The notes under the pieces are model-generated. The model searched no databases, had not been told where the DNA came from, and saw only the letters and a program-made list of their open reading frames with translations. From an uncultured Ectothiorhodospiraceae bacterium (GTDB lineage: Bacteria; Pseudomonadota; Gammaproteobacteria; Nevskiales; Oceanococcaceae), in NCBI GenBank assembly GCA_937141935.1, contig CAKZQS010000043.1, forward strand, positions 25,152 to 89,151: a stretch of 64,000 nucleotides of DNA, in the 5' to 3' direction. This document shows, piece after piece, positions 1 to 64,000 of the stretch; position 1 is the first letter of the stretch; each line of letters starts with the position of its first letter. The translations under genes and the position numbers were made by a program.

Positions 1-266
1 GCTGGGTCGAGCGGCCTGTCGAGCGTTGGCGCGCGCGCCTGCGGCCCGGAAACAACGCCGGTTCCGGGGCGGCTTAAGCCCCACGACGGCGGCCGGCTTG
101 CGGCGGCCGGCGAAACCGGGTGTACTTGCCGGCTGAGGACTCTTGTGAGTGAGGATAGCGCCCGAACGGGCGTGGGGTTTACGGTGGAAATTCGGCGACA
201 GGCCGAGGCGTGCGGTTGGCCGCGGCGCCCGGTCGACGCATGCGGGTCAGGGATCGACCGCGTCTC

Positions 267-1475
267 ATGAGCGCGCAAGCGACCCCGGCCGAGATCGTGT
301 TCATCAATCGGGTCTACCAGCCCGATCTGGCCGCGACGAGTCGGCTCCTGAGTGATCTGGTCACGGCGCTCGCCTGCGAGCGCGGTTTTCGCCTGCGTGT
401 CATTTGCGCCCGGACCGCGGGGGAATCCGCGGCGATCGCGGGCGTCAGCGTGCATCGAGTACCGGTGGCGCGCATCGCACGCCTGGGCGTGCTGGGGCGA
501 TTGCTGGCCGATGCCGCCTTCTTGCTCTATGTCGGTTGCTACTTGCTGCTGTCGCGCCAGCGACCCGGGCTGATCGTGGCGAAGACCGACCCGCCCATGC
601 TGCAGGTGATTGTCGGCACGACTTGCCGGCTGCGTGGGCGGCGCTATATCTGCTGGCACCAGGACCTCTACCCCGAGGTGGCCGAGCGCCTGGGCTTTCT
701 GTCGGCGACCAGCCCGCTGGCGCGGCTGTTGCGACGTTGGCGCGACTGGGCGGTGGCCGGCGCCTGGCAGAACGTCGTCATCGGCGAGGCCATGCGTGAC
801 TACCTGGGCCGGGCCGGGCGGACGCGGCTGATTTCGAACTGGGCGCTGAACGACGAGCGGCCGGAGGCCGCGGCGGAGGAGGTGGCCCACTTCCGCGCGC
901 TGGCCGGTGCCGGGCTGCGCGACACCGGGGCCATGGTGCTGGGGCACTGCGGCAACCTGGGCCGCGCGCACCCCGTGGAGCCCCTGTTGGGTCTGGCCGC
1001 GCATTACGGCGAAAGCGGGCCGCGGGTGCTGATCACCGGCGGCGGCGTGCACTACATGCGGCTGCGGCGTTTTGTCGCCGGCAACCGCCACTGGAGTTTT
1101 CTTCCCTTCCAGCCCGAGGAGCGGCTGCCGGCCCTGCTGGCCGCGGTCGATGTGCATCTGGTGGTGCTGGACCCGACACTGGGCGCGATGATTGTTCCCA
1201 GCAAGTACATCGCGGTGCTGGCCGCCGGCCGGCCGTCGATTTTCATCGGCGACCCGGAGGATCGACTGGCGCGCCGGATCGTTGCGGCCGGCGCCGGCTT
1301 TGCCGTCGCGGCCGATGACGCGCCGGAGCTGATTCGGGTGGTCGAGAGCCTGCGGGACCCCGCGCGCCGGGCCGACGTCGGCGCGGCCGCCCGACGCTTG
1401 TACGAGACGCAGTTCTCCCGCCGCGTGGCCCACGCCGCCTGGAGCGACACGCTGCGCGAGGGCCTGGCGGCATGA
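267..1475 (+). CDS. Glycosyltransferase, GT-B fold / GT4 family (WcaI-like)
   Basis: ORF 210..1475. ATG at 267 is preferred because MSAQATPAEIVFINRVYQPD is a typical GT4 N-terminus. The C-terminal half has a GT4-type donor-binding region (GNLGRAHP ... VPSKYIAVLAAGRP). The stop overlaps the next start (ATGA at 1472). Confidence 0.7.
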   Translation: MSAQATPAEIVFINRVYQPDLAATSRLLSDLVTALACERGFRLRVICARTAGESAAIAGVSVHRVPVARIARLGVLGRLLADAAFLLYVGCYLLLSRQRPGLIVAKTDPPMLQVIVGTTCRLRGRRYICWHQDLYPEVAERLGFLSATSPLARLLRRWRDWAVAGAWQNVVIGEAMRDYLGRAGRTRLISNWALNDERPEAAAEEVAHFRALAGAGLRDTGAMVLGHCGNLGRAHPVEPLLGLAAHYGESGPRVLITGGGVHYMRLRRFVAGNRHWSFLPFQPEERLPALLAAVDVHLVVLDPTLGAMIVPSKYIAVLAAGRPSIFIGDPEDRLARRIVAAGAGFAVAADDAPELIRVVESLRDPARRADVGAAARRLYETQFSRRVAHAAWSDTLREGLAA

Positions 1476-2551
1476 TCCCGAACAGCGCGTGGCTGTCGCT
1501 GGGCGGCAGTGTTTTCGTTTCCGCCGCCCTCGCGGCGCTGTTGATCTGGGGGCTGCGCCTGCGCGACCCGGTGCGCACAGACGACCCGCAGCACGTGCAT
1601 GCCGAGCCCGTGCCCCGAACCGGGGGCATCGCGATTTTCTTCGGCTGCCTGCTCGGCGTGTGGTTCACCCGCGGATTGCCGGTCGACAATCTCGTGCTGG
1701 TCACCGCGATGCTCGCGGGCTCCGTACCGATCTTCGCGGCCGGCATCAGCGAAGATCTGTCCGGGCGCGTGCCGCCGCGCTGGCGCTACTACGCCTCACT
1801 GCTGGCCGCGCTGATCGTCATCCTGGTCGCCGACACGCGCCTGGAACGCTTCGATCTGCCCTACCTGGACGACTGGCTGCAATGGGGCCCGGCCTCGGTC
1901 GTGGTCACGCTGTTCTGCGTGGCCGGCGTGACCCAGGCCTACAACATCATCGATGGCAAGAATGGGCTGGCGGCCGGCAGTGCCATCATCGCGCTGCTCG
2001 CGATCGCCTTTGTGGCCCATGGTCTGGACGACAGCGTGCTGCGCAGCATCGCCCTGGCCAGCGCCGGCAGCCTGATCGGCTTCATGCTCTTCAACTTCCC
2101 GCGCGGCCTGATTTTTCTGGGCGACGGTGGCGCCTACCTGGTGGGCTTCTACACCGCGGTGCTGTCGGTCATGCTGGTGTCCGGGCACCCGGAGATTTCG
2201 GCCTGGTTTCCCTGCCTGCTATCGGCCTACGCCATTATCGAAACGCTGACCTCGGTTTTGCGGCGCCTGCTGATTGATCGCAACCGCTTCGACGAGCCGG
2301 ACAACCTGCACATGCATTCCCTGATCTACCGGTTGCTCAGCGTGCACCCGCTGCTGCGCGCCCGCCCGCCTTGGGTGGCCAATGCGTTGACCGCGGTGCC
2401 CTTTTTGCTGATGGCCGTGCTGATCGCGCTCGGCGCGAGCCAGGATCCGGGGGATACCCAGACCCTGCGCGGGCTGGGCTTCGCGCTGGTCTTCGCCTAC
2501 TTCCTGGTGTACATCCTGCTGCGGCTGCGCTTGCGCGCCACGGCGCACTGA
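1472..2551 (+). CDS. Polyprenyl-phosphate sugar-1-phosphate transferase (WecA/WbpL/MraY superfamily), probable initiating enzyme
   Basis: 359 aa with many hydrophobic segments. Hallmark motifs AYNIIDGKNGLAAG and FLGDGGAYLVG. Confidence 0.85.
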   Translation: MIPNSAWLSLGGSVFVSAALAALLIWGLRLRDPVRTDDPQHVHAEPVPRTGGIAIFFGCLLGVWFTRGLPVDNLVLVTAMLAGSVPIFAAGISEDLSGRVPPRWRYYASLLAALIVILVADTRLERFDLPYLDDWLQWGPASVVVTLFCVAGVTQAYNIIDGKNGLAAGSAIIALLAIAFVAHGLDDSVLRSIALASAGSLIGFMLFNFPRGLIFLGDGGAYLVGFYTAVLSVMLVSGHPEISAWFPCLLSAYAIIETLTSVLRRLLIDRNRFDEPDNLHMHSLIYRLLSVHPLLRARPPWVANALTAVPFLLMAVLIALGASQDPGDTQTLRGLGFALVFAYFLVYILLRLRLRATAH

Positions 2552-2558
2552 GGCGGCG

Positions 2559-3320
2559 ATGGCTGCCGCGCCCATGCCGCCCCTGCTGCGTCGTTCGCGG
2601 TCGCTGCTGCGCAGCGCGGCCACCGTTGTGCGCCGGCGGCCCAAGGTCTTTTGCATTGGCTACAACAAGAGCGGAACGACCTCGCTGCATGAGCTGTTCC
2701 AGACTCTGGGTTGCCACTCCCTGCACAGCACGATTTGGGGCGACACCGCGCGGCGCCTGATTCACCACCGCTACGAGTGCTTCAGCGATGCTGTGCCGGA
2801 CGATTTTCGCGTGCTGGACCGGCGTTTCCCCAACAGCCGCTTCATCCTGCAGGTCCGCGAGCTGGACCGCTGGGTGGTCAGCCGGCTGGCCCACATACAG
2901 CGCGGCGTGGCCAAGGGCCGGGACTACGACCTGCCGGGCTGGGTGGATGCGGACGAGTCCATCGGCTACTGGCTCGGCCAGCGTCAGGCGCACCACCGCG
3001 CCGTGCTCGACCACTTCGCCACGCAGCCCGAGCGACTGCTGGTCGTGAACGTCTGCTCCGACTCGGACTGGGAGCCGCGGGTTGCCGCCTTTGTCGGCGC
3101 GAGCGCGCCCCCTCCGCGCAGCCGTGTGGCCAACCGCCGGCCGGCAAGCCAGTCGGTCGACGCGCTGCGCGCGCGGGTCGCGCGCGTGCTTGAGCAGCTG
3201 GGCGTACCGCCGGAGGAGCAGGGCAATGACCTGCTGTGCCCGGCGCTGCTCGAAGTCGGCGCCCGCTACCCCGCCCGCAGTGCCGACTTGCCACCAAGCC
3301 TGCGCGGGGCCAGCGTGTGA
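2559..3320 (+). CDS. Sulfotransferase
   Basis: PAPS 5'-phosphosulfate-binding loop GYNKSGTTSL and 3'-phosphate-binding-like motif VRELDRWVVS. Soluble, 253 aa. Confidence 0.7.
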   Translation: MAAAPMPPLLRRSRSLLRSAATVVRRRPKVFCIGYNKSGTTSLHELFQTLGCHSLHSTIWGDTARRLIHHRYECFSDAVPDDFRVLDRRFPNSRFILQVRELDRWVVSRLAHIQRGVAKGRDYDLPGWVDADESIGYWLGQRQAHHRAVLDHFATQPERLLVVNVCSDSDWEPRVAAFVGASAPPPRSRVANRRPASQSVDALRARVARVLEQLGVPPEEQGNDLLCPALLEVGARYPARSADLPPSLRGASV

Positions 3321-4330
3321 GCGCGGCGCTCGAACTGGCCTGCGCCGCCGATGCCGCCTATGTGCCGCATTGCGCCGTGATGCTGCGCTCGGTGATGGAG
3401 CAGCATGCCGGCGAGCCGGTACGCCTGCATTTCCTGCACGCCCCGGACCTGGCGCAAGACAGCCTGCAGGCCCTGGCCGCCGAGGTGCAGGCGGCCGGCG
3501 CGCGTTTCGAGGCCCATGTCATCGCGCCGGAGCGCATCGCGGGCCTGGGCGTGTTGCCGCGCATTCCGGCGGTGATGTGGTACCGGGTTCTGACCCCGGA
3601 ACTGTTGCCCGAGGTGGACCGGCTGCTGTATCTGGACTGCGACACGCTGGTCTGCGAGCGGCTGGACGAGCTCTGGCAGCGGGAGCTGGGCGACGACCTC
3701 GCGGCCGCCTGCGAGAACGCCTTTGATCAGGGGCGCCCGGCGCACCTGTCGCGCCTGGGATTGGCGGACACGCAGCCCTATTTCAACAGCGGCGTGCTGC
3801 TGCTGAACCTGGACCAGTGGCGTGCCGAGGGCACCAGCGCCCGCATCGTCGAGCTGGCACGGGCACGCGCGGCGCAGCTGTGCTGGCCGGATCAGGATGC
3901 GCTGAACCTGGCGCTGGTCGGGCGCTGGCAGGCGCTGCACCCGCGCTGGAACACGCAGAACGCGCTGTATGTATCCGGGGCCGCGCGACGTCAGATCGGC
4001 GCGGCCCGCGCGCGCGCGGCCACCCGCCGGCCGGGCATCGTGCACTTTGAGGGTCCGGGCTTTTGCAAGCCCTGGCACCCGCTGTGCAAACACCCGCGCC
4101 GCGCACACTACCTGCGGCTGCGCGCGCAGACCCGTTGGGGGCCCTTCGACCCGCTGGCCGGAGCCGGCCCGGGGGTGCGCCTGCTGCGCCTGCTGTCCAT
4201 GGGTGGTATCACCCGCGTGCTGCTGTGGCAGGCGTGGCTGCGCGACCCGCGCTGGCGGCGGCGGCTGCGCCGCGTGCTCGCCGGCCTGTGGCGGCGGCGG
4301 CCGCTGCGCAACCGCGGTGGGTCGGCATGA
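3317..4330 (+). CDS. Glycosyltransferase family 8 (RfaJ/LgtC-like retaining hexosyltransferase)
   Basis: GTG at 3317 overlaps the upstream stop (GTGA). Motifs: RLLYLDCDTLV (DxD), YFNSGVLLLNL, PDQDALN, HFEGPGFCKPW. Arg-rich C-terminal tail. Confidence 0.8.
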   Translation: MSAALELACAADAAYVPHCAVMLRSVMEQHAGEPVRLHFLHAPDLAQDSLQALAAEVQAAGARFEAHVIAPERIAGLGVLPRIPAVMWYRVLTPELLPEVDRLLYLDCDTLVCERLDELWQRELGDDLAAACENAFDQGRPAHLSRLGLADTQPYFNSGVLLLNLDQWRAEGTSARIVELARARAAQLCWPDQDALNLALVGRWQALHPRWNTQNALYVSGAARRQIGAARARAATRRPGIVHFEGPGFCKPWHPLCKHPRRAHYLRLRAQTRWGPFDPLAGAGPGVRLLRLLSMGGITRVLLWQAWLRDPRWRRRLRRVLAGLWRRRPLRNRGGSA

Positions 4331-5253
4331 GCGCCGCGCCGCTGCTCTCGGTCATCGTGCCCAGCTACAACCAGGGCCAGTATCTGGGCGCCACGCTGGA
4401 CTCGATCTTCGCGCAGGACTACCGGCCGCTGGAGGTGCTGGTGGTCGACGGGGCCTCCAGCGACAACAGCGTGGACCTGCTTCGCGACTACGCTGGCCGG
4501 CATCCGGAGCTGCGCTGGTGGTCGGAGCCGGACTCCGGCGTGGTCGAGGCGGTGAATAAGGGCCTGGACCGGGCTCGCGGCGAGTTTGCCGCGATCCAGA
4601 GCAGCGACGACATCTACCACCCGGGCGCGCTGCGCGAGGCGGTCGAGCTGTTGCGCGCCGACCCGACGCTGGGCGTCGTGTGCGCGGACGTCGACATCAT
4701 GGACGGCGAAGGGCGCATCCTGCACGCCGCGCCCGTGGGCGCGCCCTACACGCAGGAAAACTTCCTGCTGCGCGCGACCGTCGTGCACCAGAGCAGCACC
4801 GTGTTCCGGCTGGCGGTGGTGCGCGAGGCCGGTGGCTGGCGCGAGCGTTATTTTTGCGCCGACTCCGAGCTGTGGCTGCGGCTGAGCTTTCGCACCCGCT
4901 TCCTGAAGGTCGACCGCCGCTGGTCGGCCTGGCGCAAGCACGAGGCGCAGCGCGACCGCGAGGCCCTGCGCATGTGGCAGGACTGGGGCGCGATGATGCA
5001 CGAGTCGCCGGAGCTGCAGGCGGCGCCGGCGCGGCTGCGCCGGGCGGCGCGGGCCGGTCACCACACGATGGCGGTGGACTACAACCCCAGCGGTCGGGAG
5101 AGTTTTCGCCTGCTGCATCTGTGGTGGGCCCTGCTAATCGCGCCGCGCAGCCTGCGCGCGATTCGCGATTCGGACTTTCTCTTCCCGCGCCGGCTGTGGC
5201 CGATCTGGCGCCGGATCAAGCGGCGTTGGCCCTGGGGGCAGGCGACATGCTGA
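4327..5253 (+). CDS. Glycosyltransferase family 2
   Basis: ATG 4327 (ATGA overlap). Motifs LSVIVPSYNQGQYLGATLDSIFAQDY, VVDGASSD, QSSDD. Confidence 0.8.
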   Translation: MSAAPLLSVIVPSYNQGQYLGATLDSIFAQDYRPLEVLVVDGASSDNSVDLLRDYAGRHPELRWWSEPDSGVVEAVNKGLDRARGEFAAIQSSDDIYHPGALREAVELLRADPTLGVVCADVDIMDGEGRILHAAPVGAPYTQENFLLRATVVHQSSTVFRLAVVREAGGWRERYFCADSELWLRLSFRTRFLKVDRRWSAWRKHEAQRDREALRMWQDWGAMMHESPELQAAPARLRRAARAGHHTMAVDYNPSGRESFRLLHLWWALLIAPRSLRAIRDSDFLFPRRLWPIWRRIKRRWPWGQATC

Positions 5254-6260
5254 AAACCTGGCTGCGCAAGGCCCTGCGGGCCGCGGGCTATGACCTGGTG
5301 CGCCGCCGCCGCGCGGATGCCCGCTACCGGCAGGCCAGCCACAGCGCCGCGATGCCGCTGCCGGAGGGCGCCGAGCAGGACCTGCGCGCCGACCATCCGC
5401 GCCTGCTGGAGCTTAGGCGGATCTATGCGCAGAGCCCGCTGCCGATGGCGGCGCGGGGTATGTGGGGCGAGGATTACCTGGCCCGCGAACTCGACCTGCG
5501 CTACTTCCGCGGCGACAACGCCTATGTCTGGCAGTTTCGCAACGTGGGTGCGCAAGCGCGCCTGAAGTACTACCTGCTGCTGCGCGACATCGCCGCGCGC
5601 GACCCTCACGGCTGGCTGCAGCTGGCCGAGGAAGACGGCGCCTTCGGCTGCTGGAGCTTTGACTACCCGGGCTGGCCGCGGGTCAGCCGCGACCTGCTCG
5701 ATTCGATCAACGAATTGCTGTACCTGGATGCGCGCATGGGCCTGGCCGGCATCGAGGCGCTGCGCATCGTGGACATCGGCGCCGGCTATGGGCGCCTGGC
5801 GCATCGCGCGCACGCGCTGCTGCCGGGGCTGGTCGAATACGTCTGCGTCGACGGCGTGCCGGAATCGACCTTCCTGGCCGAGTATTACCTGCGCCACCGT
5901 GGCTGCGAGCAGGCGCGCGTGCTCGACATTGGCCAGCTGCCGGACTACGCCCCGGCCGCGGCCCCGCAGCTGGCGGTCAACATCCACAGCTTTTCCGAGA
6001 TGCGCCTTGAGAGCATCCGCGGCTGGCTGGCCTGGCTGGCGGCGCTGGGCACACAGCACCTGCTGGTCGTGCCCAACGACGCGCAGCAGATGCTGAGCAT
6101 GGAGCCCGATGGCACGCGCCAGGACTTCGCGCCGCTGTTCGCGGAGGCGGGCTTCACCCTGGCGGATACGCGCCCCGTGCACGAGGACCCCACGCTGCGC
6201 GAGCTGGTCAATGTCAGCGACCACTATTTCTTCTACCGGCGCGGCGCCGCGGCGGCATGA
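5247..6260 (+). CDS. Class I SAM-dependent methyltransferase-like protein (putative sugar O-methyltransferase)
   Basis: In-frame ATG at 5247 overlaps the upstream stop by 7 nt. SAM motif I-like VDIGAGYGRLA. Embedded between GT genes. Confidence 0.55.
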   Translation: MLKTWLRKALRAAGYDLVRRRRADARYRQASHSAAMPLPEGAEQDLRADHPRLLELRRIYAQSPLPMAARGMWGEDYLARELDLRYFRGDNAYVWQFRNVGAQARLKYYLLLRDIAARDPHGWLQLAEEDGAFGCWSFDYPGWPRVSRDLLDSINELLYLDARMGLAGIEALRIVDIGAGYGRLAHRAHALLPGLVEYVCVDGVPESTFLAEYYLRHRGCEQARVLDIGQLPDYAPAAAPQLAVNIHSFSEMRLESIRGWLAWLAALGTQHLLVVPNDAQQMLSMEPDGTRQDFAPLFAEAGFTLADTRPVHEDPTLRELVNVSDHYFFYRRGAAAA

Positions 6261-7216
6261 CGCTGCACCTGGCCTGCATCGCCGAGGGGGATTTCCTGCG
6301 CCACACCGGCGCGATGCTGCATTCGGCACTGCAGCACACGACCCAGCGCCCGCTCACAGTGCACCTGTTGCATGGTCAGCCCTATCCAGCCGCCGACAGC
6401 GCACACATCCGCAGCGTGGTGGAAGAGGCCGGCGCCGAGCTGCACCTGCTGCCGGTCACGGCCGAGCGCGCCGCGACCTTCCGCGACAGCCATTTCCCGC
6501 GGGCCATCTGGTATCGCATCCTGCTGCCGGAGTTGCTGCCCGCCGTCGAGCGGGTGCTGTACCTGGACTCGGACATCATCGTCGGCGACGACCTGGCGCC
6601 GCTGTGGCACACGCCGCTCGAGGGGAACTGGCTGGGCGCCGTGTGCAACCCCTTCTATCCCTTCATGCCCGATTACCCGGTCGAAGCGCTGGGCTTCGGC
6701 TCGGGTCGCGAATACTTCAACTCCGGCGTGCTGCTGCTCGATCTTGCGGCCTTGCGCGCGGCCGGGGCGGTAGCGCCCCTCGTGGACTACGCGCGCCAGC
6801 ACCCGCAGTGCGCCTACCCCGACCAGGACGCGCTGAATGTGGTCTGCCGGGGGCGCTGGAAACCCCTGCACCCGCGCTGGAATGCGCAGTCCACGATCTT
6901 TGAACTGCCGGCACAAACGCTGCCCTTCACGGCGGAGCAGGTTGCGCAGGCCCGCAGCGCGCCAGCCGTCGTGCACTACATCGGGCCCTTCAAGCCCTGG
7001 TCGCATCTGTGCCGGCACCCGCTGCGGGCGCGCTACTTCGCGCACGCGGCGCAAACGCCCTGGGGCGTTCCGGCCATCGCCGATGCCACGCTGCGCAACC
7101 GCATCCTGCGCCTGTTGCCGCTGCGCTGGATCGATCGCTGGATGCGCCTGGAGCGGCTGCTGCGCCGCCCCCCGCGGCTGCGCGCGCGTCTGCGGCGCAT
7201 CGGGGCGCGGCGATGA
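6257..7216 (+). CDS. Glycosyltransferase family 8 (paralog of 3317..4330)
   Basis: Motifs RVLYLDSDIIV (DxD), YFNSGVLLLDL, PDQDALN, HYIGPFKPW. ATGA overlaps at both ends. Arg-rich C-terminal tail. Confidence 0.8.
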   Translation: MTLHLACIAEGDFLRHTGAMLHSALQHTTQRPLTVHLLHGQPYPAADSAHIRSVVEEAGAELHLLPVTAERAATFRDSHFPRAIWYRILLPELLPAVERVLYLDSDIIVGDDLAPLWHTPLEGNWLGAVCNPFYPFMPDYPVEALGFGSGREYFNSGVLLLDLAALRAAGAVAPLVDYARQHPQCAYPDQDALNVVCRGRWKPLHPRWNAQSTIFELPAQTLPFTAEQVAQARSAPAVVHYIGPFKPWSHLCRHPLRARYFAHAAQTPWGVPAIADATLRNRILRLLPLRWIDRWMRLERLLRRPPRLRARLRRIGARR

Positions 7217-8136
7217 GCCCGCCCATGGTCAGCGTGATCCTGCCGGTGCACAACCGTGCCGAGACCATCCTGCGTGCGGTCGACAGCGTGCTTGCGCAGA
7301 GCCATGCGCAGCTGGAACTGCTGGTCGTCGACGATGCCTCGACCGACGGCACGCGCGCCGCGCTGGCCACCGTCGCCGACCCCCGTCTGCGGGTGCTGAC
7401 GCTGGCGCAGAACGGTGGCCCGGCGGTTGCGCGTAACCAGGGCATCAAGCAGGCGCGCGGCGAATGGCTGGCCTTCCAGGACAGCGATGACGAGTGGCTG
7501 CCGCACAAGCTGCAGGCCCAACTCGCTGTGGCGGGCGACGCCAGCCTGGTGCTGTGCCCCTACGCGCTGCCCGGGCCGGCTGGCCCGCGGCGTATCGAGG
7601 CCCGCATGGCGCGCGCCGGCGGCGATATCCGCCACGACCTGTTGGATGGCTGGCCGATCATCACCCCCACCTGGCTGCTGCGGCGGGACCTGCCCGAGGG
7701 CTTGCCGCAATTCGATGAGTCGCTGCGCTGCCTGGAGGACTGGGACCTGATCCTGCGCCTGGGCCGCCAGCGGCGGATCGTCGCCGGCCCGGCGGAGGTC
7801 TGCCTGCACAAGCACGCCAGCGCCGACTCGGTCTGCGGCGACCCCGCGCGGATGCGCCACGCCCTGGCCGAGATTCTTCGTCGGCATGGCGCGTTGTGGG
7901 CCGACAGCCCCACCCGTCGGGCGCGGCGCCTGGGCCACCTGGTCGTGCTGGACCTGGCCTGCGGGGATCGGCGCGCCGCGCGGCGGCATGCGCTACGGGC
8001 CCTGCGCGCCGCGCCCTGGCACCCGGCGCCCTGGGCCCTGCTCGCCGCCACCTGGGGGCGGGCCCGCTGGCTGCGCGCCTGCCAGCAGCGCTGGCCCCTG
8101 TTTACCGGCATGGCGCTGCCCGCGCCGGCCCCCTAG
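7213..8136 (+). CDS. Glycosyltransferase family 2
   Basis: ATG 7213 (ATGA overlap). Motifs VSVILPVHNRAETILRAVDSVLAQSH, LLVVDDASTDGT, FQDSDDEW. Confidence 0.8.
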   Translation: MSPPMVSVILPVHNRAETILRAVDSVLAQSHAQLELLVVDDASTDGTRAALATVADPRLRVLTLAQNGGPAVARNQGIKQARGEWLAFQDSDDEWLPHKLQAQLAVAGDASLVLCPYALPGPAGPRRIEARMARAGGDIRHDLLDGWPIITPTWLLRRDLPEGLPQFDESLRCLEDWDLILRLGRQRRIVAGPAEVCLHKHASADSVCGDPARMRHALAEILRRHGALWADSPTRRARRLGHLVVLDLACGDRRAARRHALRALRAAPWHPAPWALLAATWGRARWLRACQQRWPLFTGMALPAPAP

Positions 8137-8152
8137 TGCAAGGAAGACTGCC

Positions 8153-9088
8153 ATGACGACGACGCGCCCCCTGGTGAGCGTGATCATCCCCACCCACAAT
8201 CGTGAGGACCTGCTGGGTCGGGCGATCCGCAGCGTCCTGGCGCAGTCCTACCGGGAGCTGGAGCTGATCGTCGTCGACGACGCCTCCACCGACGGTACCC
8301 GCGAGGTTGTGGCCGCCTTCGACGACCCGCGGCTGCATTACCTGCGCCGCGAGCAGGGCGGCAGTGCCGCGGCCGCACGCAATGCGGGCCTTGCCATCGC
8401 GAAGGGCGAGCTGATCGCCTTCCAGGACGACGACGACATCTGGTTGCTGGAAAAACTGGAGAAGCAGGTGCCGCATCTGCTCGCGCAGGGCGAGGAGGTC
8501 GGGCTGAGCGTGTGCAGCATGATCTGGCTGACCGGCAAGCGCGAGGCGCAGTTCGTCGGGGGCGAGGCCGCCTTCCGCACGCTGGACTACCGCAAGGGCA
8601 AGACCGGCGACGAAGGCCTGATCGCCACGCCGGGTTGGCTGGTGCGGCGCGCGGCGCTGGAGGCCGCCGGGAATTTTGACCCGGAGATGCGCTCTTGGGA
8701 CGATTGGGAGCTGGGCTTGCGCCTGTGGCAGGTGTGCAAGTTCACCCACCTCGACGAGCCTCTGGTGGTACAGGACCGCACGCGCGGCAGCCTGATGATC
8801 CGCAACGTGCAGGCCTTTGCCGGCGACATGCAGACCATCATGCGCAAGCACGGCCAGATGTGGGCCGGGCAGCCCGTGGTGCTGTCGCGGCATTACTACT
8901 TCATCGGCAACTGCTACTGCCGCTTTGGTGATCGGGCCGATGGCATCCCCTGGCTGCGCAAGGCCGTGCAGGCCCGGCCGGGCAATTGGCAGGCGCGTCT
9001 GGGCCTGTGGGCCGCGCGGCTGAATTGCTACCCGCTGGCCGTGTCGCTGCTGACCGCTCTGCGTCGCCTGGCCCGGAAGCTGCGCTGA
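8153..9088 (+). CDS. Glycosyltransferase family 2
   Basis: ATG 8153. Motifs VSVIIPTHNREDLLGRAIRSVLAQSY, IVVDDASTDGT, FQDDDDIW. Confidence 0.8.
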   Translation: MTTTRPLVSVIIPTHNREDLLGRAIRSVLAQSYRELELIVVDDASTDGTREVVAAFDDPRLHYLRREQGGSAAAARNAGLAIAKGELIAFQDDDDIWLLEKLEKQVPHLLAQGEEVGLSVCSMIWLTGKREAQFVGGEAAFRTLDYRKGKTGDEGLIATPGWLVRRAALEAAGNFDPEMRSWDDWELGLRLWQVCKFTHLDEPLVVQDRTRGSLMIRNVQAFAGDMQTIMRKHGQMWAGQPVVLSRHYYFIGNCYCRFGDRADGIPWLRKAVQARPGNWQARLGLWAARLNCYPLAVSLLTALRRLARKLR

Positions 9089-9090
9089 AC

Positions 9091-9894
9091 ATGCGGCGCG
9101 GCACGCTGGTGGCGCTGGCGGGCCGGGTTCCCGGCCTGGTCGCGCTGCTGCGGCGCCTGCGCGACCGCAGGGCGGAGGCCGCGCTGGCCGGCATCGATTA
9201 CCGCCCGGGCCTGTGCATCAACAGCATGCCCAAAGCCGGTACGCACTTGCTGGCGGGCGCGCTCGCGGCGCTCGAGGTGCCGCACTACCGGCGCCACCTC
9301 AACGGTGTGGATGCGGCGACGCTGGCGCGGCTCGATGGCGCCGTGTTCTTTACCCATCTGGCCTACAGCCCCGAGGCGGCGCAGCGGTTGCAGCAGGCCG
9401 GTTACCACCAGTGGCTGCTGCTCCGGGCGCCCACCGCGGTCGCGTTGTCGACGCTGGTCTATGTGCTGACCCGGCGGGATCACCCACAGCACGCGGCCTA
9501 TGCGCAGGCCTGGCAACAGGGCGGCGCGCAGGCTCTGGTGGCGCTGCGCGTGCACGGTGACGCCGCGCGGGGCCTGGGCTCGATCGCGGCGCTGTACCGG
9601 CGCTATTTCGACTGGGCCGGCCAGCCGGGGGTTGCGCCCCTGTACTACGAGGACCTGACTGGCCCGCAGGGGCTGAGCATGCTGCTGTCGCGGCTCGCCG
9701 AGGAAGGCGCGCCGCTGCGCAGGCCGGCCGTCAGCGACCTCGGCGCATTGGCTCCGCCACAGGCCAGCGCGACGGTCCTGCCGGACTGGGTGGACCGCCG
9801 GGCGCTGCAGGACTTGCTGACCGGCGAACATGCGGCGATTCTGCAACCGCTGGAACGGGCCTATCAGCGCCTGCGGGAGTCGGGGAGCGCATGA
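9091..9894 (+). CDS. Sulfotransferase-like protein
   Basis: ATG 9091. 5'-PSB-like loop SMPKAGTHLL and 3'-PB-like LLLRAPTAVALS. Confidence 0.55.
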   Translation: MRRGTLVALAGRVPGLVALLRRLRDRRAEAALAGIDYRPGLCINSMPKAGTHLLAGALAALEVPHYRRHLNGVDAATLARLDGAVFFTHLAYSPEAAQRLQQAGYHQWLLLRAPTAVALSTLVYVLTRRDHPQHAAYAQAWQQGGAQALVALRVHGDAARGLGSIAALYRRYFDWAGQPGVAPLYYEDLTGPQGLSMLLSRLAEEGAPLRRPAVSDLGALAPPQASATVLPDWVDRRALQDLLTGEHAAILQPLERAYQRLRESGSA

Positions 9895-10799
9895 CATTCA
9901 GCGTCATCATCAGTTGCTACAACTACGCGGACTACGTGGAAGCCGCCATCGAATCGGTGCTGGCGCAGACCCGGCCGCCGCTCGAGGTGCTGGTCGTCGA
10001 CGATGGCTCGCGCGACGACAGCGCGGCGCGTATCGCCGCCTGTGCCCGGCGCGCGCCGACGGTGCGCCTGCTGCGGCAGGCCAACCGCGGCCAGCTGGCG
10101 GCCTTCGTCCACGCGCTCGGCCAGGCTCGCGGCGACTACTGTGCGTTCCTGGATGCCGACGACTGGTGGGAGCCGGGTTACCTCGCTGGCCTGGCCGCCA
10201 TTCTGGAGCACGATGCCGCTATTGATTCCGTCAGCGCCAACCTGCGCTATGCCGGCGCGCGGGAGGGCCTGTACTGGCCCGCGGCCGCCGATCGCCGCGC
10301 GGGTCTGTCGGTGTTGCGCGCGCATGCCCGGCATGCCGTGCTGGGGGCGCCGACCTCCGGCGTCACGCTGCGCACCCGCCTGGCCCGGCGCATCGCTGCG
10401 ATACCCCGCGCGCTGCATGCCGATTGGGTCACCGAGGCCGACAGCCTGCTGCACCTGTGCGCCAGCCTGTTCGGGGCCTTGCGCTACGAATGGGGCGGCT
10501 GCCGTGCCGTGCATTACCGGGTCCATGCGGCCAATCGCTTTGCCGGAGCGACCCGCGATGCGGCCTTCGTGCCGCGGCGCCAGTTGCGCCTGGCCCGAGC
10601 CGCCGCCTGGGTCGCGGCCGAGCAGGGGCTGGGCGCCGCGCTGTGCCGCCACGCGCATGCCGAGTTCGCCACGATCGAGACGCCGAGCGCGCGTGAGCTC
10701 GGCGCCTACCTGGGCCTGCAGTGGATGGCGCCGGAGCCGGCGCCGCTGCGGCTGGCCAAGATGGGGCGCATCCTGCGCCAGGCGCTGCGCGCGCGCTAA
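9891..10799 (+). CDS. Glycosyltransferase family 2
   Basis: ATGA overlap at 9891. Motifs FSVIISCYNYADYVEAAIESVLAQT, VVDDGSRDDS, FLDADDWW. Confidence 0.8.
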   Translation: MTFSVIISCYNYADYVEAAIESVLAQTRPPLEVLVVDDGSRDDSAARIAACARRAPTVRLLRQANRGQLAAFVHALGQARGDYCAFLDADDWWEPGYLAGLAAILEHDAAIDSVSANLRYAGAREGLYWPAAADRRAGLSVLRAHARHAVLGAPTSGVTLRTRLARRIAAIPRALHADWVTEADSLLHLCASLFGALRYEWGGCRAVHYRVHAANRFAGATRDAAFVPRRQLRLARAAAWVAAEQGLGAALCRHAHAEFATIETPSARELGAYLGLQWMAPEPAPLRLAKMGRILRQALRAR

Positions 10800-10830
10800 G
10801 CCACCGCCGCGCCGCGACTGAGTTCCCCGG

Positions 10831-12255
10831 GTGCTGTTCAACAGCTACGTCTTCTGGCTCTTCCTGGGCCTGGTGCTGCTGGTCTATTGGCGACTGTCGC
10901 ACCGCCAGCAGAATGGGTTCCTGCTGCTCGCCAGCTATGTTTTCTACAGCGCCTGGGACTGGCGCTTTCTGTCGCTGATCCTGCTGTCGACCGCGGTCGA
11001 CTACCTGGCCTCGCATCGCATCCACCGCAGCACCGGCCCGCGCCAGCGCCGCGCCTGGCTGGCGCTGTCGCTGGGCACAAACCTCGGGCTGCTGGGCCTG
11101 TTCAAGTACTTCGACTTCTTCGTCGCCGAACTGGCGGCGCTGGCCGCCACGGCCGGGCTGCAATGGAACCTGCAGACGCTGGGCATCGTGCTGCCGGTCG
11201 GCATCTCCTTCTACACCTTCCAGACACTGGGCTACACGGTCGATGTCTACCGCCGGCAGGTGGCCCCCGCCCGCTCGCCGCTGGACTTCGCGCTCTACGT
11301 CGCCTTCTTCCCGCAGCTGGTTGCCGGGCCGATCGAACGCTCGGCGCGCCTGCTGCCGCAGATGCAGGCGCCGCGGCGCTGGCGGCGCGGCGACTTTGCC
11401 GCCGGCCTCGACGACGTGCTGATGGGCTTGTTCAAGAAGGTCGCGGTGGCCGACAACCTCGCGCCAATCGTCAACCACATCTTCGCGGCGCCGCCGGGCT
11501 CGCTCAGTGCCGCCGAAGTCATGCTGGGCGTGTACGCCTTCGCCATCCAGATCTATTGCGATTTCTCCGGCTATTCCTCCATCGCCCGCGGCGTTGCGCG
11601 ATGGATGGGCTTTGACCTGATGCGCAATTTCGCCTGCCCCTACCGCGCCCGCTCGCCACAGGAGTTCTGGCGCCGCTGGCACATCAGCCTGTCGACCTGG
11701 TTGCGCGACTACCTTTACGTGCCGCTGGGCGGCAACCGCGGTGGCCGCCTGGCGACCTACCGCAACCTGCTGCTGACCATGTTGCTCGGCGGGCTCTGGC
11801 ATGGCGCCGCCTGGACCTTCATCGTCTGGGGGGCCCTGCACGGAGGCTGGCTCGGGGTGCACCGGGCGCTGTCCGCGCGGCCGGCCTGGGTGGGGTTGCG
11901 CCAGGCCGCGCGTCGGCTGTGGCCGCTGCTTTCCGTACTGGCCACCTTCCACCTCGTCTGCCTGGGCTGGCTGTACTTTCGCGCCGAGTCCACGGCACAG
12001 GCGGCCACGATGCTCGGCCGGCTCGGCAGCCTGGCGGCGGGCGAGGGCAGCTTCGCCATGTCGGCGGGCGTGATGCTGGCCTTCTTTGCGCTTCCTCTGC
12101 TCGTGTACGAGGCCTGGCAGTTCCACGGCGGCCGCATGGTGCCGCGCTTGCCACGCCACGGCCTGGCTTACGGCAGCGTCCTGGCCTATGCGCTGGGCAT
12201 GCTGCTGCTGTTCCCCGCACCACGTCAGAATGAATTCATCTACTTCCAGTTCTGA
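10831..12255 (+). CDS. MBOAT-family membrane O-acyltransferase (AlgI/DltB/PatA-like)
   Basis: 474 aa polytopic protein. Motifs FFPQLVAGPIER and EFWRRWHISLSTWLRDYLYVPLGGNR (conserved MBOAT His region). GTG start. Confidence 0.85.
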   Translation: MLFNSYVFWLFLGLVLLVYWRLSHRQQNGFLLLASYVFYSAWDWRFLSLILLSTAVDYLASHRIHRSTGPRQRRAWLALSLGTNLGLLGLFKYFDFFVAELAALAATAGLQWNLQTLGIVLPVGISFYTFQTLGYTVDVYRRQVAPARSPLDFALYVAFFPQLVAGPIERSARLLPQMQAPRRWRRGDFAAGLDDVLMGLFKKVAVADNLAPIVNHIFAAPPGSLSAAEVMLGVYAFAIQIYCDFSGYSSIARGVARWMGFDLMRNFACPYRARSPQEFWRRWHISLSTWLRDYLYVPLGGNRGGRLATYRNLLLTMLLGGLWHGAAWTFIVWGALHGGWLGVHRALSARPAWVGLRQAARRLWPLLSVLATFHLVCLGWLYFRAESTAQAATMLGRLGSLAAGEGSFAMSAGVMLAFFALPLLVYEAWQFHGGRMVPRLPRHGLAYGSVLAYALGMLLLFPAPRQNEFIYFQF

Positions 12256-13237
12256 TCCGGTCGCGCCTGCGGTGTCCGGCGCGGCGGGCGGGTCAGGCGA
12301 CCCTGGCCTGCCCACGGCGCGGCTGCTGCGCGTGCTGTTGCTGGCGCTGCTGTGCCTGTTGCTGCTGGCCGAGCTCGGACTGCGCCACTACGAGGCGCGC
12401 TTGTCGGCCGACGTGGCCCAGCGCGCCGAGTTGCGCGCGCGCCTGGCCGCGCTGCCGGAACAGGGGCCGCCGCTGCTGCTGTTTCTGGGCAATTCGCTGA
12501 CCCGCGCGGGGGTGGACGCCGCCCAGGTGGCCGCAGGCCTGGCGGCCCAGGGGCGGGTGGTCGATGTGGAAGTCGCCCACCGCAATGACACGACGCTGGC
12601 CGAGTGGCGGGCCATGTATGCCGCGTTGGCGCAAGAGGCGGGACGCACGCCGCGCTGGGTCGTCGTCGGCTATGCCGACCGGCATTTGGTGGACGTGTCG
12701 CCCGCCGACCCGACGCTGCTCGGCGCGGACTACGCGAGCCTGGCGGACCTGCGCTGGCTGGTCGGTGCCGAGCTGCGCTCGGTCTCGGCCGTGGTCGAAT
12801 TCGCGCTGGCCGACCGGCTGCGGCTGTTCGCCCATCGCTACCGGCTGCGGCGGCGCCTGCTGCATGCGCTGATTCCCGCCTTCCCGGCGCTGGCCGAGCG
12901 CCTGTATGTGCGGGCACCCGGTCCGACAGCGCCCGCGGACGCGGCGGGGGATGGCCGGCTCGCCCCCCTGGCGCGGGAACGGCTGCAAGCGCTGGCGGCA
13001 CGTACTCGCGCCGACGGTGCGCAGCCTCTGGTCGTCGCCATGCCGACCCGCGCCGGCTACGTGCTGCCGCGTGCCTTGGTCACGGAGCTCGATGCGCTGG
13101 GCGTCACGCTGCTCGACGCCCGCGCCCTGCCGCTGGGCGCCGCCGACTTCAATGATGCGCATCACCTGAGCGCCTCTGGCAGGGCAAGCTACGGCGCGTG
13201 GCTGGCCGCACGCCTGCCGACCGTCCTGCAAGACTAA
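12230..13237 (+). CDS. Membrane-anchored periplasmic protein, probable partner of the MBOAT acyltransferase (AlgJ/PatB-like role)
   Basis: ATG 12230 overlaps the MBOAT gene end by 26 nt. Single N-terminal hydrophobic anchor (LLRVLLLALLCLLLLAELG). LLLFLGNSLT resembles SGNH block I. Function is inferred mostly from position. Confidence 0.45.
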   Translation: MNSSTSSSDPVAPAVSGAAGGSGDPGLPTARLLRVLLLALLCLLLLAELGLRHYEARLSADVAQRAELRARLAALPEQGPPLLLFLGNSLTRAGVDAAQVAAGLAAQGRVVDVEVAHRNDTTLAEWRAMYAALAQEAGRTPRWVVVGYADRHLVDVSPADPTLLGADYASLADLRWLVGAELRSVSAVVEFALADRLRLFAHRYRLRRRLLHALIPAFPALAERLYVRAPGPTAPADAAGDGRLAPLARERLQALAARTRADGAQPLVVAMPTRAGYVLPRALVTELDALGVTLLDARALPLGAADFNDAHHLSASGRASYGAWLAARLPTVLQD

Positions 13238-13243
13238 AAAAAA

Positions 13244-13263
13244 CGGCCACCCGAAGGTGGCCG
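13244..13263. terminator. Bidirectional intrinsic terminator hairpin between convergent genes
   Basis: CGGCCACC-CGAA-GGTGGCCG forms a perfect 8-bp stem. An A8 tract lies immediately upstream (13236..13243), which is the U-tract for the minus-strand transcript. A T-rich stretch (cttgtttt) lies downstream. Confidence 0.7.
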
Positions 13264-13287
13264 TGGAACTCTTGTTTTGGCCGTGGC

Positions 13288-14580
13288 CTAGGGCAGGTGG
13301 TGGCTGTATTCCAGCGTCCAGTCCTGCAGGCGCTCGCCGAGCATGACACCGTTGATATTCTGGTTATCCAGCCAGAAATCGGCATCGTCGAACTCGTTCA
13401 TGCGCACGACGAAGATCGTGTAGTCCGCGAAGCCCGGCGTAGCCAGCAAAGCCTGATGCACATCGTCCAGCGATGCGGAACCGGCAATACCCAGCGCGGC
13501 GGAGGACCAGGTGGTTTTGCCGGCCATGTAGTCGCGCTTGACCCACTGGTCCTTCTTGCAGCTCGGCGTGTCCAGGGTGCCGGACACGTAGATGTAGTCG
13601 CCAGCGGTCTCACCCTCCGCCAGGATCGTTAGCAGCGGCGCACCCGACAGGCCCAGTCGGGCGCAGGACTTGCCGGAATAGTTCACGTCAACCGACAGCT
13701 CTTCGATATCGCTGAACTGCATGTCCGGCGTCGGGAAGAAGCTGGTGGACATGTACTCGGCTTCGGGCATCCAGCGGGTGTCCGGCGAGTAGTGCAGCGC
13801 CTCGCCGTGCTGCAGCATGCGGCCAAAGCCGCCAGGGCCCGCGCCCCAGGCGAGGTTCAGCGTCTCGTAGAAGCCGCCCTGCGGCAGCAGCGACTCGACG
13901 GCAAATGCCGGAACAACCGGTTGTTGCGATGCCGGGTTGTAATCCTGCACCCGCTCGCGCATCACGCTGTCGTTGACGTAGAAGTCATCAAACCAGGCGC
14001 CGGCGCCGGTGTAGCCATCAAAATTGATGCGCACGCGGCTGATGCGATAGTTGCGGCCCAGGGCGCTGCGCACGGCGGCATGCGCCTGGACTTTCGTCAG
14101 GTTGTTACCCCCGCCGACGGCGCTGGCTTGCCAGTAGGTGGCATTGCCCTTCAGGAAGTCCATCGTCTCCCAGCCCTGGCTCGGGCATTGGGTGGGCGAG
14201 TTCAGGTGCACGCGAATCTGCGTCTCTTCCGCCGGTGAGGCGGCCGGCTCACCCGGGCGCTCGACGACGACGGTCATACGCAGGCCGCCACCGGTGCAGG
14301 TGCCGCCCTCGGCCATCAGCATGTCGAACTGCATGCGATTCAGGTCGCGGATCTGCATGTTGCCGCTCGGGAAGAACACCGCCGACATGGCGCTGTTGCC
14401 CGCGCCGGCGGCGAACTGCATGGCTTCGCCACGCGCGAGCCGGGTTTCCAGAATCGTCGGCGGAAGCGTCCATGCGGTGCCGTAACTCTGGAAGTAGCCG
14501 TTCACGGGCGTGTCGCCAAGCTGCGCCGTGGCCGGCACGCTTGCTGCAATTAGGGCCGCAGCGGCCCAGAACTGTTTCAT
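13288..14580 (-). CDS. Secreted protein of unknown function with two tandem beta-sandwich (CBM/lectin-like) modules
   Basis: ORF 13288..14592; ATG at 14580 gives the signal peptide MKQFWAAAALIAASVPATAQ. The two halves are visibly related (FFPSGNMQIRDLNRMQFDM vs FFPTPDMQFSDIEELSVDV; WFDDFYVND vs FWLDNQNING). No family recognised. Confidence 0.6.
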   Translation of the reverse strand: MKQFWAAAALIAASVPATAQLGDTPVNGYFQSYGTAWTLPPTILETRLARGEAMQFAAGAGNSAMSAVFFPSGNMQIRDLNRMQFDMLMAEGGTCTGGGLRMTVVVERPGEPAASPAEETQIRVHLNSPTQCPSQGWETMDFLKGNATYWQASAVGGGNNLTKVQAHAAVRSALGRNYRISRVRINFDGYTGAGAWFDDFYVNDSVMRERVQDYNPASQQPVVPAFAVESLLPQGGFYETLNLAWGAGPGGFGRMLQHGEALHYSPDTRWMPEAEYMSTSFFPTPDMQFSDIEELSVDVNYSGKSCARLGLSGAPLLTILAEGETAGDYIYVSGTLDTPSCKKDQWVKRDYMAGKTTWSSAALGIAGSASLDDVHQALLATPGFADYTIFVVRMNEFDDADFWLDNQNINGVMLGERLQDWTLEYSHHLP

Positions 14581-14608
14581 GTGGTCCCTCAAGTTTTCTT
14601 ATCCCCAC

Positions 14609-14682
14609 GTAGGAAAACTCCTACACAGCCGTAGCCTAGGCACGTATTTCTACGGGTCAACCCGTAGAGCAATATTTGCTCT
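14609..14682. promoter_or_regulatory. Cluster of three short perfect inverted repeats upstream of 13288..14580
   Basis: GTAGGA-aaac-TCCTAC (14609..14624), CTACGGG-tcaa-CCCGTAG (14650..14667) and AGAGCAA-tat-TTGCTCT (14666..14682). A CGTAG/CTACG core recurs. Located in a relatively AT-rich intergenic region. Confidence 0.35.
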
Positions 14683-14732
14683 GTTTGCCAGACTTCGGCT
14701 GTGATGGGCGTCACATGCCATGCTAAGAGCCT

Positions 14733-14771
14733 GAAAAGGCTGGCGAAACCGCTCCGGATCTCGCCAGCCTT
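14733..14771 (-). terminator. Putative intrinsic terminator of the dual-subtilase gene
   Basis: On the minus strand, 13 nt after the stop: AAGGCTGGCGA-(14 nt loop)-TCGCCAGCCTT followed by a short U run (TTTCAG). The loop is long and the U-tract short, so confidence is moderate. Confidence 0.5.
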
Positions 14772-14783
14772 CCTTCGCTCAGG

Positions 14784-17700
14784 CTAGGGGATCACGCTGC
14801 CGCAATAGAGGAAGGGATCGTCGGCCGGCGTGTCGTAGCTGTTGAAGAACCAGCCCGGGCCCGGGGCATCCCAGTAGGTCTTGCGACGGCGGATATTGGC
14901 CGTCTGGAAATCGCAAAACTCGGCAGCCTTGGTGCGGCTGCCGCTACCGAAGCCGAGCTGGGCCAGCGTTTCCGCGACCACGGCCTTGTCCGGCAGTGCC
15001 GACAGGTTGCCCCAGCCCAGGGTCGCCCAGGGCGCAGCGTCAATCGGCGGCTGCGCGCCCAGGTCGAAGACCGCGGTGACGGGGTTGTAGTCCTCGAGGC
15101 GGTCGACATAGGCGCCAACTTCCAGCGCACGGCGCAACTGCCAGGTGGTGATGCTTTGGCCCAGCCCGGCGGCCAGCACCGGTTGCCCACCCACGTTGCG
15201 GATGCCGCCGACGTGGCCGAGCGAGCGCCGGGCCTCGAGCAGGACCTTCGAGGCCACGCCGGCCGAACGCGGCGTGGCGAAGCTGGTGCCGCTCACGCGA
15301 TCGTCCAGGCCGGACTCACACTCGAAGCAATAGGGCAGCTGCTGCGTGAAATCGGACACGAAGTCGATGAAGTAGCCGGACACCGTGGTGCGGCCCTCCG
15401 AGCTGCCTTCCTCGATGCCCGCGATGGCTACGGTCCACCAGGGTCCCGCGCCGCCCGCTTCGGGCGTGAAGGGGTCGGCGGAGTTGGCGGCCGAGGAGAA
15501 GTGCACCTTGCCCTGGTCGATCACCGCCTCGGCGGCCGGGCCGGTGAACGGAAGCGGCAGGCCGGTGCCCAGGACGGGGTCCTGGAAGCCGTAGCTGGTC
15601 GACACGATATCCACGGACGGGTGCAAAAAGCCCAGGCTTTCGGCTTGCGCATCGCCGATCGACGCGCCGAACTCGACGAAGAGCACGATGGCTTCCGGGT
15701 TGGCCTGCAATACCGCGGCGGCCGTGCCCACGCCGTGCTCGCCGGAGGTGTCGCCCGGATCCGGGAGGATCGGGCGACGGCCCGGTGCGCTGTCGTAGGA
15801 CACGGCGATCAGGTTGGTGCCCTTGAACCAGTACAACTCGCCAGGCTGGATATTCGCCCAGATCGCCGCGTCGGCGGCGTAGTCGGCGGCGAAGTTGCCG
15901 GTGCGGGTCAGCTCGATCTGGTGCGAGGGCCCGATGCCCAGTTCGGCCAGCACGGCCGGTGTGACCGCCGACGGCGCGGCATTGGCATAGATCGGGCTGC
16001 CGGCATGGAAGTAGTCGTGGTAGGGCAGGGTGCCGGTGTCGAGCACCGACACGATGACCCGCGCGGCATTGTTCGGCGGCGTGCCGCCCGCGGCGATCGT
16101 GACGCGGACCTCACCTTCGAAAGGCGTGTCGGCGCTGACGAAGCCCTGGGTGCGGATCACGTAGTCGCCGTTGATCTCGGGCGCGGCGAAGCTGACGCGT
16201 TCGGCGGCTTCGCCGGCGGCAAGCTGCGTACGCGCCGCGGTCTCGGTGCGGCCATGGGCGTCGACTTCCAAGTCCAGATCCTCGGCCACCAGGTCCCAGC
16301 GAATCTCGACGGTGACCGCGGTCGCGGTGCAGCCGGCCGGCAGGGCCACCTGCACGTTCTCGGTCACCGTGTTGCCACCCAGCGGTGCCGCGTACAGTGC
16401 GGCCGTGCCCACCATGCCGCTGAAGCTGTGCAGCACCTGCTCGCCCGCGGGCAGCGTGCAGCTCGGCGGCGGGGCACCACCCTCGGAGGTGTCGCGCCCG
16501 TCGGCACAGCCGCTGTCGGCCGCATCGATGGCACCATCGCCGTCGTCGTCGAGGCCGTTCGAGCACTGCGTGGTGCCGGCGTCGGTCTCGTCGTTGTCGG
16601 CGCTGGCGGAGCAGCCCGCGTCCTGCATGTCGGTCCAGCCGTCGCCATCGTCGTCCAGGCCGTTACTGCAGGCCGAGGGCGGCGGCGGGTCGGTTTCGTC
16701 ATCGTCGATCGACGACGAGCAGCCCGGGTCCGCCAGGTCGGTCAGGCCGTCACCGTCGTTGTCGACGCCGTCGGCGCATTGCGCCGGTTGCTGCGAAGCT
16801 CGCTGAAACTCCGTAGAGCGCAGCGTGCGCGTCGGCGCCGCGTCGGCGCGGACAACGTCGACCTCCACGGTGAAGGCGGCGCCAAGGTTGAGCAGCGTCT
16901 CGGAGACCTCAATCCGGTAGCGGCCGGTGGCCACAGCATTGGCCGGCGCCTGCGGGGTCAGCACCACTTCCTGCATGCCGCTGGCCAGCGTGTAGGAGGA
17001 GCCGCGCAGCGCGCTGTCGTTGTCCGGGCCATAAACGTCCAGACCCAGCTGATCCACTGCCGATTGCCAGCGCACGACGAAGCGCAACTGCTCGACGTCA
17101 TTGAGGCTGGCCGGCAGCACGAAGTCGAAGGCGTGCGGCACGATGGTGCCGCCTTCGGCGGGGCAGCCGGTGCAGAGCACACCGAGGTAGGTCCCGGCCG
17201 TGGCGCTGCGCTCATAGACCCGCGTCGCGCCGCCGCCGACGTCGACGTCATAGCCATCCTGCGGCTTGTTGCGCTGCAGGGCCGCGGCCACGGCGCCCAG
17301 GGCATCGACATAGCCGGCGCCCACCTCGTGCGGCTGGTAGCCGGGCATCGCCCGCGCCGTGCTCTGCAGGATGTCGTAGACGCCCTCGAAGTCCAGCGCC
17401 GGGTTGGCTTCCAGCATCAGCGCGATGACGCCGACCACGTGCGGGGCGGCCATCGATGTGCCGGAAATCGTGGCGTAGCGCGGGTTCGAGGTGTTGGCCA
17501 GCGGCGTCGAGGTCGCGCCGTTCAACGCGCGCGAGGCGGTGATGCGCGTGCCCGGCGCGGTGATGTCCGGGCCCGGCGCCGTGGTGTTATCCGGCGTACC
17601 GCGCGAGGAGCTGTCGGCCAACTCGTAGTTGCGGTCGCCATTGGCCACGGAGATCACGCAGGGGTGCTGCGCATCGGGGCCGATGGTGTCGTTGGCCGGG

Positions 17701-19691
17701 CCCAGGTTGCCCGCCGCGAACACCGGGATCACGCCGGCGTCGTAGAGCTGCTTGATGGCAAGCGAGCTGGCGCTGGTCGGGTCGAAGCGGAAGCCCGAAC
17801 CCAGGCCGGGGCCGTAGGAGTGGTTGCTGACGCGGATGTTGAAGCGCTCGCGCTGGGTCAGCACATAGTCGATGCCCTCCAGCGAGAACAGATAGGGCGC
17901 GCCCACGTCGACCGCGATGCCGACCACATCGGAGGCCGGTGCCACGCCACGGTACTGGCCGCCGGAGGCGCTGCCGTCGCCGACGATGGTGCCGGCGATA
18001 TGCGTGCCGTGGCCTTCGTTGGTTTCGGTGTTGATCGCCTCGACGGCCTGCGTCTGCAGCATGCGCACGTTGTGCACCACGCCGGCCAGGTCGCCCTGCG
18101 TCTTGTCGACGCCGGTATCGATGATCGCGACACCCACGCCGGCGCCTTGCAGCCCCAGCTCGGGGGTGGCGAAGTGGGCGCGGGCGTCGTCAACGCCGAT
18201 CAGCGGCACCGAGCTGTTCAGCAGCGGCACGTCGGCTGGCGGCGCCCAGAAGGAAATCAGCGGCAGCCCGTCGAGCGTGCTGCGCAGCGACTCGATCCAG
18301 GCCGGCGTCAGCACTTCGGCGTGCACGCGCAGCGCATGCAGCTCGCGGTAGGCGAAGGCACGCTGCCGTTCGGCGGCGCTCAGCGGGCCCAGCGGCTGCA
18401 GCAGGCGCTCCAGCGCCGCATCGCGGCCGGTGGCCGAGGCGAAGCTGAGCACAACATCGCCGGGCAGGTCCCAATCCAGCGTCGGGTCGACGCTGGCGAC
18501 GCCGGCGCCGACCGGCAGGTCATGGAAGCTCACCTCGCAGGCGCTCGGCGGGCCGATGTCCACGGTCACGGTGCCGCGGAAGGTCGTGTTACGGCTGACG
18601 TAACCATAGGCCTCGACGGCGTAGTCGCCGCTGGCCGGGTCGAGCAGGCGGATGCGTTCGACGCCGCGGCCACCGGTGTTGCCGCTCTCGGCCACGCTGC
18701 TGGCGCCGCCGGGCTGGTCCAGGCGCATGTCCAGGTCGTCGCTGACGCCGTCCCACTGGATGGCCACTTCCATCTCGGCAATGTCGCAGCCGCTGGGCAG
18801 CTGCAAGGTATGCGTGGCCGGGGCCGGCGTGCCGGCACCCAGCGCCGTCGTGCCGACCTGGTCCGTCCATTGCTCAATGACGTGCCGGCCCGGGGCCAGC
18901 GCGCAGTTGCCGGCGCCCAGGTCGAGCGAGTAATCGGCATCGTCGTCGAGGATCACCGCGTTATGGCTGCGGCGGCTGCCGAGCCCGGCATTGACGGGGT
19001 TGAACAGGCCCAGACGGATGTTCTCGCGGCCTTCGGTCTCGTAGTCATCGGTGACGGCCAGCTCGATGATTTTGACCCCGGTCTCGCCGTTGGCCCAGTT
19101 CAGCAGGCCACCCTGCTGCGGGAAGTCCACACGGGCGGTCGCACTGCCCCCGGTCGGGGCCCAGCGCACGCTGGCCTCGCCCGTCGAACCGCTGACGCGC
19201 TCCACGGCGATGCGGGTGCCGCGGGTGCCTTCCGCGAAGCGGGTGGAGCGCTCGACGAACTGCAGCACGCCTGCGCCGCTGTCGTTGTCGTCGAGCAGAA
19301 TCTTCAGGTCGCGGTACTTGCCAAAGCCAGCGCCGACGGGGTTGTAGAGCCGCAGGAAGATGGTCTCGCGCCCTTCGCTGCTGTCATCGTCGGTCAGCGC
19401 GAAGGCCACCTGCTTGATGCCGGCCTCGCCGTCATCCCAGCTCAGGACCTCGGCCTGCGCCGGGTAGTCCTGGCCCTGCGTGGCCGTGCCGCCACTGACG
19501 CCAAGCCGGATCGCGGCGACGCCGCTGGCGCCGCCCACCCGCTCGACTTGCAGGGTGACCGAAGCATCCCCTTCGCTGGCCCGGAGCGTGCCGGGAACGA
19601 ACTGAATGGAACCGGCATCGCTCTGAGCGTGCAGGGGCAAACAAAAAACGGCCAGCATGGCCAGCAGGCAAACGCGAAGCGGCGTTAACAT
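14784..19691 (-). CDS. Large secreted multidomain protease with two subtilase (S8) catalytic domains, Calx-beta and beta-sandwich modules
   Basis: 1635 aa with signal peptide MLTPLRVCLLAMLAVFCLPLHAQ. Two Calx-beta-like modules (about aa 27-250). S8 domain 1 has the triad motifs AIIDTGVD (D525), NEGHGTHIAG (H561) and SGTSMAAPHVVG (S746). Three acidic Cys-bounded repeats follow. S8 domain 2 has VSVLDTGT (D1218), GEHGVGTAAA (H1319) and SGTSFATPRSAG (S1470). Codon positions were checked against the DNA. Confidence 0.85.
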   Translation of the reverse strand: MLTPLRVCLLAMLAVFCLPLHAQSDAGSIQFVPGTLRASEGDASVTLQVERVGGASGVAAIRLGVSGGTATQGQDYPAQAEVLSWDDGEAGIKQVAFALTDDDSSEGRETIFLRLYNPVGAGFGKYRDLKILLDDNDSGAGVLQFVERSTRFAEGTRGTRIAVERVSGSTGEASVRWAPTGGSATARVDFPQQGGLLNWANGETGVKIIELAVTDDYETEGRENIRLGLFNPVNAGLGSRRSHNAVILDDDADYSLDLGAGNCALAPGRHVIEQWTDQVGTTALGAGTPAPATHTLQLPSGCDIAEMEVAIQWDGVSDDLDMRLDQPGGASSVAESGNTGGRGVERIRLLDPASGDYAVEAYGYVSRNTTFRGTVTVDIGPPSACEVSFHDLPVGAGVASVDPTLDWDLPGDVVLSFASATGRDAALERLLQPLGPLSAAERQRAFAYRELHALRVHAEVLTPAWIESLRSTLDGLPLISFWAPPADVPLLNSSVPLIGVDDARAHFATPELGLQGAGVGVAIIDTGVDKTQGDLAGVVHNVRMLQTQAVEAINTETNEGHGTHIAGTIVGDGSASGGQYRGVAPASDVVGIAVDVGAPYLFSLEGIDYVLTQRERFNIRVSNHSYGPGLGSGFRFDPTSASSLAIKQLYDAGVIPVFAAGNLGPANDTIGPDAQHPCVISVANGDRNYELADSSSRGTPDNTTAPGPDITAPGTRITASRALNGATSTPLANTSNPRYATISGTSMAAPHVVGVIALMLEANPALDFEGVYDILQSTARAMPGYQPHEVGAGYVDALGAVAAALQRNKPQDGYDVDVGGGATRVYERSATAGTYLGVLCTGCPAEGGTIVPHAFDFVLPASLNDVEQLRFVVRWQSAVDQLGLDVYGPDNDSALRGSSYTLASGMQEVVLTPQAPANAVATGRYRIEVSETLLNLGAAFTVEVDVVRADAAPTRTLRSTEFQRASQQPAQCADGVDNDGDGLTDLADPGCSSSIDDDETDPPPPSACSNGLDDDGDGWTDMQDAGCSASADNDETDAGTTQCSNGLDDDGDGAIDAADSGCADGRDTSEGGAPPPSCTLPAGEQVLHSFSGMVGTAALYAAPLGGNTVTENVQVALPAGCTATAVTVEIRWDLVAEDLDLEVDAHGRTETAARTQLAAGEAAERVSFAAPEINGDYVIRTQGFVSADTPFEGEVRVTIAAGGTPPNNAARVIVSVLDTGTLPYHDYFHAGSPIYANAAPSAVTPAVLAELGIGPSHQIELTRTGNFAADYAADAAIWANIQPGELYWFKGTNLIAVSYDSAPGRRPILPDPGDTSGEHGVGTAAAVLQANPEAIVLFVEFGASIGDAQAESLGFLHPSVDIVSTSYGFQDPVLGTGLPLPFTGPAAEAVIDQGKVHFSSAANSADPFTPEAGGAGPWWTVAIAGIEEGSSEGRTTVSGYFIDFVSDFTQQLPYCFECESGLDDRVSGTSFATPRSAGVASKVLLEARRSLGHVGGIRNVGGQPVLAAGLGQSITTWQLRRALEVGAYVDRLEDYNPVTAVFDLGAQPPIDAAPWATLGWGNLSALPDKAVVAETLAQLGFGSGSRTKAAEFCDFQTANIRRRKTYWDAPGPGWFFNSYDTPADDPFLYCGSVIP
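16482..16778 (-). repeat. Three tandem coding repeats: Cys-bounded acidic DxDxDG-type motif
   Basis: CADGVDNDGDGLTDLADPGC / CSNGLDDDGDGWTDMQDAGC / CSNGLDDDGDGAIDAADSGC, each followed by an acidic linker. They resemble thrombospondin-type-3 / MopE-like Ca2+/metal-binding repeats. Confidence 0.7.
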
Positions 19692-20009
19692 TGGTCAGGA
19701 ACTCCCAGGCAGCACACGGCGCATGCGCGCCGAATTAGTCGGTCGTCAAACCAGACAGCTGCACGTAGGGAAGCCCGCGCGGCGGCAAGGCCACAGCGCG
19801 TACGCGGCATCCATGCCACGCCAATCCCAGATTCTCCAGTACCCGCAGGCCGAGTTCGACAGGGTCGTAATCTCGCCTTGACGGCAATCTATAGTTGTGT
19901 TTCGAGTCTAAGCGAGGCGTCGGAGGCACGCAAATCGCCCCCGTGGACAGGGGTTTGCAGCTGTGTGCGGGGCGTGATTCGCGCCGAGTGTTGCGCCCGG
20001 CGCACCCCC

Positions 20010-21200
20010 TCAGGCCTGCGGGCGACGCAGCCTGGCGAAATAGTCCTGCAGCTGGGGGATTACGGCGCCGGCGCTGTGCTTCTCCACCACCAGGGTGCGG
20101 GCCGCCGCGCCGATGGCGCGGGTCTGCTCCGGGTTGTCCAGTGCCGTGATGATCGCCTGGGCGAGGACCTCGGCATCGGCATCCTCGGGCGCAAGCAGCG
20201 CCGTCTGTCCGTCGCGCACCAGCTCGCCGCTGATCCAGCTGGCCGCTGTCAGCAGCACGGGCAATGCGCAGGCCATCGCCTCCAGCAGCGCGGAGGGCAC
20301 CCCTTCCTGGCGCGAGGGCAGCACCATCAGGTCCGCGGCGCGGTAGTAGCGTTCGACATCACGCACTTCGCCCACAAACTCGCAAGCCGAACCCAGAGCC
20401 AGCTCCTGCGCCAGGGCGCGCAGCCGCTGCGGGTAGTCCCGATTGTGATCGCCGGTGGCGCCATCCCACTTGGCGCCGGGGCCCACCAGCAGCAGTCGGA
20501 CATTGGGGTGGGCACGGCGCACGGCCGGCAGGGCGCGGATCAGCAGGTCCGGCCGCTTGCGCGCGTTGAGCACGCCGGTGAACAACAGTACCGGCTGGTG
20601 ATTGTCCAGCCCCAATTCGGCGCGGAGCTGGCGCCGCTCTGTTTCGGGCAGTGGCGAGTAGTGTTCGCAGTCCATCAGCTTGGGCAGGACGCGCATCTGT
20701 GTCGTGGGCCGCACATAGGGCCGGGACAGGCGCGCGAATTCCTCGCTGATCAGCAGGTAGCCGCGCACCGTGGCGAAGCTGCGCAGTCGTGCGGGGCCCA
20801 GCTTCGCCTGCAGGGAGGCCAGGTCATCCAGCCCCACGGCCGTCATGCGCAGGCTGACGGGGATGCGATACAGGGCGGCGATCCAGCGCAGCGGCCGCCA
20901 GCGCAGCGGCATGTTGGCGAACTGGATCACGCTCACACCCCGGCCGTGCCACAGCAACCACCAGGCGCATTGCAGGTGAAAGAGCGGCGCCGGGTGGCGG
21001 CGCCAGCGGACGGTGTAGCGGCGGATGCGGACACCGTCGATGTCCTCGCGCGCGGGAACCGCATCGCCCCGGCGCCGAGTCGACAACAACGTGCACGGCA
21101 CCCCTGCGCTGCTGAGTGCGCGCGCGGTCAGCAGCAGCGACTGGCCGGCGCCGCTGTAATAGGGCGGCGCCAGGCGCGCGATGATCAGAACCTGCTTCAT
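20010..21200 (-). CDS. Glycosyltransferase, GT4 family
   Basis: ORF 20010..21242; ATG at 21200 (MKQVLIIARLAPPYYSGAGQ). C-terminal motifs LMVLPSRQEGVPSALLEAMACALPVL (EX7E region). Confidence 0.8.
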   Translation of the reverse strand: MKQVLIIARLAPPYYSGAGQSLLLTARALSSAGVPCTLLSTRRRGDAVPAREDIDGVRIRRYTVRWRRHPAPLFHLQCAWWLLWHGRGVSVIQFANMPLRWRPLRWIAALYRIPVSLRMTAVGLDDLASLQAKLGPARLRSFATVRGYLLISEEFARLSRPYVRPTTQMRVLPKLMDCEHYSPLPETERRQLRAELGLDNHQPVLLFTGVLNARKRPDLLIRALPAVRRAHPNVRLLLVGPGAKWDGATGDHNRDYPQRLRALAQELALGSACEFVGEVRDVERYYRAADLMVLPSRQEGVPSALLEAMACALPVLLTAASWISGELVRDGQTALLAPEDADAEVLAQAIITALDNPEQTRAIGAAARTLVVEKHSAGAVIPQLQDYFARLRRPQA

Positions 21201-21282
21201 CCGCGCGGGGTCGCCGCCATTAGGAAGCGCGTGCGCCGGCAACGCCGGTGGCTGGCCACGATGAGAATCGCGCGCACGCCGC

Positions 21283-22143
21283 TCATTCCCACTCCGAGTA
21301 GCGCCGGCCCAGTGCCGCGAACAGCAGGCTCACCTCGGGCGCGAAATGCTCGCGCACCTCGGCAGGGATGCGCGGCGCGCTGGCTGCGCGCGGCGCGCGG
21401 TTGAAGCGCTTGGCCAACCCGCGACCCCAGCGCTGCAGGCCGAGCGCCGCCCGCAGCCCGCGTAGCCGCAGCAGCGTGCGATGCAGGGCCACGGAGCGCA
21501 GCCGCTGGCCGGCGTTGTGAGTCGGGAAGTCGCTGCGGCCGTCGTCGTCCAGGCCCAGGAAGTGCTGCAGCTGCTGCCATTGGCCGCGCGGGTCGCGACG
21601 CACATCGTCGAGCACGACCAGGTGCAGCTGCGAGGCCGGCACCTGCTGCTGCAGGCGGGCGAGCTGGCTGCCGATGCGGCAGGAGTCGGGGTAGCGCAGG
21701 TAGGCCGGCTCGCTGACCCAGGGGCCGAGCTGCCGGCCCTGGGCGCGGGCCGGCGCGGCCTGCCAGGCCTGCAGGAAGTCGGCGATGTGTTCCCGGCCGC
21801 TGAGCAGAAAGTGCGCATGCAGCGAGGCCGCCATCTCGGCCGGGTCGCGCAGGCAGACAATGAATCGCGCCCGCGGCCAGCGGCGCAGTATCGTCGGCAC
21901 GGCCTGCTCGGAATGCAGATACCAGGTCGAGGCCTCGGCAATCACGCGCGCGCTGCCGGCCTGCGCGAACAGGGCCTGGTAGTCCGCTTCGCTGTGCACG
22001 TTGCGGAAGGCGTGGTCGGTGTTGAAGTAGTGCGGCTCCTTGAGGGGCGACACGTAGGCCTGCGGGTGCTCGGCCAGCCAGCGCGCCAGGCTGGTGGTGC
22101 CGCATTTCGGGGCCCCGACGATGAAGGTGTTGGGTTCAGGCAT
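21283..22143 (-). CDS. Sulfotransferase
   Basis: ATG at 22143 (MPEPNTFIVGAPKCGTTSLARWL). 5'-PSB loop PKCGTTSL and 3'-PB motif LRDPAEMAAS. Confidence 0.8.
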   Translation of the reverse strand: MPEPNTFIVGAPKCGTTSLARWLAEHPQAYVSPLKEPHYFNTDHAFRNVHSEADYQALFAQAGSARVIAEASTWYLHSEQAVPTILRRWPRARFIVCLRDPAEMAASLHAHFLLSGREHIADFLQAWQAAPARAQGRQLGPWVSEPAYLRYPDSCRIGSQLARLQQQVPASQLHLVVLDDVRRDPRGQWQQLQHFLGLDDDGRSDFPTHNAGQRLRSVALHRTLLRLRGLRAALGLQRWGRGLAKRFNRAPRAASAPRIPAEVREHFAPEVSLLFAALGRRYSEWE

Positions 22144-23452
22144 GGTGGCGCGAATGCAACGCTCGCACGCCGGCGGGCTCCGCGGAATCGGCGGGCCCTG
22201 CGGGCTCTGGCGCGCTGCCATCCTCTGCCGCGGCGGGGTACGCGCTGGCGGCCGCGGCACGCGGGACCCAGCCCAGGCCGAACATCAGAGCCAGCAGGCA
22301 ATAGGTCAGCTGCGAATGTCCGTGGCCGGTGCCCAGCGCGCTGATGCACAGCGTGAAGAAGGCGATGCGCGCGCCCGGGTTGCCCAGATGCGCGAGCAGC
22401 GTGACCCGGCGGTACAGGGCGGCGAAGGCCAGCAGGAACAGCGTCAGCCCTATCAGCCCCGTCTCGGTCGCGATGTCCAGATAGGTGTTGTGGGCCGCCT
22501 TGGCCTCGCCAAACAGCGGCGCCAGCGCGAGGTTGAAATTGGATAAGCCCACGCCGAGCAGCGGGTTGTCCAGAAGGACCTGCAGGCCACCTTCCCAGAT
22601 CGGTTTGCGGCTGCTCCAGGTGCCCTCGGTCAGCTCCTGGCCCAGCGTGCCAAGCCGCTCCAGGGCGGCGGTCGAAATCGGCAGCAGCCCCGAGGCCGCG
22701 AGCAGGCCCACCGCGACCACGCCCGCCAGCACGAAGCCCCGCAGCCGGTTATCGCGTTCCAGCAGGAACATCGCGCCCAGCGCGAAGACCATGCAGACCA
22801 GGCCGCCCCGGGAACCCGAGCCCAGGACCGCGACGATGCCCAGCGCCAGGAACAGCCCGTGGCAAAGTCGCACTCGCGGGTCCGTGCTGCTGCGCAGGCG
22901 CACAATCGACAGCGGCAGCGTGATCGCGATCATCTGCGCGTAGACGTTGGGGTTCGCCAGGCTGCCCGAAAAGCGCATCGCGCCCGGCGTGGCTCGGTTA
23001 AAGATCTCGGCGACCGGGCCCGGGAGGGTCAGCAGCAGCGACACGATGAAGCCGGCGACGAACAGGTCCAGGTAGCGGTCGTAGTCGCGGGGCTGGTGCG
23101 AGATTTGCCAGACGGCCAGCAGCAGCAACAGGCCCTTGAGCATGATCCAGAAGCCGAAGGCGGCCAGCCCGGGGTTGATGGCCCAGGCCGTGGTCCAGAA
23201 GGCCCAGGCATAAAACAGCAGCAGCCGCCGGTGAAACTGCGCCAAAACGACCGTGCGTCGCAGCAGCAGGGCGAGGCCGGCCATCAGCAGCACCAGCATG
23301 CCCAGCAGGCGTGAGGAGCGCATTCCGCCGACCACGAACAGCTCGCTCCACGGGGCGACGAAGAAATACAGGCCGGCCGCCGCGACCAGCAGGCGGCCAA
23401 GGCTGTTATCCCTACGGGGTGGGTTATCGGTGGGCGGCGTGGCGAAGAGCAT
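22136..23452 (-). CDS. O-antigen ligase/polymerase-family membrane protein (Wzy_C domain)
   Basis: Polytopic. Motifs GSGSRGGL, a periplasmic loop RKPIWEGGLQVLLDNPLLGVGLSNF, and AAHNTYLDIATETGLIGL. Start at ATG 23452 is inferred and overlaps the upstream gene end by 29 nt. Confidence 0.7.
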   Translation of the reverse strand: MLFATPPTDNPPRRDNSLGRLLVAAAGLYFFVAPWSELFVVGGMRSSRLLGMLVLLMAGLALLLRRTVVLAQFHRRLLLFYAWAFWTTAWAINPGLAAFGFWIMLKGLLLLLAVWQISHQPRDYDRYLDLFVAGFIVSLLLTLPGPVAEIFNRATPGAMRFSGSLANPNVYAQMIAITLPLSIVRLRSSTDPRVRLCHGLFLALGIVAVLGSGSRGGLVCMVFALGAMFLLERDNRLRGFVLAGVVAVGLLAASGLLPISTAALERLGTLGQELTEGTWSSRKPIWEGGLQVLLDNPLLGVGLSNFNLALAPLFGEAKAAHNTYLDIATETGLIGLTLFLLAFAALYRRVTLLAHLGNPGARIAFFTLCISALGTGHGHSQLTYCLLALMFGLGWVPRAAAASAYPAAAEDGSAPEPAGPADSAEPAGVRALHSRHHA

Positions 23453-24572
23453 CCAGCTGCGCCTCGTAGCGTTGAACCATGGCGGCTTCGGTGTAGCGTT
23501 GCTGCAACAGGGTGGCAGCGTACGCCACAGCGGGCGCCTCGGCCGCAAGCGTCGCCGCATCCACGCCCTGCAGAGCCTGCTGCATCTGCATGACGGACGT
23601 AAACAGCCGCCCCGCGTCGCCCTCCTCCAGCAGGTAGGGCACGCCGCCCACGGCCATGGACCACACGGGTATGCGCAGCGCGAAGGCCTCCAGCACCACA
23701 TGCGGGCAGGCCTCGGTGCGGGAGGGCAGCAGCAGCAGGTCGCACCCCGCCAGCAGGCCCATGGGTTCGTCCAGCCAACCGTGAAAGACGACCCGGCCCG
23801 CGGCGATTTCCTCGGCCAATTCGGCGCGCAGACCGGCCGCCAGGTCGCCGTCGCCGGCCAGGTGGAACTGCAGCTGGGGCGCGGCCCGGACCAGATCCGG
23901 CAGGCGGTCGGCCCCCTTCTCGATCGTCAGACGGCCGATTACCGCGACCCGCAGCGGCGCCTTGCCCGAGCCTGCCGTGCGCTCCGGCAGGCTGGCTGGC
24001 AAGTCGATGCCGTTGGGGATCAGCTCGATGGGATAGCGGCCGAAGGGCGAGTCTCGCAGGTAGTCCCGCGCGTTCGGCGCTACCGCCGCGAGTCGGTCGC
24101 GGTCGTCCAGGGCGGCCGCCGCCAGCCGCATCGCCAGGCGCATCCGCCACTGCGACACATGCGGGAATTCGGACAGCACGCCCCTCTGCACCATCAACAG
24201 CGGGACGTGCGGGTGCAAACGCAGCCGCCGGATCAGCAGGAAGGGCAGCAGCGTCGTGAAGCCGCTGGCCAGGATCACCTCCGGGCGGTGCTGGCGCAGC
24301 ATGCGCAACACCGGCAGCACGCCGAAGGCCTGGCGTGCCGAGATCAGCGGCGCCAGGGCCGGCAGGCGCCCCGCCACCAGTGGCGGCGGCTCGTCGCCCA
24401 GCGGCGCCCGCAGCAGCAGCGCAGTATCATGGCTGGCGCATAAATGTGGGTAGATCGTGCGCACCCAGCGCAGCGTGCCGCCGGGGCCGCTGTCCGCCGT
24501 TATCAACAGCAGCCGCGGTTTGCCCTCGCGGCCGGATTGCAGTTCTTGAGCCACCTCGCTGCCCCTCTCCAC
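23424..24572 (-). CDS. Glycosyltransferase, GT4 family
   Basis: C-terminal LLLLPSRTEACPHVVLEAFALRIPV (EX7E region). The start is ambiguous: GTG 24572 or 24554 would avoid overlapping the divergent gene, whereas ATG 24653 and GTG 24692 would overlap it. Confidence 0.7.
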   Translation of the reverse strand: MERGSEVAQELQSGREGKPRLLLITADSGPGGTLRWVRTIYPHLCASHDTALLLRAPLGDEPPPLVAGRLPALAPLISARQAFGVLPVLRMLRQHRPEVILASGFTTLLPFLLIRRLRLHPHVPLLMVQRGVLSEFPHVSQWRMRLAMRLAAAALDDRDRLAAVAPNARDYLRDSPFGRYPIELIPNGIDLPASLPERTAGSGKAPLRVAVIGRLTIEKGADRLPDLVRAAPQLQFHLAGDGDLAAGLRAELAEEIAAGRVVFHGWLDEPMGLLAGCDLLLLPSRTEACPHVVLEAFALRIPVWSMAVGGVPYLLEEGDAGRLFTSVMQMQQALQGVDAATLAAEAPAVAYAATLLQQRYTEAAMVQRYEAQLDALRHAAHR

Positions 24573-24605
24573 GCTCAGCCCCCGCCGCGACCCGAGGATC
24601 GGGCC

Positions 24606-25670
24606 GTGCCGGCCGTCGTCATTGACGGCATCGTGTTTTCCTTGCAAAGCCATGGGGGCATTTCGGAAAGTGTCGTCCGGCAGCTGTTCCACCTGGCCGA
24701 GGCGCCGCTGCGCCTGCGTCTCCTATTGTATCCCCAGCATCAGGCGAACCGGCCGCTGCAGACCATCCTGGAGCACCTGCGAGCCGCGCCGACGGTCGAG
24801 ATTCAGGAGCTCGGTGGCCGGCCGCAGTGGGAGCGTTGGCGCCCTTGCGGCGCCGACCTGGACGGCGCCGATGTGTTCCACTCGACCTACTACCGGCTGC
24901 CGCGGGACCCCGGGCCCGCGGTGCTGACCACCGTGCATGATCTGCTGCACCTGCGCTACCGCCGTGGGTTGCGGCGCGCGGCGCTGACGACACTGATCGA
25001 GCGCGCGATCCATCGGGCCAGCCGCCTGGTGTGCGTTTCCGAGCAGACCTGCCGGCGAGTTGCGGCGCGCTACCCGGCGGCACCGCCGGCTGTCGTGTTG
25101 CCGCATGCGGCGGCCGCCGAGTTTCGCCCCCAGCCTGGTCGGCCGGCGGCGCCGCGCCAGTGCCTGTTTGTTGGCGAGCGCGGCGGATACAAGAACTTCG
25201 CCCTGGCCGTCGAGGCCGTGGCTCGCGTGCCGCAGGCGCACCTGGGCATCGTCGGCGGCGGTGCGCTCAGTCCGGCCGAGCAGCGCCGGCTGCAGCAGCG
25301 CTTGCCCGGCCGCTATCAGGTGCATGGCTGGGTCGACGCCGCGCGGCTGAATACTCTGTACAACGAGGCTCTGGCGCTGCTCTACCTGTCCCGCGAGGAG
25401 GGTTTTGGCATGCCGGTGCTGGAGGCCGCGAACGCGGGCTGCCCCGCCATCACCCTGCATGGCGCGGTGGCGGCGGAAGCGGGCGCGCGTGAGCAATGGA
25501 TGTGCGCGGAGGACCCCGCGGCCGTCGCCGACTGCCTGCGGGATCTGCTGGCGGCGCCTGCGGCACCGCGGCCACTGCACGGCACGCGAGCGTGGGCCGA
25601 CGTGGCCCGGGAACTGGCGGCGATCTACGCCGACCTGGCGGCCGGCCCCGAGCAGGAGGCGGCGCGGTGA
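24606..25670 (+). CDS. Glycosyltransferase, GT4 family
   Basis: GTG 24606 gives VPAVVIDGIVFSLQSHGGISESV, a typical GT4 N-terminus. C-terminal LLYLSREEGFGMPVLEAANAGCP. Confidence 0.75.
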   Translation: MPAVVIDGIVFSLQSHGGISESVVRQLFHLAEAPLRLRLLLYPQHQANRPLQTILEHLRAAPTVEIQELGGRPQWERWRPCGADLDGADVFHSTYYRLPRDPGPAVLTTVHDLLHLRYRRGLRRAALTTLIERAIHRASRLVCVSEQTCRRVAARYPAAPPAVVLPHAAAAEFRPQPGRPAAPRQCLFVGERGGYKNFALAVEAVARVPQAHLGIVGGGALSPAEQRRLQQRLPGRYQVHGWVDAARLNTLYNEALALLYLSREEGFGMPVLEAANAGCPAITLHGAVAAEAGAREQWMCAEDPAAVADCLRDLLAAPAAPRPLHGTRAWADVARELAAIYADLAAGPEQEAAR

Positions 25671-26842
25671 GCGCCGGGACGCTGCTGGGCTTCGCCCATG
25701 CCGACCCCTTCGACGCCGCGACCTGGTCGGGGTCCAGCGCCTATCTGTTTCGCGCGCTGCAGGCCGAGGGGCGGCTGGAAGACGCCGTCTCGGCCGCCTT
25801 GCCGCCCTGGGCCGAAAGCCTGCGCAAGGCCTGGAGTTTCCACCCGAGTCTGGACCGCTGGAAGGCGCGCTACGCCTCGGATTGGTACGCGGCGCCATGG
25901 ATGCGCAGCCTCGGGCGGCGGCGCGCCGGCCCCGCCATCGGCCGTGCGGGTGTCAGCCTGCAGGTCGGCGCCTGGTATGACTTCAGCGGGCTGGCCCCGC
26001 TGGCCACCTCTTACCACGACGGCAATTTCGCGGCCCGGCTGCACAGCCCCTGGGGGCGGACGGCGCTCAGCGCCTCGGCGGTGCGTCGCAAGCTGGAATT
26101 CGAACGTCGCATCTACGCCCGGCTGGACCTCATTTTCACGATGAGCGAGTGGCTGGCCGAGCGCTTCGTCGAGCACTACGCCGTGCCGCGGGAAAAACTG
26201 CGCCCCGTCTATGCCGGCATCAACATGCCGGACACCGCGCAGTGTCTGTCGCGCGATGAGGCCCGTCAGCGCCTGCTGTTCGTGGGCATCGATTTCCCGC
26301 GCAAGGGGGGCGAGGTGCTGCTGGAGGCCTTCCGGATGCTGCGCCAGCGGCTGCCCCGGGCGGAGCTGACCATCATCGGCCCGGCGCGGCCGCTGGCCGA
26401 CGTGCCCGGCGTGCGCTGGCGCGGGCACATATCCAAACATGACCCGCAGGGCCTGGCCGCACTGCGCGAGGAATACGACCGCGCCGACGTCTTCGTGCTG
26501 CCCACGCTCTACGAACCCTTTGGCATCGCCTATTGCGAAGCGATGGCGCGCGGGCTGCCCTGCGTCGGCACGCGGGTCTGTGCGGTTCCGGAGATCATCG
26601 CCGAAGGGGTCAGCGGAGAGCTGGTTCCGCCGGGGCAGGCCGAGCCGCTGGCCGCCGCCCTCCACGCGCTGCTCAGCCAGCCGCGGCAGGCGCGGGCGCT
26701 GGGCGCGGCCGGCTTCGCCCGCTATCGGCAGAACTTTCGCTGGCAGGCGGTGGCGCAACGGATGCTGGCGGCCTGCGACGAACTTGCAGCGTCCCGCCAG
26801 ACAGCCGCGGCAGCATCGCCAGCAGCCCCAGCAGCACGCTGA
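25667..26842 (+). CDS. Glycosyltransferase, GT4 family
   Basis: GTG 25667 overlaps the upstream stop (GTGA). Motifs FVGIDFPRKGG and VFVLPTLYEPFGIAYCEAMARGLPCVGT. Confidence 0.8.
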   Translation: MSAGTLLGFAHADPFDAATWSGSSAYLFRALQAEGRLEDAVSAALPPWAESLRKAWSFHPSLDRWKARYASDWYAAPWMRSLGRRRAGPAIGRAGVSLQVGAWYDFSGLAPLATSYHDGNFAARLHSPWGRTALSASAVRRKLEFERRIYARLDLIFTMSEWLAERFVEHYAVPREKLRPVYAGINMPDTAQCLSRDEARQRLLFVGIDFPRKGGEVLLEAFRMLRQRLPRAELTIIGPARPLADVPGVRWRGHISKHDPQGLAALREEYDRADVFVLPTLYEPFGIAYCEAMARGLPCVGTRVCAVPEIIAEGVSGELVPPGQAEPLAAALHALLSQPRQARALGAAGFARYRQNFRWQAVAQRMLAACDELAASRQTAAAASPAAPAAR

Positions 26843-28127
26843 CGTAACCCAGAATCTGCAGGTTAAACTCGGTCAGCGCGTGCACCGCCGCGGCGCTGAC
26901 GCCGGCCAGGGCCGCGGCCGCGCAGGCGCGGTGCAGCGGGTCGCGGCCGCCCAGGCTGCGCAGCGCCAGCAGCAGGTGGTAGCCGACCATCAGGCCGAGC
27001 AGGGCGAGGCCAATGCCGCCGACCTCGATGCCGAACTCGACATAGTCGTTGTGGGCATGGTCGTAGTAGGGGAAGTCGCTGTCGGGCTTATGCCGCTCTT
27101 GCAACGCGGCGTAGCTGCCCAGACCCGCTCCGGTCCAGCGGTACTGGTGAAAGATGTCCACGCCCAGGCGCAGCGCCTCGGGGCGGGTCTCACGATTCAG
27201 GTCGGTTTCTTCGATGCGTTCGAGCACCTGCTCCAGGCCGTAGCGCTCGCTGATCAGGGCGACGTCGACGGCCGCGATCAGAGCGAAGAACAGCCCGGCG
27301 CGCAGCAGGCTGGTGATGCGCCGCGTGCTCAGGGCCCAGGCCGTGGCGTAGACGCTCAGCGCGATCGCCAGCGTGATGTTGCCCATGCGCGAGCGGCTCA
27401 GCACGACGCCGACGACAATGGCCAGCAGCAGCACCCGCAGCAAGAGGTAGGGGCTGACCAGGAAGTCACCCAGGCGTCGTGAGCGCGAGGCCCAGGCGGG
27501 CGTCGATTGCGACTGACCCAGCATGGCGGCGATGGCCAGGCAGGCCCCCAGCACCAGATAGGCGGCGAAGTGGTTGCGGTTGATGAAGCCGCCGCTCGCG
27601 ATGCCTTGCTCGCTGACGTTCCAGCCCGGCACCGGCAGGGCCAGGCCGCCAAGGCTGTTTGCCGCCGCGACCACTGCGTGGCCGCCGATCGTGGCTGTGG
27701 CCAGCAGCAGCAGCGCCCGCAGCCGGGCACGGCTGTCCAGGGCCAGGGCCAGCCCCAGGTAAAGGCCAAAGTAGAACAGGCTGCGCACCAGGCCCTCGAT
27801 GCTGGCGCCCGGCATCACCGACAGCGAATACCAGGCCGGCGCGCCCAGCGAGTCGGCGGCGGCATGGTCCGCCAGCGCCGCCGGCGACCAGCGTGCCAGC
27901 AGGGCGGGGGACAGCGGCAGGCATTGCAGCAGCAGCCAGGCCAACCAGGCCAGCCACAGGGCCACGGCCACGCGCAGGGCCGCCGGCATCCGCCGGCGCA
28001 GGCCCAGCGCCAGCGCGGTGAAGCCCAGCGCGGTGATCAGTTGAAACAGCGCCAGTGCCAGCGGGCTGTTGCCGCCGCGAAACCAGGCCGGCCCCAGCAT
28101 GGCCAGCAGCAGCAGCGCGAAGCCCAC
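26673..28127 (-). CDS. O-antigen ligase/polymerase-family membrane protein (Wzy_C domain), second paralog
   Basis: Polytopic. Motifs LSRSRMG, RWTGAGLGSY, HAHNDYVEFGIEVGGIGL. Start is probably GTG 28127 or ATG 28100; the TTG at 28235 would overlap the upstream gene. The 3' end overlaps the convergent GT4 gene by 170 nt. Confidence 0.7.
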   Translation of the reverse strand: MGFALLLLAMLGPAWFRGGNSPLALALFQLITALGFTALALGLRRRMPAALRVAVALWLAWLAWLLLQCLPLSPALLARWSPAALADHAAADSLGAPAWYSLSVMPGASIEGLVRSLFYFGLYLGLALALDSRARLRALLLLATATIGGHAVVAAANSLGGLALPVPGWNVSEQGIASGGFINRNHFAAYLVLGACLAIAAMLGQSQSTPAWASRSRRLGDFLVSPYLLLRVLLLAIVVGVVLSRSRMGNITLAIALSVYATAWALSTRRITSLLRAGLFFALIAAVDVALISERYGLEQVLERIEETDLNRETRPEALRLGVDIFHQYRWTGAGLGSYAALQERHKPDSDFPYYDHAHNDYVEFGIEVGGIGLALLGLMVGYHLLLALRSLGGRDPLHRACAAAALAGVSAAAVHALTEFNLQILGYVSVLLGLLAMLPRLSGGTLQVRRRPPASVAPPPASESSADSGRSRPRPAPAPAAAG

Positions 28128-28140
28128 GCGGTTCGCGAGC

Positions 28141-28812
28141 CTAGCCAAGAAAGCCCGCGGCAAAGCAGCGGTAGACCAGTTCCGGGCCCAGCCGCTCCTG
28201 TGGCTGCGAACAGCGCGCGCGGAAGTCCGGCGCAACCTCGCACCAACGCCGCAGCGTGTGTTCGCCGGACAGCGCCTGACACAAGCCGGATTCGACGCGG
28301 GCCTGGGCCGCGGCCAGGGCCAGGGCGTCGCGATCGCGCAGGGCGAGTTCCAGCCAAGGGCGCCACGCCGCGCGCAGGGAGGCGCCCGCGGCGGGCCAGT
28401 GATAGGCGGCCAGCAGCGCCTGCTGGTGGGCGATTTCCCGCGAGTGGGGGGCCAGCTCCCAGGCCCGACGCACGGCCAGCTCCAGGCCAGCGCCGCGGTC
28501 TTGCGCGTAGCTGCGGCGCATGGCGTACCAGCCCCAGCTATAGGGGTCGGCCGGCGCCAGGGCCAGGGCCCGCGCGCCCTCGCTCAGGCCCTCTTCAGGC
28601 GGCAGGGCGGTGGCCAGCAGCTGGGCCTGGCCGCTGGACCAGGGGCGCAATTGCTGCGCCTGCGATGCGGCCACACGCGCCAGGTCGGCGTCATGCGCTT
28701 GCCAGCGCAGCGCGCTGTCGGCAAACGACATGGCCAGCAGTCCCTGGGCCGCGAGCCACAGCAGCACTCCCCCCAGGAGCAGCAGCGGAATGTGCGCGCG
28801 GGCCTGCGGCAT
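28141..28812 (-). CDS. Membrane-anchored periplasmic protein of unknown function (Ala/Leu/Trp-rich helical, 4 C-terminal Cys)
   Basis: ATG 28812. N-terminal anchor IPLLLLGGVLLWLAAQGLLA. Lies between the Wzc-type gene and the ligase-like gene. No family recognised. Confidence 0.5.
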   Translation of the reverse strand: MPQARAHIPLLLLGGVLLWLAAQGLLAMSFADSALRWQAHDADLARVAASQAQQLRPWSSGQAQLLATALPPEEGLSEGARALALAPADPYSWGWYAMRRSYAQDRGAGLELAVRRAWELAPHSREIAHQQALLAAYHWPAAGASLRAAWRPWLELALRDRDALALAAAQARVESGLCQALSGEHTLRRWCEVAPDFRARCSQPQERLGPELVYRCFAAGFLG

Positions 28813-28821
28813 CGCGCGCGA

Positions 28822-30990
28822 TCAGTAGCGGTAGGCGTAGTAGCCGTAGTTGCCCTTGCGCTCCGCCACGGCACCGTTGAGCACCATGCCCAATAGCGGG
28901 GCCTGGATCTGCCGCAGGCGCTTGAGCGCCGCCAGCAGCGCATGCTTGCTGGTGCTTTCGGCGCGGGCCACGACCAGAATGCCGTCGATGTGCGGAACCA
29001 GATGCAGCGCATCGCTGGTCGGGCCAATCGGCGGGGTGTCGAACAGGATGCGTTCGTAGCGCGTGCGCAGCTCCTCAAGGAACTCGCCAAAGTGCGGCGA
29101 ATCCAGCAGTACGGCCGGGTTCGCCGGCGTCCCGCCCGCGGGGATGTAATGCACGCCGCTGATCTCGTCCTTCTGAATCACGTCGTCGAGCGCGGCTTGC
29201 CCGGCGAGGTGTTCACTGAGGCCTGGGTCGCCGCTGCGGCGGCGGCCCAGCATGCGCGCCAGCTGCGGGCGGCGCATGTCGGTATCGACCAGCACCACGG
29301 TCTCCCGCGTCGCGAAGGTCGCGGCGAGACCGGTGGAGAGCGTGGTCTTGCCTTCACCGGACTCGGGTGAGCAAATCGCCAGCGCGCGGATCTTCTTGTC
29401 CCGGTCGCTGAGCAGCACGGCGGTGCGCACGGCGCGCAGGCAATCGGCGAAGGCGGACTTGGGGTCCTGGGCGACCAGCGCGGCCGGCCGCGAAATCTTG
29501 CGGCGCATGCGCGGCACGAAGCCGATGACCGCTGCACCGCTGAGTTGCTCCAGGTCCTGCGCCGTTTCGATGCGGGTGCGCAGGGCTTCGCGCAGGATCA
29601 TCAGCGCCCCGGCCAGAAACAGCCCGAAGAGCACCGCCAGGGTGACACGCCGCCGGGTGTCCGGCAGGTACTTGGAGGCCGGCGGGATGGCCGGGTCGGC
29701 GATCCGCGCGTTGACGTCGACGTTGGCCGTGCTGGTTTCGGTTTCCTTGAAGCGGGCCAGGAACAGGTCGTACAGGTTGCGGTTGCTGACCACATCCCGC
29801 TCCAGCACGTTCAGCTCGAACTGCTTGCGGTCGACGGCCTTCAGGCGGCTCTCGGCCTGGCGCAGCTGGGCTTCGAGTTCCCGCTGGTTGCTGGCAGCGA
29901 TCTGGTATTCCGAATCGACTGCCGAGGCCTTGATTTCAAGTTGGCCCAAGTAGGCCTCGCGGGTGCTCTGCAATCGCTGCCGGGCCGTGGCCATCTGCGG
30001 GTGACGCGAGCCATAGCGTTTTTCCAGCGTGGCCACCTGCTCGAGGGCCTGCAGGTAGTCATTGGCCGCCTTGTTGACGACCGGATCGACGAGCAGCGCG
30101 CGTACGGTCGCCAGCGAGTCGGGGTTGTTGCCGGCGCGACGGATTTCGGCGCTGCTGTTTTGCAGCTCATTGGTACGGCGGCGGGCGTCTCGCAGCTTGG
30201 CCGACAGCGAGCGGACCTCTTCCTCCAGCAGCCCGCGGCTGCCGCCGACATTGACGATGTTTTCGGACTCGCGAAACTGCTGCAGGCGATCCTGGGAGGC
30301 GTCCAACGTGGAGGTCACCTCGCTGAGCTTGTCGGTCAGCCAGGACGTTGCCTTCTGGTAAACATCCAGGCGCGCCTGCAGCAGCTCCTCGATATAGAGG
30401 TCGGCCAGGGCATTGGCGGCATCGGCCGCAAGTTGCTTGTCACGCGACATGAAGCTGACGCGGAACAGGCTGGTGTTCATGACCAGCCGTGCCTCAATGG
30501 CCGCCTGCGTGCGCCGGATCGCGCGCTCGCGAACCTGCTCGGCGCTCTCCTCCCGTGGCGGCGGTTCCGCCGGCGTGAAGGGCAGGTCGTAGTACAGCCC
30601 CTTCAGTGCGCCCAGCCGTGATTCCCCGGGGGCGGCGAACTCGTCCACCTGGGTCAGCTGCAGCCTTTCCACCAGGCGCTCGGCCAGCTTGCGCGATTCC
30701 AGCAGCAACTGCTGCGTGTTGTAGTACTGGCTGGTGCCGTAGCCCGGGTCGTAGACGTCGTCGATCTCCTGCACCGGTTTGATCGGGGCTGGATCCAACT
30801 GCAGCAGGGCCGTCGCCCGATAGATCGGCTCCTCGGCCAGCGAAAGGTAATAGGCCGCAATCGCGCAGGCGATGGGCAGGCAGATCAGCGCCAGCACGTA
30901 GCGCCGCAGCAGGTCCACCAGATCGGCTACGCCGAAGGTCGTGTTGGTGTCGTGACCTTGGTACATGCCGGTGGGCGGTGAAGTGCTCAA
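28822..30990 (-). CDS. Polysaccharide co-polymerase / tyrosine autokinase (Wzc/GumC/ExoP type, PCP-2a)
   Basis: 722 aa. N-terminal Wzz-like region with a TM segment, a long coiled-coil periplasmic part and a second TM segment. Walker A SPESGEGKTT, Walker A'-like VLVDTDMRRP. C-terminal Tyr cluster GNYGYYAYRY. Confidence 0.9.
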   Translation of the reverse strand: MSTSPPTGMYQGHDTNTTFGVADLVDLLRRYVLALICLPIACAIAAYYLSLAEEPIYRATALLQLDPAPIKPVQEIDDVYDPGYGTSQYYNTQQLLLESRKLAERLVERLQLTQVDEFAAPGESRLGALKGLYYDLPFTPAEPPPREESAEQVRERAIRRTQAAIEARLVMNTSLFRVSFMSRDKQLAADAANALADLYIEELLQARLDVYQKATSWLTDKLSEVTSTLDASQDRLQQFRESENIVNVGGSRGLLEEEVRSLSAKLRDARRRTNELQNSSAEIRRAGNNPDSLATVRALLVDPVVNKAANDYLQALEQVATLEKRYGSRHPQMATARQRLQSTREAYLGQLEIKASAVDSEYQIAASNQRELEAQLRQAESRLKAVDRKQFELNVLERDVVSNRNLYDLFLARFKETETSTANVDVNARIADPAIPPASKYLPDTRRRVTLAVLFGLFLAGALMILREALRTRIETAQDLEQLSGAAVIGFVPRMRRKISRPAALVAQDPKSAFADCLRAVRTAVLLSDRDKKIRALAICSPESGEGKTTLSTGLAATFATRETVVLVDTDMRRPQLARMLGRRRSGDPGLSEHLAGQAALDDVIQKDEISGVHYIPAGGTPANPAVLLDSPHFGEFLEELRTRYERILFDTPPIGPTSDALHLVPHIDGILVVARAESTSKHALLAALKRLRQIQAPLLGMVLNGAVAERKGNYGYYAYRY

Positions 30991-31544
30991 AAGATCCGCT
31001 CGTCCACGGTGAGGACGTCACCGGGGTACAGCGGCGTATCAGCCGTGGCACGAAAGCGCTGCTCCGGTGACTCGCCGAAGCGCTGAATGTAGTACTTCTC
31101 GGCCGCGAAGCGGTTCAACCCGCCCGCCAGTGTCACGGCCTGCTGCACGGTCAGGCCGAGCTTGTAGGGGTACTCGCCGGTTTTCGACACCGCGCCGCCG
31201 ACATAGACCGGTTTGAACTCGGCCACGGAGAGCTGCACGTCGGGATCGACCAGGTAACCCTGCGAGAGCCGCTTTTCCAGCATGCGCTCGGTCCAGTCGG
31301 CACTCTGGCCGGCAACAGCCAGCCGGCCGAGCAGCGGGAAGTTCAGCGTGCCGTCGGGGTCGATGCGATAGCGACCGGAGAGGTCCTCCTCACGGTAGAC
31401 CTTGATGGCCAGCACGTCGCCCGGCGCGAGCCGATAGAGATCCAGCGTCATGACCGGCGCCTGCGCGGGCGGCGGGGGAGGCGCTTGCGGGCTGCCGGCG
31501 CAGCCTGCGACTGCCACTAGCAGCAGGAGGAGACATCGTTGCAT
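30987..31544 (-). CDS. Short outer-membrane polysaccharide export (OPX, Wza-family) lipoprotein lacking the C-terminal OM-spanning region
   Basis: 185 aa. Lipobox LLVAVAGC. Poly_export-type motif YRLAPGDVLAIKVY ... DGTLNFPLLGRLAVAG and one SLBB-like module (VYVGGAV ... LTVQQAVTLAGG). Confidence 0.8.
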   Translation of the reverse strand: MQRCLLLLLVAVAGCAGSPQAPPPPPAQAPVMTLDLYRLAPGDVLAIKVYREEDLSGRYRIDPDGTLNFPLLGRLAVAGQSADWTERMLEKRLSQGYLVDPDVQLSVAEFKPVYVGGAVSKTGEYPYKLGLTVQQAVTLAGGLNRFAAEKYYIQRFGESPEQRFRATADTPLYPGDVLTVDERIF

Positions 31545-31596
31545 TGTCGAAATTCTTGGGTCAGCGCGGCGGCCGCAGGGCCCGGCCGCGCGGCAC

Positions 31597-32799
31597 TCAG
31601 TTCAGCTTGGCGGACAAGCCCACGGTGACCGCATAGCGCTCGAAGTCATCGGCATCGAGCACGGCCTCGCGCTCGACATAACGGTTGCTCAGGTACACCG
31701 ACAGACCCCGGTCCAGCAGCCACGTTCCACGCAGCGCCAGTGCGAAGACATCCTGCTGATTGCCGGAGCCCACGAAGTCCCTGTCCGTGAATTGTAGGGA
31801 AAGGCTGGAATTGAAGCGGGCGGTCCAGGATTGGCGCCAGCGCAGCGTGGTCGAGCGCTCGTCGATGAACTGAGAATTGAAGCGATAGGTCGGGCGGTAG
31901 TTGCGCCCGGACTCCAGGCGAAGACGGGTCCGCAGCGAGGGGTTCCAGTTCAGCCCGGCCTCCCAGTAGAAGCTGTCTCGCTCGGGTTGCGCATCGTCCT
32001 CAGGCGTCCACTCGGTGGTGCCTGCGCGCAAATCACCGCTGGTTTTCGCGGTGGCCTCCCAGGCCACGCCCGCTGCATAGACCTGCGCGGTACCGGAACG
32101 ATCCGGCGTGCCCGCGGCCGTTTCGTCGTAGTCGGTGTCGCTTTGGCTGACGTAGAGCAGCAGCGCCGTTTTTGGCGACAGCGTCAGGCTCGCGGTCAGC
32201 GACGGCGTATGCGTCTGCCGGTCCAGGAAGCGGGTGACGTCCTCGTTGGTGGTATAGCGCCGGTCGAGGTAGTCATAGGCCAGCCGCAAGGCCATGCGCG
32301 TGGCAAAGCGCTCGCCGATGACATAGCTGGCGCCAAGCTGGGTTTGCTGCCACTCGTCCAGGGATCGGTCCGGCTCGACGCCGGAGCCTTCCGTGCGCAC
32401 CGTGCCGAAGGGGTCGTGGTCGGTGCGAAAGCGCCCGTCGACCTGCAGCACCTGCTCGCCGGGCATCAGCAGGGCCAGCCGGGCCGAGGTGTCGCTATCG
32501 ACGTAGTTGTCTTCGTTGCTGAAGCTGAAGGCACCAGCCTCGATGGCGGCCCGCGTATTGAAGACGAAGCGGCGCGCGTCGCGGCGCAAGGCCACGCTCG
32601 GCGCGAGCACGGCGCCGACAACGGGCTGGGTCTCGTTGCGCTCGAAATAGAAGTTGTCGAAGTAGCGCAGCGAGGAGTCCAGCTCCACGTCGACGACATT
32701 GGCGCCTTGGCCCTGCGCGCCCAAGGGCGCCAGCGCAGCCAGCACGGCGGTGGCCAGACCCCGGGCGCGAAGGCCCGGTTGGGAGAGGCTCATCGGCAT
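31597..32799 (-). CDS. Outer-membrane beta-barrel protein associated with EPS export (EpsL / composite-translocon type)
   Basis: Signal peptide (LATAVLAALAPLGAQG). 400 aa with alternating-hydrophobicity strands rich in Y/R/D/T/S throughout. Sits immediately upstream of the short OPX gene. Confidence 0.55.
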   Translation of the reverse strand: MPMSLSQPGLRARGLATAVLAALAPLGAQGQGANVVDVELDSSLRYFDNFYFERNETQPVVGAVLAPSVALRRDARRFVFNTRAAIEAGAFSFSNEDNYVDSDTSARLALLMPGEQVLQVDGRFRTDHDPFGTVRTEGSGVEPDRSLDEWQQTQLGASYVIGERFATRMALRLAYDYLDRRYTTNEDVTRFLDRQTHTPSLTASLTLSPKTALLLYVSQSDTDYDETAAGTPDRSGTAQVYAAGVAWEATAKTSGDLRAGTTEWTPEDDAQPERDSFYWEAGLNWNPSLRTRLRLESGRNYRPTYRFNSQFIDERSTTLRWRQSWTARFNSSLSLQFTDRDFVGSGNQQDVFALALRGTWLLDRGLSVYLSNRYVEREAVLDADDFERYAVTVGLSAKLN

Positions 32800-32824
32800 A
32801 TACGTACTCTCGGCAGCTGCGGGC

Positions 32825-33110
32825 TCAGGAGGGGCTGGGCACCGACGTCGGCGTCGGCGTCGGCGTCGGCGGGGGCAAGGACGGCGTGGGCGTCGGCGTC
32901 ACCGTCGCGGTCGGCGTCGGGCTCGGTGTTGCCGACGCCGTCGGCGTAGGCGTCGCGCTCGGGGCCAGCGTCGGCGTGGGCGTCAGGCTCGGCGGCGGTG
33001 GCGTCGGTGTGGGCGACGCACTGGGCCCGGGTGTCGGGCTGGTCGTCGGCGACGGGCTGGGCAGCGGCGTCGGCGTGACCCGTGGCGAGGGGCTGGGCTG
33101 TTCGATGCGA
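32825..33110 (-). repeat. Low-complexity coding repeat (GGCGTC/GGCGTG periodicity) encoding the Pro/Thr/Ser tail
   Basis: Runs of ggcgtcggcgtcggcgtc on the plus strand, translating to TPTPTP/SPSP on the minus strand. Confidence 0.8.
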
Positions 33111-33781
33111 ACCTCGCCGTCGACCGTCGGGTCACCCTGGGGGTCAATCCCCAGTGACGCCTCGACCCGCAGCACGCTGGGGGGCGGGTCGATCAGCACG
33201 ATCACCGGGCCGTTGGGCTGGCTGACCTGCACGGTCTGGCGCTCGCGCAGTTCGCGGGTGTCGCCCCCCGAACCCACGATGACGACGCCGCCTGCGCCGA
33301 GGTCATGGACGAGCATCCCCGCCCCATTGACGGCCGGTTCGACGATCACGATAAAGGCGGACTGGCTGCCGGTCACGAAGCCGTAGGGCGTGTTGACCAT
33401 GAACAGGTTGGGCGCCGAGTCGGCGATCGCCCCGAGCTGCACCTCCATGGCCCCGGAAACGAGCCGCAGCGCGGCGTGGCCGGCGCCGGTGGCCGGATTC
33501 CATTCGAAACTCTCAAGCACCAGGGTGCTGGCACCGACGAGGCGCAGCCGGGTTCCGTCCACCAGCGCGAGCTCAAGCATCGAGCCGCTCGTGCTGCGGA
33601 TGACGTCACCGAGCCGCAAGTCGGAAGGGGGGGCGAGTGCAAACGCGCTCGCGCCACGCGTGAGCGTGCCGGCACCGTCCACGGCCGTCACCCGTCCCAA
33701 CACGCCATCATCCTGTGCACTCGCCTGCCAGCTCAGCAGGCCCAGTAGCAGCGCGCTGAGGAAGTGTTTCACCCCTTGCAT
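32825..33781 (-). CDS. Secreted FecR-domain protein with long Pro/Thr/Ser-rich C-terminal tail
   Basis: ATG 33781 gives the signal peptide [23 protein letters not shown]. FecR-like core [16 protein letters not shown] ... [33 protein letters not shown]. About 95 C-terminal residues of (P/T/S) repeats. Confidence 0.65.
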
Positions 33782-33870
33782 CGCGGCGCCCTCTCCATTA
33801 GCAACCGACGCCATTTTGCGCTGCCACGGGGCGCTGCGCAAACGCCTGCCCCCTTTCGGGGCATGCGGGC

Positions 33871-36393
33871 TTATTCCTCGAGGTTGTAACGCACCTGCAC
33901 GGGGCTGTTGCGCACGTCCTCTTCGCGGTAGCGCAGGCGCACCCATTCCTTGCGCCCATAGGCCTCGGTCAGGTCGCGGTAATAGGGCGAGGCCGGGTCG
34001 GTGGACTGGCTGTAGGTGACGAAGGCCTCGGCGCGCGGCTCGCCGGTGACCGGGTCCCAGGTCACGGCCTGGATGTAGCTGTTGCCGTAGGTCACGTTGT
34101 AGCCCTCGTCGCTCAGGCCCCCCTGCACGCCAGGAAAGCTTTCGGACGGCGTGATGCTGCGCGCGTTGGCGATGGTGAAGCTGCCGGTAAAGCTTTCGCC
34201 ACCGAAGATCGGGATGCGTGGGCCATCGAGATGGATGCCGCTGCGTTGAATCTCCCCCATCGGCGTGTCAAAGCCGAAGGGCGAGTTCGCGACGGTGGTG
34301 ATGGCGTCGGCGAAGGCCTGCTCGATGTTCGGCGCCAGCAGGTTCAGGCCGCTGGGCGTGTTGACCGGGTCATTGGTCGAAAACGGCGTCAGCCATTGGG
34401 TGCTGACGGGCCCGGCGGGCAGCAGGTTGCCGACGTTGCGCCAGAATTCGCGCCAGATGTGGCCGCCCGCCGAATCCAGGTTGTTGCGCCCGTCCCAGTT
34501 CGTGAGCACCGCGCAGGCCTCGGTCGCATCCACCGGCCCGGCGCTGCCCAGCAGGGTCGGCAGCGCGCAATAGCCGCTGAGCACGTCGGCCAGCGCCAGC
34601 TCGGCCGAATAGACCCGCGAGCTGAGCACGATGTCCTTGAGCTGCTCATAGCTGAACTTGTCGCCTTCCAGGCCGTCGCTGCCATCCAGACGCTGCTGCA
34701 CCTGGCGGATGCACAGGCGCGTGCGCAGCGTGCGCTCGGCCTCCTCGTCACCAATGATGCCCGCGAAGCCGGTGATCGGCTCCTCGGGGTTGGTCAGCCA
34801 GTAGCTGTCATTGCAGTTGTGCACCCAGTCGGCGCGCTCCAGCGTGGGCAGGTTGCCGGGGCCGAAGATGCCGGGCGCCGGCGCGTCGGGGTCGGTGTCC
34901 CACTCGCAGGCGGCGCGCGAGCCATCCAGCAGCGGCAGCCCGGGCACCAGCTGGCCAAAGGCGGCCGCCAGCGGCTGCGCCGAGCAGGTGGTGACCTTGC
35001 TGTCCGGCACATTGGGCACCACGGTCACGTCGCCGTAGTACACCGGCTGGCCGGGGCCTGCCGCGACGGTGTTGACCCAGGGCACGCCCAGCACGCTGGC
35101 GTGCAGGTCCTTGAACTCCTGCAGCGACTTGGCCCGGTTCCAGCGGAAGAACTGGTTCATCAGGCGGTTGTTCTCGGCGTTGGCATCGCGCAGCGTGTAG
35201 GCCTTGGCCGGGCTCCATTCCAGCACCGGCACGCCGGAGACCTGCAGCTCCAGCATCGGCCCGAACTGGCTGGTGTACAGCGTGCGGGTTTCGGTGCTGA
35301 CCGAGCCATCATCCTCAAGGATCTCCACACTGATCTCGCGCGCGTCCATGTCGCGGATCTCGCCCTCGTAGATGTACTGCGTGGGGTCGAGCGGGTTCAG
35401 CGTGAGCTCATAAAAGGTGAAGCGGTAGGCGGTGGACACCGTGTGACTCCAGGCGAACTGGTCGGTAAAGCCGATCAGTGCCGCCGGTACGCCGTACAGG
35501 CCCACGCCCATGATGTTGGTGTCCGGCAGGATGCCGTGCGCCAGGTACAGCCGCTCTGTGCCCGTCCACGGGAAGTGCGGGTTGCCGAAGAGCATCGAGG
35601 AGCCGTCGACGGTGGCCTCCGGCCCCAGGCCGTACATGTTCGAGGCGATGGGCAGGCCGTTGGCCAGCGGGAATTCCTCGGCCGGCAGCGCGGCGATGTC
35701 CGCCGGGTTGACCGGCAAGGGCAGGTTGTCGGGGCCGGGCGGCTGGGCCCCCGCGATCTCGTTGACGAAGACGCTGGAGGAGGCCAGCACCACCAGCCGG
35801 AAATAGCGGCGGTAGATGTCCATCGGTTCGATGGGGCCGATGTACTCGGCGGCCGCGCAGTCGGCATGCCGGCCCGGGTGCTCGCCGGCGCGCAACTCGC
35901 GCACATAGCGGTTGTAGCCCGCCACGAAGCCCTCGGTGGCGGCGATGGCCTCGGGGTCCGAGCCTGCGACGATCGGGGCGATGGCCTCGGGCGTCGCCAC
36001 ATGCTTCCAGAAGAAGTCCGACTCGACGTTGCTGGCCGTCGCGCCGTTGGCCACGATCGTGTAGCTGCCGTCGCGGCCCAGGAACTTGCTGCGCTCGCCG
36101 CGGATGGTGATCAGGTCCTCGGCCAGCACGCAGAGGTTATCTTCGGCGTGCACGTAGCCATAGCCGTAGCCAAAGCCGCGAAAGTCATCGGCAAAGATGT
36201 GCGGGATGCCGAACTCGGTGCGGATGACCTCGGCCTTCAGCGGGGCGTCGGCGCCATCGCCGATGCCGCCATCGGGCTCGACGGGCAGCGGCGGCTGGCC
36301 GCCGCCTTCTGTGGCCGGGCGGCCCCCCTCGCCGCAGGCGGCAAACAGCAGGGCGGGGGCAAGCAGCAACAGCGTGCGCGGCAGTCGGGCCAT
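33871..36393 (-). CDS. Penicillin-acylase-family Ntn hydrolase lipoprotein (AHL-acylase PvdQ/QuiP-like)
   Basis: 840 aa. Lipobox LLFAAC. N-terminal [14 protein letters not shown]. Predicted autoprocessing/nucleophile site [10 protein letters not shown] (Ser251). NPHFPW motif just downstream. Confidence 0.8.
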
Positions 36394-36488
36394 GACGGCG
36401 TCCTTGTGTCTCCTGGTACGGATGACACTTTAATGAAGGCGGGCCCGCTTGCGCAGCCCCGTGCGCCGCGAAGCCCGGGCGCTGGCGC

Positions 36489-37448
36489 CTAACGCTGCCA
36501 GCGGGCGGGCGCGGGGCCGCCACGGCCGCGCAGCCCCGCCCAGCTTCCCGCCAGCATCGCCGCCAGCTTGCGCAGCCGGCCGGGTTCGAAGGCCAGTACC
36601 TTCGCCGCCAGCTTCAGCCCGCCCAGCGTTTCATAAGCCGCCCAAAAGGGGTGGCGCCAGGCGTGCCGGCGGTACAGGCGGATGCGATTGCGTGCCAGCG
36701 TGTAATGGCGGGCCGCGCCGTGGTGGGTGGGGTACATCGGCAGCCCGCGCGGGCCGCGCCGGGCGGGCCGGCCGATGGCATGGGGCATCCAGGCGCCGGG
36801 CACGGCATAGAGCTGCCAGCCCCGCGTCCGCGCGCGCAGGCAGAGGTCGGTATCGACGAGGTCGATGTACAGGCTGTCGTCGAAATCGCCCAGGGCCTGC
36901 ATCCGGTCCAGCCGAAGCAGCATCCCCGAACTGATGGCCACGTGCACCGGCGTCAGCTCGCGCAGGTCCTGCGCATGCACGAAGCGAAAGCGCCAGGCCC
37001 GGGGCCCACCGCCCACGGCCTGCGGCCAGCGGCAGCGCATCTCGGGCAGCGGGTGGCGCAGCCCCGGCACCACGCCCAGCGCATCGGCCGGCGCCTGCGC
37101 CGCCGCCGCGCGCAGCTGGGCGATGCAGTCGGCATCGATGTCGCTGTCCTGATCCAGCAGCAGGGCGTGGCTGCAGCCGGCCGCGCGCAGCGCCTGCAGG
37201 CCCTGATTGCTGGCGGTGGCAATGCCGGCATTGCGCGCGTTGCGCAGCAGGGTGGCCGGGCCGGCCGGGGGCGGCTGCGCCGAGGCGTTGTCGACCACCA
37301 CCAGGCGCGCCAGCCCGGCCTGCGCCAAGCCTTGCAGCCGCGCCGGCAGGTCCGCGGGGGGGTTGTAGCTGATCAGCACGGCGCCAATGCGCGGCGGCCG
37401 CGGCGCGTCCGCCCCGTCCGGGGACGCAGCCGGTGCACTAAAATGCAC
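36489..37448 (-). CDS. Glycosyltransferase family 2 (rhamnosyltransferase-like, WbbL/RfbQ type)
   Basis: Motifs [25 protein letters not shown], and [18 protein letters not shown], which is typical of this GT2 subgroup. The only plausible start is GTG 37448, 2 nt from the divergent rmlB ATG. Confidence 0.75.
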
Positions 37449-37450
37449 GG

Positions 37451-38548
37451 ATGAAAATTCTGGTGACCGGGGGCGCGGGGTTCATCGGCTCCGCCGTGGT
37501 GCGGGAGGTGTTGGCCAACAGCGCGCATGATATTTGCAATGTCGATGCGCTGACATATGCGGCCTGCCCGGAGGCCTGCGCGGCCGCGGCACAGGCTGCG
37601 GGCCCGCGTTATCGCTTTGTCGAGGCCGACATCTGCGATGCCGCCGCCATGGCGCGCGTCTTTGCCGAGTTCGCGCCGGATGCGGTGATGCACCTGGCCG
37701 CCGAATCCCATGTGGATCGCTCGATCGACGGCCCGGCCGACTTCGTGCGCACCAATGTGCTGGGCACCTTTACGCTGCTGCAGGCGGCGCTGACACATTA
37801 CGAGGGCCTGTCCGGTGCGGCGCGCGAGCGCTTTCGCTTCCACCACGTCAGCACCGACGAGGTCTACGGCAGCCTCGGTCCCACCGGGCTGTTCCGCGAA
37901 GACACCCCTTACGCGCCCAACTCGCCCTATTCGGCCTCGAAGGCGGGTTCGGACCACCTGGTGCGCGCCTGGCACCACACCTACGGGCTGCCGGTGCTGC
38001 TGAGCAACTGCTCCAACAACTACGGGCCCTGGCAGTTCCCGGAGAAGCTGATTCCGGTGGTGATCCTGAAGGCGCTGGCCGGCGAGCCGATCCCGGTCTA
38101 TGGCCAGGGGCTCAACGTGCGCGACTGGCTCTATGTCGAGGACCACGCGCGGGCGCTGCTGCGCGTGCTGGAGGCCGGTGCGCCCGGCGCCGCCTACAAC
38201 ATCGGCGGGCATAACGAATGGACCAACATCGATGTCGTGCGCACGATCTGCGCCCTGCTCGATGAGCTCGCGCCCGGCGCCGCGCCCTACGCGGAGCAGA
38301 TCCAATTTGTGACCGACCGGCCCGGGCATGACGCCCGCTATGCCATCGACGCCGGCAAGATCGCCCGCGAACTGGATTGGACGCCGGCCGAGTCCTTCAC
38401 CAGCGGCCTGCGCAAGACCGTGCAGTGGTACCTGGAGCAGCGGGCGTGGTGCGCGCGCGTGCAGCAGCGTGGCCAGGCCACCGGCCGCCTCGGGCTGCGT
38501 GCGGCCCCGGCCTCGCCCGGCGCGCCGGCGCAGGAGGGCGCCGCATGA
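37451..38548 (+). CDS. rmlB: dTDP-glucose 4,6-dehydratase
   Basis: [17 protein letters not shown] (Rossmann fold), catalytic [13 protein letters not shown], 365 aa. Confidence 0.95.
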
Positions 38549-39420
38549 AGGGCATCATCCTCGCCGGCGGCTCCGGCACGCGGCTGTACCCGGCCACGCA
38601 GGCGGTCTCCAAGCAGCTGCTGCCGGTCTACGACAAGCCGATGATCTATTACCCGCTGACCACGCTGATGCTGGCGGGGATCCGCGAAATCCTGATCATC
38701 TCGACGCCGCAGGACACGCCGCGCTTCGAAGCCCTGCTGGGCGACGGCGCGCAGTGGGGGCTGCAACTCTCCTACTGCGTGCAGCCCTCGCCGGACGGGC
38801 TGGCCCAGGCCTTTTTGCTGGGCGAGCGCTTCATCGACGGCGAGCCCTGTGCGCTGATTCTGGGCGACAACATCTTCTTCGGCCACGACATGGTGCCCGG
38901 CCTGCGCCGCGCCGCCCGCCAGGAAGAGGGGGCCACGGTCTTCGCCTATGCGGTGACCGACCCCGAGCGCTATGGCGTGGTGCATTTCGACCGCGACGGC
39001 CGCGCGCTGGACATCGAGGAAAAGCCGGCCGAGCCCAAGTCCCGCTATGCGGTCACGGGGCTGTATTTCTATGACGCCGCCGTCGTCGAGCACGCCCGGG
39101 CGATTCGCCCCAGCCGCCGCGGCGAGCTGGAGATCACCGACCTGAACCGGCGCTATCTCGAGTCCGGCCGGCTGCGGGTGGAGCGCCTGGGCCGCGGCAC
39201 CGCCTGGCTGGACACCGGTACGCATGACTCCCTGCTCGACGCCGGCCTGTTCATCCACACGCTGGAAAAACGCCAGGGCCTGAAGATCGCCAGCCCCGAG
39301 GAGGTGGCCTTCCGCAGCGGCTTCATCTCGGCTACGCAGCTGCGCGACCTGGCCGCGCCGCTGGTCAAGAGCGGCTATGGCGACTACCTGCTGCGCATTG
39401 CCCAGGAGGAGGGCGCATGA
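38545..39420 (+). CDS. rmlA: Glucose-1-phosphate thymidylyltransferase
   Basis: ATG 38545 (ATGA overlap). [38 protein letters not shown]. Confidence 0.95.
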
Positions 39421-39974
39421 AGGTCGAAGCGACCAAACTGGAGGGCGTGCTGAAACTGCAGCCCACCGTGCATGGCGATGCGCGGGGCTGGTTCATGGAA
39501 GCCTTCAACGCCCGCCGCTTCGCCGAGGCCACCGGGCACGGTGCCCCGCTGGTGCAGGACAACCAGTCGCTGTCCGCGCGGGGCGTGCTGCGCGGCCTGC
39601 ATTATCAGGTCGGGCCCAATGCCCAGGCCAAGCTGGTCCGGGTTCTGGCCGGAGAAATCTTTGACGTGGCCGTCGACCTGCGTCGCGGTTCGCCGACCTT
39701 CGGCCGCTGGACCGGCGCCTGGCTGTCGGCGCAGAACCGCACCCAGCTCTGGGTGCCGGTGGGCTTCGCGCACGGCTTCATGGTGACCTCGGAGCAGGCC
39801 GAAGTCCTGTACAAGGTGTCCGCCCCCTACGACCGGGCCGCCGAGCGCGCCGTGCGCTGGGACGACCCGGGCATCGGCATTGAATGGCCCCTCAATGGCG
39901 CGCCCACGCTGTCGGACAAAGACGCGGTGGCGCCGCGGCTGGAACAGGCCGAGGTCTTCGAGGCCGCGGCATGA
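39417..39974 (+). CDS. rmlC: dTDP-4-dehydrorhamnose 3,5-epimerase
   Basis: 185 aa cupin. Motifs [28 protein letters not shown] overlaps at both ends. Confidence 0.95.
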
Positions 39975-40840
39975 AGCTGCTTCTAACCGGCGCCGGCGGG
40001 CAACTGGGCCAGGCGCTGCTGGCGGCCGTTCCCGCCGGCTGGGCCGTACAGGCGCTGCCGCGCGCGGAATGCGACATCGGCGACGCCGCGGCGGTGCAGG
40101 CGGCCATGGCCCGCCACGCGCCGCAGGCGGTGGTGAACGCCGCCGCCTACACCGCCGTCGACCGGGCCGAGTCCGAGCCCGAGGCGGCTTACCGCTGCAA
40201 CGCCGCGGGGCCGGCCCATCTCGCCCGCGCTTGCCGCGACGCCGGCGTGCGGCTGGTGCATATCAGTACGGATTTCGTCTTCGATGGCCGCCAGTCCACG
40301 CCCTATGCGCCGCAAGACCCGGTTGCACCGCTGGGCGTGTACGGGCAAAGCAAATGGGAGGGCGAGCAGGCGGTGCGGGCGCAGGCCGGTGACGCGGCCA
40401 CCATCCTGCGCACGGCCTGGGTCTATGGGCCCAGCGGCCACAATTTTGTGCGCACGATGCTGCGCCTGCTGGGCGAGCGCGAGGAGTTGGGCGTCGTCAG
40501 CGACCAGATCGGCAGCCCGACCAGCACCGCCAGCCTGGCGCAGGCGATCTACGCGCTGCTGGCCGGCGACGCCGGGCGCGGCGAAACCATGCACTGGACG
40601 GATGCCGGGGTGGCCAGCTGGTACGACTTCGCGCACGCCATCCGCGAGTACGCGCGCGAGGCCCGGCCCGCGCAGCGCTGGGCCGCGCTGCGGCCGATCC
40701 GCACGGCCGAGTACCCCACGCCGGCCCGGCGTCCGGCCTACAGCGTGCTCGACTGCACGCTGCCGGTGGCCGTGCCGCGAGCGCATTGGCGCGAAGCGCT
40801 GCACCCCGTCGTGGCGGCGCTGCTGCGCACCGGGCCATGA
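39971..40840 (+). CDS. rmlD: dTDP-4-dehydrorhamnose reductase
   Basis: ATG 39971. Motifs [36 protein letters not shown]. Confidence 0.9.
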   Translation: MKLLLTGAGGQLGQALLAAVPAGWAVQALPRAECDIGDAAAVQAAMARHAPQAVVNAAAYTAVDRAESEPEAAYRCNAAGPAHLARACRDAGVRLVHISTDFVFDGRQSTPYAPQDPVAPLGVYGQSKWEGEQAVRAQAGDAATILRTAWVYGPSGHNFVRTMLRLLGEREELGVVSDQIGSPTSTASLAQAIYALLAGDAGRGETMHWTDAGVASWYDFAHAIREYAREARPAQRWAALRPIRTAEYPTPARRPAYSVLDCTLPVAVPRAHWREALHPVVAALLRTGP

Positions 40841-42006
40841 GCCGCGCGGCGCTGCCCCGCCGCATCCTGCAGTTCTGGCATGCGGCCACAATCCCGGCGG
40901 ACGTGGCGGCGCTGATGCGCGGCTGGCGCCATGCCCACCCGGGCCATGCGCACCTGTGCCTGAACGATGCGGCCGCCAGGGCCTTTGTCCGGCGGGTGCA
41001 CGCACCGCGGGTGGCACAGGCGCTGCACGACTGCGCCCACCCGGTCCTGCGTGCGGACCTGATTCGCTACGCCTGGCTGGCCGTACACGGTGGGGTGTAC
41101 ATCGACGCCGATGAGCGTTGCATCGCGCCGCTAGGGCCCTTGCTGCAGCGCGTACGGCAGGCGCCGGGCGTCGAGCTGATGGCCGTGCGCAAGCACAACG
41201 GCTGCGTGTCCAACAGCCTGCTCGCGGCCCCGCCGGGCAGCCCCCTGCTCTGGGCGATCCTCGAGCGCACCGTCGACAACATCCTGCAGCGGCGCTCACC
41301 GAACATCTGGGAGGTCAGCGGCCCCGGTGTGGTGGATGCGCTGGTGCGGGCGGCGCCGCCGGAGCGGGTGCGCGTGGTCCCGCTGTCCCGCTGGCGCCGG
41401 CATGCGCGTGTCGAGCCGCAGCTGGCCTACAAGTCGCGGCCGCACTGGTCGCAGGCGCAGAAGCGGCGCTCGATTTTTCGCGTTGCACCGGCGGCCGCGC
41501 ATGCGGACAGCGTGCGTGGCCGGGTCATGGCGCTTCCGCGCCCCGCGCAGCCCGGCTTCCTGCTCGAGGGCGCGGCGCAATTTGCGGCGGTGAAGGCCGC
41601 ATTGCGGGCGGCGCGGGTGCCCCTGGTGGCCTGCCGGGAGGTGCGCGTTCTGAGTGACCCGCAGGCGCGTCTGGCGCGCTGGTGGCTGCCCCTGGCGCAG
41701 ACCGTGCGCCTGCGGCTCGATCCCGCCCCGCCACCACCGCTGGCCCGGAGCCTGCCCTGGGTGCGCGGCGCGGGCGGCTGCGACGAGGCGAGCCCGGCGC
41801 CGGCGGCCCAGCTGCGGGTCGACGTCGAAGCGGCGCCGGCGGGCGCGAATCTGGCGGTCAATGTGGAAGTGACGCCGCAGCTCTACCGCGGGCCGACGCT
41901 CCGCGGCCGCCTGCATACCCCGGCCGGCGCGGTGGCGTGGACCTGCCGGCCACGGCGCACGCCGGCGGAGTCCGCGGTGGGAGCCGCCCGGCGGCGGCGG
42001 CGCTGA
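40837..42006 (+). CDS. Glycosyltransferase family 32-like (Gly_transf_sug / OCH1-type DXD) with unknown C-terminal extension
   Basis: ATG 40837 (ATGA overlap). Motifs ILQFWH and RADLIRYAWLAVHGGVYIDADE. The C-terminal ~170 aa have no recognisable motif. Confidence 0.65.
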   Translation: MSRAALPRRILQFWHAATIPADVAALMRGWRHAHPGHAHLCLNDAAARAFVRRVHAPRVAQALHDCAHPVLRADLIRYAWLAVHGGVYIDADERCIAPLGPLLQRVRQAPGVELMAVRKHNGCVSNSLLAAPPGSPLLWAILERTVDNILQRRSPNIWEVSGPGVVDALVRAAPPERVRVVPLSRWRRHARVEPQLAYKSRPHWSQAQKRRSIFRVAPAAAHADSVRGRVMALPRPAQPGFLLEGAAQFAAVKAALRAARVPLVACREVRVLSDPQARLARWWLPLAQTVRLRLDPAPPPPLARSLPWVRGAGGCDEASPAPAAQLRVDVEAAPAGANLAVNVEVTPQLYRGPTLRGRLHTPAGAVAWTCRPRRTPAESAVGAARRRRR

Positions 42007-42023
42007 GGGCTGCGACTGCGCGG

Positions 42024-42067
42024 GCTCAGGCCTTGCTCAGGCCTTGCTCAGGCCTCGCTCAGGGCCG
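42024..42067. repeat. Four tandem copies of an 11-bp unit (GCTCAGGCCTT) at a convergent gene junction
   Basis: gctcaggcctt gctcaggcctt gctcaggcctc gctcagggccg. The third unit contains the stop codon (42048..42050) of the 1934-aa gene. Confidence 0.85.
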
Positions 42068-45000
42068 GCTCGTGGATGCGCTGGGCCGAGGGCAGGGCTT
42101 GCAGCCAGTGCCGGGCGCGTTGCGCCTGCCGGGTCAGCAGGAAATACATCTCCGCACAGCCGGTCGCGGGGTCCGTGCCGACCGCATTGAGGATATGCAT
42201 CTCCGGCAGCGCCTCGCGGAGCAGCGCGTAGACATCCCGGCCGTAATGCCGGTAGTGGCCGTGGCGGCTCTCGTCGGCATAGCCCCAATCCACCGTGGTT
42301 TCGCGGCGTAAGGGGTCGGGGAAAGACAGAAAGACCAGGCCCTCGGCGGCGGTGATGCGACCGAGTTCCTGCAAGGCGCTGCGGTCGTCCGGAACGTGCT
42401 CAAGCACGTGGTTGCAGATCACCAGCTGATAGGCGCCGTCGGCGCGGTCGATCTGCATCAGGTCCAGCGAGTTGTCGCCGCCGTACTGTGACACCTCCAG
42501 CCCCGCGAACCACTCTCGCGGCACCGCCGGGTCGGCGGAAAACTGCAGCGCCGGATTGCGGCCCGCCAGTTCGGCCTCACCAATGTCCAAGAAGGCCTGG
42601 CGGAAGGCGCGGTGGCGCTCCAGCGACTGGCAGCGCGTGCAGCGCGGCCAGGCCTCGCCGCCGACCGCGCGGCGCCCGCCCGGCCCGGGACCGAACTCGC
42701 GGTGGCCACAGATGTTGCAGGCCGACGCCGCCGTTGCCGTGTCTGCGGCGGCGTCCGGCTGCGGTGTGCCCGGATTCGATGCGGCGTTCTCGCCCGCTTC
42801 CGCCCCCCGGGGCGCGGACCCGGCGCCGGCGACCGGCTCCGGGGCGGCGGCGGGCCGCAGCAGGTGCGGGGGCAGGCCCAGCACCCGCGAGGGCGCGCCG
42901 CGCAACTGCGCCTCGGCCCGCACATCGGCCGCGGCTCCGTCCGCAACCAGCGCAAACATGCGTTCGCCCAGCACCGCCCGCGCGCGGGCGCCCAGTCCCC
43001 GCGGGTCCAGGCGCAGCCCGCGGTGATGCAGCGCCGAGGTGGCCAGCTGCCGGTACACGGCCCGGTCGAAGGGCCGGCTGCCGCAGTCCGGGCAGTCGAA
43101 GCTGATGCGATCGGCGGCGCGGGCGATCTCGCCCGTCCAGCCGCAGAGGTTGCAGCGGGCTGCGTTGTCACCCTGGCAGTGGGCGAGCAGGGGCAGCGTC
43201 TCCTCGAACACCGGGTGCGCGGCCAGCGTGCCCTCGTCCACAAAGCTGTCGAGGCCCGGCCGGGTCTTGTTGGACAAAGCCGCCAGGCCCGGCAGCTCAC
43301 CCAGGCGCAGGCTCTGGCTCTCCAGGTAGTAGCTGTACTCGACGTCCATCAGCGCCTGCGGGCGCTGCGGGCTGAAGCCGCCGTGCTCCTCGTAAACGCT
43401 GCGGCGCAGCACGAACAGACCGCCCTGCACATGCCGGAACTCGCGCTCCGGGTGGGCGCGGGCGAAGTCCTGCGCGCGAAAATCCGCAAACCAGCTCTGC
43501 TCGCTGTAGGCGCGGCCATCCGGCCAGGCCGGTGAGGCGACCAGTTGCCCGCCGAGCGCGATGTCCGGCTCGCGGCGCATGTGGTGCAGCAGCTTGCGCT
43601 CCCAGCCCGCGTGCAGGATCAGGCCCTCGTTGCTGCACACATAAATGATGAACTCCGAGCGCGCGCGCTCCAGCGCCAGGTTCGAGGCCGGCCCGCAGTA
43701 GCGGTTCTCCGGCAGGGCCAGGAGGCGGATGCGGTCATCAGCGGCGATGTGCGCTTCCAGCCGCTCCAGGAAGTCGGCATCGCTGGCGTTATCGACAATG
43801 GTCAGCCGGAAGGGCGTTTGCGTATGCGCACGGACGCTGTCGATCGCACGCTCGGTGGCCTCCCAGTTCCCATAGCCCTCGCGGTGGAAGGTCACCATGA
43901 AGATGTCGAGCGGCGGCGCCAGCGCGAGGTCGAGCAAGGTGTCGACCGGCCGGGCGCTGCCGAACTCGCGCTGGCACCAGGCCTGTCCCTGGGCGCTGAT
44001 CGCCTGCCGCTGCGCCGCCGGCAACTGGAGCACGTCGCGCAGGCCCGCGGCGAGCGCCGCCGGCTCCGCCGCGCTGACAAAGGCCTGGATGCCGTCGCTC
44101 AGGTAGTCGGGGATGGCGGAGACCGCGGTCGTCAGCACCGGTACGCCGGCCGCCATGGCTTCAAGCAGCACCGTCGGCAGGCCGTCGCGATCCCCGTTTT
44201 CGGCTTCGATACAGGGCAGGCAGAAGACATCGGCCTGCGCCAGCAGCGCCTGCAACTCGGCCGCGCCCTCGTAGCCACCGCTGAAATGCACGCGCTCGGC
44301 CACGCCGAGTTCGTGGCTGCGCGCACGCAGCTTCGCCTCCAGCGGCCCGTAACCGGCGATCTGCAGTTCGGCGGCCTCGGCGGGCAACTGGGCCAAGGCC
44401 TCCAGCAACAGCTGCACGCCCTTCTTCTCCACCAGCCGCGTCGCGCAGAGGATGCGCCGGGGGCCGTCGCCATCCTTGCGCGCCGCCGTGGGGGGCGTGG
44501 GCGCGAGGGACACCGCTTGCGGCGTGTAGATGCAACGCTCCGCCGGCACGCCCTGGGACTGCAGGAAGTCGCGATGGTGCGGGCCGTGGACCAGGATGCC
44601 GGCGCAATAGGGGCTGGCGGCGATCTCGGCGATGCGGTTCCGCTGCCGGTTGGCGTGATGGAAGATGTCGACCGCGTGCGGCATCAGGCTGAAGGGCAGC
44701 CCGCAGGCCTCGGCCGCCGGCCACAGCAGCAACGTGCCGCCGGGGTAGGCGAAGTGCCCGTGCACCCAGGTGCGCTCGTCGGCCCGCAGCCGCGCGGCCA
44801 GGTCCTCGGCGTCGGCAACGCGGGTGGCCACGACGGCCGGCAGGTCCTGCGCGGCCCGGTCCGGGGGCTGGCTGTAATACACCCGCACGTCGATGCCGCG
44901 CCGCAGCAGCTCGCGCAGCTCCTCCATCACGAAGGTTTGCGACAGCGCGGGCCAATCCCAGATGACATAGGCCAGGCGCAGCGCCGCGGGGTCCTCAACG

Positions 45001-47852
45001 CTGATCCGGGCAAACTTGCGGCGCACCGCGGCCTCGTTGCGGCCCAGGTCTTCGGTCAGCGTGATGTTTTCCAGCGCCGGCGCGATGCGGTAATCGGCGA
45101 GCAGCAGCGGCAGGTAGCGCGGCTCGTAGAGGCGCGTGTAGCGCAGGATCAGGTCCCAGTCGACCAGCCGGCGCAGCCCGGTGTCGAAGCCGCCCAGCTG
45201 GGCATGCACGCGACGCCGGTGGCTGAAGATGTTCAGGTCGATGTAGTTCTGCGCGCGCAGGTCCTGCCAGTCGAAGTCGCGGCCGCGCTCGAAGCGCCGC
45301 CCGCGCGCCTGGTCATCGACCCGCAGCGCCGCATAACAGGTCTGCAGCAGCGGGTCTTCGATGTAGGCGGCGGCGACATGCAGCAGGTAGTCGGGGTGCC
45401 AGCGGTTGTCGGAGTCCAGGTAGGCGATGCAATCGCCTGTGGCGGCCTCCAGCCCGCTGTTGCGGGCGGCGCTGACGCCGGCATGTGGCAGCGCCAGCAG
45501 GCGCAGCTGCCCGCTCTGGACTAGCTCGGGGTAGCGCGCGCGGACCCGCGCCAGCGTGTCGTCTTCGCTGCCGTCATCGCAAAGCAGCAGCTCCCAGTGC
45601 GGGTAGCTCTGCGCCTGGACCGAGGCGATGGCCTCCAGCACCGGTTCCGCGCGGTTCCAGGTGGGCATCACCACCGAGAAGCGCGGCGCGGAGGCCCCGC
45701 TCACCGCGGCCAGCGCGGCCTGGCGCTCCGCCGCGCTGGGCACTTGTGGAGGTGCCGAATCAACCCGTGGCCGGCGCGGCGGCCTGCGGCCGGCTGCGCT
45801 GGCCAATGCCGGCGGGCCCGCCTCCGCGCCCAATGGCGGGCGGCGATCCGCCGGCCGGCTAAGCCAATGCCGCAGCGCGGCGGTGGGCTCCGTGGGCAGC
45901 TCCGGCTGCCGCTGCGCGTAGGCGCGGGCGTCGAAGTGCGGGTGCGGCGCCAGCCCGGCCGCGGCGCCCTGCGTCAGCCAATGGGCGAAGGCGTCGGCCT
46001 GGGGGTCCAGCCCCGGGCAGCGCTCCCGATACCAGCCCGCATCGAAGCCCGGGTTGGGCGCGCGACCCTCCGCCGCGCCGTGGCAGAGGTAATGCCACAG
46101 CGGGTCCAGGCCGCCGGCCTCGACGTCCGGGTAGCGCTGCAGGTACCAGGCCGCATCGAACCACGGGCTCGGCGCCTTCGCGGCCAGCGGTGCGACGCGC
46201 CGGTAGTCCGCCAGGGCCTGCGCGGGAGCCAGCTCGTCGCTGCCGGCGAGGTAGAACTCGGGCTCGAAATAGGGATTCGGTCTCCGACCCTCCGCCGCGC
46301 CGTAGGCGCAGTAGTGGGCCCAGGCGCCGAGCCCTGCCGCGGCGACATCGGGGTGCGCGTGGAGGTACCAGGCGGGCTGAAAATAGGGGCTGGGCTGCCG
46401 GCCCTCGGCCTCGCCATGCTCCAGGTAGTGCCACAGCGGCTGCACCCCGGCCTGGGCGACGTCGGGGTAGGCCCGCAGGTACCAGTCCAGCGCGAAGCCC
46501 GGATGCGGCGCCTGGCCTTGGCGCCAGCCCTGCGCCAGCCAGTGCAGGGCCAACGCCAGCGGGCGACCCCGCAGCTTGTATTCGGTCGCGTACCAAGAGG
46601 CATCAAACAGGCGCTCGCGCAGCAGCCTGCGCGCCTGGCGCAGATGCGCCGCATGGCGGCCCAGCCGCACCGGGCGTGCGCCGTTGACATTCGGGATCGT
46701 AGCGGCGCGCAGCTGCCGCGCCGCCTGCGCCCGCGCGAGCCGCAGCTGCGTCTCGCGACGCTGCAGCTGCGCCGCCACCTGCGCGTGCTCCTGGCGGCTC
46801 TGCGCATGCGCGGCCTGCTCCGCGTCGAGCTGCGTCTGCAACTGGCGCTCGCGCGCCTGCAGCGCCTGGACCTGGGCGCGGTCCCGCGCCAGATCCTGTT
46901 CCAGGGCCTGCTGCCGCGCGTGCGCCTGCTGCGCCTCGCTGCGCGCCTGCGTGCGCTCCGCGTCCGCCTGCGCCCGGCGCTCGTCGAGCAGCGGTACCCA
47001 CAGCTCGGCGGCTCGGGCCACCTCGCCGGCGATGCGCTCCAGGGCGGCCTGGGCGTCGGCCGCCGCGGCCGGATCCTCGGCGGCGCACAGCCGCGCCAGC
47101 GCCGTGTCCGTGTCCTGCACCCAGCCGCGGGTCAGCGCCTGCCGGGTGAGGCTCTCCGCTTCCGTCTGGTGATGGCGCTCGTCGGCGCGCAGGAAGGCCT
47201 CGATGTCCGCCGCAGCCACTTCCGCCGTGCGCGGCCACTGCAGCCCTGTTCGGCTGCCGATGCGCGCGACGGCCGACTGCCAGTCGTCCAGCAGGGCGGT
47301 ATAGGGGAGCAAGACGCGCGGCAGCTCGCGGCTGTCGTGTTCGGCGTCCAGCACATAGCGCAACCACAGCAGCAGCGACTGCGCCGCGCTGAAGCCGTCG
47401 CGCGCCTGCAGCGAGGCGGCGACCTCCAGCGGGTTGCGGGTGATCAGCACGCCGCGCAGGTCGATGTCCAGCGTGGCGAAAATCGGCTGCCAGAAGGGCA
47501 GCAGGCGGCTGAGCCGGGGCTCCTTGAGCACGCCCAGCGGCGCCTCGCCGAAATCCGCCTGCAGCTGCTCGCGCGCCCGGGCGCCGAGCTCGCCCTCGGC
47601 CAGCTCCCGGAGGGCCGTCGGATCGAGCGGGCGCCAGTCATCCCAGCGGCTGCCCATCGCCTGCAGAACGGCATCGTTGAGCCGGTACAGGCTCTGCGGC
47701 TCCCAGAAGCCCAGCGCGTTGTTGCCTTCGACCGGGGGCATCAATTGCGCGGGGAGCTGCGCGCCGAGCAGGTTCAGCACCCGGGTCAGGGCCGAGGTGC
47801 CGCTGCGGTGCATGCCGAGGACCAGCAGAAGAGTCTGTCGCGTCTGCGCCAT
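42048..47852 (-). CDS. Giant multidomain glycan-assembly enzyme: sulfotransferase, coiled coil, 7 tandem repeats, GT2, GT4, GT2, Zn-ribbons, SAM methyltransferase
   Basis: 1934 aa. aa 1-230: sulfotransferase (GMHRSGTSAL, TRNPLEVAAS). aa ~285-385: Q/A/R-rich heptad-like coiled coil. aa 417-672: ~37-aa repeats (WYLxxYPDVxxAGxxPLxHYLxHGAAEGRxPNPxF). aa ~724-950: GT2 (FSVVMPTWNRAEPVLEAIASVQAQSY, LLCDDGSEDD, YLDSDN). aa ~958-1305: GT4 (GDRDGLPTVLLEAMAAGVPVL). aa ~1314-1545: GT2-like (IFMVTFHRE, TIVDNASD). CxxC...CxxC at aa 1567-1590 and 1712-1741. C-terminal MTase motif LVICNHVLEHVPDD. Confidence 0.85.
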   Translation of the reverse strand: MAQTRQTLLLVLGMHRSGTSALTRVLNLLGAQLPAQLMPPVEGNNALGFWEPQSLYRLNDAVLQAMGSRWDDWRPLDPTALRELAEGELGARAREQLQADFGEAPLGVLKEPRLSRLLPFWQPIFATLDIDLRGVLITRNPLEVAASLQARDGFSAAQSLLLWLRYVLDAEHDSRELPRVLLPYTALLDDWQSAVARIGSRTGLQWPRTAEVAAADIEAFLRADERHHQTEAESLTRQALTRGWVQDTDTALARLCAAEDPAAAADAQAALERIAGEVARAAELWVPLLDERRAQADAERTQARSEAQQAHARQQALEQDLARDRAQVQALQARERQLQTQLDAEQAAHAQSRQEHAQVAAQLQRRETQLRLARAQAARQLRAATIPNVNGARPVRLGRHAAHLRQARRLLRERLFDASWYATEYKLRGRPLALALHWLAQGWRQGQAPHPGFALDWYLRAYPDVAQAGVQPLWHYLEHGEAEGRQPSPYFQPAWYLHAHPDVAAAGLGAWAHYCAYGAAEGRRPNPYFEPEFYLAGSDELAPAQALADYRRVAPLAAKAPSPWFDAAWYLQRYPDVEAGGLDPLWHYLCHGAAEGRAPNPGFDAGWYRERCPGLDPQADAFAHWLTQGAAAGLAPHPHFDARAYAQRQPELPTEPTAALRHWLSRPADRRPPLGAEAGPPALASAAGRRPPRRPRVDSAPPQVPSAAERQAALAAVSGASAPRFSVVMPTWNRAEPVLEAIASVQAQSYPHWELLLCDDGSEDDTLARVRARYPELVQSGQLRLLALPHAGVSAARNSGLEAATGDCIAYLDSDNRWHPDYLLHVAAAYIEDPLLQTCYAALRVDDQARGRRFERGRDFDWQDLRAQNYIDLNIFSHRRRVHAQLGGFDTGLRRLVDWDLILRYTRLYEPRYLPLLLADYRIAPALENITLTEDLGRNEAAVRRKFARISVEDPAALRLAYVIWDWPALSQTFVMEELRELLRRGIDVRVYYSQPPDRAAQDLPAVVATRVADAEDLAARLRADERTWVHGHFAYPGGTLLLWPAAEACGLPFSLMPHAVDIFHHANRQRNRIAEIAASPYCAGILVHGPHHRDFLQSQGVPAERCIYTPQAVSLAPTPPTAARKDGDGPRRILCATRLVEKKGVQLLLEALAQLPAEAAELQIAGYGPLEAKLRARSHELGVAERVHFSGGYEGAAELQALLAQADVFCLPCIEAENGDRDGLPTVLLEAMAAGVPVLTTAVSAIPDYLSDGIQAFVSAAEPAALAAGLRDVLQLPAAQRQAISAQGQAWCQREFGSARPVDTLLDLALAPPLDIFMVTFHREGYGNWEATERAIDSVRAHTQTPFRLTIVDNASDADFLERLEAHIAADDRIRLLALPENRYCGPASNLALERARSEFIIYVCSNEGLILHAGWERKLLHHMRREPDIALGGQLVASPAWPDGRAYSEQSWFADFRAQDFARAHPEREFRHVQGGLFVLRRSVYEEHGGFSPQRPQALMDVEYSYYLESQSLRLGELPGLAALSNKTRPGLDSFVDEGTLAAHPVFEETLPLLAHCQGDNAARCNLCGWTGEIARAADRISFDCPDCGSRPFDRAVYRQLATSALHHRGLRLDPRGLGARARAVLGERMFALVADGAAADVRAEAQLRGAPSRVLGLPPHLLRPAAAPEPVAGAGSAPRGAEAGENAASNPGTPQPDAAADTATAASACNICGHREFGPGPGGRRAVGGEAWPRCTRCQSLERHRAFRQAFLDIGEAELAGRNPALQFSADPAVPREWFAGLEVSQYGGDNSLDLMQIDRADGAYQLVICNHVLEHVPDDRSALQELGRITAAEGLVFLSFPDPLRRETTVDWGYADESRHGHYRHYGRDVYALLREALPEMHILNAVGTDPATGCAEMYFLLTRQAQRARHWLQALPSAQRIHEPALSEA
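45837..46604 (-). repeat. Seven tandem ~37-aa coding repeats inside the giant enzyme
   Basis: Aligned by eye: DWYLRAYPDVAQAGVQPLWHYLEHGEAEGRQPSPYF / AWYLHAHPDVAAAGLGAWAHYCAYGAAEGRRPNPYF / AWYLQRYPDVEAGGLDPLWHYLCHGAAEGRAPNPGF, plus four more degenerate copies. Confidence 0.75.
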
Positions 47853-47853
47853 C

Positions 47854-48768
47854 TCAGCCTCCCGCGGGCAACGCCATCAGGCGTCGCGCGGCGGCAGGCA
47901 GGCGGCCCAGGTAAACGGGGTCGCGCCACATCACCCGGTGCTCCTCACCGCGCAGTTCCCGGTACTCGTCGCGAAAGTCCTGCATCGGCCGCTCCTCGGC
48001 CGGGACGTTGGTCGAGACCCCGCCATGGAACTGGTGGAAGGTGGCCTCGCCGAGCAGCATCACGGGTGTGAGTTCGGGGTGCATGACCAGGCGGTTGTGG
48101 ATGTCGAGGTTGACGAAGCCGCCGCCGATGGTGCGAAAGCCGGGGTCGAAGCCGCCCAGCGCGTCGAGCAGGCCGCGCGGGGCGGCGAAGCAGTTGCTTT
48201 CGGCCAGGCTGCCCAGGAAACCATCCCGCGAGGAGCCGGCCAGGCTGCTGATGGCAAAGAGTTTGTAACCGTCCTCGCGCCAGCCGCTGCGCTTGAGCAG
48301 CCCGTCCTCGACCTCCTGGCAGTAGCCCTCGAGCATCGACAGGTTCTGGCGCTTGGGGCCGAGGTGCATGCCCAGCGTCATCACGTAGGCGGGCGCGAAG
48401 GCGGACAGCGCCTTCAGCAGGTAATGCAGCATCCCCGGCGAGGGAATGCGCGCGCCGTCGATCACGCAGGCCACGTGCTCGCCACGCGCGGCCGCGATGC
48501 CGGCATTCATGGCCGCGACGGGCGTCGGGTCCGCAGAGGGCACGAACTGGTAGCGAAACCCGGGCTGCAGCGCCTCGATGGCGGCCCCATCGAGCGGCTC
48601 GCGCGAGTTGCTGTCCATCGCCAGAACTTCATAGTCCTGCGCGCTGACGCCTTGCTGGAAGGCGGTGCTGAAGGCCCACAGCGTGCGCCGCGCTTCGCGG
48701 CGCATGTTGTGAAAGACCACGACGACCGACAGCTTCGGTCGCGGCGCGCGTTTAAGACCCCAGGGCAT
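47854..48768 (-). CDS. GT-A fold glycosyltransferase-like protein (GT2-like)
   Basis: ATG 48768 (MPWGLKRAPRPKLSVVVVFHNMRREARRTL). The stop lies 1 nt before the giant gene start. Confidence 0.6.
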   Translation of the reverse strand: MPWGLKRAPRPKLSVVVVFHNMRREARRTLWAFSTAFQQGVSAQDYEVLAMDSNSREPLDGAAIEALQPGFRYQFVPSADPTPVAAMNAGIAAARGEHVACVIDGARIPSPGMLHYLLKALSAFAPAYVMTLGMHLGPKRQNLSMLEGYCQEVEDGLLKRSGWREDGYKLFAISSLAGSSRDGFLGSLAESNCFAAPRGLLDALGGFDPGFRTIGGGFVNLDIHNRLVMHPELTPVMLLGEATFHQFHGGVSTNVPAEERPMQDFRDEYRELRGEEHRVMWRDPVYLGRLPAAARRLMALPAGG

Positions 48769-49492
48769 GCCCGTGCTCCTCCAGTGCCGCGAAAACGCGC
48801 ATGCTGGCTGCGTCGACGGCGATCGGTTCGGCATCGTCGTGGTTGCGCAGCTCCGGTTGAAAGAAGTCCGCGGCCGCGGGTTCCAGGCCCAGGTGTTGCA
48901 GCAAGCCGACCAGATCCGCGCGGTAGGCCTCGGGTGCCTGATCAAAGCGGATCAGCGGCACCGCATATCGCCGCGCGAGCGTGAGCAGGCGCTGGTTGTA
49001 CTCGCGCCACAGCGCCAGTCCGCGCGCGTGACTGAAGCGGTTGCGGTGCGCGAGCGAGCGGGCCACCGCCGCCGGGTGCCGGTAGGTGCCGGCGAATTTC
49101 CAGGCGGGAACGGCCTCCTGCCAGAAGGGCAGGGTGAACACGGTGCGTGGGTCCTTGAAGCCCCAGGGGCCCTGCGCGGGCACCAATTCCTCCAGCACGG
49201 CCGCGCGCTCGGCGCGCAGCGCCGGGCCCCAGTGCAGCGCCAGCGCGGGGTTATCCCAGCGGCCGCCATTGGCCGCCAGCACGGCGTCATTGAGGGCCAT
49301 GACGCGCGGGTGCTCGCGGTTGCCGCGGCGGTTGAAGGGGTTGGCGGTATGCACATCACCCAGGTGCAGGCCCGCCTGTTGCAGGCTGCCGGCAAGACAA
49401 CTGGTGCCGCTGCGATGCATGCCCAAAACGCAGATGCAGCTCACGTTATTAATAAGGCGTCCCTGGACCCGAATTAGCTGGCGCAAATGCAA
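48752..49492 (-). CDS. Sulfotransferase (paralog of the N-terminal domain of the giant enzyme)
   Basis: Motifs GMHRSGTSCL, ALNDAVLAANGGRWDNP (compare LNDAVLQAMGSRWDDW in the giant protein), YRHPAAVARS. The start is uncertain: TTG 49492 or GTG 49444. Confidence 0.75.
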   Translation of the reverse strand: MHLRQLIRVQGRLINNVSCICVLGMHRSGTSCLAGSLQQAGLHLGDVHTANPFNRRGNREHPRVMALNDAVLAANGGRWDNPALALHWGPALRAERAAVLEELVPAQGPWGFKDPRTVFTLPFWQEAVPAWKFAGTYRHPAAVARSLAHRNRFSHARGLALWREYNQRLLTLARRYAVPLIRFDQAPEAYRADLVGLLQHLGLEPAAADFFQPELRNHDDAEPIAVDAASMRVFAALEEHGHALGS

Positions 49493-49665
49493 TTGTCGCT
49501 CAGCCGGAGGCCCGGCGGGGGTTCACAGCTTTGTAAAGCCCGTGCAATATGCTGCCCCGGCGCTGCGCACAGCAGACGGCGTGGGGCTAAAATGCCATGG
49601 CCAGACAATGACGGGAGGACGCGATCTTTTGTGGCAGGAGCAGATTCTGTTGTGTAAAGTTTGCG

Positions 49666-49694
49666 TTGATGCGTGGTAGAGAGGGTGTTAGCAT
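49666..49694 (+). promoter_or_regulatory. Candidate sigma70-type promoter for 49798..51750
   Basis: TTGATG - 17 nt - TAGCAT in an AT-enriched intergenic region. It would give a ~100-nt leader. AGAGG lies 8 nt before the ATG. Identified by eye only. Confidence 0.35.
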
Positions 49695-49797
49695 TCTTTC
49701 GACTTTCCTTTCGCTGCGGCATCTCCCTGGTCCACGGGGTGGGGTCGTCAGGGAAGTGGTTTGGCTTGGGTAAACTTTCTTTCTAGAGGTTGCGTTT

Positions 49798-51750
49798 ATG
49801 AAAATGTTTCGTGGTGCCGCGGTTGCCACAGCCATCGCAGGGTCGATGCTGTCGGTCAACGCTCACGCGGTTAACCTGGCTACGGACGGGGTTGGCGAAG
49901 TCGCCATCGCGCCGTACTACACCGTTCGTGACGGTTGGTCGACGCTGATCAACCTGACCAACACTCAGAATGTTCCGGTCATCGTGCAGGTTCGCTTCCA
50001 CGAAGCGCTCAACAGCCGCGACGTTCTTGACTTCCGCGTGGCCCTGTCGGCCTTCGACGTCTTCACCGGTGTTGTCCGTGAAGCCGAAGATGGTTCCGGC
50101 CCGGTCTTCGTGCCGACCGATGCGCCGAATGATGACGGCGACTACACCTGCACGATCCCCAGCGTGGTTGCCACGCCGGGTCGTGAGCAGCCGCTGAGCA
50201 TCGGTGGCTTCCAGGGTCCGACCAACGGCGACGACGACGAAGGCCCGCTGGGCGTGGATCGTCTGCGTGAGGGCTACATCGAGTTCATCGTCGGCGGTTA
50301 CGCCGAAGATAACGGTGGTGCCGTTCGCGCTGCCGGTACGGACATCGTCAACGTTGGCGCCGCCATCGAAGACCATGACTGTGCCGCTCTGGACATCGCG
50401 TTCAACGACATCAACAACCCGAACACCGGCGACCAGCGCATTCTGGAAACCGCTCGTCAGGTTGGTGAGCCGATCAACGCGCTGAAGTTCAACTTCCGCC
50501 TGCTCAACCCTGAGCGTGGTGTCGAGGCCGGTAACGCCGCCACGACGTGGGCGAACTTCTTCAACCCGGGCGAAGTCATCGCTGCGATCCAGGACGCGGG
50601 TCCGGATGGCGTGGCCGGCACGGCTGACGACAACGTCGTTGAGCCCGCCGACAACGCGACCTGCGACATCACCCGTGGTGTTGAGCGTATCGATTCGGCT
50701 GATGCCGGCCTGACGCCGCGTGGCACGCAGGACTGGGTGCCGGGCGACGCGACGCTGACCAGCTGCCAGAACCTGATCACCGCCCAGCGCGAGTATCAGT
50801 TCCTGGAGCCCAGCCTGAACGACGCCTTCCCGGTTGTTGCCAACTGGTGGGATGACGCCTACAACTCGGCCGTGACCGCGGTTCCGACCTACGTCAACCC
50901 GACCACGGGTGACACGGTTGAGACCCTGGGCGTGCTGGCCTTCGATCCGACCCCGGCTGCCCGTGGTGTGGATGCGATGTCCGCCACGATCCAGCGTTCG
51001 GTGGTGTTCAACGAGTGGTCGAACAACGACGCCTTCGGCGTTTCGACCGACTGGGTTGTCACGCAGCCGACCAAGGGCTTCTACGTCGACATCGACCTGA
51101 CCGGCACCAACATCACGACCAACGGCCTGCAGTCCGCTCTGAACTCCGAGCGCCTGGAAGCCCTGGTGGACTTCGACGGTGACGGCACCTTCGAAGAAGC
51201 TGATGTGCCCTACGCTCCGTACCAGAGCGCCTGGGAAGAGTCGGCCGCTGGTGCCCAGGACGCCCGTTCCTGCAACGAGGTTTCCTTCACCTTCTACGAC
51301 CGCGCCGAGCAGACGGGCCAAGCCCCGACCGGTGGTGTCATCGTGTCGCCGGCGCCGCCGGTCACGGTTGAGACCGACGAGCTGTGCTACGAGGCCAACG
51401 TTGTGACCTTCAACGGCATGACGACCTTCTCGGATGCCGGTGGTATTGCCGCTCTGAACCGTCTGAACATCGTCACCAACGACGCTGGCTCGGGTCTGCC
51501 CGATGCCGTCGCCGGCTGGATGCTGATGTCGCTGGACGACTTCGACGACGACAATGCCGGTACCGCTGGTGTTGAAACGGCCAGCCTGCCGGTTGACCTG
51601 ACGGGTTCGGCTGACGCTCGCGTCCAGGCCTTCACGGGTATCCGTGGCCTGCCGGTGATCGGCTTCACGCTGAAGGTCCGTAACTTCCAGGGCCCGCAGA
51701 CGAGCTTTGCGAGCACGCTGGATCACGGCTACTTCCGCGAGTTCGACTAA
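49798..51750 (+). CDS. Abundant-looking acidic secreted protein of unknown function (candidate surface/S-layer-type protein)
   Basis: 650 aa. Signal peptide MKMFRGAAVATAIAGSMLSVNAHA. Asp/Thr/Asn/Gly-rich with only a few Cys. Codon usage differs visibly from neighbours (CGT, GGT, GTT, TTC, ACC preferred over CGC/CGG, GGC, GTG). Followed by a strong terminator. Confidence 0.8.
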   Translation: MKMFRGAAVATAIAGSMLSVNAHAVNLATDGVGEVAIAPYYTVRDGWSTLINLTNTQNVPVIVQVRFHEALNSRDVLDFRVALSAFDVFTGVVREAEDGSGPVFVPTDAPNDDGDYTCTIPSVVATPGREQPLSIGGFQGPTNGDDDEGPLGVDRLREGYIEFIVGGYAEDNGGAVRAAGTDIVNVGAAIEDHDCAALDIAFNDINNPNTGDQRILETARQVGEPINALKFNFRLLNPERGVEAGNAATTWANFFNPGEVIAAIQDAGPDGVAGTADDNVVEPADNATCDITRGVERIDSADAGLTPRGTQDWVPGDATLTSCQNLITAQREYQFLEPSLNDAFPVVANWWDDAYNSAVTAVPTYVNPTTGDTVETLGVLAFDPTPAARGVDAMSATIQRSVVFNEWSNNDAFGVSTDWVVTQPTKGFYVDIDLTGTNITTNGLQSALNSERLEALVDFDGDGTFEEADVPYAPYQSAWEESAAGAQDARSCNEVSFTFYDRAEQTGQAPTGGVIVSPAPPVTVETDELCYEANVVTFNGMTTFSDAGGIAALNRLNIVTNDAGSGLPDAVAGWMLMSLDDFDDDNAGTAGVETASLPVDLTGSADARVQAFTGIRGLPVIGFTLKVRNFQGPQTSFASTLDHGYFREFD

Positions 51751-51792
51751 GGTCTGACTCCACCCCCTCCTCGCGAGGGCGGTTAAAATACG

Positions 51793-51828
51793 GCGCCGGC
51801 GGTGATACACCGCCGGCGCTTTTTTTTT
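51793..51828 (+). terminator. Strong intrinsic terminator
   Basis: GCGCCGGCGG-tgataca-CCGCCGGCGC forms a 10-bp GC stem, followed by T9. Confidence 0.9.
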
Positions 51829-51850
51829 GGGGTTGAGGAACCACGACCGC

Positions 51851-52909
51851 ATGCGAACGACCACTTTGATCACCACGCTGCTCGCGCTGCTGCTGGCCGC
51901 CTGCGGTAGCGATGAGACCGCCCCGCGCGCGCAGGATGCGCGCACGCAGGACGCCGAGGCCATCTCCCACAGCGACCCGATGAGCGGGCGCCAGCTGAGC
52001 GCCGAGGATTACCGCAGCTATCTGGACGCGCGCGGCGTCGCCGAGCTGGCCTTTCTGGCCAAGCGCCCGGAGAACCAGATGGACCTGGTGCTGGACTACC
52101 ACTCCAATGTGGTGCTGGCCGAGCACGCCCGCGAACTCAAGCTGTATGAGGACCCGCGCGTGCGTGAGCTAATGGCCCAGGCCGAGCGCAAGGTGCTGCT
52201 GGCGGCCCTGGCCGAGCATGTTCGCCAGCAGGTGCAGATGCCGGACGCGGAGCAGATCGACATGCTGGCCCGCGACCAGTACGACCGGGGCTCCGAAAAA
52301 TATGTGCGCCCGGAGCGGCGAATCGTTGCCCACATCCTGCTGAACAAAAACTCCTGCACGCTGGAGGGCCAGACCCCGCAGGAGCTGGCCAAACAACTCA
52401 AGGCCGAGCTGGACGCCGGAGCCGATTTCGAGGCGCTGGTCCGTGAGCACAGCGCTGATGTCCAGACGCGCGAGAAGGGCGGCGTGATCGCCGCCCCCAT
52501 TCAGGAAGACGGCAAGACCGTGCGCGCCTTCGAGGAGGCGGTGTTTTCGATGGAAGTCGGGGACATCAGCGCGCCCGTGGGCACGCCATTTGGCATCCAC
52601 TTGATCAAGCTGGTTGAAGTGATTCCCTCGGAGCCCATTCCCTATACCGAGCTGGAAGAGACCCTGGTGCAACAGGAACGCCAGCGCGTGGTCAACAGCG
52701 CGCTGGAAGAAATGCGTGCCCAGGCCTACCCGGACCCCGAGGCCATTGATCTGGCCGCGCTGACGGCGGTAATCGAAGGGTTGGTGGAGCGCAAGCGTGC
52801 CGACCTCAGTGCCGAATCGGGACAGAGCGCGCAGCCGGAAGGGGCGGAGACGGACACGGGTACGGATATGGCGCCGGCCGAGGACAACTCGCCGGAAACG
52901 GAGCAATAA
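51851..52909 (+). CDS. Parvulin-type peptidyl-prolyl cis-trans isomerase lipoprotein (SurA/PrsA/EpsD-like)
   Basis: ATG 51851. Lipobox LLLAAC. PpiC-type core RIVAHILL ... FEALVREHSAD ... KGGVI ... FEEAVFSMEVGDISAPVGTPFGIHLIKL. Acidic C-terminal tail. Confidence 0.75.
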   Translation: MRTTTLITTLLALLLAACGSDETAPRAQDARTQDAEAISHSDPMSGRQLSAEDYRSYLDARGVAELAFLAKRPENQMDLVLDYHSNVVLAEHARELKLYEDPRVRELMAQAERKVLLAALAEHVRQQVQMPDAEQIDMLARDQYDRGSEKYVRPERRIVAHILLNKNSCTLEGQTPQELAKQLKAELDAGADFEALVREHSADVQTREKGGVIAAPIQEDGKTVRAFEEAVFSMEVGDISAPVGTPFGIHLIKLVEVIPSEPIPYTELEETLVQQERQRVVNSALEEMRAQAYPDPEAIDLAALTAVIEGLVERKRADLSAESGQSAQPEGAETDTGTDMAPAEDNSPETEQ

Positions 52910-52912
52910 GGC

Positions 52913-53395
52913 ATGAAGAAGCTGGCTTTTGTTCTGGGCCTGGTGGCCGTCGCCTTCGGGGCCTGGTATGTCTTTGGGCCCGGGGCCATTGCGCCGCAGC
53001 CGGGCGCCGAAAGCACGGGCGTCGACCTCGCCGCGTTGCGGGCCCCGGAGGGCGCGACCGATGAGGAGGCCCTGGAGTTTCGTGCGCGCAAGCGCTGGGA
53101 TGCGATGATCGAGCTCGATCTCGACACGACCTACGAGTTCGCCACGCCGACCTATCGCGCCAACTACAACCTGGCCCACTACCGTCGCCAGTACGCCGCG
53201 CAGGTGAAGCGGACTGGCTTCGAGGTCTACAGCGTCGATATCGACGAGACCGACCCGCGCAAGGCCAAGGTTGTGATCCTGTTGAACTACGAGACGGCGG
53301 GCTATGAGCCCGAACAGGTGCTGAAGCTGCAAAGCCGGCTCGTCAACACCTGGGTCAAGCGCAACGGAGAGTGGTGGTTCGTCGAGCCGCGCTAG
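52913..53395 (+). CDS. Small membrane-anchored protein of unknown function (NTF2-like C-terminal signature)
   Basis: 160 aa. N-terminal anchor MKKLAFVLGLVAVAFGAWYVF. Ends in NTWVKRNGEWWFVEP. Confidence 0.55.
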   Translation: MKKLAFVLGLVAVAFGAWYVFGPGAIAPQPGAESTGVDLAALRAPEGATDEEALEFRARKRWDAMIELDLDTTYEFATPTYRANYNLAHYRRQYAAQVKRTGFEVYSVDIDETDPRKAKVVILLNYETAGYEPEQVLKLQSRLVNTWVKRNGEWWFVEPR

Positions 53396-53416
53396 GCCGG
53401 TTCGGGTGTTGATCCG

Positions 53417-54154
53417 GTGCTGAGCTTCGTCTGCATCGGCGCCCAGAAGGCCGGCACCTCCTGGGTGCACGCCCAGCTGGCGCGCTCCCCGGAGATCGGC
53501 TTTCCCCGCGGCAAGGAAGTGCACTATTGGGATTGGGTTCAGCGTGGCAAGCGCCCGCTGAACCTGATCCGTTATGTGGAGCCTTTCGCGCGGGATGCGG
53601 ACAGTCCTCGCCTGCTGGGCGACATGACGCCGGCCTATGCCACCGTCCGCCCCGAGTACGTGCACCTGCACGCGCAAATGTATCCCGAGGCGCCGCTGTT
53701 CATGCTGCTCCGGGACCCTGTCGAGCGGGCCTGGTCGGCGGCGCGCATGGATTGGGCCGCCGAACACCCGCAGGCGTCGATGTCTCCCGATCCGGCCTGG
53801 TTGGCGGCCTACCTGCGAGACCCGGAGGTTTTGGCCAAGGGCGACTACGCCCGCAGCCTGCGCACCTGGGGCGCCTACTTTCCCGCCGGCCGGCTGCGCG
53901 CCTTCATGTATGCGGACATCGCCCGCCGCCCGCGGCCGCTGCTGCGGGATATCTGCGCGCATATCGGTGCCGATGATGCCTTTGTCGATGACATCACCGA
54001 TGCGGCGCTGATGGAACGCGTGCGCCCCGGTCCCCGTTCCGCGCCCTGTCCGCCAGCAATGGCAGCCGAACTGCGCGCCTGGTACCTGCCGCGCATGCGT
54101 GCGCTGGAAGACCTGCTCGGCCAGGCCCTGCCGGACTGGCAGGCTGCCACGTGA
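53417..54154 (+). CDS. Sulfotransferase
   Basis: GTG start. 5'-PSB GAQKAGTSWV and 3'-PB LRDPVERAWS. Confidence 0.8.
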   Translation: MLSFVCIGAQKAGTSWVHAQLARSPEIGFPRGKEVHYWDWVQRGKRPLNLIRYVEPFARDADSPRLLGDMTPAYATVRPEYVHLHAQMYPEAPLFMLLRDPVERAWSAARMDWAAEHPQASMSPDPAWLAAYLRDPEVLAKGDYARSLRTWGAYFPAGRLRAFMYADIARRPRPLLRDICAHIGADDAFVDDITDAALMERVRPGPRSAPCPPAMAAELRAWYLPRMRALEDLLGQALPDWQAAT

Positions 54155-55164
54155 GCCGCCCCCGGACATCGGCGCCGCCGCCGGCGCCATGGCTGTTTTG
54201 CCACCTGCCCAAGACCGCGGGGACGTCCTTTCGCGCCGCGTTGGGCGAGGTGCTGCCGGCGCAGGAACTGCTGCTCGATTATGGACGCGACAAGGCCTTC
54301 ACCAGCGCGGACCTGGAGGCGCGCCTGAAGCTGCCTGAAGAAAAGCGGGACTGGCGGGTGTTGGCGGGCCATGTGTCACTGCGGCGCTATGCGAGCCTGT
54401 TCGACCCCCGCCAGGTCATCGCCTTCCTGCGCGACCCGCTGCAGCAGTTGTATTCCCACCACCAGCACCACCAGCGGCGCTTCGATGACCCGCGCAGCCT
54501 CGCCGAGTTTGCACTCTCGCCTGCGGGCGCCGGCCTGCAGCGGCGCATGCTGGGCGAAGTGCCCGTGCAGTTGCTGGGCTTTGTCGGCCTGACCGAGCAA
54601 TACGCGGACAGCCTGAAGCTGCTGGCGCGGTCCCATGGCCTGCTGCTGCCGGCGCGCCACGCCAACAGCAACCCGAACAAGTCGGATCCCCGCTACCCGC
54701 TGCGCACCAGCGACCTGCCGGGGGAATGTCGCAAGGCCATTCACGCCGACCAGCGTTATTACATCCAGGCGACGCGGGTGCTGCGCGAGCGGCTGCGCTT
54801 CGGGAGCGAACAGCCCTGGGTCCATGGGGCCGTCACGGGTCTCAGCGCCGAGCGCGTCGACGGACTGGCCTTGGCCCCCATCGGCGAGACCCGCCCGCTG
54901 GCGCTGGAGGTGCGCGTCGACGGCGAGCACGTGGGGCTGGCCTGCACCGGCTATGCGCGCGACCTGCCTCTGGGCATGCGGCTCGCCGACGACAGCCGGC
55001 CCGGTTTCGTTTTTCACTTCCCGCGCCCACTTCCGCTGGGGGCCCGCGTTGATCTGTATGCCTGGGAAAGCGGGCAATGGCTGGATGCGCAGGAGCTGCG
55101 TGCCAGGGGCCCGGTCACGCCGCCCATGCGGCGGCGGCCGCGCGCGATGCGGGCTTCGGCATGA
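54151..55164 (+). CDS. Sulfotransferase (family-2-like) with C-terminal extension
   Basis: GTG 54151 (GTGA overlap). Motifs HLPKTAGTSF and LRDPLQQLYS. Confidence 0.7.
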   Translation: MSRPRTSAPPPAPWLFCHLPKTAGTSFRAALGEVLPAQELLLDYGRDKAFTSADLEARLKLPEEKRDWRVLAGHVSLRRYASLFDPRQVIAFLRDPLQQLYSHHQHHQRRFDDPRSLAEFALSPAGAGLQRRMLGEVPVQLLGFVGLTEQYADSLKLLARSHGLLLPARHANSNPNKSDPRYPLRTSDLPGECRKAIHADQRYYIQATRVLRERLRFGSEQPWVHGAVTGLSAERVDGLALAPIGETRPLALEVRVDGEHVGLACTGYARDLPLGMRLADDSRPGFVFHFPRPLPLGARVDLYAWESGQWLDAQELRARGPVTPPMRRRPRAMRASA

Positions 55165-56864
55165 CTGCCCGCCTGCAGCTGCTGCGCCTGGCGCGGCGGC
55201 TCTGGCGCCCGCTGCCCTTGCCGCTGCGGCTGGCCCTGTCGAGTCCGGCGGGCTGGCTGCGTGAGCGGCTGTTGCGGCACAGCCACTGGCACTATCGCGA
55301 CTGGATTGCCGCCGTCGAGCCGCGCCCCGAGCATCGGGCCGCGATGCGTACGCATCTCGAATCCCTGGGGGTGGCCGAGCTGCCCTTGCGGGCCGTACTC
55401 GACGCACGGCAGGCCGCCCCTGAGGCTGTTCAAGCGTCGCTGGACAGCCTGGCGGCGCAGTGGTTGCCCTGGGCGGCGCCCATCGTGTGGCGCGAGGGCC
55501 CGCTGAGCGCCTGCCTGTCCGGCCAGCAGGCCGGCGGGCTCATCACGGTGCTGCGTGCCGGCGATCGGCTGGCGCCCAGTGCGGGCTATTTTTTGCGCTT
55601 GGCCGTCCAGCGCCGCCCCGCGACCCGGCTGTGGCTCAGCGACGAGGACCGCATGGTCGATGGGCACCGCGCCGAGCCGCTGTTTCATGGGCAGTTCGAC
55701 CCGCTGCAATACTGGGCGGGCGCGCAGCTGCCGGGCGTCGTCAGCCTGCGCTGGGACGAGTCGACCGCCGGCCCCGTGGCCCAGGCCAGCGAATGGCCGC
55801 CGCTGCTGGCCGCCGTAATCGCGCAATGCGAGCCAGAGCAGATCGGCCACGTCGACAGCGTGCTGCTGCATCGCGCGCAGCCGGCGCCACCGCCGCACCT
55901 GCCGCCCTTGCCGGCCGGCCTGGAGCGCGAGGCGGGGCCCGCGGCTCCGGTGCTGCGGGCCACGTTGCCGGGCGCCGCGCCGCTGGTTTCGATCCTGATC
56001 CCCACACGCAACGGCGAGCACCTGGTGCGCCAATGCCTGGCCAGCATCGCCGAACGCGCGCCGCACAATCGTTGTCGCGTCGAGATTCTGCTGATCGACA
56101 ACGGCAGCGACTGCGAGCGGGCGCGTGCGTATTTTTCCACCTGCGAGGCGGCCGGCGAGCTGCGCTGCATCCGTGTGGATGCGCCCTTCAATTATTCGGC
56201 GCTGAACAACATCGCGGCGGAGCAGGCCCGCGGCGAGTTGCTGTTGCTGCTGAACAACGACATCGAGGTGCGCACGCTGGACTGGCTGGATCGCATGGCC
56301 GGTTTCGCGCTGCGGCCGGAGGTCGGTTGCGTCGGCGCCAAGCTCTATTACCCGGACGGGCGCATCCAGCACGCCGGGGTGATCACCGGCCTGGGGCGCC
56401 TCGCCGGGCACGCCCACCGCTTTGCCGCGGCGGACAGCGCCGGCTACGGCGGGCGGCTGTTGCGGCCGCAGCAGCTGTCGGCGGTCACCGCGGCCTGCCT
56501 GATGGTGCGGCGTGAAACCTACGCCGCCGTTGGCGGGCTGGATGCCGAGCACCTGGCCGTGGCCTTTAACGACGTGGACTTTTGCCTGCGCGTGCGCGAG
56601 CAGGGCCTGCGCAATGTCTGGTTGCCCGACGTGGAGCTGGTGCACCACGAGTCCGTGTCGCGCGGGGCCGACGACAACCCGGAGAAGGCCGAGCGCTTTG
56701 CCCGCGAGGCGGCCTATCTGCAGCGCCGCTGGCGCACGGACGAGCGCACCGACCCCGCCTACAGCGTGCACCTGTGCCACGAGGGTGAGGACTTCGGCCT
56801 GAACCGTTGGCCGCGGCCGCAGCGGCCCTGGCTGGGGCAGCCGGCGCCGCCGCGGGCCCTGTAA
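55161..56864 (+). CDS. Glycosyltransferase family 2 with N-terminal extension
   Basis: ATG 55161 (ATGA overlap). The C-terminal half has VSILIPTRNGEHLVRQCLASI, LLIDNGS, LLLLNNDIE, and VAFNDVDFCLRVREQGLRNVWLP. Confidence 0.8.
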   Translation: MTARLQLLRLARRLWRPLPLPLRLALSSPAGWLRERLLRHSHWHYRDWIAAVEPRPEHRAAMRTHLESLGVAELPLRAVLDARQAAPEAVQASLDSLAAQWLPWAAPIVWREGPLSACLSGQQAGGLITVLRAGDRLAPSAGYFLRLAVQRRPATRLWLSDEDRMVDGHRAEPLFHGQFDPLQYWAGAQLPGVVSLRWDESTAGPVAQASEWPPLLAAVIAQCEPEQIGHVDSVLLHRAQPAPPPHLPPLPAGLEREAGPAAPVLRATLPGAAPLVSILIPTRNGEHLVRQCLASIAERAPHNRCRVEILLIDNGSDCERARAYFSTCEAAGELRCIRVDAPFNYSALNNIAAEQARGELLLLLNNDIEVRTLDWLDRMAGFALRPEVGCVGAKLYYPDGRIQHAGVITGLGRLAGHAHRFAAADSAGYGGRLLRPQQLSAVTAACLMVRRETYAAVGGLDAEHLAVAFNDVDFCLRVREQGLRNVWLPDVELVHHESVSRGADDNPEKAERFAREAAYLQRRWRTDERTDPAYSVHLCHEGEDFGLNRWPRPQRPWLGQPAPPRAL

Positions 56865-56876
56865 TACACTGCGCGC

Positions 56877-57728
56877 TTGCCTGGTCGAGTGGAAACGGTG
56901 CCCGAAGCGGAGTCTGCGGCGCAGCCCCTGATCCCCGCACTGCCGCCGCGGGTCCAGGGTCGGAGCCACCTGCGGGTCTTCCTGACGGCCTTGCATGCCT
57001 TTCTGCTGCGCGAGCTCAAGCAGCAGTTCGGCCGCTCGCGGCTGGGCTATTTCTGGGCGGTGGCCGAGCCGGCCGCCACGGTGGCCGTACTGACGCTGAT
57101 CCACGCCGGCATCCGCGGCGGCGAGGCCCAGATCTACGGGGCACACCCGATCGTCTTCTTCGTATTCGGGGCGGTGCCTTTCTTCACCTATTTCCACTGC
57201 GTGAATCGCTGCCAAAACGTCTGCGGCAGCCACAAGGGGCTGTTCAACTACCGGCAGATCAAGCCGGTGGACATCATGCTGGCGCGGGCGATCATTGAGG
57301 CCCTGTCGATGCTCACCGTGGGCGTGCTGTTCGTGATCGGGTGGTTGTGGCTGGGCCACGATTTCAGCCTGCCCGACCCGCTGGTGCTGCTGGCGGCGAT
57401 GCTGGCGCTCTTTGCGCTGGGTCTGGCCGTGGGTCTGATATTCGAGGTGTTCGGCACGGTCTACCCGGATCTGCGCCGCGTCTTCACGATTGCGATGCGG
57501 CCGATGATTTTCATCTCGGGGCTGTTCTTCACCATCGAGATGATCCCGCCCCAGCACCGCCACCTGTTGACCTGGAACCCGGTGCTGCACGCGGTCGACT
57601 TCGCGCGCGAGGGCGTGCTGGCGGGCTATGACTCGCCGGCCAGCGGCAGCTACCTGCTGCTGTGCATTCTCGGCCTGCTGCTGGTCGCCTTCTCGGCCTA
57701 CCGCCGCTTCATGTACCGGCTGATCTGA
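56877..57728 (+). CDS. kpsM: ABC-2 type polysaccharide export permease (KpsM/Wzm type)
   Basis: Polytopic. N-terminal LRELKQQFGRSRLGYFWAVAEP is typical of ABC-2 capsule permeases. The start is uncertain (TTG 56877 or GTG 56889). Confidence 0.8.
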   Translation: MPGRVETVPEAESAAQPLIPALPPRVQGRSHLRVFLTALHAFLLRELKQQFGRSRLGYFWAVAEPAATVAVLTLIHAGIRGGEAQIYGAHPIVFFVFGAVPFFTYFHCVNRCQNVCGSHKGLFNYRQIKPVDIMLARAIIEALSMLTVGVLFVIGWLWLGHDFSLPDPLVLLAAMLALFALGLAVGLIFEVFGTVYPDLRRVFTIAMRPMIFISGLFFTIEMIPPQHRHLLTWNPVLHAVDFAREGVLAGYDSPASGSYLLLCILGLLLVAFSAYRRFMYRLI

Positions 57729-57733
57729 GCGCG

Positions 57734-58408
57734 ATGATCCGCCTGACCCGCGTCACCAAGACCTATCCGTTGCTCGGCATGGCCCGGCACACGGTGTTCC
57801 GCAACCTGTCGCTGGAGCTGCCCTCGCGGACCCATATCGGCATCCTGGGCCGCAACGGGGCGGGAAAGTCCACGCTGCTGCGCCTGATCGGGGGCGCCGA
57901 GCTGCCGGATCGCGGGCGGGTGGAATCCGATGGCAGCATCTCGCCGCCGCTGGGGCTGGCGAACGGCTTCGCCGTCAAGATCTCCGGGCGCGACAATGCG
58001 CGTTTCGTGGCGCGGATCTGCGGCGACGACGACGACGCGGCGCAGGAGCGAATTCGTTTCGTGCGCGAGTTTTCCGAGCTGGGCGTATTCTTCGACCGGC
58101 CGGTCGAGACCTACTCCTCCGGCATGCGCGCCCGCCTGGCCTTCTCGATCAGCATGTCCTTCGACTACGACTACTACCTGATCGATGAACTGACGGCCGT
58201 TGGCGACAAGCGCTTCCGCGACAAGGCCGAGCGCACCTTCAAGGAAATGAAGGGGCGGGCCAGCATCATCATGGCCAGTCACAATCTCGCGCAGCTGCGC
58301 CGCGACTGCGAGATCGGCGTTTATTTGAAGGGGAATGCGGTGCATTACTACGACGACATCGGGGCGGCTGTGGCCGCCTATGAGCACGACCAGCGGCAGG
58401 CCGCATGA
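57734..58408 (+). CDS. kpsT: Polysaccharide export ABC transporter ATP-binding protein (KpsT type, no C-terminal glycan-binding domain)
   Basis: ATG 57734. Walker A GRNGAGKST, signature YSSGMRARL, Walker B YYLIDE. 224 aa. Confidence 0.9.
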   Translation: MIRLTRVTKTYPLLGMARHTVFRNLSLELPSRTHIGILGRNGAGKSTLLRLIGGAELPDRGRVESDGSISPPLGLANGFAVKISGRDNARFVARICGDDDDAAQERIRFVREFSELGVFFDRPVETYSSGMRARLAFSISMSFDYDYYLIDELTAVGDKRFRDKAERTFKEMKGRASIIMASHNLAQLRRDCEIGVYLKGNAVHYYDDIGAAVAAYEHDQRQAA

Positions 58409-59517
58409 GCGCACGCTGGCAACAGTTGATGGCGCAAAGCCGCCTGCGTCGCTACGCCGTGGCGGTGGCGTTGCCGACGCTGATCGTCTGGGCCTACCTG
58501 GGCCTGGTGGCCACGGAAGGCTACGTCGCCCGCGCCGAGATCCTGATCGAGCACGACGACAGCGCCACCGTCCCCAGCGTGGACCTGGGCCTGCTGTCGA
58601 TCGGCAGCGAGAGCGACAAGCTCGACGCGCTGGTCGTGCAGACCTACATGCGCTCGCGCGCGATGCTGGCCGAGCTGGATGCGGAACTCGACCTGCGCGG
58701 CCATTTCGCGAGCACCGATATCGACCCCTGGCAGCGACTGGGCGCCGGGGAAACGGCCGAAGGCTTCCTGGATTATTACCGCGGTCTGCTCGAGACCGAG
58801 GTGGATCCTGAGTCCTTTGTCATCAGCGTGGCCTACACCGCCTATGACGCCGCCTTCGCCCAGGCTGTCGTTGCCGCGCTGCTGCGCCACGCCGAGCAGT
58901 TCGTCAACGCGATCAGCCGGCAGATGGCGGACGAGAAACTGCGCTTCATTCGCCAGGAGGTCGATGCGGCCCAGGTCCGGTTGAAAGCAGCCACGCGGGA
59001 GCTGATCGCGCTGCAGCGGCAGACCGATGTGCTGAGCCCCGAGCAGGAAACCACCGCCGCCGGTCAGATCCTCGGCGGCCTGCTGGCCGAGCTGGCGCGG
59101 CAGCGCACCGAGCTGCGCGCGCTGCAGAACTTCCTGAACCCGGACGCCCCGGAAGTCGCGTTGACGCGGCAGAAGGTGCGTGCGCTGGAGGAGCAGATCG
59201 AGGATGAGCGCGAGCGCCTGGTGGGCGCTGATGGCGCCGGCGGGCTGAACGACCTGTGGCTGCGCTACCAGGACGCCGAGGTCAATCTGACGCTGACTCA
59301 GGAGGTCTACAAGAACGCGCTGGCGAGCCTGGAGACCACCCGCCTGGATGCCGCGCGCAAGGCCAAGTTCCTGGTGGCGCTGTCGCCGCCGCTGCAGCCG
59401 GAAGAGGCGGAGCGGCCGCGCACCGCCTACTGGACGCTGACCGTCTTTGTTTTTCTGAATCTTGTTTATCTGGTCGCGGGCCTGCTACTGGCCACGATTC
59501 GCGACCACCGGGAGTAA
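58405..59517 (+). CDS. kpsE: Capsule export inner-membrane adaptor (KpsE type, PCP-3)
   Basis: ATGA overlap with kpsT. An N-terminal and a C-terminal TM segment flank a coiled-coil-rich periplasmic region. Position between kpsT and kpsD. Confidence 0.7.
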   Translation: MSARWQQLMAQSRLRRYAVAVALPTLIVWAYLGLVATEGYVARAEILIEHDDSATVPSVDLGLLSIGSESDKLDALVVQTYMRSRAMLAELDAELDLRGHFASTDIDPWQRLGAGETAEGFLDYYRGLLETEVDPESFVISVAYTAYDAAFAQAVVAALLRHAEQFVNAISRQMADEKLRFIRQEVDAAQVRLKAATRELIALQRQTDVLSPEQETTAAGQILGGLLAELARQRTELRALQNFLNPDAPEVALTRQKVRALEEQIEDERERLVGADGAGGLNDLWLRYQDAEVNLTLTQEVYKNALASLETTRLDAARKAKFLVALSPPLQPEEAERPRTAYWTLTVFVFLNLVYLVAGLLLATIRDHRE

Positions 59518-59519
59518 GC

Positions 59520-61229
59520 ATGCACCCGCGCACCGCCCCCATTCTCGGCGCCCTGATGCTGCTCGGCAGTGCCACGGCTGGCGCCCAGCCCCCCTTCTTT
59601 TCCGGCCAGCTCGACCCGCAGCTGTCCACCCCGCAGCCGCAGGCCGCCTATCCGGGCCAGCCGCCCGGCGCGCTGCCGCCGCAGTCCACCACGCAAACCC
59701 CGGCGCCGCCGCCGGTGGAGCGCGAGCTGGATGATTCGGTCTTCGGCGGCACGCTGTTCCAGGGCCACTTCGCCCAGGAGTCCTTCCGCGGCTTCAACCC
59801 GGATTACGTTGTCAGCGTCGGCGACTACATCGACCTGCGCCTGTGGGGCGCGGTCGACATGGCGCTGCGGCTGGAGGTCGACTCGCAGGGCAACATCTTC
59901 ATCCCGCGGGTCGGGCCGGTGCGCGTGGCCAATGTGCGCAATGCCGAGCTGGATGCGGTGGTCGAACGGCGCATCAAGCGCATTTACCGCGAGAACGTAG
60001 GCGTTTACGCCTCGCTGGCCGCGGCCGAGCCGGTCAAGGTCTTCGTGACCGGCGGCGTGCAGGCGCCCGGGCTGTACGGCGCCTACGCCGCCGATTCGCT
60101 GCTGCACTTTCTCGACCGCGCCGGCGGCATCGACCTGGACACCGGCAGCTTCCTCGACGTGCGCGTGCTGCGCAGCGGGCGTACGGCGCAGCGCTTCAAC
60201 ATCTATGACTTCCTGGTCGACGGCCAGCTGCCGTTGTTCCAGTTCCGCGATGGCGACACGATCATCGTCGGGCCGCGGCAGGAGACCGCCGAGGTCGGCG
60301 GCATGGTCTACCGGCCGGCGCAGTACGAGTTCGAGGACAGCATTGCCCTGGGCCGGCTGCTGGAGCTGGCCGGCGTCGACCCGCAGGCCACCCACGTCGA
60401 ACTGGCGCGCAACGCCAGCGCCGCGCGCGAGGTGCGCTACCTGACGCTGGCCGACCCGGCCACGGCGGCGCTGCCGGTGCGCGGCGGCGACGAGGTGCAC
60501 GTCACCGCCGACCGCGAGACCGCCAGCATCGTGGCGCAGGTCGAGGGCGAGATCGCCGGGCTGTCGCGCTACGTGCTGCCCTACACCAGTTCGCTGGCCG
60601 ATCTGCTGGTCATGCTGGAGCCGACGACGCGTTCCGATCTCGACGGCGTGCAGCTCTTCCGCCGCAGCCTGGCCGAGCGGCAAAAGGAAGTGCTGGAGCA
60701 GATGCTGCAGAAGCTGGAGCAGTCCGTGCTGTCGGCGCGCTCCAGCACGCGCGAGGAGGCCCAGCTGCGCGCCCAGGAGGCCGAGTTGGTGCTGCGCTTT
60801 GTCGAACGCGCCCGCGACATCGAGCCCACTGGCCAGCTGGTGCTGCACAGCGGTTACGACCCCGAGCGCATCGCTTTGGAGGATCGCGACCGGCTGCTGG
60901 TGCCGCGACTGTCACAAACGGTGGCGGTGCAGGGCGAGGTCTATTTCCCCAGCGCCTTCATCCACCGCGAGGGCAAGGGCCTGGAGTACTACCTGCAGAT
61001 GGCCGGGGGCCTGAGCCAGAACGGCAGCAAGGATCATGTCTTCATCCGCCGGCCCAACGGCGTGATGATCGAGGCCCGCCGCGGCTGGCTCAGCGCCGAG
61101 GAGATCCGCCCCGGCGACGAGATTCTGGTGCTGCCGAAGGTGGACGCGAAGACCTTCCAGTTCTCCAAGGACCTGGTGCAGATCCTGTATCAGATCGCGC
61201 TGTCGGCCGGTGTTGTGCTGCGCATCTAG
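59520..61229 (+). CDS. kpsD: Outer-membrane polysaccharide export protein (KpsD type OPX)
   Basis: ATG 59520. Signal peptide, a Pro/Gln-rich N-terminal stretch, a Poly_export-like region (GDYIDLRLWG ... DSQGNIFIPRVGPVRVAN) and several SLBB-like modules. Confidence 0.75.
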   Translation: MHPRTAPILGALMLLGSATAGAQPPFFSGQLDPQLSTPQPQAAYPGQPPGALPPQSTTQTPAPPPVERELDDSVFGGTLFQGHFAQESFRGFNPDYVVSVGDYIDLRLWGAVDMALRLEVDSQGNIFIPRVGPVRVANVRNAELDAVVERRIKRIYRENVGVYASLAAAEPVKVFVTGGVQAPGLYGAYAADSLLHFLDRAGGIDLDTGSFLDVRVLRSGRTAQRFNIYDFLVDGQLPLFQFRDGDTIIVGPRQETAEVGGMVYRPAQYEFEDSIALGRLLELAGVDPQATHVELARNASAAREVRYLTLADPATAALPVRGGDEVHVTADRETASIVAQVEGEIAGLSRYVLPYTSSLADLLVMLEPTTRSDLDGVQLFRRSLAERQKEVLEQMLQKLEQSVLSARSSTREEAQLRAQEAELVLRFVERARDIEPTGQLVLHSGYDPERIALEDRDRLLVPRLSQTVAVQGEVYFPSAFIHREGKGLEYYLQMAGGLSQNGSKDHVFIRRPNGVMIEARRGWLSAEEIRPGDEILVLPKVDAKTFQFSKDLVQILYQIALSAGVVLRI

Positions 61230-61253
61230 GCGCTGATGGCGACTCGGTGATGA

Positions 61254-62156
61254 CTACTCGGTGGCGGCGCGCGTGCGGTAGGCCGGCGAGGCCCACAGCC
61301 GCAACAGGCTGCGCAGGTGCCATAGCAGATGGCGCAGGCTGCGGAAGGTGCGCCGCCGGGCCGGGTGCACGATGGTCAGGTCGGTATCCAGCCAGACCTT
61401 GAGGCCGCGCGCGCGGGCACGCAGGCAGAGGTCGACGTCCTCGCAATACATGTAATAGCCGGCGTCGAAGCCACCGAGGTCGTGAAAGACATCGGCGCGC
61501 ATCGCCATGAACAGGCCGGCGACCCAGCTGACGCCCACGGTGCCCTGGCGCGGCCCGTACTGCGCGCGTCCGCGACGCAGGCGCAGGATGTTCCGCCACA
61601 GCAGGCGCGTCGGCGTGGGGGTATCGCGGCCGTTGTCGTCCGGAATGCCCTCGGCGTCCAGGGCCAGTGGTGCCACCACGCCGCATTCGCTCTGCTCCAG
61701 CCAGCGCTCGAGCTGCGCAAACAGCGGCTGCGTCAGCACCAGGTCCGGGTCCGCAACCATGACGTGGCCGTGCCGTTGGCCCGCCAGCGCGGCATTGTGA
61801 TTGGCGGCAAAGCCGACCGGCGTGGTGTTTTGGCGGAGCTCGAACTGTGCACCCGCACCGCAGCGGTCCAGCCGTAGCTGAGGCGGCGCCTCCGGCAGGT
61901 TCAGGGTCAGGATCAGCCGGTGCGGCACGTCGCCAAGCTGGCGCGACAGGGCCGCCAGGGTTTCCGCGGCGGCCTGCCCATGGCGGTGGCTGACGACCGA
62001 AATCGTCCAGCGCGGCGGCGCCATATCCGGGGCCGACGCGGCCGCGGGCGCGACGTTGATGCCGGGCGCGCCAAAGGGCATGCTGGCAGGCGAGGGGGCG
62101 AGCGAGGGTCCGTCATGGGGACGGGGGTTCGCGCCACGGCTCGTGGCTGTCGTCAT
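61254..62156 (-). CDS. Glycosyltransferase family 2 (rhamnosyltransferase-like subgroup)
   Basis: Motifs ISVVSHRHG, VADPD, and GGFDAGYYMYCEDVDLCLRARARGLKV. The start is uncertain (ATG 62156, 62081 or 62024). Confidence 0.7.
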   Translation of the reverse strand: MTTATSRGANPRPHDGPSLAPSPASMPFGAPGINVAPAAASAPDMAPPRWTISVVSHRHGQAAAETLAALSRQLGDVPHRLILTLNLPEAPPQLRLDRCGAGAQFELRQNTTPVGFAANHNAALAGQRHGHVMVADPDLVLTQPLFAQLERWLEQSECGVVAPLALDAEGIPDDNGRDTPTPTRLLWRNILRLRRGRAQYGPRQGTVGVSWVAGLFMAMRADVFHDLGGFDAGYYMYCEDVDLCLRARARGLKVWLDTDLTIVHPARRRTFRSLRHLLWHLRSLLRLWASPAYRTRAATE

Positions 62157-62240
62157 CGGGTTAAAACCGGTAAATTGGCGGAGTGGCCTTGGCCACGGGC
62201 GCAATGCGCCGTATAGACATCGGGGTATTTTAGAGTGCGT

Positions 62241-62549
62241 ATGCGGGAATTGCCTGTCAGTGCATTATTTGTGCTGCTGTCATTCAGTGGCTGGGCATTG
62301 CCGTCGGCGGCGGCGGATGATGCCGCGCGCAATTCCTTGCGCGCCTACGGCATAACAACGCCAGCCGAACAGGACGCGGTGGCGCAGCACCTGGGCTCGC
62401 GCTATGGCGCGCGGATTCCGCGGGGTGAACCCCAAGGGCTGTCCGCGGCGGTGCCGACCTTGCTGCACCTGTTCAACGGCGGGCGCGGCGCGAACGAGGA
62501 TTTGGTTCGCCGGCGCGATGCCGCGCCCCAGGATGGGGCAGAGGATTGA
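62241..62549 (+). CDS. Small putative secreted protein, unknown function
   Basis: ATG 62241 (a GTG lies at 62235). Signal-like MRELPVSALFVLLSFSGWALPSAAA. No motif recognised, so the coding status itself is uncertain. Confidence 0.35.
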   Translation: MRELPVSALFVLLSFSGWALPSAAADDAARNSLRAYGITTPAEQDAVAQHLGSRYGARIPRGEPQGLSAAVPTLLHLFNGGRGANEDLVRRRDAAPQDGAED

Positions 62550-62646
62550 TGCAGCGCGATAGCGTGCACATCGCGATTCGCGTATTCTTTAGGGTAAATT
62601 CGCCTTTTAGACACTTCTCGAATTCGGGTTTAGGGAGATGGACACA

Positions 62647-63159
62647 ATGCTTAAGAAGACTCTGCCCCTGGCCGTAGTTGCCGCGCTGGGCCTGGCCCCC
62701 GCGCTGCAAGTTGCGCATGCGCAGGCCGGTGGCGCCGTCGAATCCTCGGGGTCGCTGTCCCAGCAGGGCGCCAGCAGCGTCGCCGCGGTGCTGGGCATGT
62801 CCCTGTCCGAGGCCATTGCGCAGGGCATGATTGCCCCCGCGGGCCCGGGCACCTACGCCGTGACGCGCAAGGGCGCCAAGGCCGTGCTCGCCGCCAAGGG
62901 CGTTGGCACGGGGGCCACCGGTGGTTCGATGATCGCGGGCCTGGGGCCGGCCGAGCTGACCGCGATGGTCGTCGGCGTGCTGGGCCTGGGTTGGGCGATT
63001 GCCGAAGAGGACGACCTCGAACTGGGTGGTCCTGCGCCGACCACGACGCCGACCGCCCCGCCGACGCCGTCGCCGTCGCCCAGCGACGCGCCGCCGACCA
63101 CCGGCTCCTCGAGCAGCGGTAGCGCCTCGAACACCGGCACCACGGGTTCGGGCACCTAA
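62647..63159 (+). CDS. Small secreted/membrane protein with Gly/Ser/Ala-rich body and Pro/Thr/Ser-rich tail (GfcA/YjbE-like composition)
   Basis: ATG 62647 has better spacing from the AGGGAG Shine-Dalgarno than ATG 62638. Signal peptide MLKKTLPLAVVAALGLAPALQVAHA. Hydrophobic segment LTAMVVGVLGLGWAIA. The tail ends SSSSGSASNTGTTGSGT. Followed by a terminator. Confidence 0.6.
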   Translation: MLKKTLPLAVVAALGLAPALQVAHAQAGGAVESSGSLSQQGASSVAAVLGMSLSEAIAQGMIAPAGPGTYAVTRKGAKAVLAAKGVGTGATGGSMIAGLGPAELTAMVVGVLGLGWAIAEEDDLELGGPAPTTTPTAPPTPSPSPSDAPPTTGSSSSGSASNTGTTGSGT

Positions 63160-63196
63160 GAACGGCCAGCCGGCGCTGCGCGCCGGCCTGTTCTGC

Positions 63197-63224
63197 AAGG
63201 GGCTGGTTTGCCAGCCCCTTTTTT
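63197..63224 (+). terminator. Intrinsic terminator
   Basis: AAGGGGCTGG-tttg-CCAGCCCCTT followed by TTTT. Confidence 0.8.
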
Positions 63225-63276
63225 ATGCCCGCGGTGTTTCGCCGCCCGTTCGATCGTCGCCGATGGCTCTCATTCC

Positions 63277-64000
63277 GTGCCCCTGCTGACCCGCCGCTCG
63301 CTCCGTGCGCTCACGGCGGTGCTCGCGCTGTGCTGGGTCACGGCGGCCCCGGCACGGGTCGCGCTGGAGGGCTTTCCGGGGGCGCTGCTGACGCCCACGG
63401 CGCGTATGGCGCCCAGCGGCCAGTTCGCGCTGAACATGGCCCGGCACCAGCCCTATTCCACGCTGACCCTCAGCGCGCAGGTCTTCCCCTGGTTGCACGG
63501 GGCGATCCGCTATGTGTCGATCGATGATCGGCCCTATGGCCCGGGGATCGACCAGAGCTACAAGGACAAGGGCTTTGATTTCGCCCTGCGCCTGTGGCCG
63601 GAGCTGGGCTACCGGCCGGCCGCGGTCGTCGGCCTGGTCGATGTCGGCGGCACCGGGCTATTCGGCTCCGAATACTTCGCTCTGAGCAAGCGACTGGGCG
63701 CATTCGACGTCGCGCTGGGGCTGGGCTGGGGGCGCCTGGGTGCCGCCGGGGACTTCAGCAACCCCCTGGCGGAGCTGGACGAGCGCTTCGCCGAGCGTGC
63801 CGATTTCGACGAGGTCGAAGGCGGCGAGTTCAACGTCGACGAATGGTTCTCCGGCGATCAGGTGGCCGTGTTCGGCAGCCTGCGCTGGCAGCCGCCCGGC
63901 AGCCGCTGGTCGCTGCTGCTGGAGTGGGACGGCAACGACTACGACGAGCGGGGCCTGGACCCGCAGCGGCCGGATGCCGAGCCCGCCGCGGGCCCGGTCG
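63277..64000 (+). CDS. YjbH/GfcD-family outer-membrane exopolysaccharide protein (5' part; continues beyond the window)
   Basis: Not in the ORF track because there is no stop in the window. My own translation from GTG 63277: VPLLTRRSLRALTAVLALCWVTAAP ... FPGALLTPTARMAPSGQFALN ... QVFPWLHGAIRY ... SYKDKGFDFALRLWPE ... VDVGGTGLFGSEYFALSKRLGAFDVALGLGWGRLG. This matches the conserved YjbH N-terminal pattern as I remember it (TPTARM, FPWLE..RY, YKDKxFD, GGTGLF.EY). Confidence 0.8.
   Translation, partial: MPLLTRRSLRALTAVLALCWVTAAPARVALEGFPGALLTPTARMAPSGQFALNMARHQPYSTLTLSAQVFPWLHGAIRYVSIDDRPYGPGIDQSYKDKGFDFALRLWPELGYRPAAVVGLVDVGGTGLFGSEYFALSKRLGAFDVALGLGWGRLGAAGDFSNPLAELDERFAERADFDEVEGGEFNVDEWFSGDQVAVFGSLRWQPPGSRWSLLLEWDGNDYDERGLDPQRPDAEPAAGPV

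Follow-up and report, generated by a model that had tools for sequence, protein, structure and literature searches.

The window analysed here is a stretch of 64,000 nucleotides in which one gene on the minus strand (42048..47852) runs from an ATG start over 1934 amino acids to the stop codon. In its product a PAPS-type sulfotransferase (ST) fold is followed by a heptad-periodic helix of 105 residues and by seven repeats of 37 aa; then come a GT2 and a GT4 glycosyltransferase (GT) module and another GT2-like one, and finally a zinc ribbon, a linker and, at the C-terminus, another zinc ribbon together with a methyltransferase-like domain. The ATG comes directly after the gene of a stand-alone GT2 (47854..48768, minus strand), which lies immediately upstream in the same operon, and a stand-alone 222-aa sulfotransferase is encoded at 48752..49420 (minus strand). 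Convergent with the big gene are, on the plus strand, rmlB, rmlA, rmlC and rmlD for dTDP-L-rhamnose synthesis (37451..40840) and the gene of a Gly_transf_sug (GT32-like) glycosyltransferase (40837..42006). A second stand-alone sulfotransferase (Sulfotransfer_3/1) is encoded at 53417..54154 (plus strand). The KpsMTED exporter that the earlier note had seen nearby was confirmed at 56.9-61.2 kb, where a KpsM-like permease, a 224-aa KpsT-like ATPase, a KpsE-family protein and a KpsD/Poly_export protein are encoded (56898..61229, plus strand). KpsS and KpsC (Capsule_synth) were not found in any ORF scanned. A polyprenyl-phosphate sugar-phosphate transferase of the WecA/MraY type (PF00953; 1472..2551, plus strand) is a possible initiating enzyme, and a homolog of this type directly adjoins the ortholog P0002.

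A reading frame of this length could be an artefact of assembly or annotation that fuses separate genes, and the last module is indeed a separate gene in Phycisphaerales, with a 4-nt overlap, so that fission at this point occurs naturally. Against an artefact, GC3 was 0.82-0.97 in every 80-codon window, in the same frame throughout, and this uniformity indicates no hidden frameshift. The identical 1934-aa protein was present on several independent contigs from three sources (ENA, Logan and NCBI), and all six strain variants (98.7-99.3% identity) kept the 1934-aa frame. A search for orthologs with the same domain order returned full-length proteins (P0002, P0003 and P0004; 46-50% identity) that have the whole order in common; the orthologs with this order measure 1938-2179 aa. 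The artefact explanation is thus effectively refuted: the gene encodes one real, continuous polypeptide, as the earlier note had assumed.

The sulfotransferase proposed at the N-terminus gave a Pfam score below threshold (Sulfotransfer_3, full profile covered, 24.8 bits against a cut-off of 27 bits), and a profile search of this region against PDB sequences yielded no significant match. Its AlphaFold model (aa 7-257; 47082..47834, minus strand) nevertheless has a pLDDT above 90, and in a Foldseek comparison with the PDB the PAPS sulfotransferases lead (TPST1/2, the CurM ST, Stf9 and SULTs), the top ones with probability 1.00. A 5'-PSB loop, GMHRSGTS (aa 13-20; nt 47793..47816), and a 3'-PB motif, R139..S147 (nt 47412..47438), were recognized; the loop residues H15-S20, R139/S147, E51, K110 and R113 are invariant across sets of 40 and 31 homologs. 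All of these invariant residues are also present in the 222-aa sulfotransferase of the locus, a paralog of the head with 29% identity to it. Judged by predicted fold and conserved motifs, the head is a sulfotransferase, and it belongs to a family of about 17,900 clusters. It shares the predicted fold and both PAPS-binding motifs with TPST1/2, the CurM/OLS ST domains and mycobacterial Stf9, but sequence similarity to these enzymes is very low and none of them occurs as a fusion with a coiled coil and a glycan polymerase.

The head is followed by a single predicted helix of 105 residues (aa 261-365; 46758..47072, minus strand), which is rich in A, Q, R, L and E and has no Gly and one Pro. Its hydrophobic residues recur with a period of 3.5 residues (z = 4.1-6.3 relative to shuffled sequences, about -0.5 in control domains), and the same heptad periodicity was found in the corresponding spacers of 103 homologs (median z = 8). 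Together with the AlphaFold model this points to a coiled-coil stalk, which would be about 15 nm long if straight (0.15 nm per residue). The coiled coil claimed in the earlier note is therefore supported, with its position shifted about 20 residues toward the N-terminus from aa 285-385. Spacers in the family are 90 to 680 aa long, those of the four closest orthologs 147 to 389 aa. A low-confidence linker (aa 366-396) and a short helix (aa 397-412) lead from the stalk into the repeats (46605..46757, minus strand).

The seven tandem repeats of 36-39 aa (aa 417-677; 45822..46604, minus strand) follow roughly the consensus FDxxWYLxxYPDVAxAGxxPLxHYLxxGxxEGRxPxPx. Each of the seven predicted units was recovered by a repeat HMM (E = 1e-14 to 1e-21), which was built from these same units. 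The domain is predicted with confidence to consist of helices only; it matched no Pfam or NCBIfam family and no PDB fold. In some proteins that have neither head nor coiled coil the repeats directly precede GT domains; other carriers of the repeats are small hypothetical proteins and proteins with protease- or adhesin-type domains. These contexts do not support the suggestion that the repeats form part of a chain-length ruler, a role we consider less likely; the domain would most likely hold the nascent glycan or serve as a dock between the GT block and partner proteins.

A disordered linker rich in Pro, Ala and Arg (aa 678-719; 45696..45821, minus strand) separates the repeats from the GT block, in which the three expected modules were all identified. 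GT2 module 1 (aa 720-955; 44988..45695, minus strand; profile match at aa 726-853, 98.8 bits) has a conserved DSD at aa 813-815, and is followed by the GT4 (GT-B) module (aa 956-1312; 43917..44987, minus strand; match at aa ~972-1290, 110.8 bits). GT2-like module 2 (aa 1313-1560; 43173..43916, minus strand; match at aa ~1318-1490, 53.6 bits) carries a conserved C-S-N-E-G (aa 1406-1410) at the usual DXD position. Of the two predicted CxxC...CxxC motifs, both of which were located, the first lies in zinc-ribbon module 1 (aa 1560-1665; 42858..43175, minus strand; Cys 1567, 1570, 1587 and 1590); it is invariant in the orthologs, and the module is kept at the end of the GT core in about 38 relatives. 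A poorly conserved, low-complexity Ala/Pro/Gly linker (aa 1666-1711; 42720..42857, minus strand) connects it to the C-terminal part.

Similar layouts are known from established terminator/polymerase systems. [quoted passage not shown] Like the 1934-aa protein, WbbB is one polypeptide with a chain-modifying enzyme at the N-terminus, polymerising GTs at the C-terminus and a coiled coil between them. It, too, acts in an ABC-transporter-dependent pathway, and its product contains rhamnose, which is likely here too given the adjacent rml genes. It differs in its head, a GT99 beta-Kdo transferase, in lacking the 37-aa repeat domain, the zinc ribbons and the methyltransferase-like tail, and in a Wzt that carries a CBM. 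ORF6 resembles our protein in having head, coiled coil and GT2 modules, there rhamnose-adding, on one chain, in its dependence on further GTs from separate proteins and in an extra non-catalytic, possibly glycan-binding domain; relative to the coiled coil, however, this CBM is placed toward the head and the repeats of our protein toward the GTs. The ORF6 cap is methyl-phosphate, and the exporter there is of the Wzm/Wzt-CBM O-antigen type. The WbdD/WbdA pair resembles the proposed arrangement in its coiled-coil ruler between terminating enzyme and membrane-proximal polymerase, but there the two are separate proteins and the WbdD heads are a kinase and a methyltransferase.

By analogy with these systems, we estimate a probability of about one half that the 1934-aa protein is a single-chain polymerase/terminator for a rhamnose-containing glycan in an ABC-transporter-dependent pathway; it resembles the known bacterial design of polymerase, chain terminator and molecular ruler in what seems to be a new form that uses sulfate. 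On the cytoplasmic side of the inner membrane, the GT2-GT4-GT2 block would extend a lipid-linked chain, while the helix would oligomerise into a coiled coil and keep the sulfotransferase about 15 nm away. When the non-reducing end reached the head, sulfate would be transferred from PAPS onto it, and the terminal sulfate would block further extension and so set chain length, much as the methyl, phosphomethyl or beta-Kdo caps in the WbdD and WbbB systems do. The finished chain would leave through KpsMTED. As no sequence similarity of the protein to WbbB or WbdD was detected, the case for a terminator rests on analogy, and the searchable literature yielded no mention of sulfate capping a bacterial chain. 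The stalk of the 1934-aa protein is among the shortest in the family, an observation that speaks against a terminator.

Comparison with relatives showed that the architecture is not rare: the cassette of ST head, coiled coil and repeats was present in 111 of the 120 best matches, fused to varying sets of glycosyltransferases. Homologs from the firmicute Tepidibacter and four from archaea (Methanobacteriaceae) have a Methyltransf_24 domain and a coiled coil in the ST position and keep the same repeat-GT2-GT4-GT2 core, and a Paracoccus homolog has neither head nor coiled coil. Head and coiled coil are gained or lost together, and the N-terminal head position is swappable. Linkage of the big gene to an ABC transporter and to rml genes is seen again across phyla, in the case of rml in many of the related loci. 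In five related loci (L005, L007, L012, L013 and L016) the gene order is wzm, wzt, big gene, and the Wzt, the ATPase of the transporter, carries a Wzt_C domain (76-88 bits against a cut-off of 30.4), a CBM that reads glycan caps.

It is possible, though we think rather doubtful, that the head is instead a scaffolded decorating enzyme which, with the stand-alone sulfotransferases, sulfates internal residues of a rhamnose-containing, capsule-like polysaccharide; the GT block would polymerise, the coiled coil would only oligomerise the protein and organise a multi-enzyme complex, and chain length would not be set by a cap. The two further sulfotransferases of the locus, one of them the paralog of the head, and the extra stand-alone ones common in related loci, where there are often several, mean that the head could be one more such enzyme. 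Pyruvyl transferases and methyltransferases are also encoded in related loci, as is a sulfatase in one of them; such enzymes would be expected where sulfated polymers are heavily decorated. The exporter, too, is of the capsule type (KpsE, KpsD), and its 224-aa ATPase has no CBM, so that the window lacks one of the two features that mark capped systems. Known capsule systems are described as having no terminator, coiled-coil or otherwise (PMC11231755); the locus shares KpsM, KpsT, KpsE and KpsD homologs with those of group 2 but differs from them in its coiled-coil architecture and in having a candidate WecA-like initiator instead of KpsS/KpsC, which the ORFs scanned did not contain. What internal decoration does not readily explain is that the head, with few exceptions, stands strictly at the N-terminus with a heptad-periodic spacer behind it (111 of 120 relatives), that the two come and go as a pair, that a methyltransferase occupies the head position in other lineages, as in proven terminators, and that five related loci encode a cap-reading Wzt_C. 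The polymerase/terminator with a ruler put forward in the earlier note therefore stands in part: the WbbB/ORF6-like layout, the swappable head and the Wzt_C loci favour it, but the CBM-less KpsMTED, the extra sulfotransferases, the doubtful methyl cap and the role assigned to the repeats do not.

A possible methyl cap had been attributed to the C-terminal module, which consists of zinc ribbon 2 (Cys 1712, 1715, 1738 and 1741; CxSLERHR) and a class-I methyltransferase-like domain (aa ~1746-1910; together 42051..42719, minus strand). The assignment holds only partially, as matches to the profiles are confined to their distal half (aa 1797-1868; Methyltransf_23, 41 bits) and the motif I position reads LQFSADPA, which is not glycine-rich, so that a canonical SAM motif I is lacking. 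That this module is the real terminator, adding a methyl cap as in E. coli O8 while the ST head modifies, for example, the primer or adaptor region, seems improbable. Methyl caps are established chemistry (PMC11231755), and many relatives, among them those with a Wzt CBM, have a related methyltransferase-like gene next to the big gene or fused to it; but in our protein the module sits at the GT end and not at the distal end across the coiled coil from the GTs, it is separable, as in Phycisphaerales, and it is absent from P0008. If active, it would more likely modify internal residues than cap the chain. The Wzt-CBM loci encode a methyltransferase as well, which could be the true capping enzyme there.

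The protein of 1934 aa is encoded on the minus strand by one ORF with an ATG start (42048..47852; all domains described below are on this strand). Because the GC content of the window is approximately 70%, long spurious ORFs are common in it. In the frame of the big gene, third-position GC was between 0.82 and 0.97 in all 80-codon windows from start to stop, and this was the sole frame with a coding signature across the span. Several contigs (up to 145 kb long) from assemblies in NCBI, ENA and Logan encode the identical 1934-aa protein, and all six natural variants (98.7-99.3% identity) have 1934 residues. Over their full length the orthologs P0002 (1978 aa), P0003 (1938 aa) and P0004 (2179 aa) share 46-50% identity with the query, and their domain order is the same. 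Taking into account the frame statistics, the independent assemblies, the strain variants and the orthologs, an assembly artefact, a gene fusion or a hidden frameshift can be excluded for practical purposes. The uninterrupted ORF described in an earlier sequence-only note was thus borne out, and orthologs of identical domain order, which that note had named as a check, were found.

In ABC-transporter-dependent pathways a coiled-coil ruler has the terminating enzyme at its distal end, and the polymerising glycosyltransferases (GTs) are at, or recruited to, the opposite end (PMC11231755). All parts are on a single chain in WbbB of Klebsiella O12 and ORF6 of Klebsiella O7, and a methyltransferase followed by a coiled coil is a proven terminator format; the cap-reading carbohydrate-binding module (CBM) of the Wzt ATPase admits capped chains only, and the terminator is absent from capsule systems (PMC11231755). 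The query resembles the WbbB/ORF6 type in its order of predicted sulfotransferase head, helix (aa 261-365) and GT2-GT4-GT2 block (aa 720-1560), and also in being encoded with an ABC-2 exporter (KpsM and KpsT; wzm and wzt are adjacent in related loci). It differs from this type in that the transporter ATPase of the window has no CBM, whereas five related loci have the module (Wzt_C). No sequence homology to WbbB or to the E. coli O9a terminator WbdD was found among the PDB sequence matches of the query, a comparison that covers these two proteins.

By predicted fold and motifs, the head (aa 7-257) qualifies as a PAPS-type sulfotransferase. The Pfam profile Sulfotransfer_3 aligned with it over the whole profile length, with scores of 24.8 bits for the isolated domain and 19.0 bits in the whole protein, both below the curated cut-off of 27 bits. 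A sequence-profile search of the head against the PDB gave nothing significant (coiled-coil noise and 14-bit SULT matches), and since the profile link to solved sulfotransferases is not significant, the assignment depends on the predicted fold and the motifs. The AlphaFold model of aa 1-720, made with 40 homologs, had a mean pLDDT of 86.7, exceeding 90 in the head domain. When the head was compared with the PDB by Foldseek, PAPS sulfotransferases led the matches, the best at a probability of 1.00, and the structural neighbours were TPST1/2, the CurM and OLS ST domains, Stf9 and cytosolic SULTs. The head has the motif GMHRSGTS at aa 13-20 and, further on, R139-x7-S147. Residues H15-R16-S17-G18-T19-S20, E51, K110, R113, R139 and S147 were invariant in 40 multidomain homologs and, with the exception of T19, also unchanged in 31 mostly short homologs. 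We take the PSB loop, the 3'-phosphate-binding R...S pair and the catalytic positions to be equivalent to those of the solved enzymes. In an exhaustive search with the head alone as query, counted in representative clusters, the family comprised 17,885 clusters at E <= 1e-3 and 5,061 at E <= 1e-30, and in almost all of the best 150 matches the domain was at or near the N-terminus.

The stalk that follows (aa 261-365) was modelled by AlphaFold as one unbroken helix of 105 residues. Ala, Gln, Arg, Leu and Glu are abundant in this helix, and it contains no glycine and a single proline. Its L/I/V/M/F residues recur with a periodicity of 3.5 residues (z = 4.1-6.3 relative to shuffled sequences; z of approximately -0.5 in two globular control domains), and among 103 homolog spacers the heptad z value was above 3 in 88%, with a median of 8. 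This heptad-periodic helix agrees with the coiled coil proposed in the earlier note, the coordinates of which, corresponding to aa 285-385, had been placed approximately 20 residues too far toward the C-terminus. Between the stalk and the repeats there is a linker (aa 366-396) modelled with low confidence. Close orthologs, in which the neighbouring domains are conserved, have spacers of 147, 205, 242 and 389 aa, the longest being that of P0004. This variation in length is what would be expected of a tunable ruler, and it would also be compatible with an unconstrained linker.

Seven repeats of 36-39 aa each were delimited at aa 417-677 (45822-46604) with a repeat HMM made from the same seven units, each of which matched it with E values between 1e-14 and 1e-21. 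Modelled alone, the repeat domain consists of short helices (pLDDT 90.3, pTM 0.82). No Pfam or NCBIfam family was found for the repeats even at E <= 1, and Foldseek comparison of the model with the PDB yielded no structural neighbour (best E = 6). Modelled with confidence yet lacking any known relative, the domain merits study for its own sake. The repeats stand directly N-terminal to GT domains in some proteins that have neither head nor stalk, and they occur also in hundreds of hypothetical proteins of 270-460 aa and beside domains of the matrixin/serralysin protease, cadherin-like, CARDB and heptosyltransferase types, mostly in Alphaproteobacteria (observed among proteins P0271-P0390). Because GT, hypothetical and protease- or adhesin-type proteins contain them without any coiled coil, the suggestion that coiled coil and repeats together form the ruler found no support as regards the repeats; their distribution suggests a general module for binding glycan or docking partner proteins rather than a dedicated spacer.

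The GT block consists of a GT2 module with a conserved DSD (aa 720-955, 98.8 bits), a GT4 module (aa 956-1312, 110.8 bits) and a second, GT2-like module (aa 1313-1560, 53.6 bits). At the usual GT-A DXD site the last of these has Y-V-C-S-N-E-G (aa 1404-1410; window 43629-43643, minus strand), which is invariant in close orthologs and is represented by the pattern YxCxxEG in the consensus of 40 homologs. This suggests that the active site of the module is unusual and possibly metal-independent. Two four-cysteine zinc ribbons follow (C1567, C1570, C1587, C1590, and C1712, C1715, C1738, C1741, the second with CxSLERHR), separated by a low-complexity linker. The C-terminal domain matched class-I methyltransferase profiles in their distal half only (aa 1797-1868, profile positions 71-145 of 164); the glycine-rich SAM motif I is absent from it, the site reading LQFSADPA, and the best PDB sequence match was UbiG, over 39 residues with E = 0.09. 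In Phycisphaerales the tail is encoded by a gene of its own, with a 4-nt overlap with the big gene (locus L005, 6711-8219; L007, 14860-16389; L020); there zinc ribbon 2 and the methyltransferase-like module are fused to a second, canonical methyltransferase domain, an arrangement that amounts to a natural fission/fusion of the tail of the window protein. The tail is missing from the relative P0008 and is distantly related to stand-alone genes elsewhere. It had been proposed that two capping activities flank the GTs; the tail, however, is on the GT side of the stalk, is separable, is absent from P0008 and has no canonical SAM-binding loop, and is more readily regarded as an accessory module, optional and of uncertain activity.

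To judge by the best 120 full-length matches to the query, the architecture, which the earlier note did not recognise, belongs to a large, unannotated family, in agreement with the number of head clusters. An N-terminal cassette of head, spacer and repeats was common to 111 of the 120. In these proteins the head lies in roughly the first 150 residues, the spacer is poor in proline and glycine and measures 90-680 aa (147 in the query against a median of 277), and the repeat is present in 1-20 copies. The catalytic sets found C-terminal to the cassette differ and include GT2, GT4, RgpF, WbsX-like domains and methyltransferases; the GT2-GT4-GT2-ribbon core was found in ~38 of the best 120, and the fused methyltransferase-like tail in the four closest only. 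The place of the sulfotransferase is taken by Methyltransf_24, with coiled-coil-like sequence after it, in homologs from Tepidibacter formicigenes and from four Methanobacteriaceae MAGs. These proteins keep the repeat-GT2-GT4-GT2 core, and the part of the query homologous to them begins inside the stalk or shortly behind it (residues ~270-380). In a Paracoccus homolog both the head and the coiled coil are missing. The gene order wzm, wzt, big gene was found in five related loci (L005, L007, L012, L013 and L016) with Wzt_C CBMs scoring 76-88 bits; these are from two Phycisphaerales MAGs, which have full-length orthologs of 46-49% identity, two Pseudomonadales MAGs and one unclassified MAG. The Wzt-CBM loci also encode a methyltransferase, so sulfate is not the sole candidate cap there.

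The head swap, the cap-reading transporters of related loci and the variable stalk tie the query to the terminator paradigm. We consider it about an even chance (probability roughly 0.5) that the big gene encodes a single-chain polymerase/terminator with sulfate as the predicted cap, and the most likely reading of the design is that of a widespread variant of WbbB/ORF6. Stand-alone sulfotransferases are frequent in the window and the related loci, together with pyruvyl transferases, methyltransferases and even a sulfatase, and the polymers of these loci are probably sulfated along their length. The abundance of such modifying enzymes would also suit a scaffolded sulfotransferase, the head being one more decorating enzyme; this is the main alternative and appears less likely than the polymerase/terminator.

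The polymerase/terminator reading has to accommodate an exporter of the capsule type. As stated in the earlier note, a KpsMTED exporter is encoded near the big gene (KpsM and KpsT at 56.9-58.4 kb, with KpsE and KpsD also present). The window resembles the group 2 capsule (Kps) system in having KpsM, KpsT, KpsE and KpsD, and differs from it in that no KpsS/KpsC (Capsule_synth) beta-Kdo linker transferase was found in the ~50 window ORFs scanned, which are all but a few small or overlapping ones. The 224-aa ATPase of the window matched ABC_tran only, with no C-terminal CBM; one hallmark of capped systems is thus absent exactly at this locus. A KpsMTED exporter with a CBM-less ATPase was also found in the syntenic Oceanococcaceae and Sinimarinibacterium-type loci. 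A cultured relative, Sinimarinibacterium flocculans, encodes P0005. In some other related loci, among them L047 (1-260) and L048 (24713-25696), the C-terminal tail (~100 aa) of a 327-aa ABC ATPase weakly matched DUF29 instead of Wzt_C; this tail may read the substrate by a domain of another kind.

While the principle of the design is known, the sulfate chemistry is a prediction, and the pairing with a CBM-less capsule exporter differs from the prototypes. To our knowledge, the proven cytoplasmic systems of the 'ruler and cap' type use methyl, phosphomethyl or Kdo caps only. The searchable literature contained no report of sulfate as a cap in bacteria or of a terminator combining a sulfotransferase with a coiled coil. 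The 2019 terminator census of Mann, Kimber and Whitfield (Glycobiology), which is outside that scope, reportedly predicted new chemistries, and proteins that combine a sulfotransferase with a coiled coil may already be listed there. The sole parallel for a sulfate cap that we found is eukaryotic: in a study of LARGE1 matriglycan, the HNK-1 sulfotransferase reportedly caps the chain. Taken jointly, somewhat more tentatively than the polymerase/terminator reading itself, the observations might mean that glycan chains made by prokaryotic ABC-transporter-dependent synthesis are truly terminated by a sulfate cap; that this cap is added by a very large, unrecognised family of N-terminal sulfotransferase heads, carried on coiled-coil rulers and interchangeable with methyltransferase heads across bacteria and archaea; that the 37-aa repeat is a new fold binding glycan or docking enzymes; and that the Nevskiales-type terminator works with a CBM-less KpsMTED, with length control uncoupled from export gating. 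Surface polysaccharide chain length controls serum resistance, phage access and biofilm properties. A sulfate cap, if true, would add a new termination chemistry and give a function to thousands of unannotated proteins of marine and environmental bacteria and methanogens, and swappable heads would provide a modular toolkit for sulfated glycans of defined length.

The big gene is part of a glycan super-locus, in which rmlBADC and a GT32-like gene are oriented convergently to it. Upstream in the same operon are a GT2 gene and, two genes upstream, a stand-alone sulfotransferase of 222 aa (48752-49420, minus strand), a paralog of the head with 29% identity in which all invariant residues are retained. 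The divergent genes encode a conserved 650-aa protein without assigned function, a PPIase, a 160-aa protein, a second sulfotransferase, a 337-aa protein and a GT2, and continue with KpsM, the KpsT-like ATPase, a KpsE family protein (TIGR01010, 282 bits) and KpsD/Poly_export. The first three of them form a conserved trio (49798-53395, plus strand; also in loci L044 and L045) of a ~580-740 aa protein without family match, a PPIC-type PPIase and, in the window, the 160-aa protein; it recurs next to the big gene in Sinimarinibacterium- and Oceanococcus-type loci, and the N-termini resemble signal peptides. The nearest syntenic locus is that of an Oceanococcaceae MAG (RmlA 83% and penicillin amidase 75% identical). 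The penicillin-amidase family gene (33871-36393, minus strand) lies between two loci and is syntenic in the Oceanococcaceae MAG loci L004 and L008 (75-76% identity). This synteny suggests a Nevskiales-like gammaproteobacterium as the origin of the window.

The second of these loci in the window is a separate Wzy/PCP-type EPS locus (20010-32799, minus strand) with two Wzy_C proteins, GT4s, a Wzz/GNVR/tyrosine-kinase-like protein, a BBP2_2 porin and a sulfotransferase of its own (21283-22260). The same strand also has, at 14784-19691, a gene whose product of 1635 aa combines Calx-beta domains with a PPC and a subtilase (Peptidase_S8) domain. A WecA/MraY-type initiating transferase is encoded at 1472..2551 on the plus strand, and its counterpart directly adjoins the big gene in the P0002 locus. 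It is part of a third glycan block (1-13237, plus strand) that also contains a GT4-like gene, a GT8, several GT2s and an MBOAT O-acyltransferase (10831-12255).
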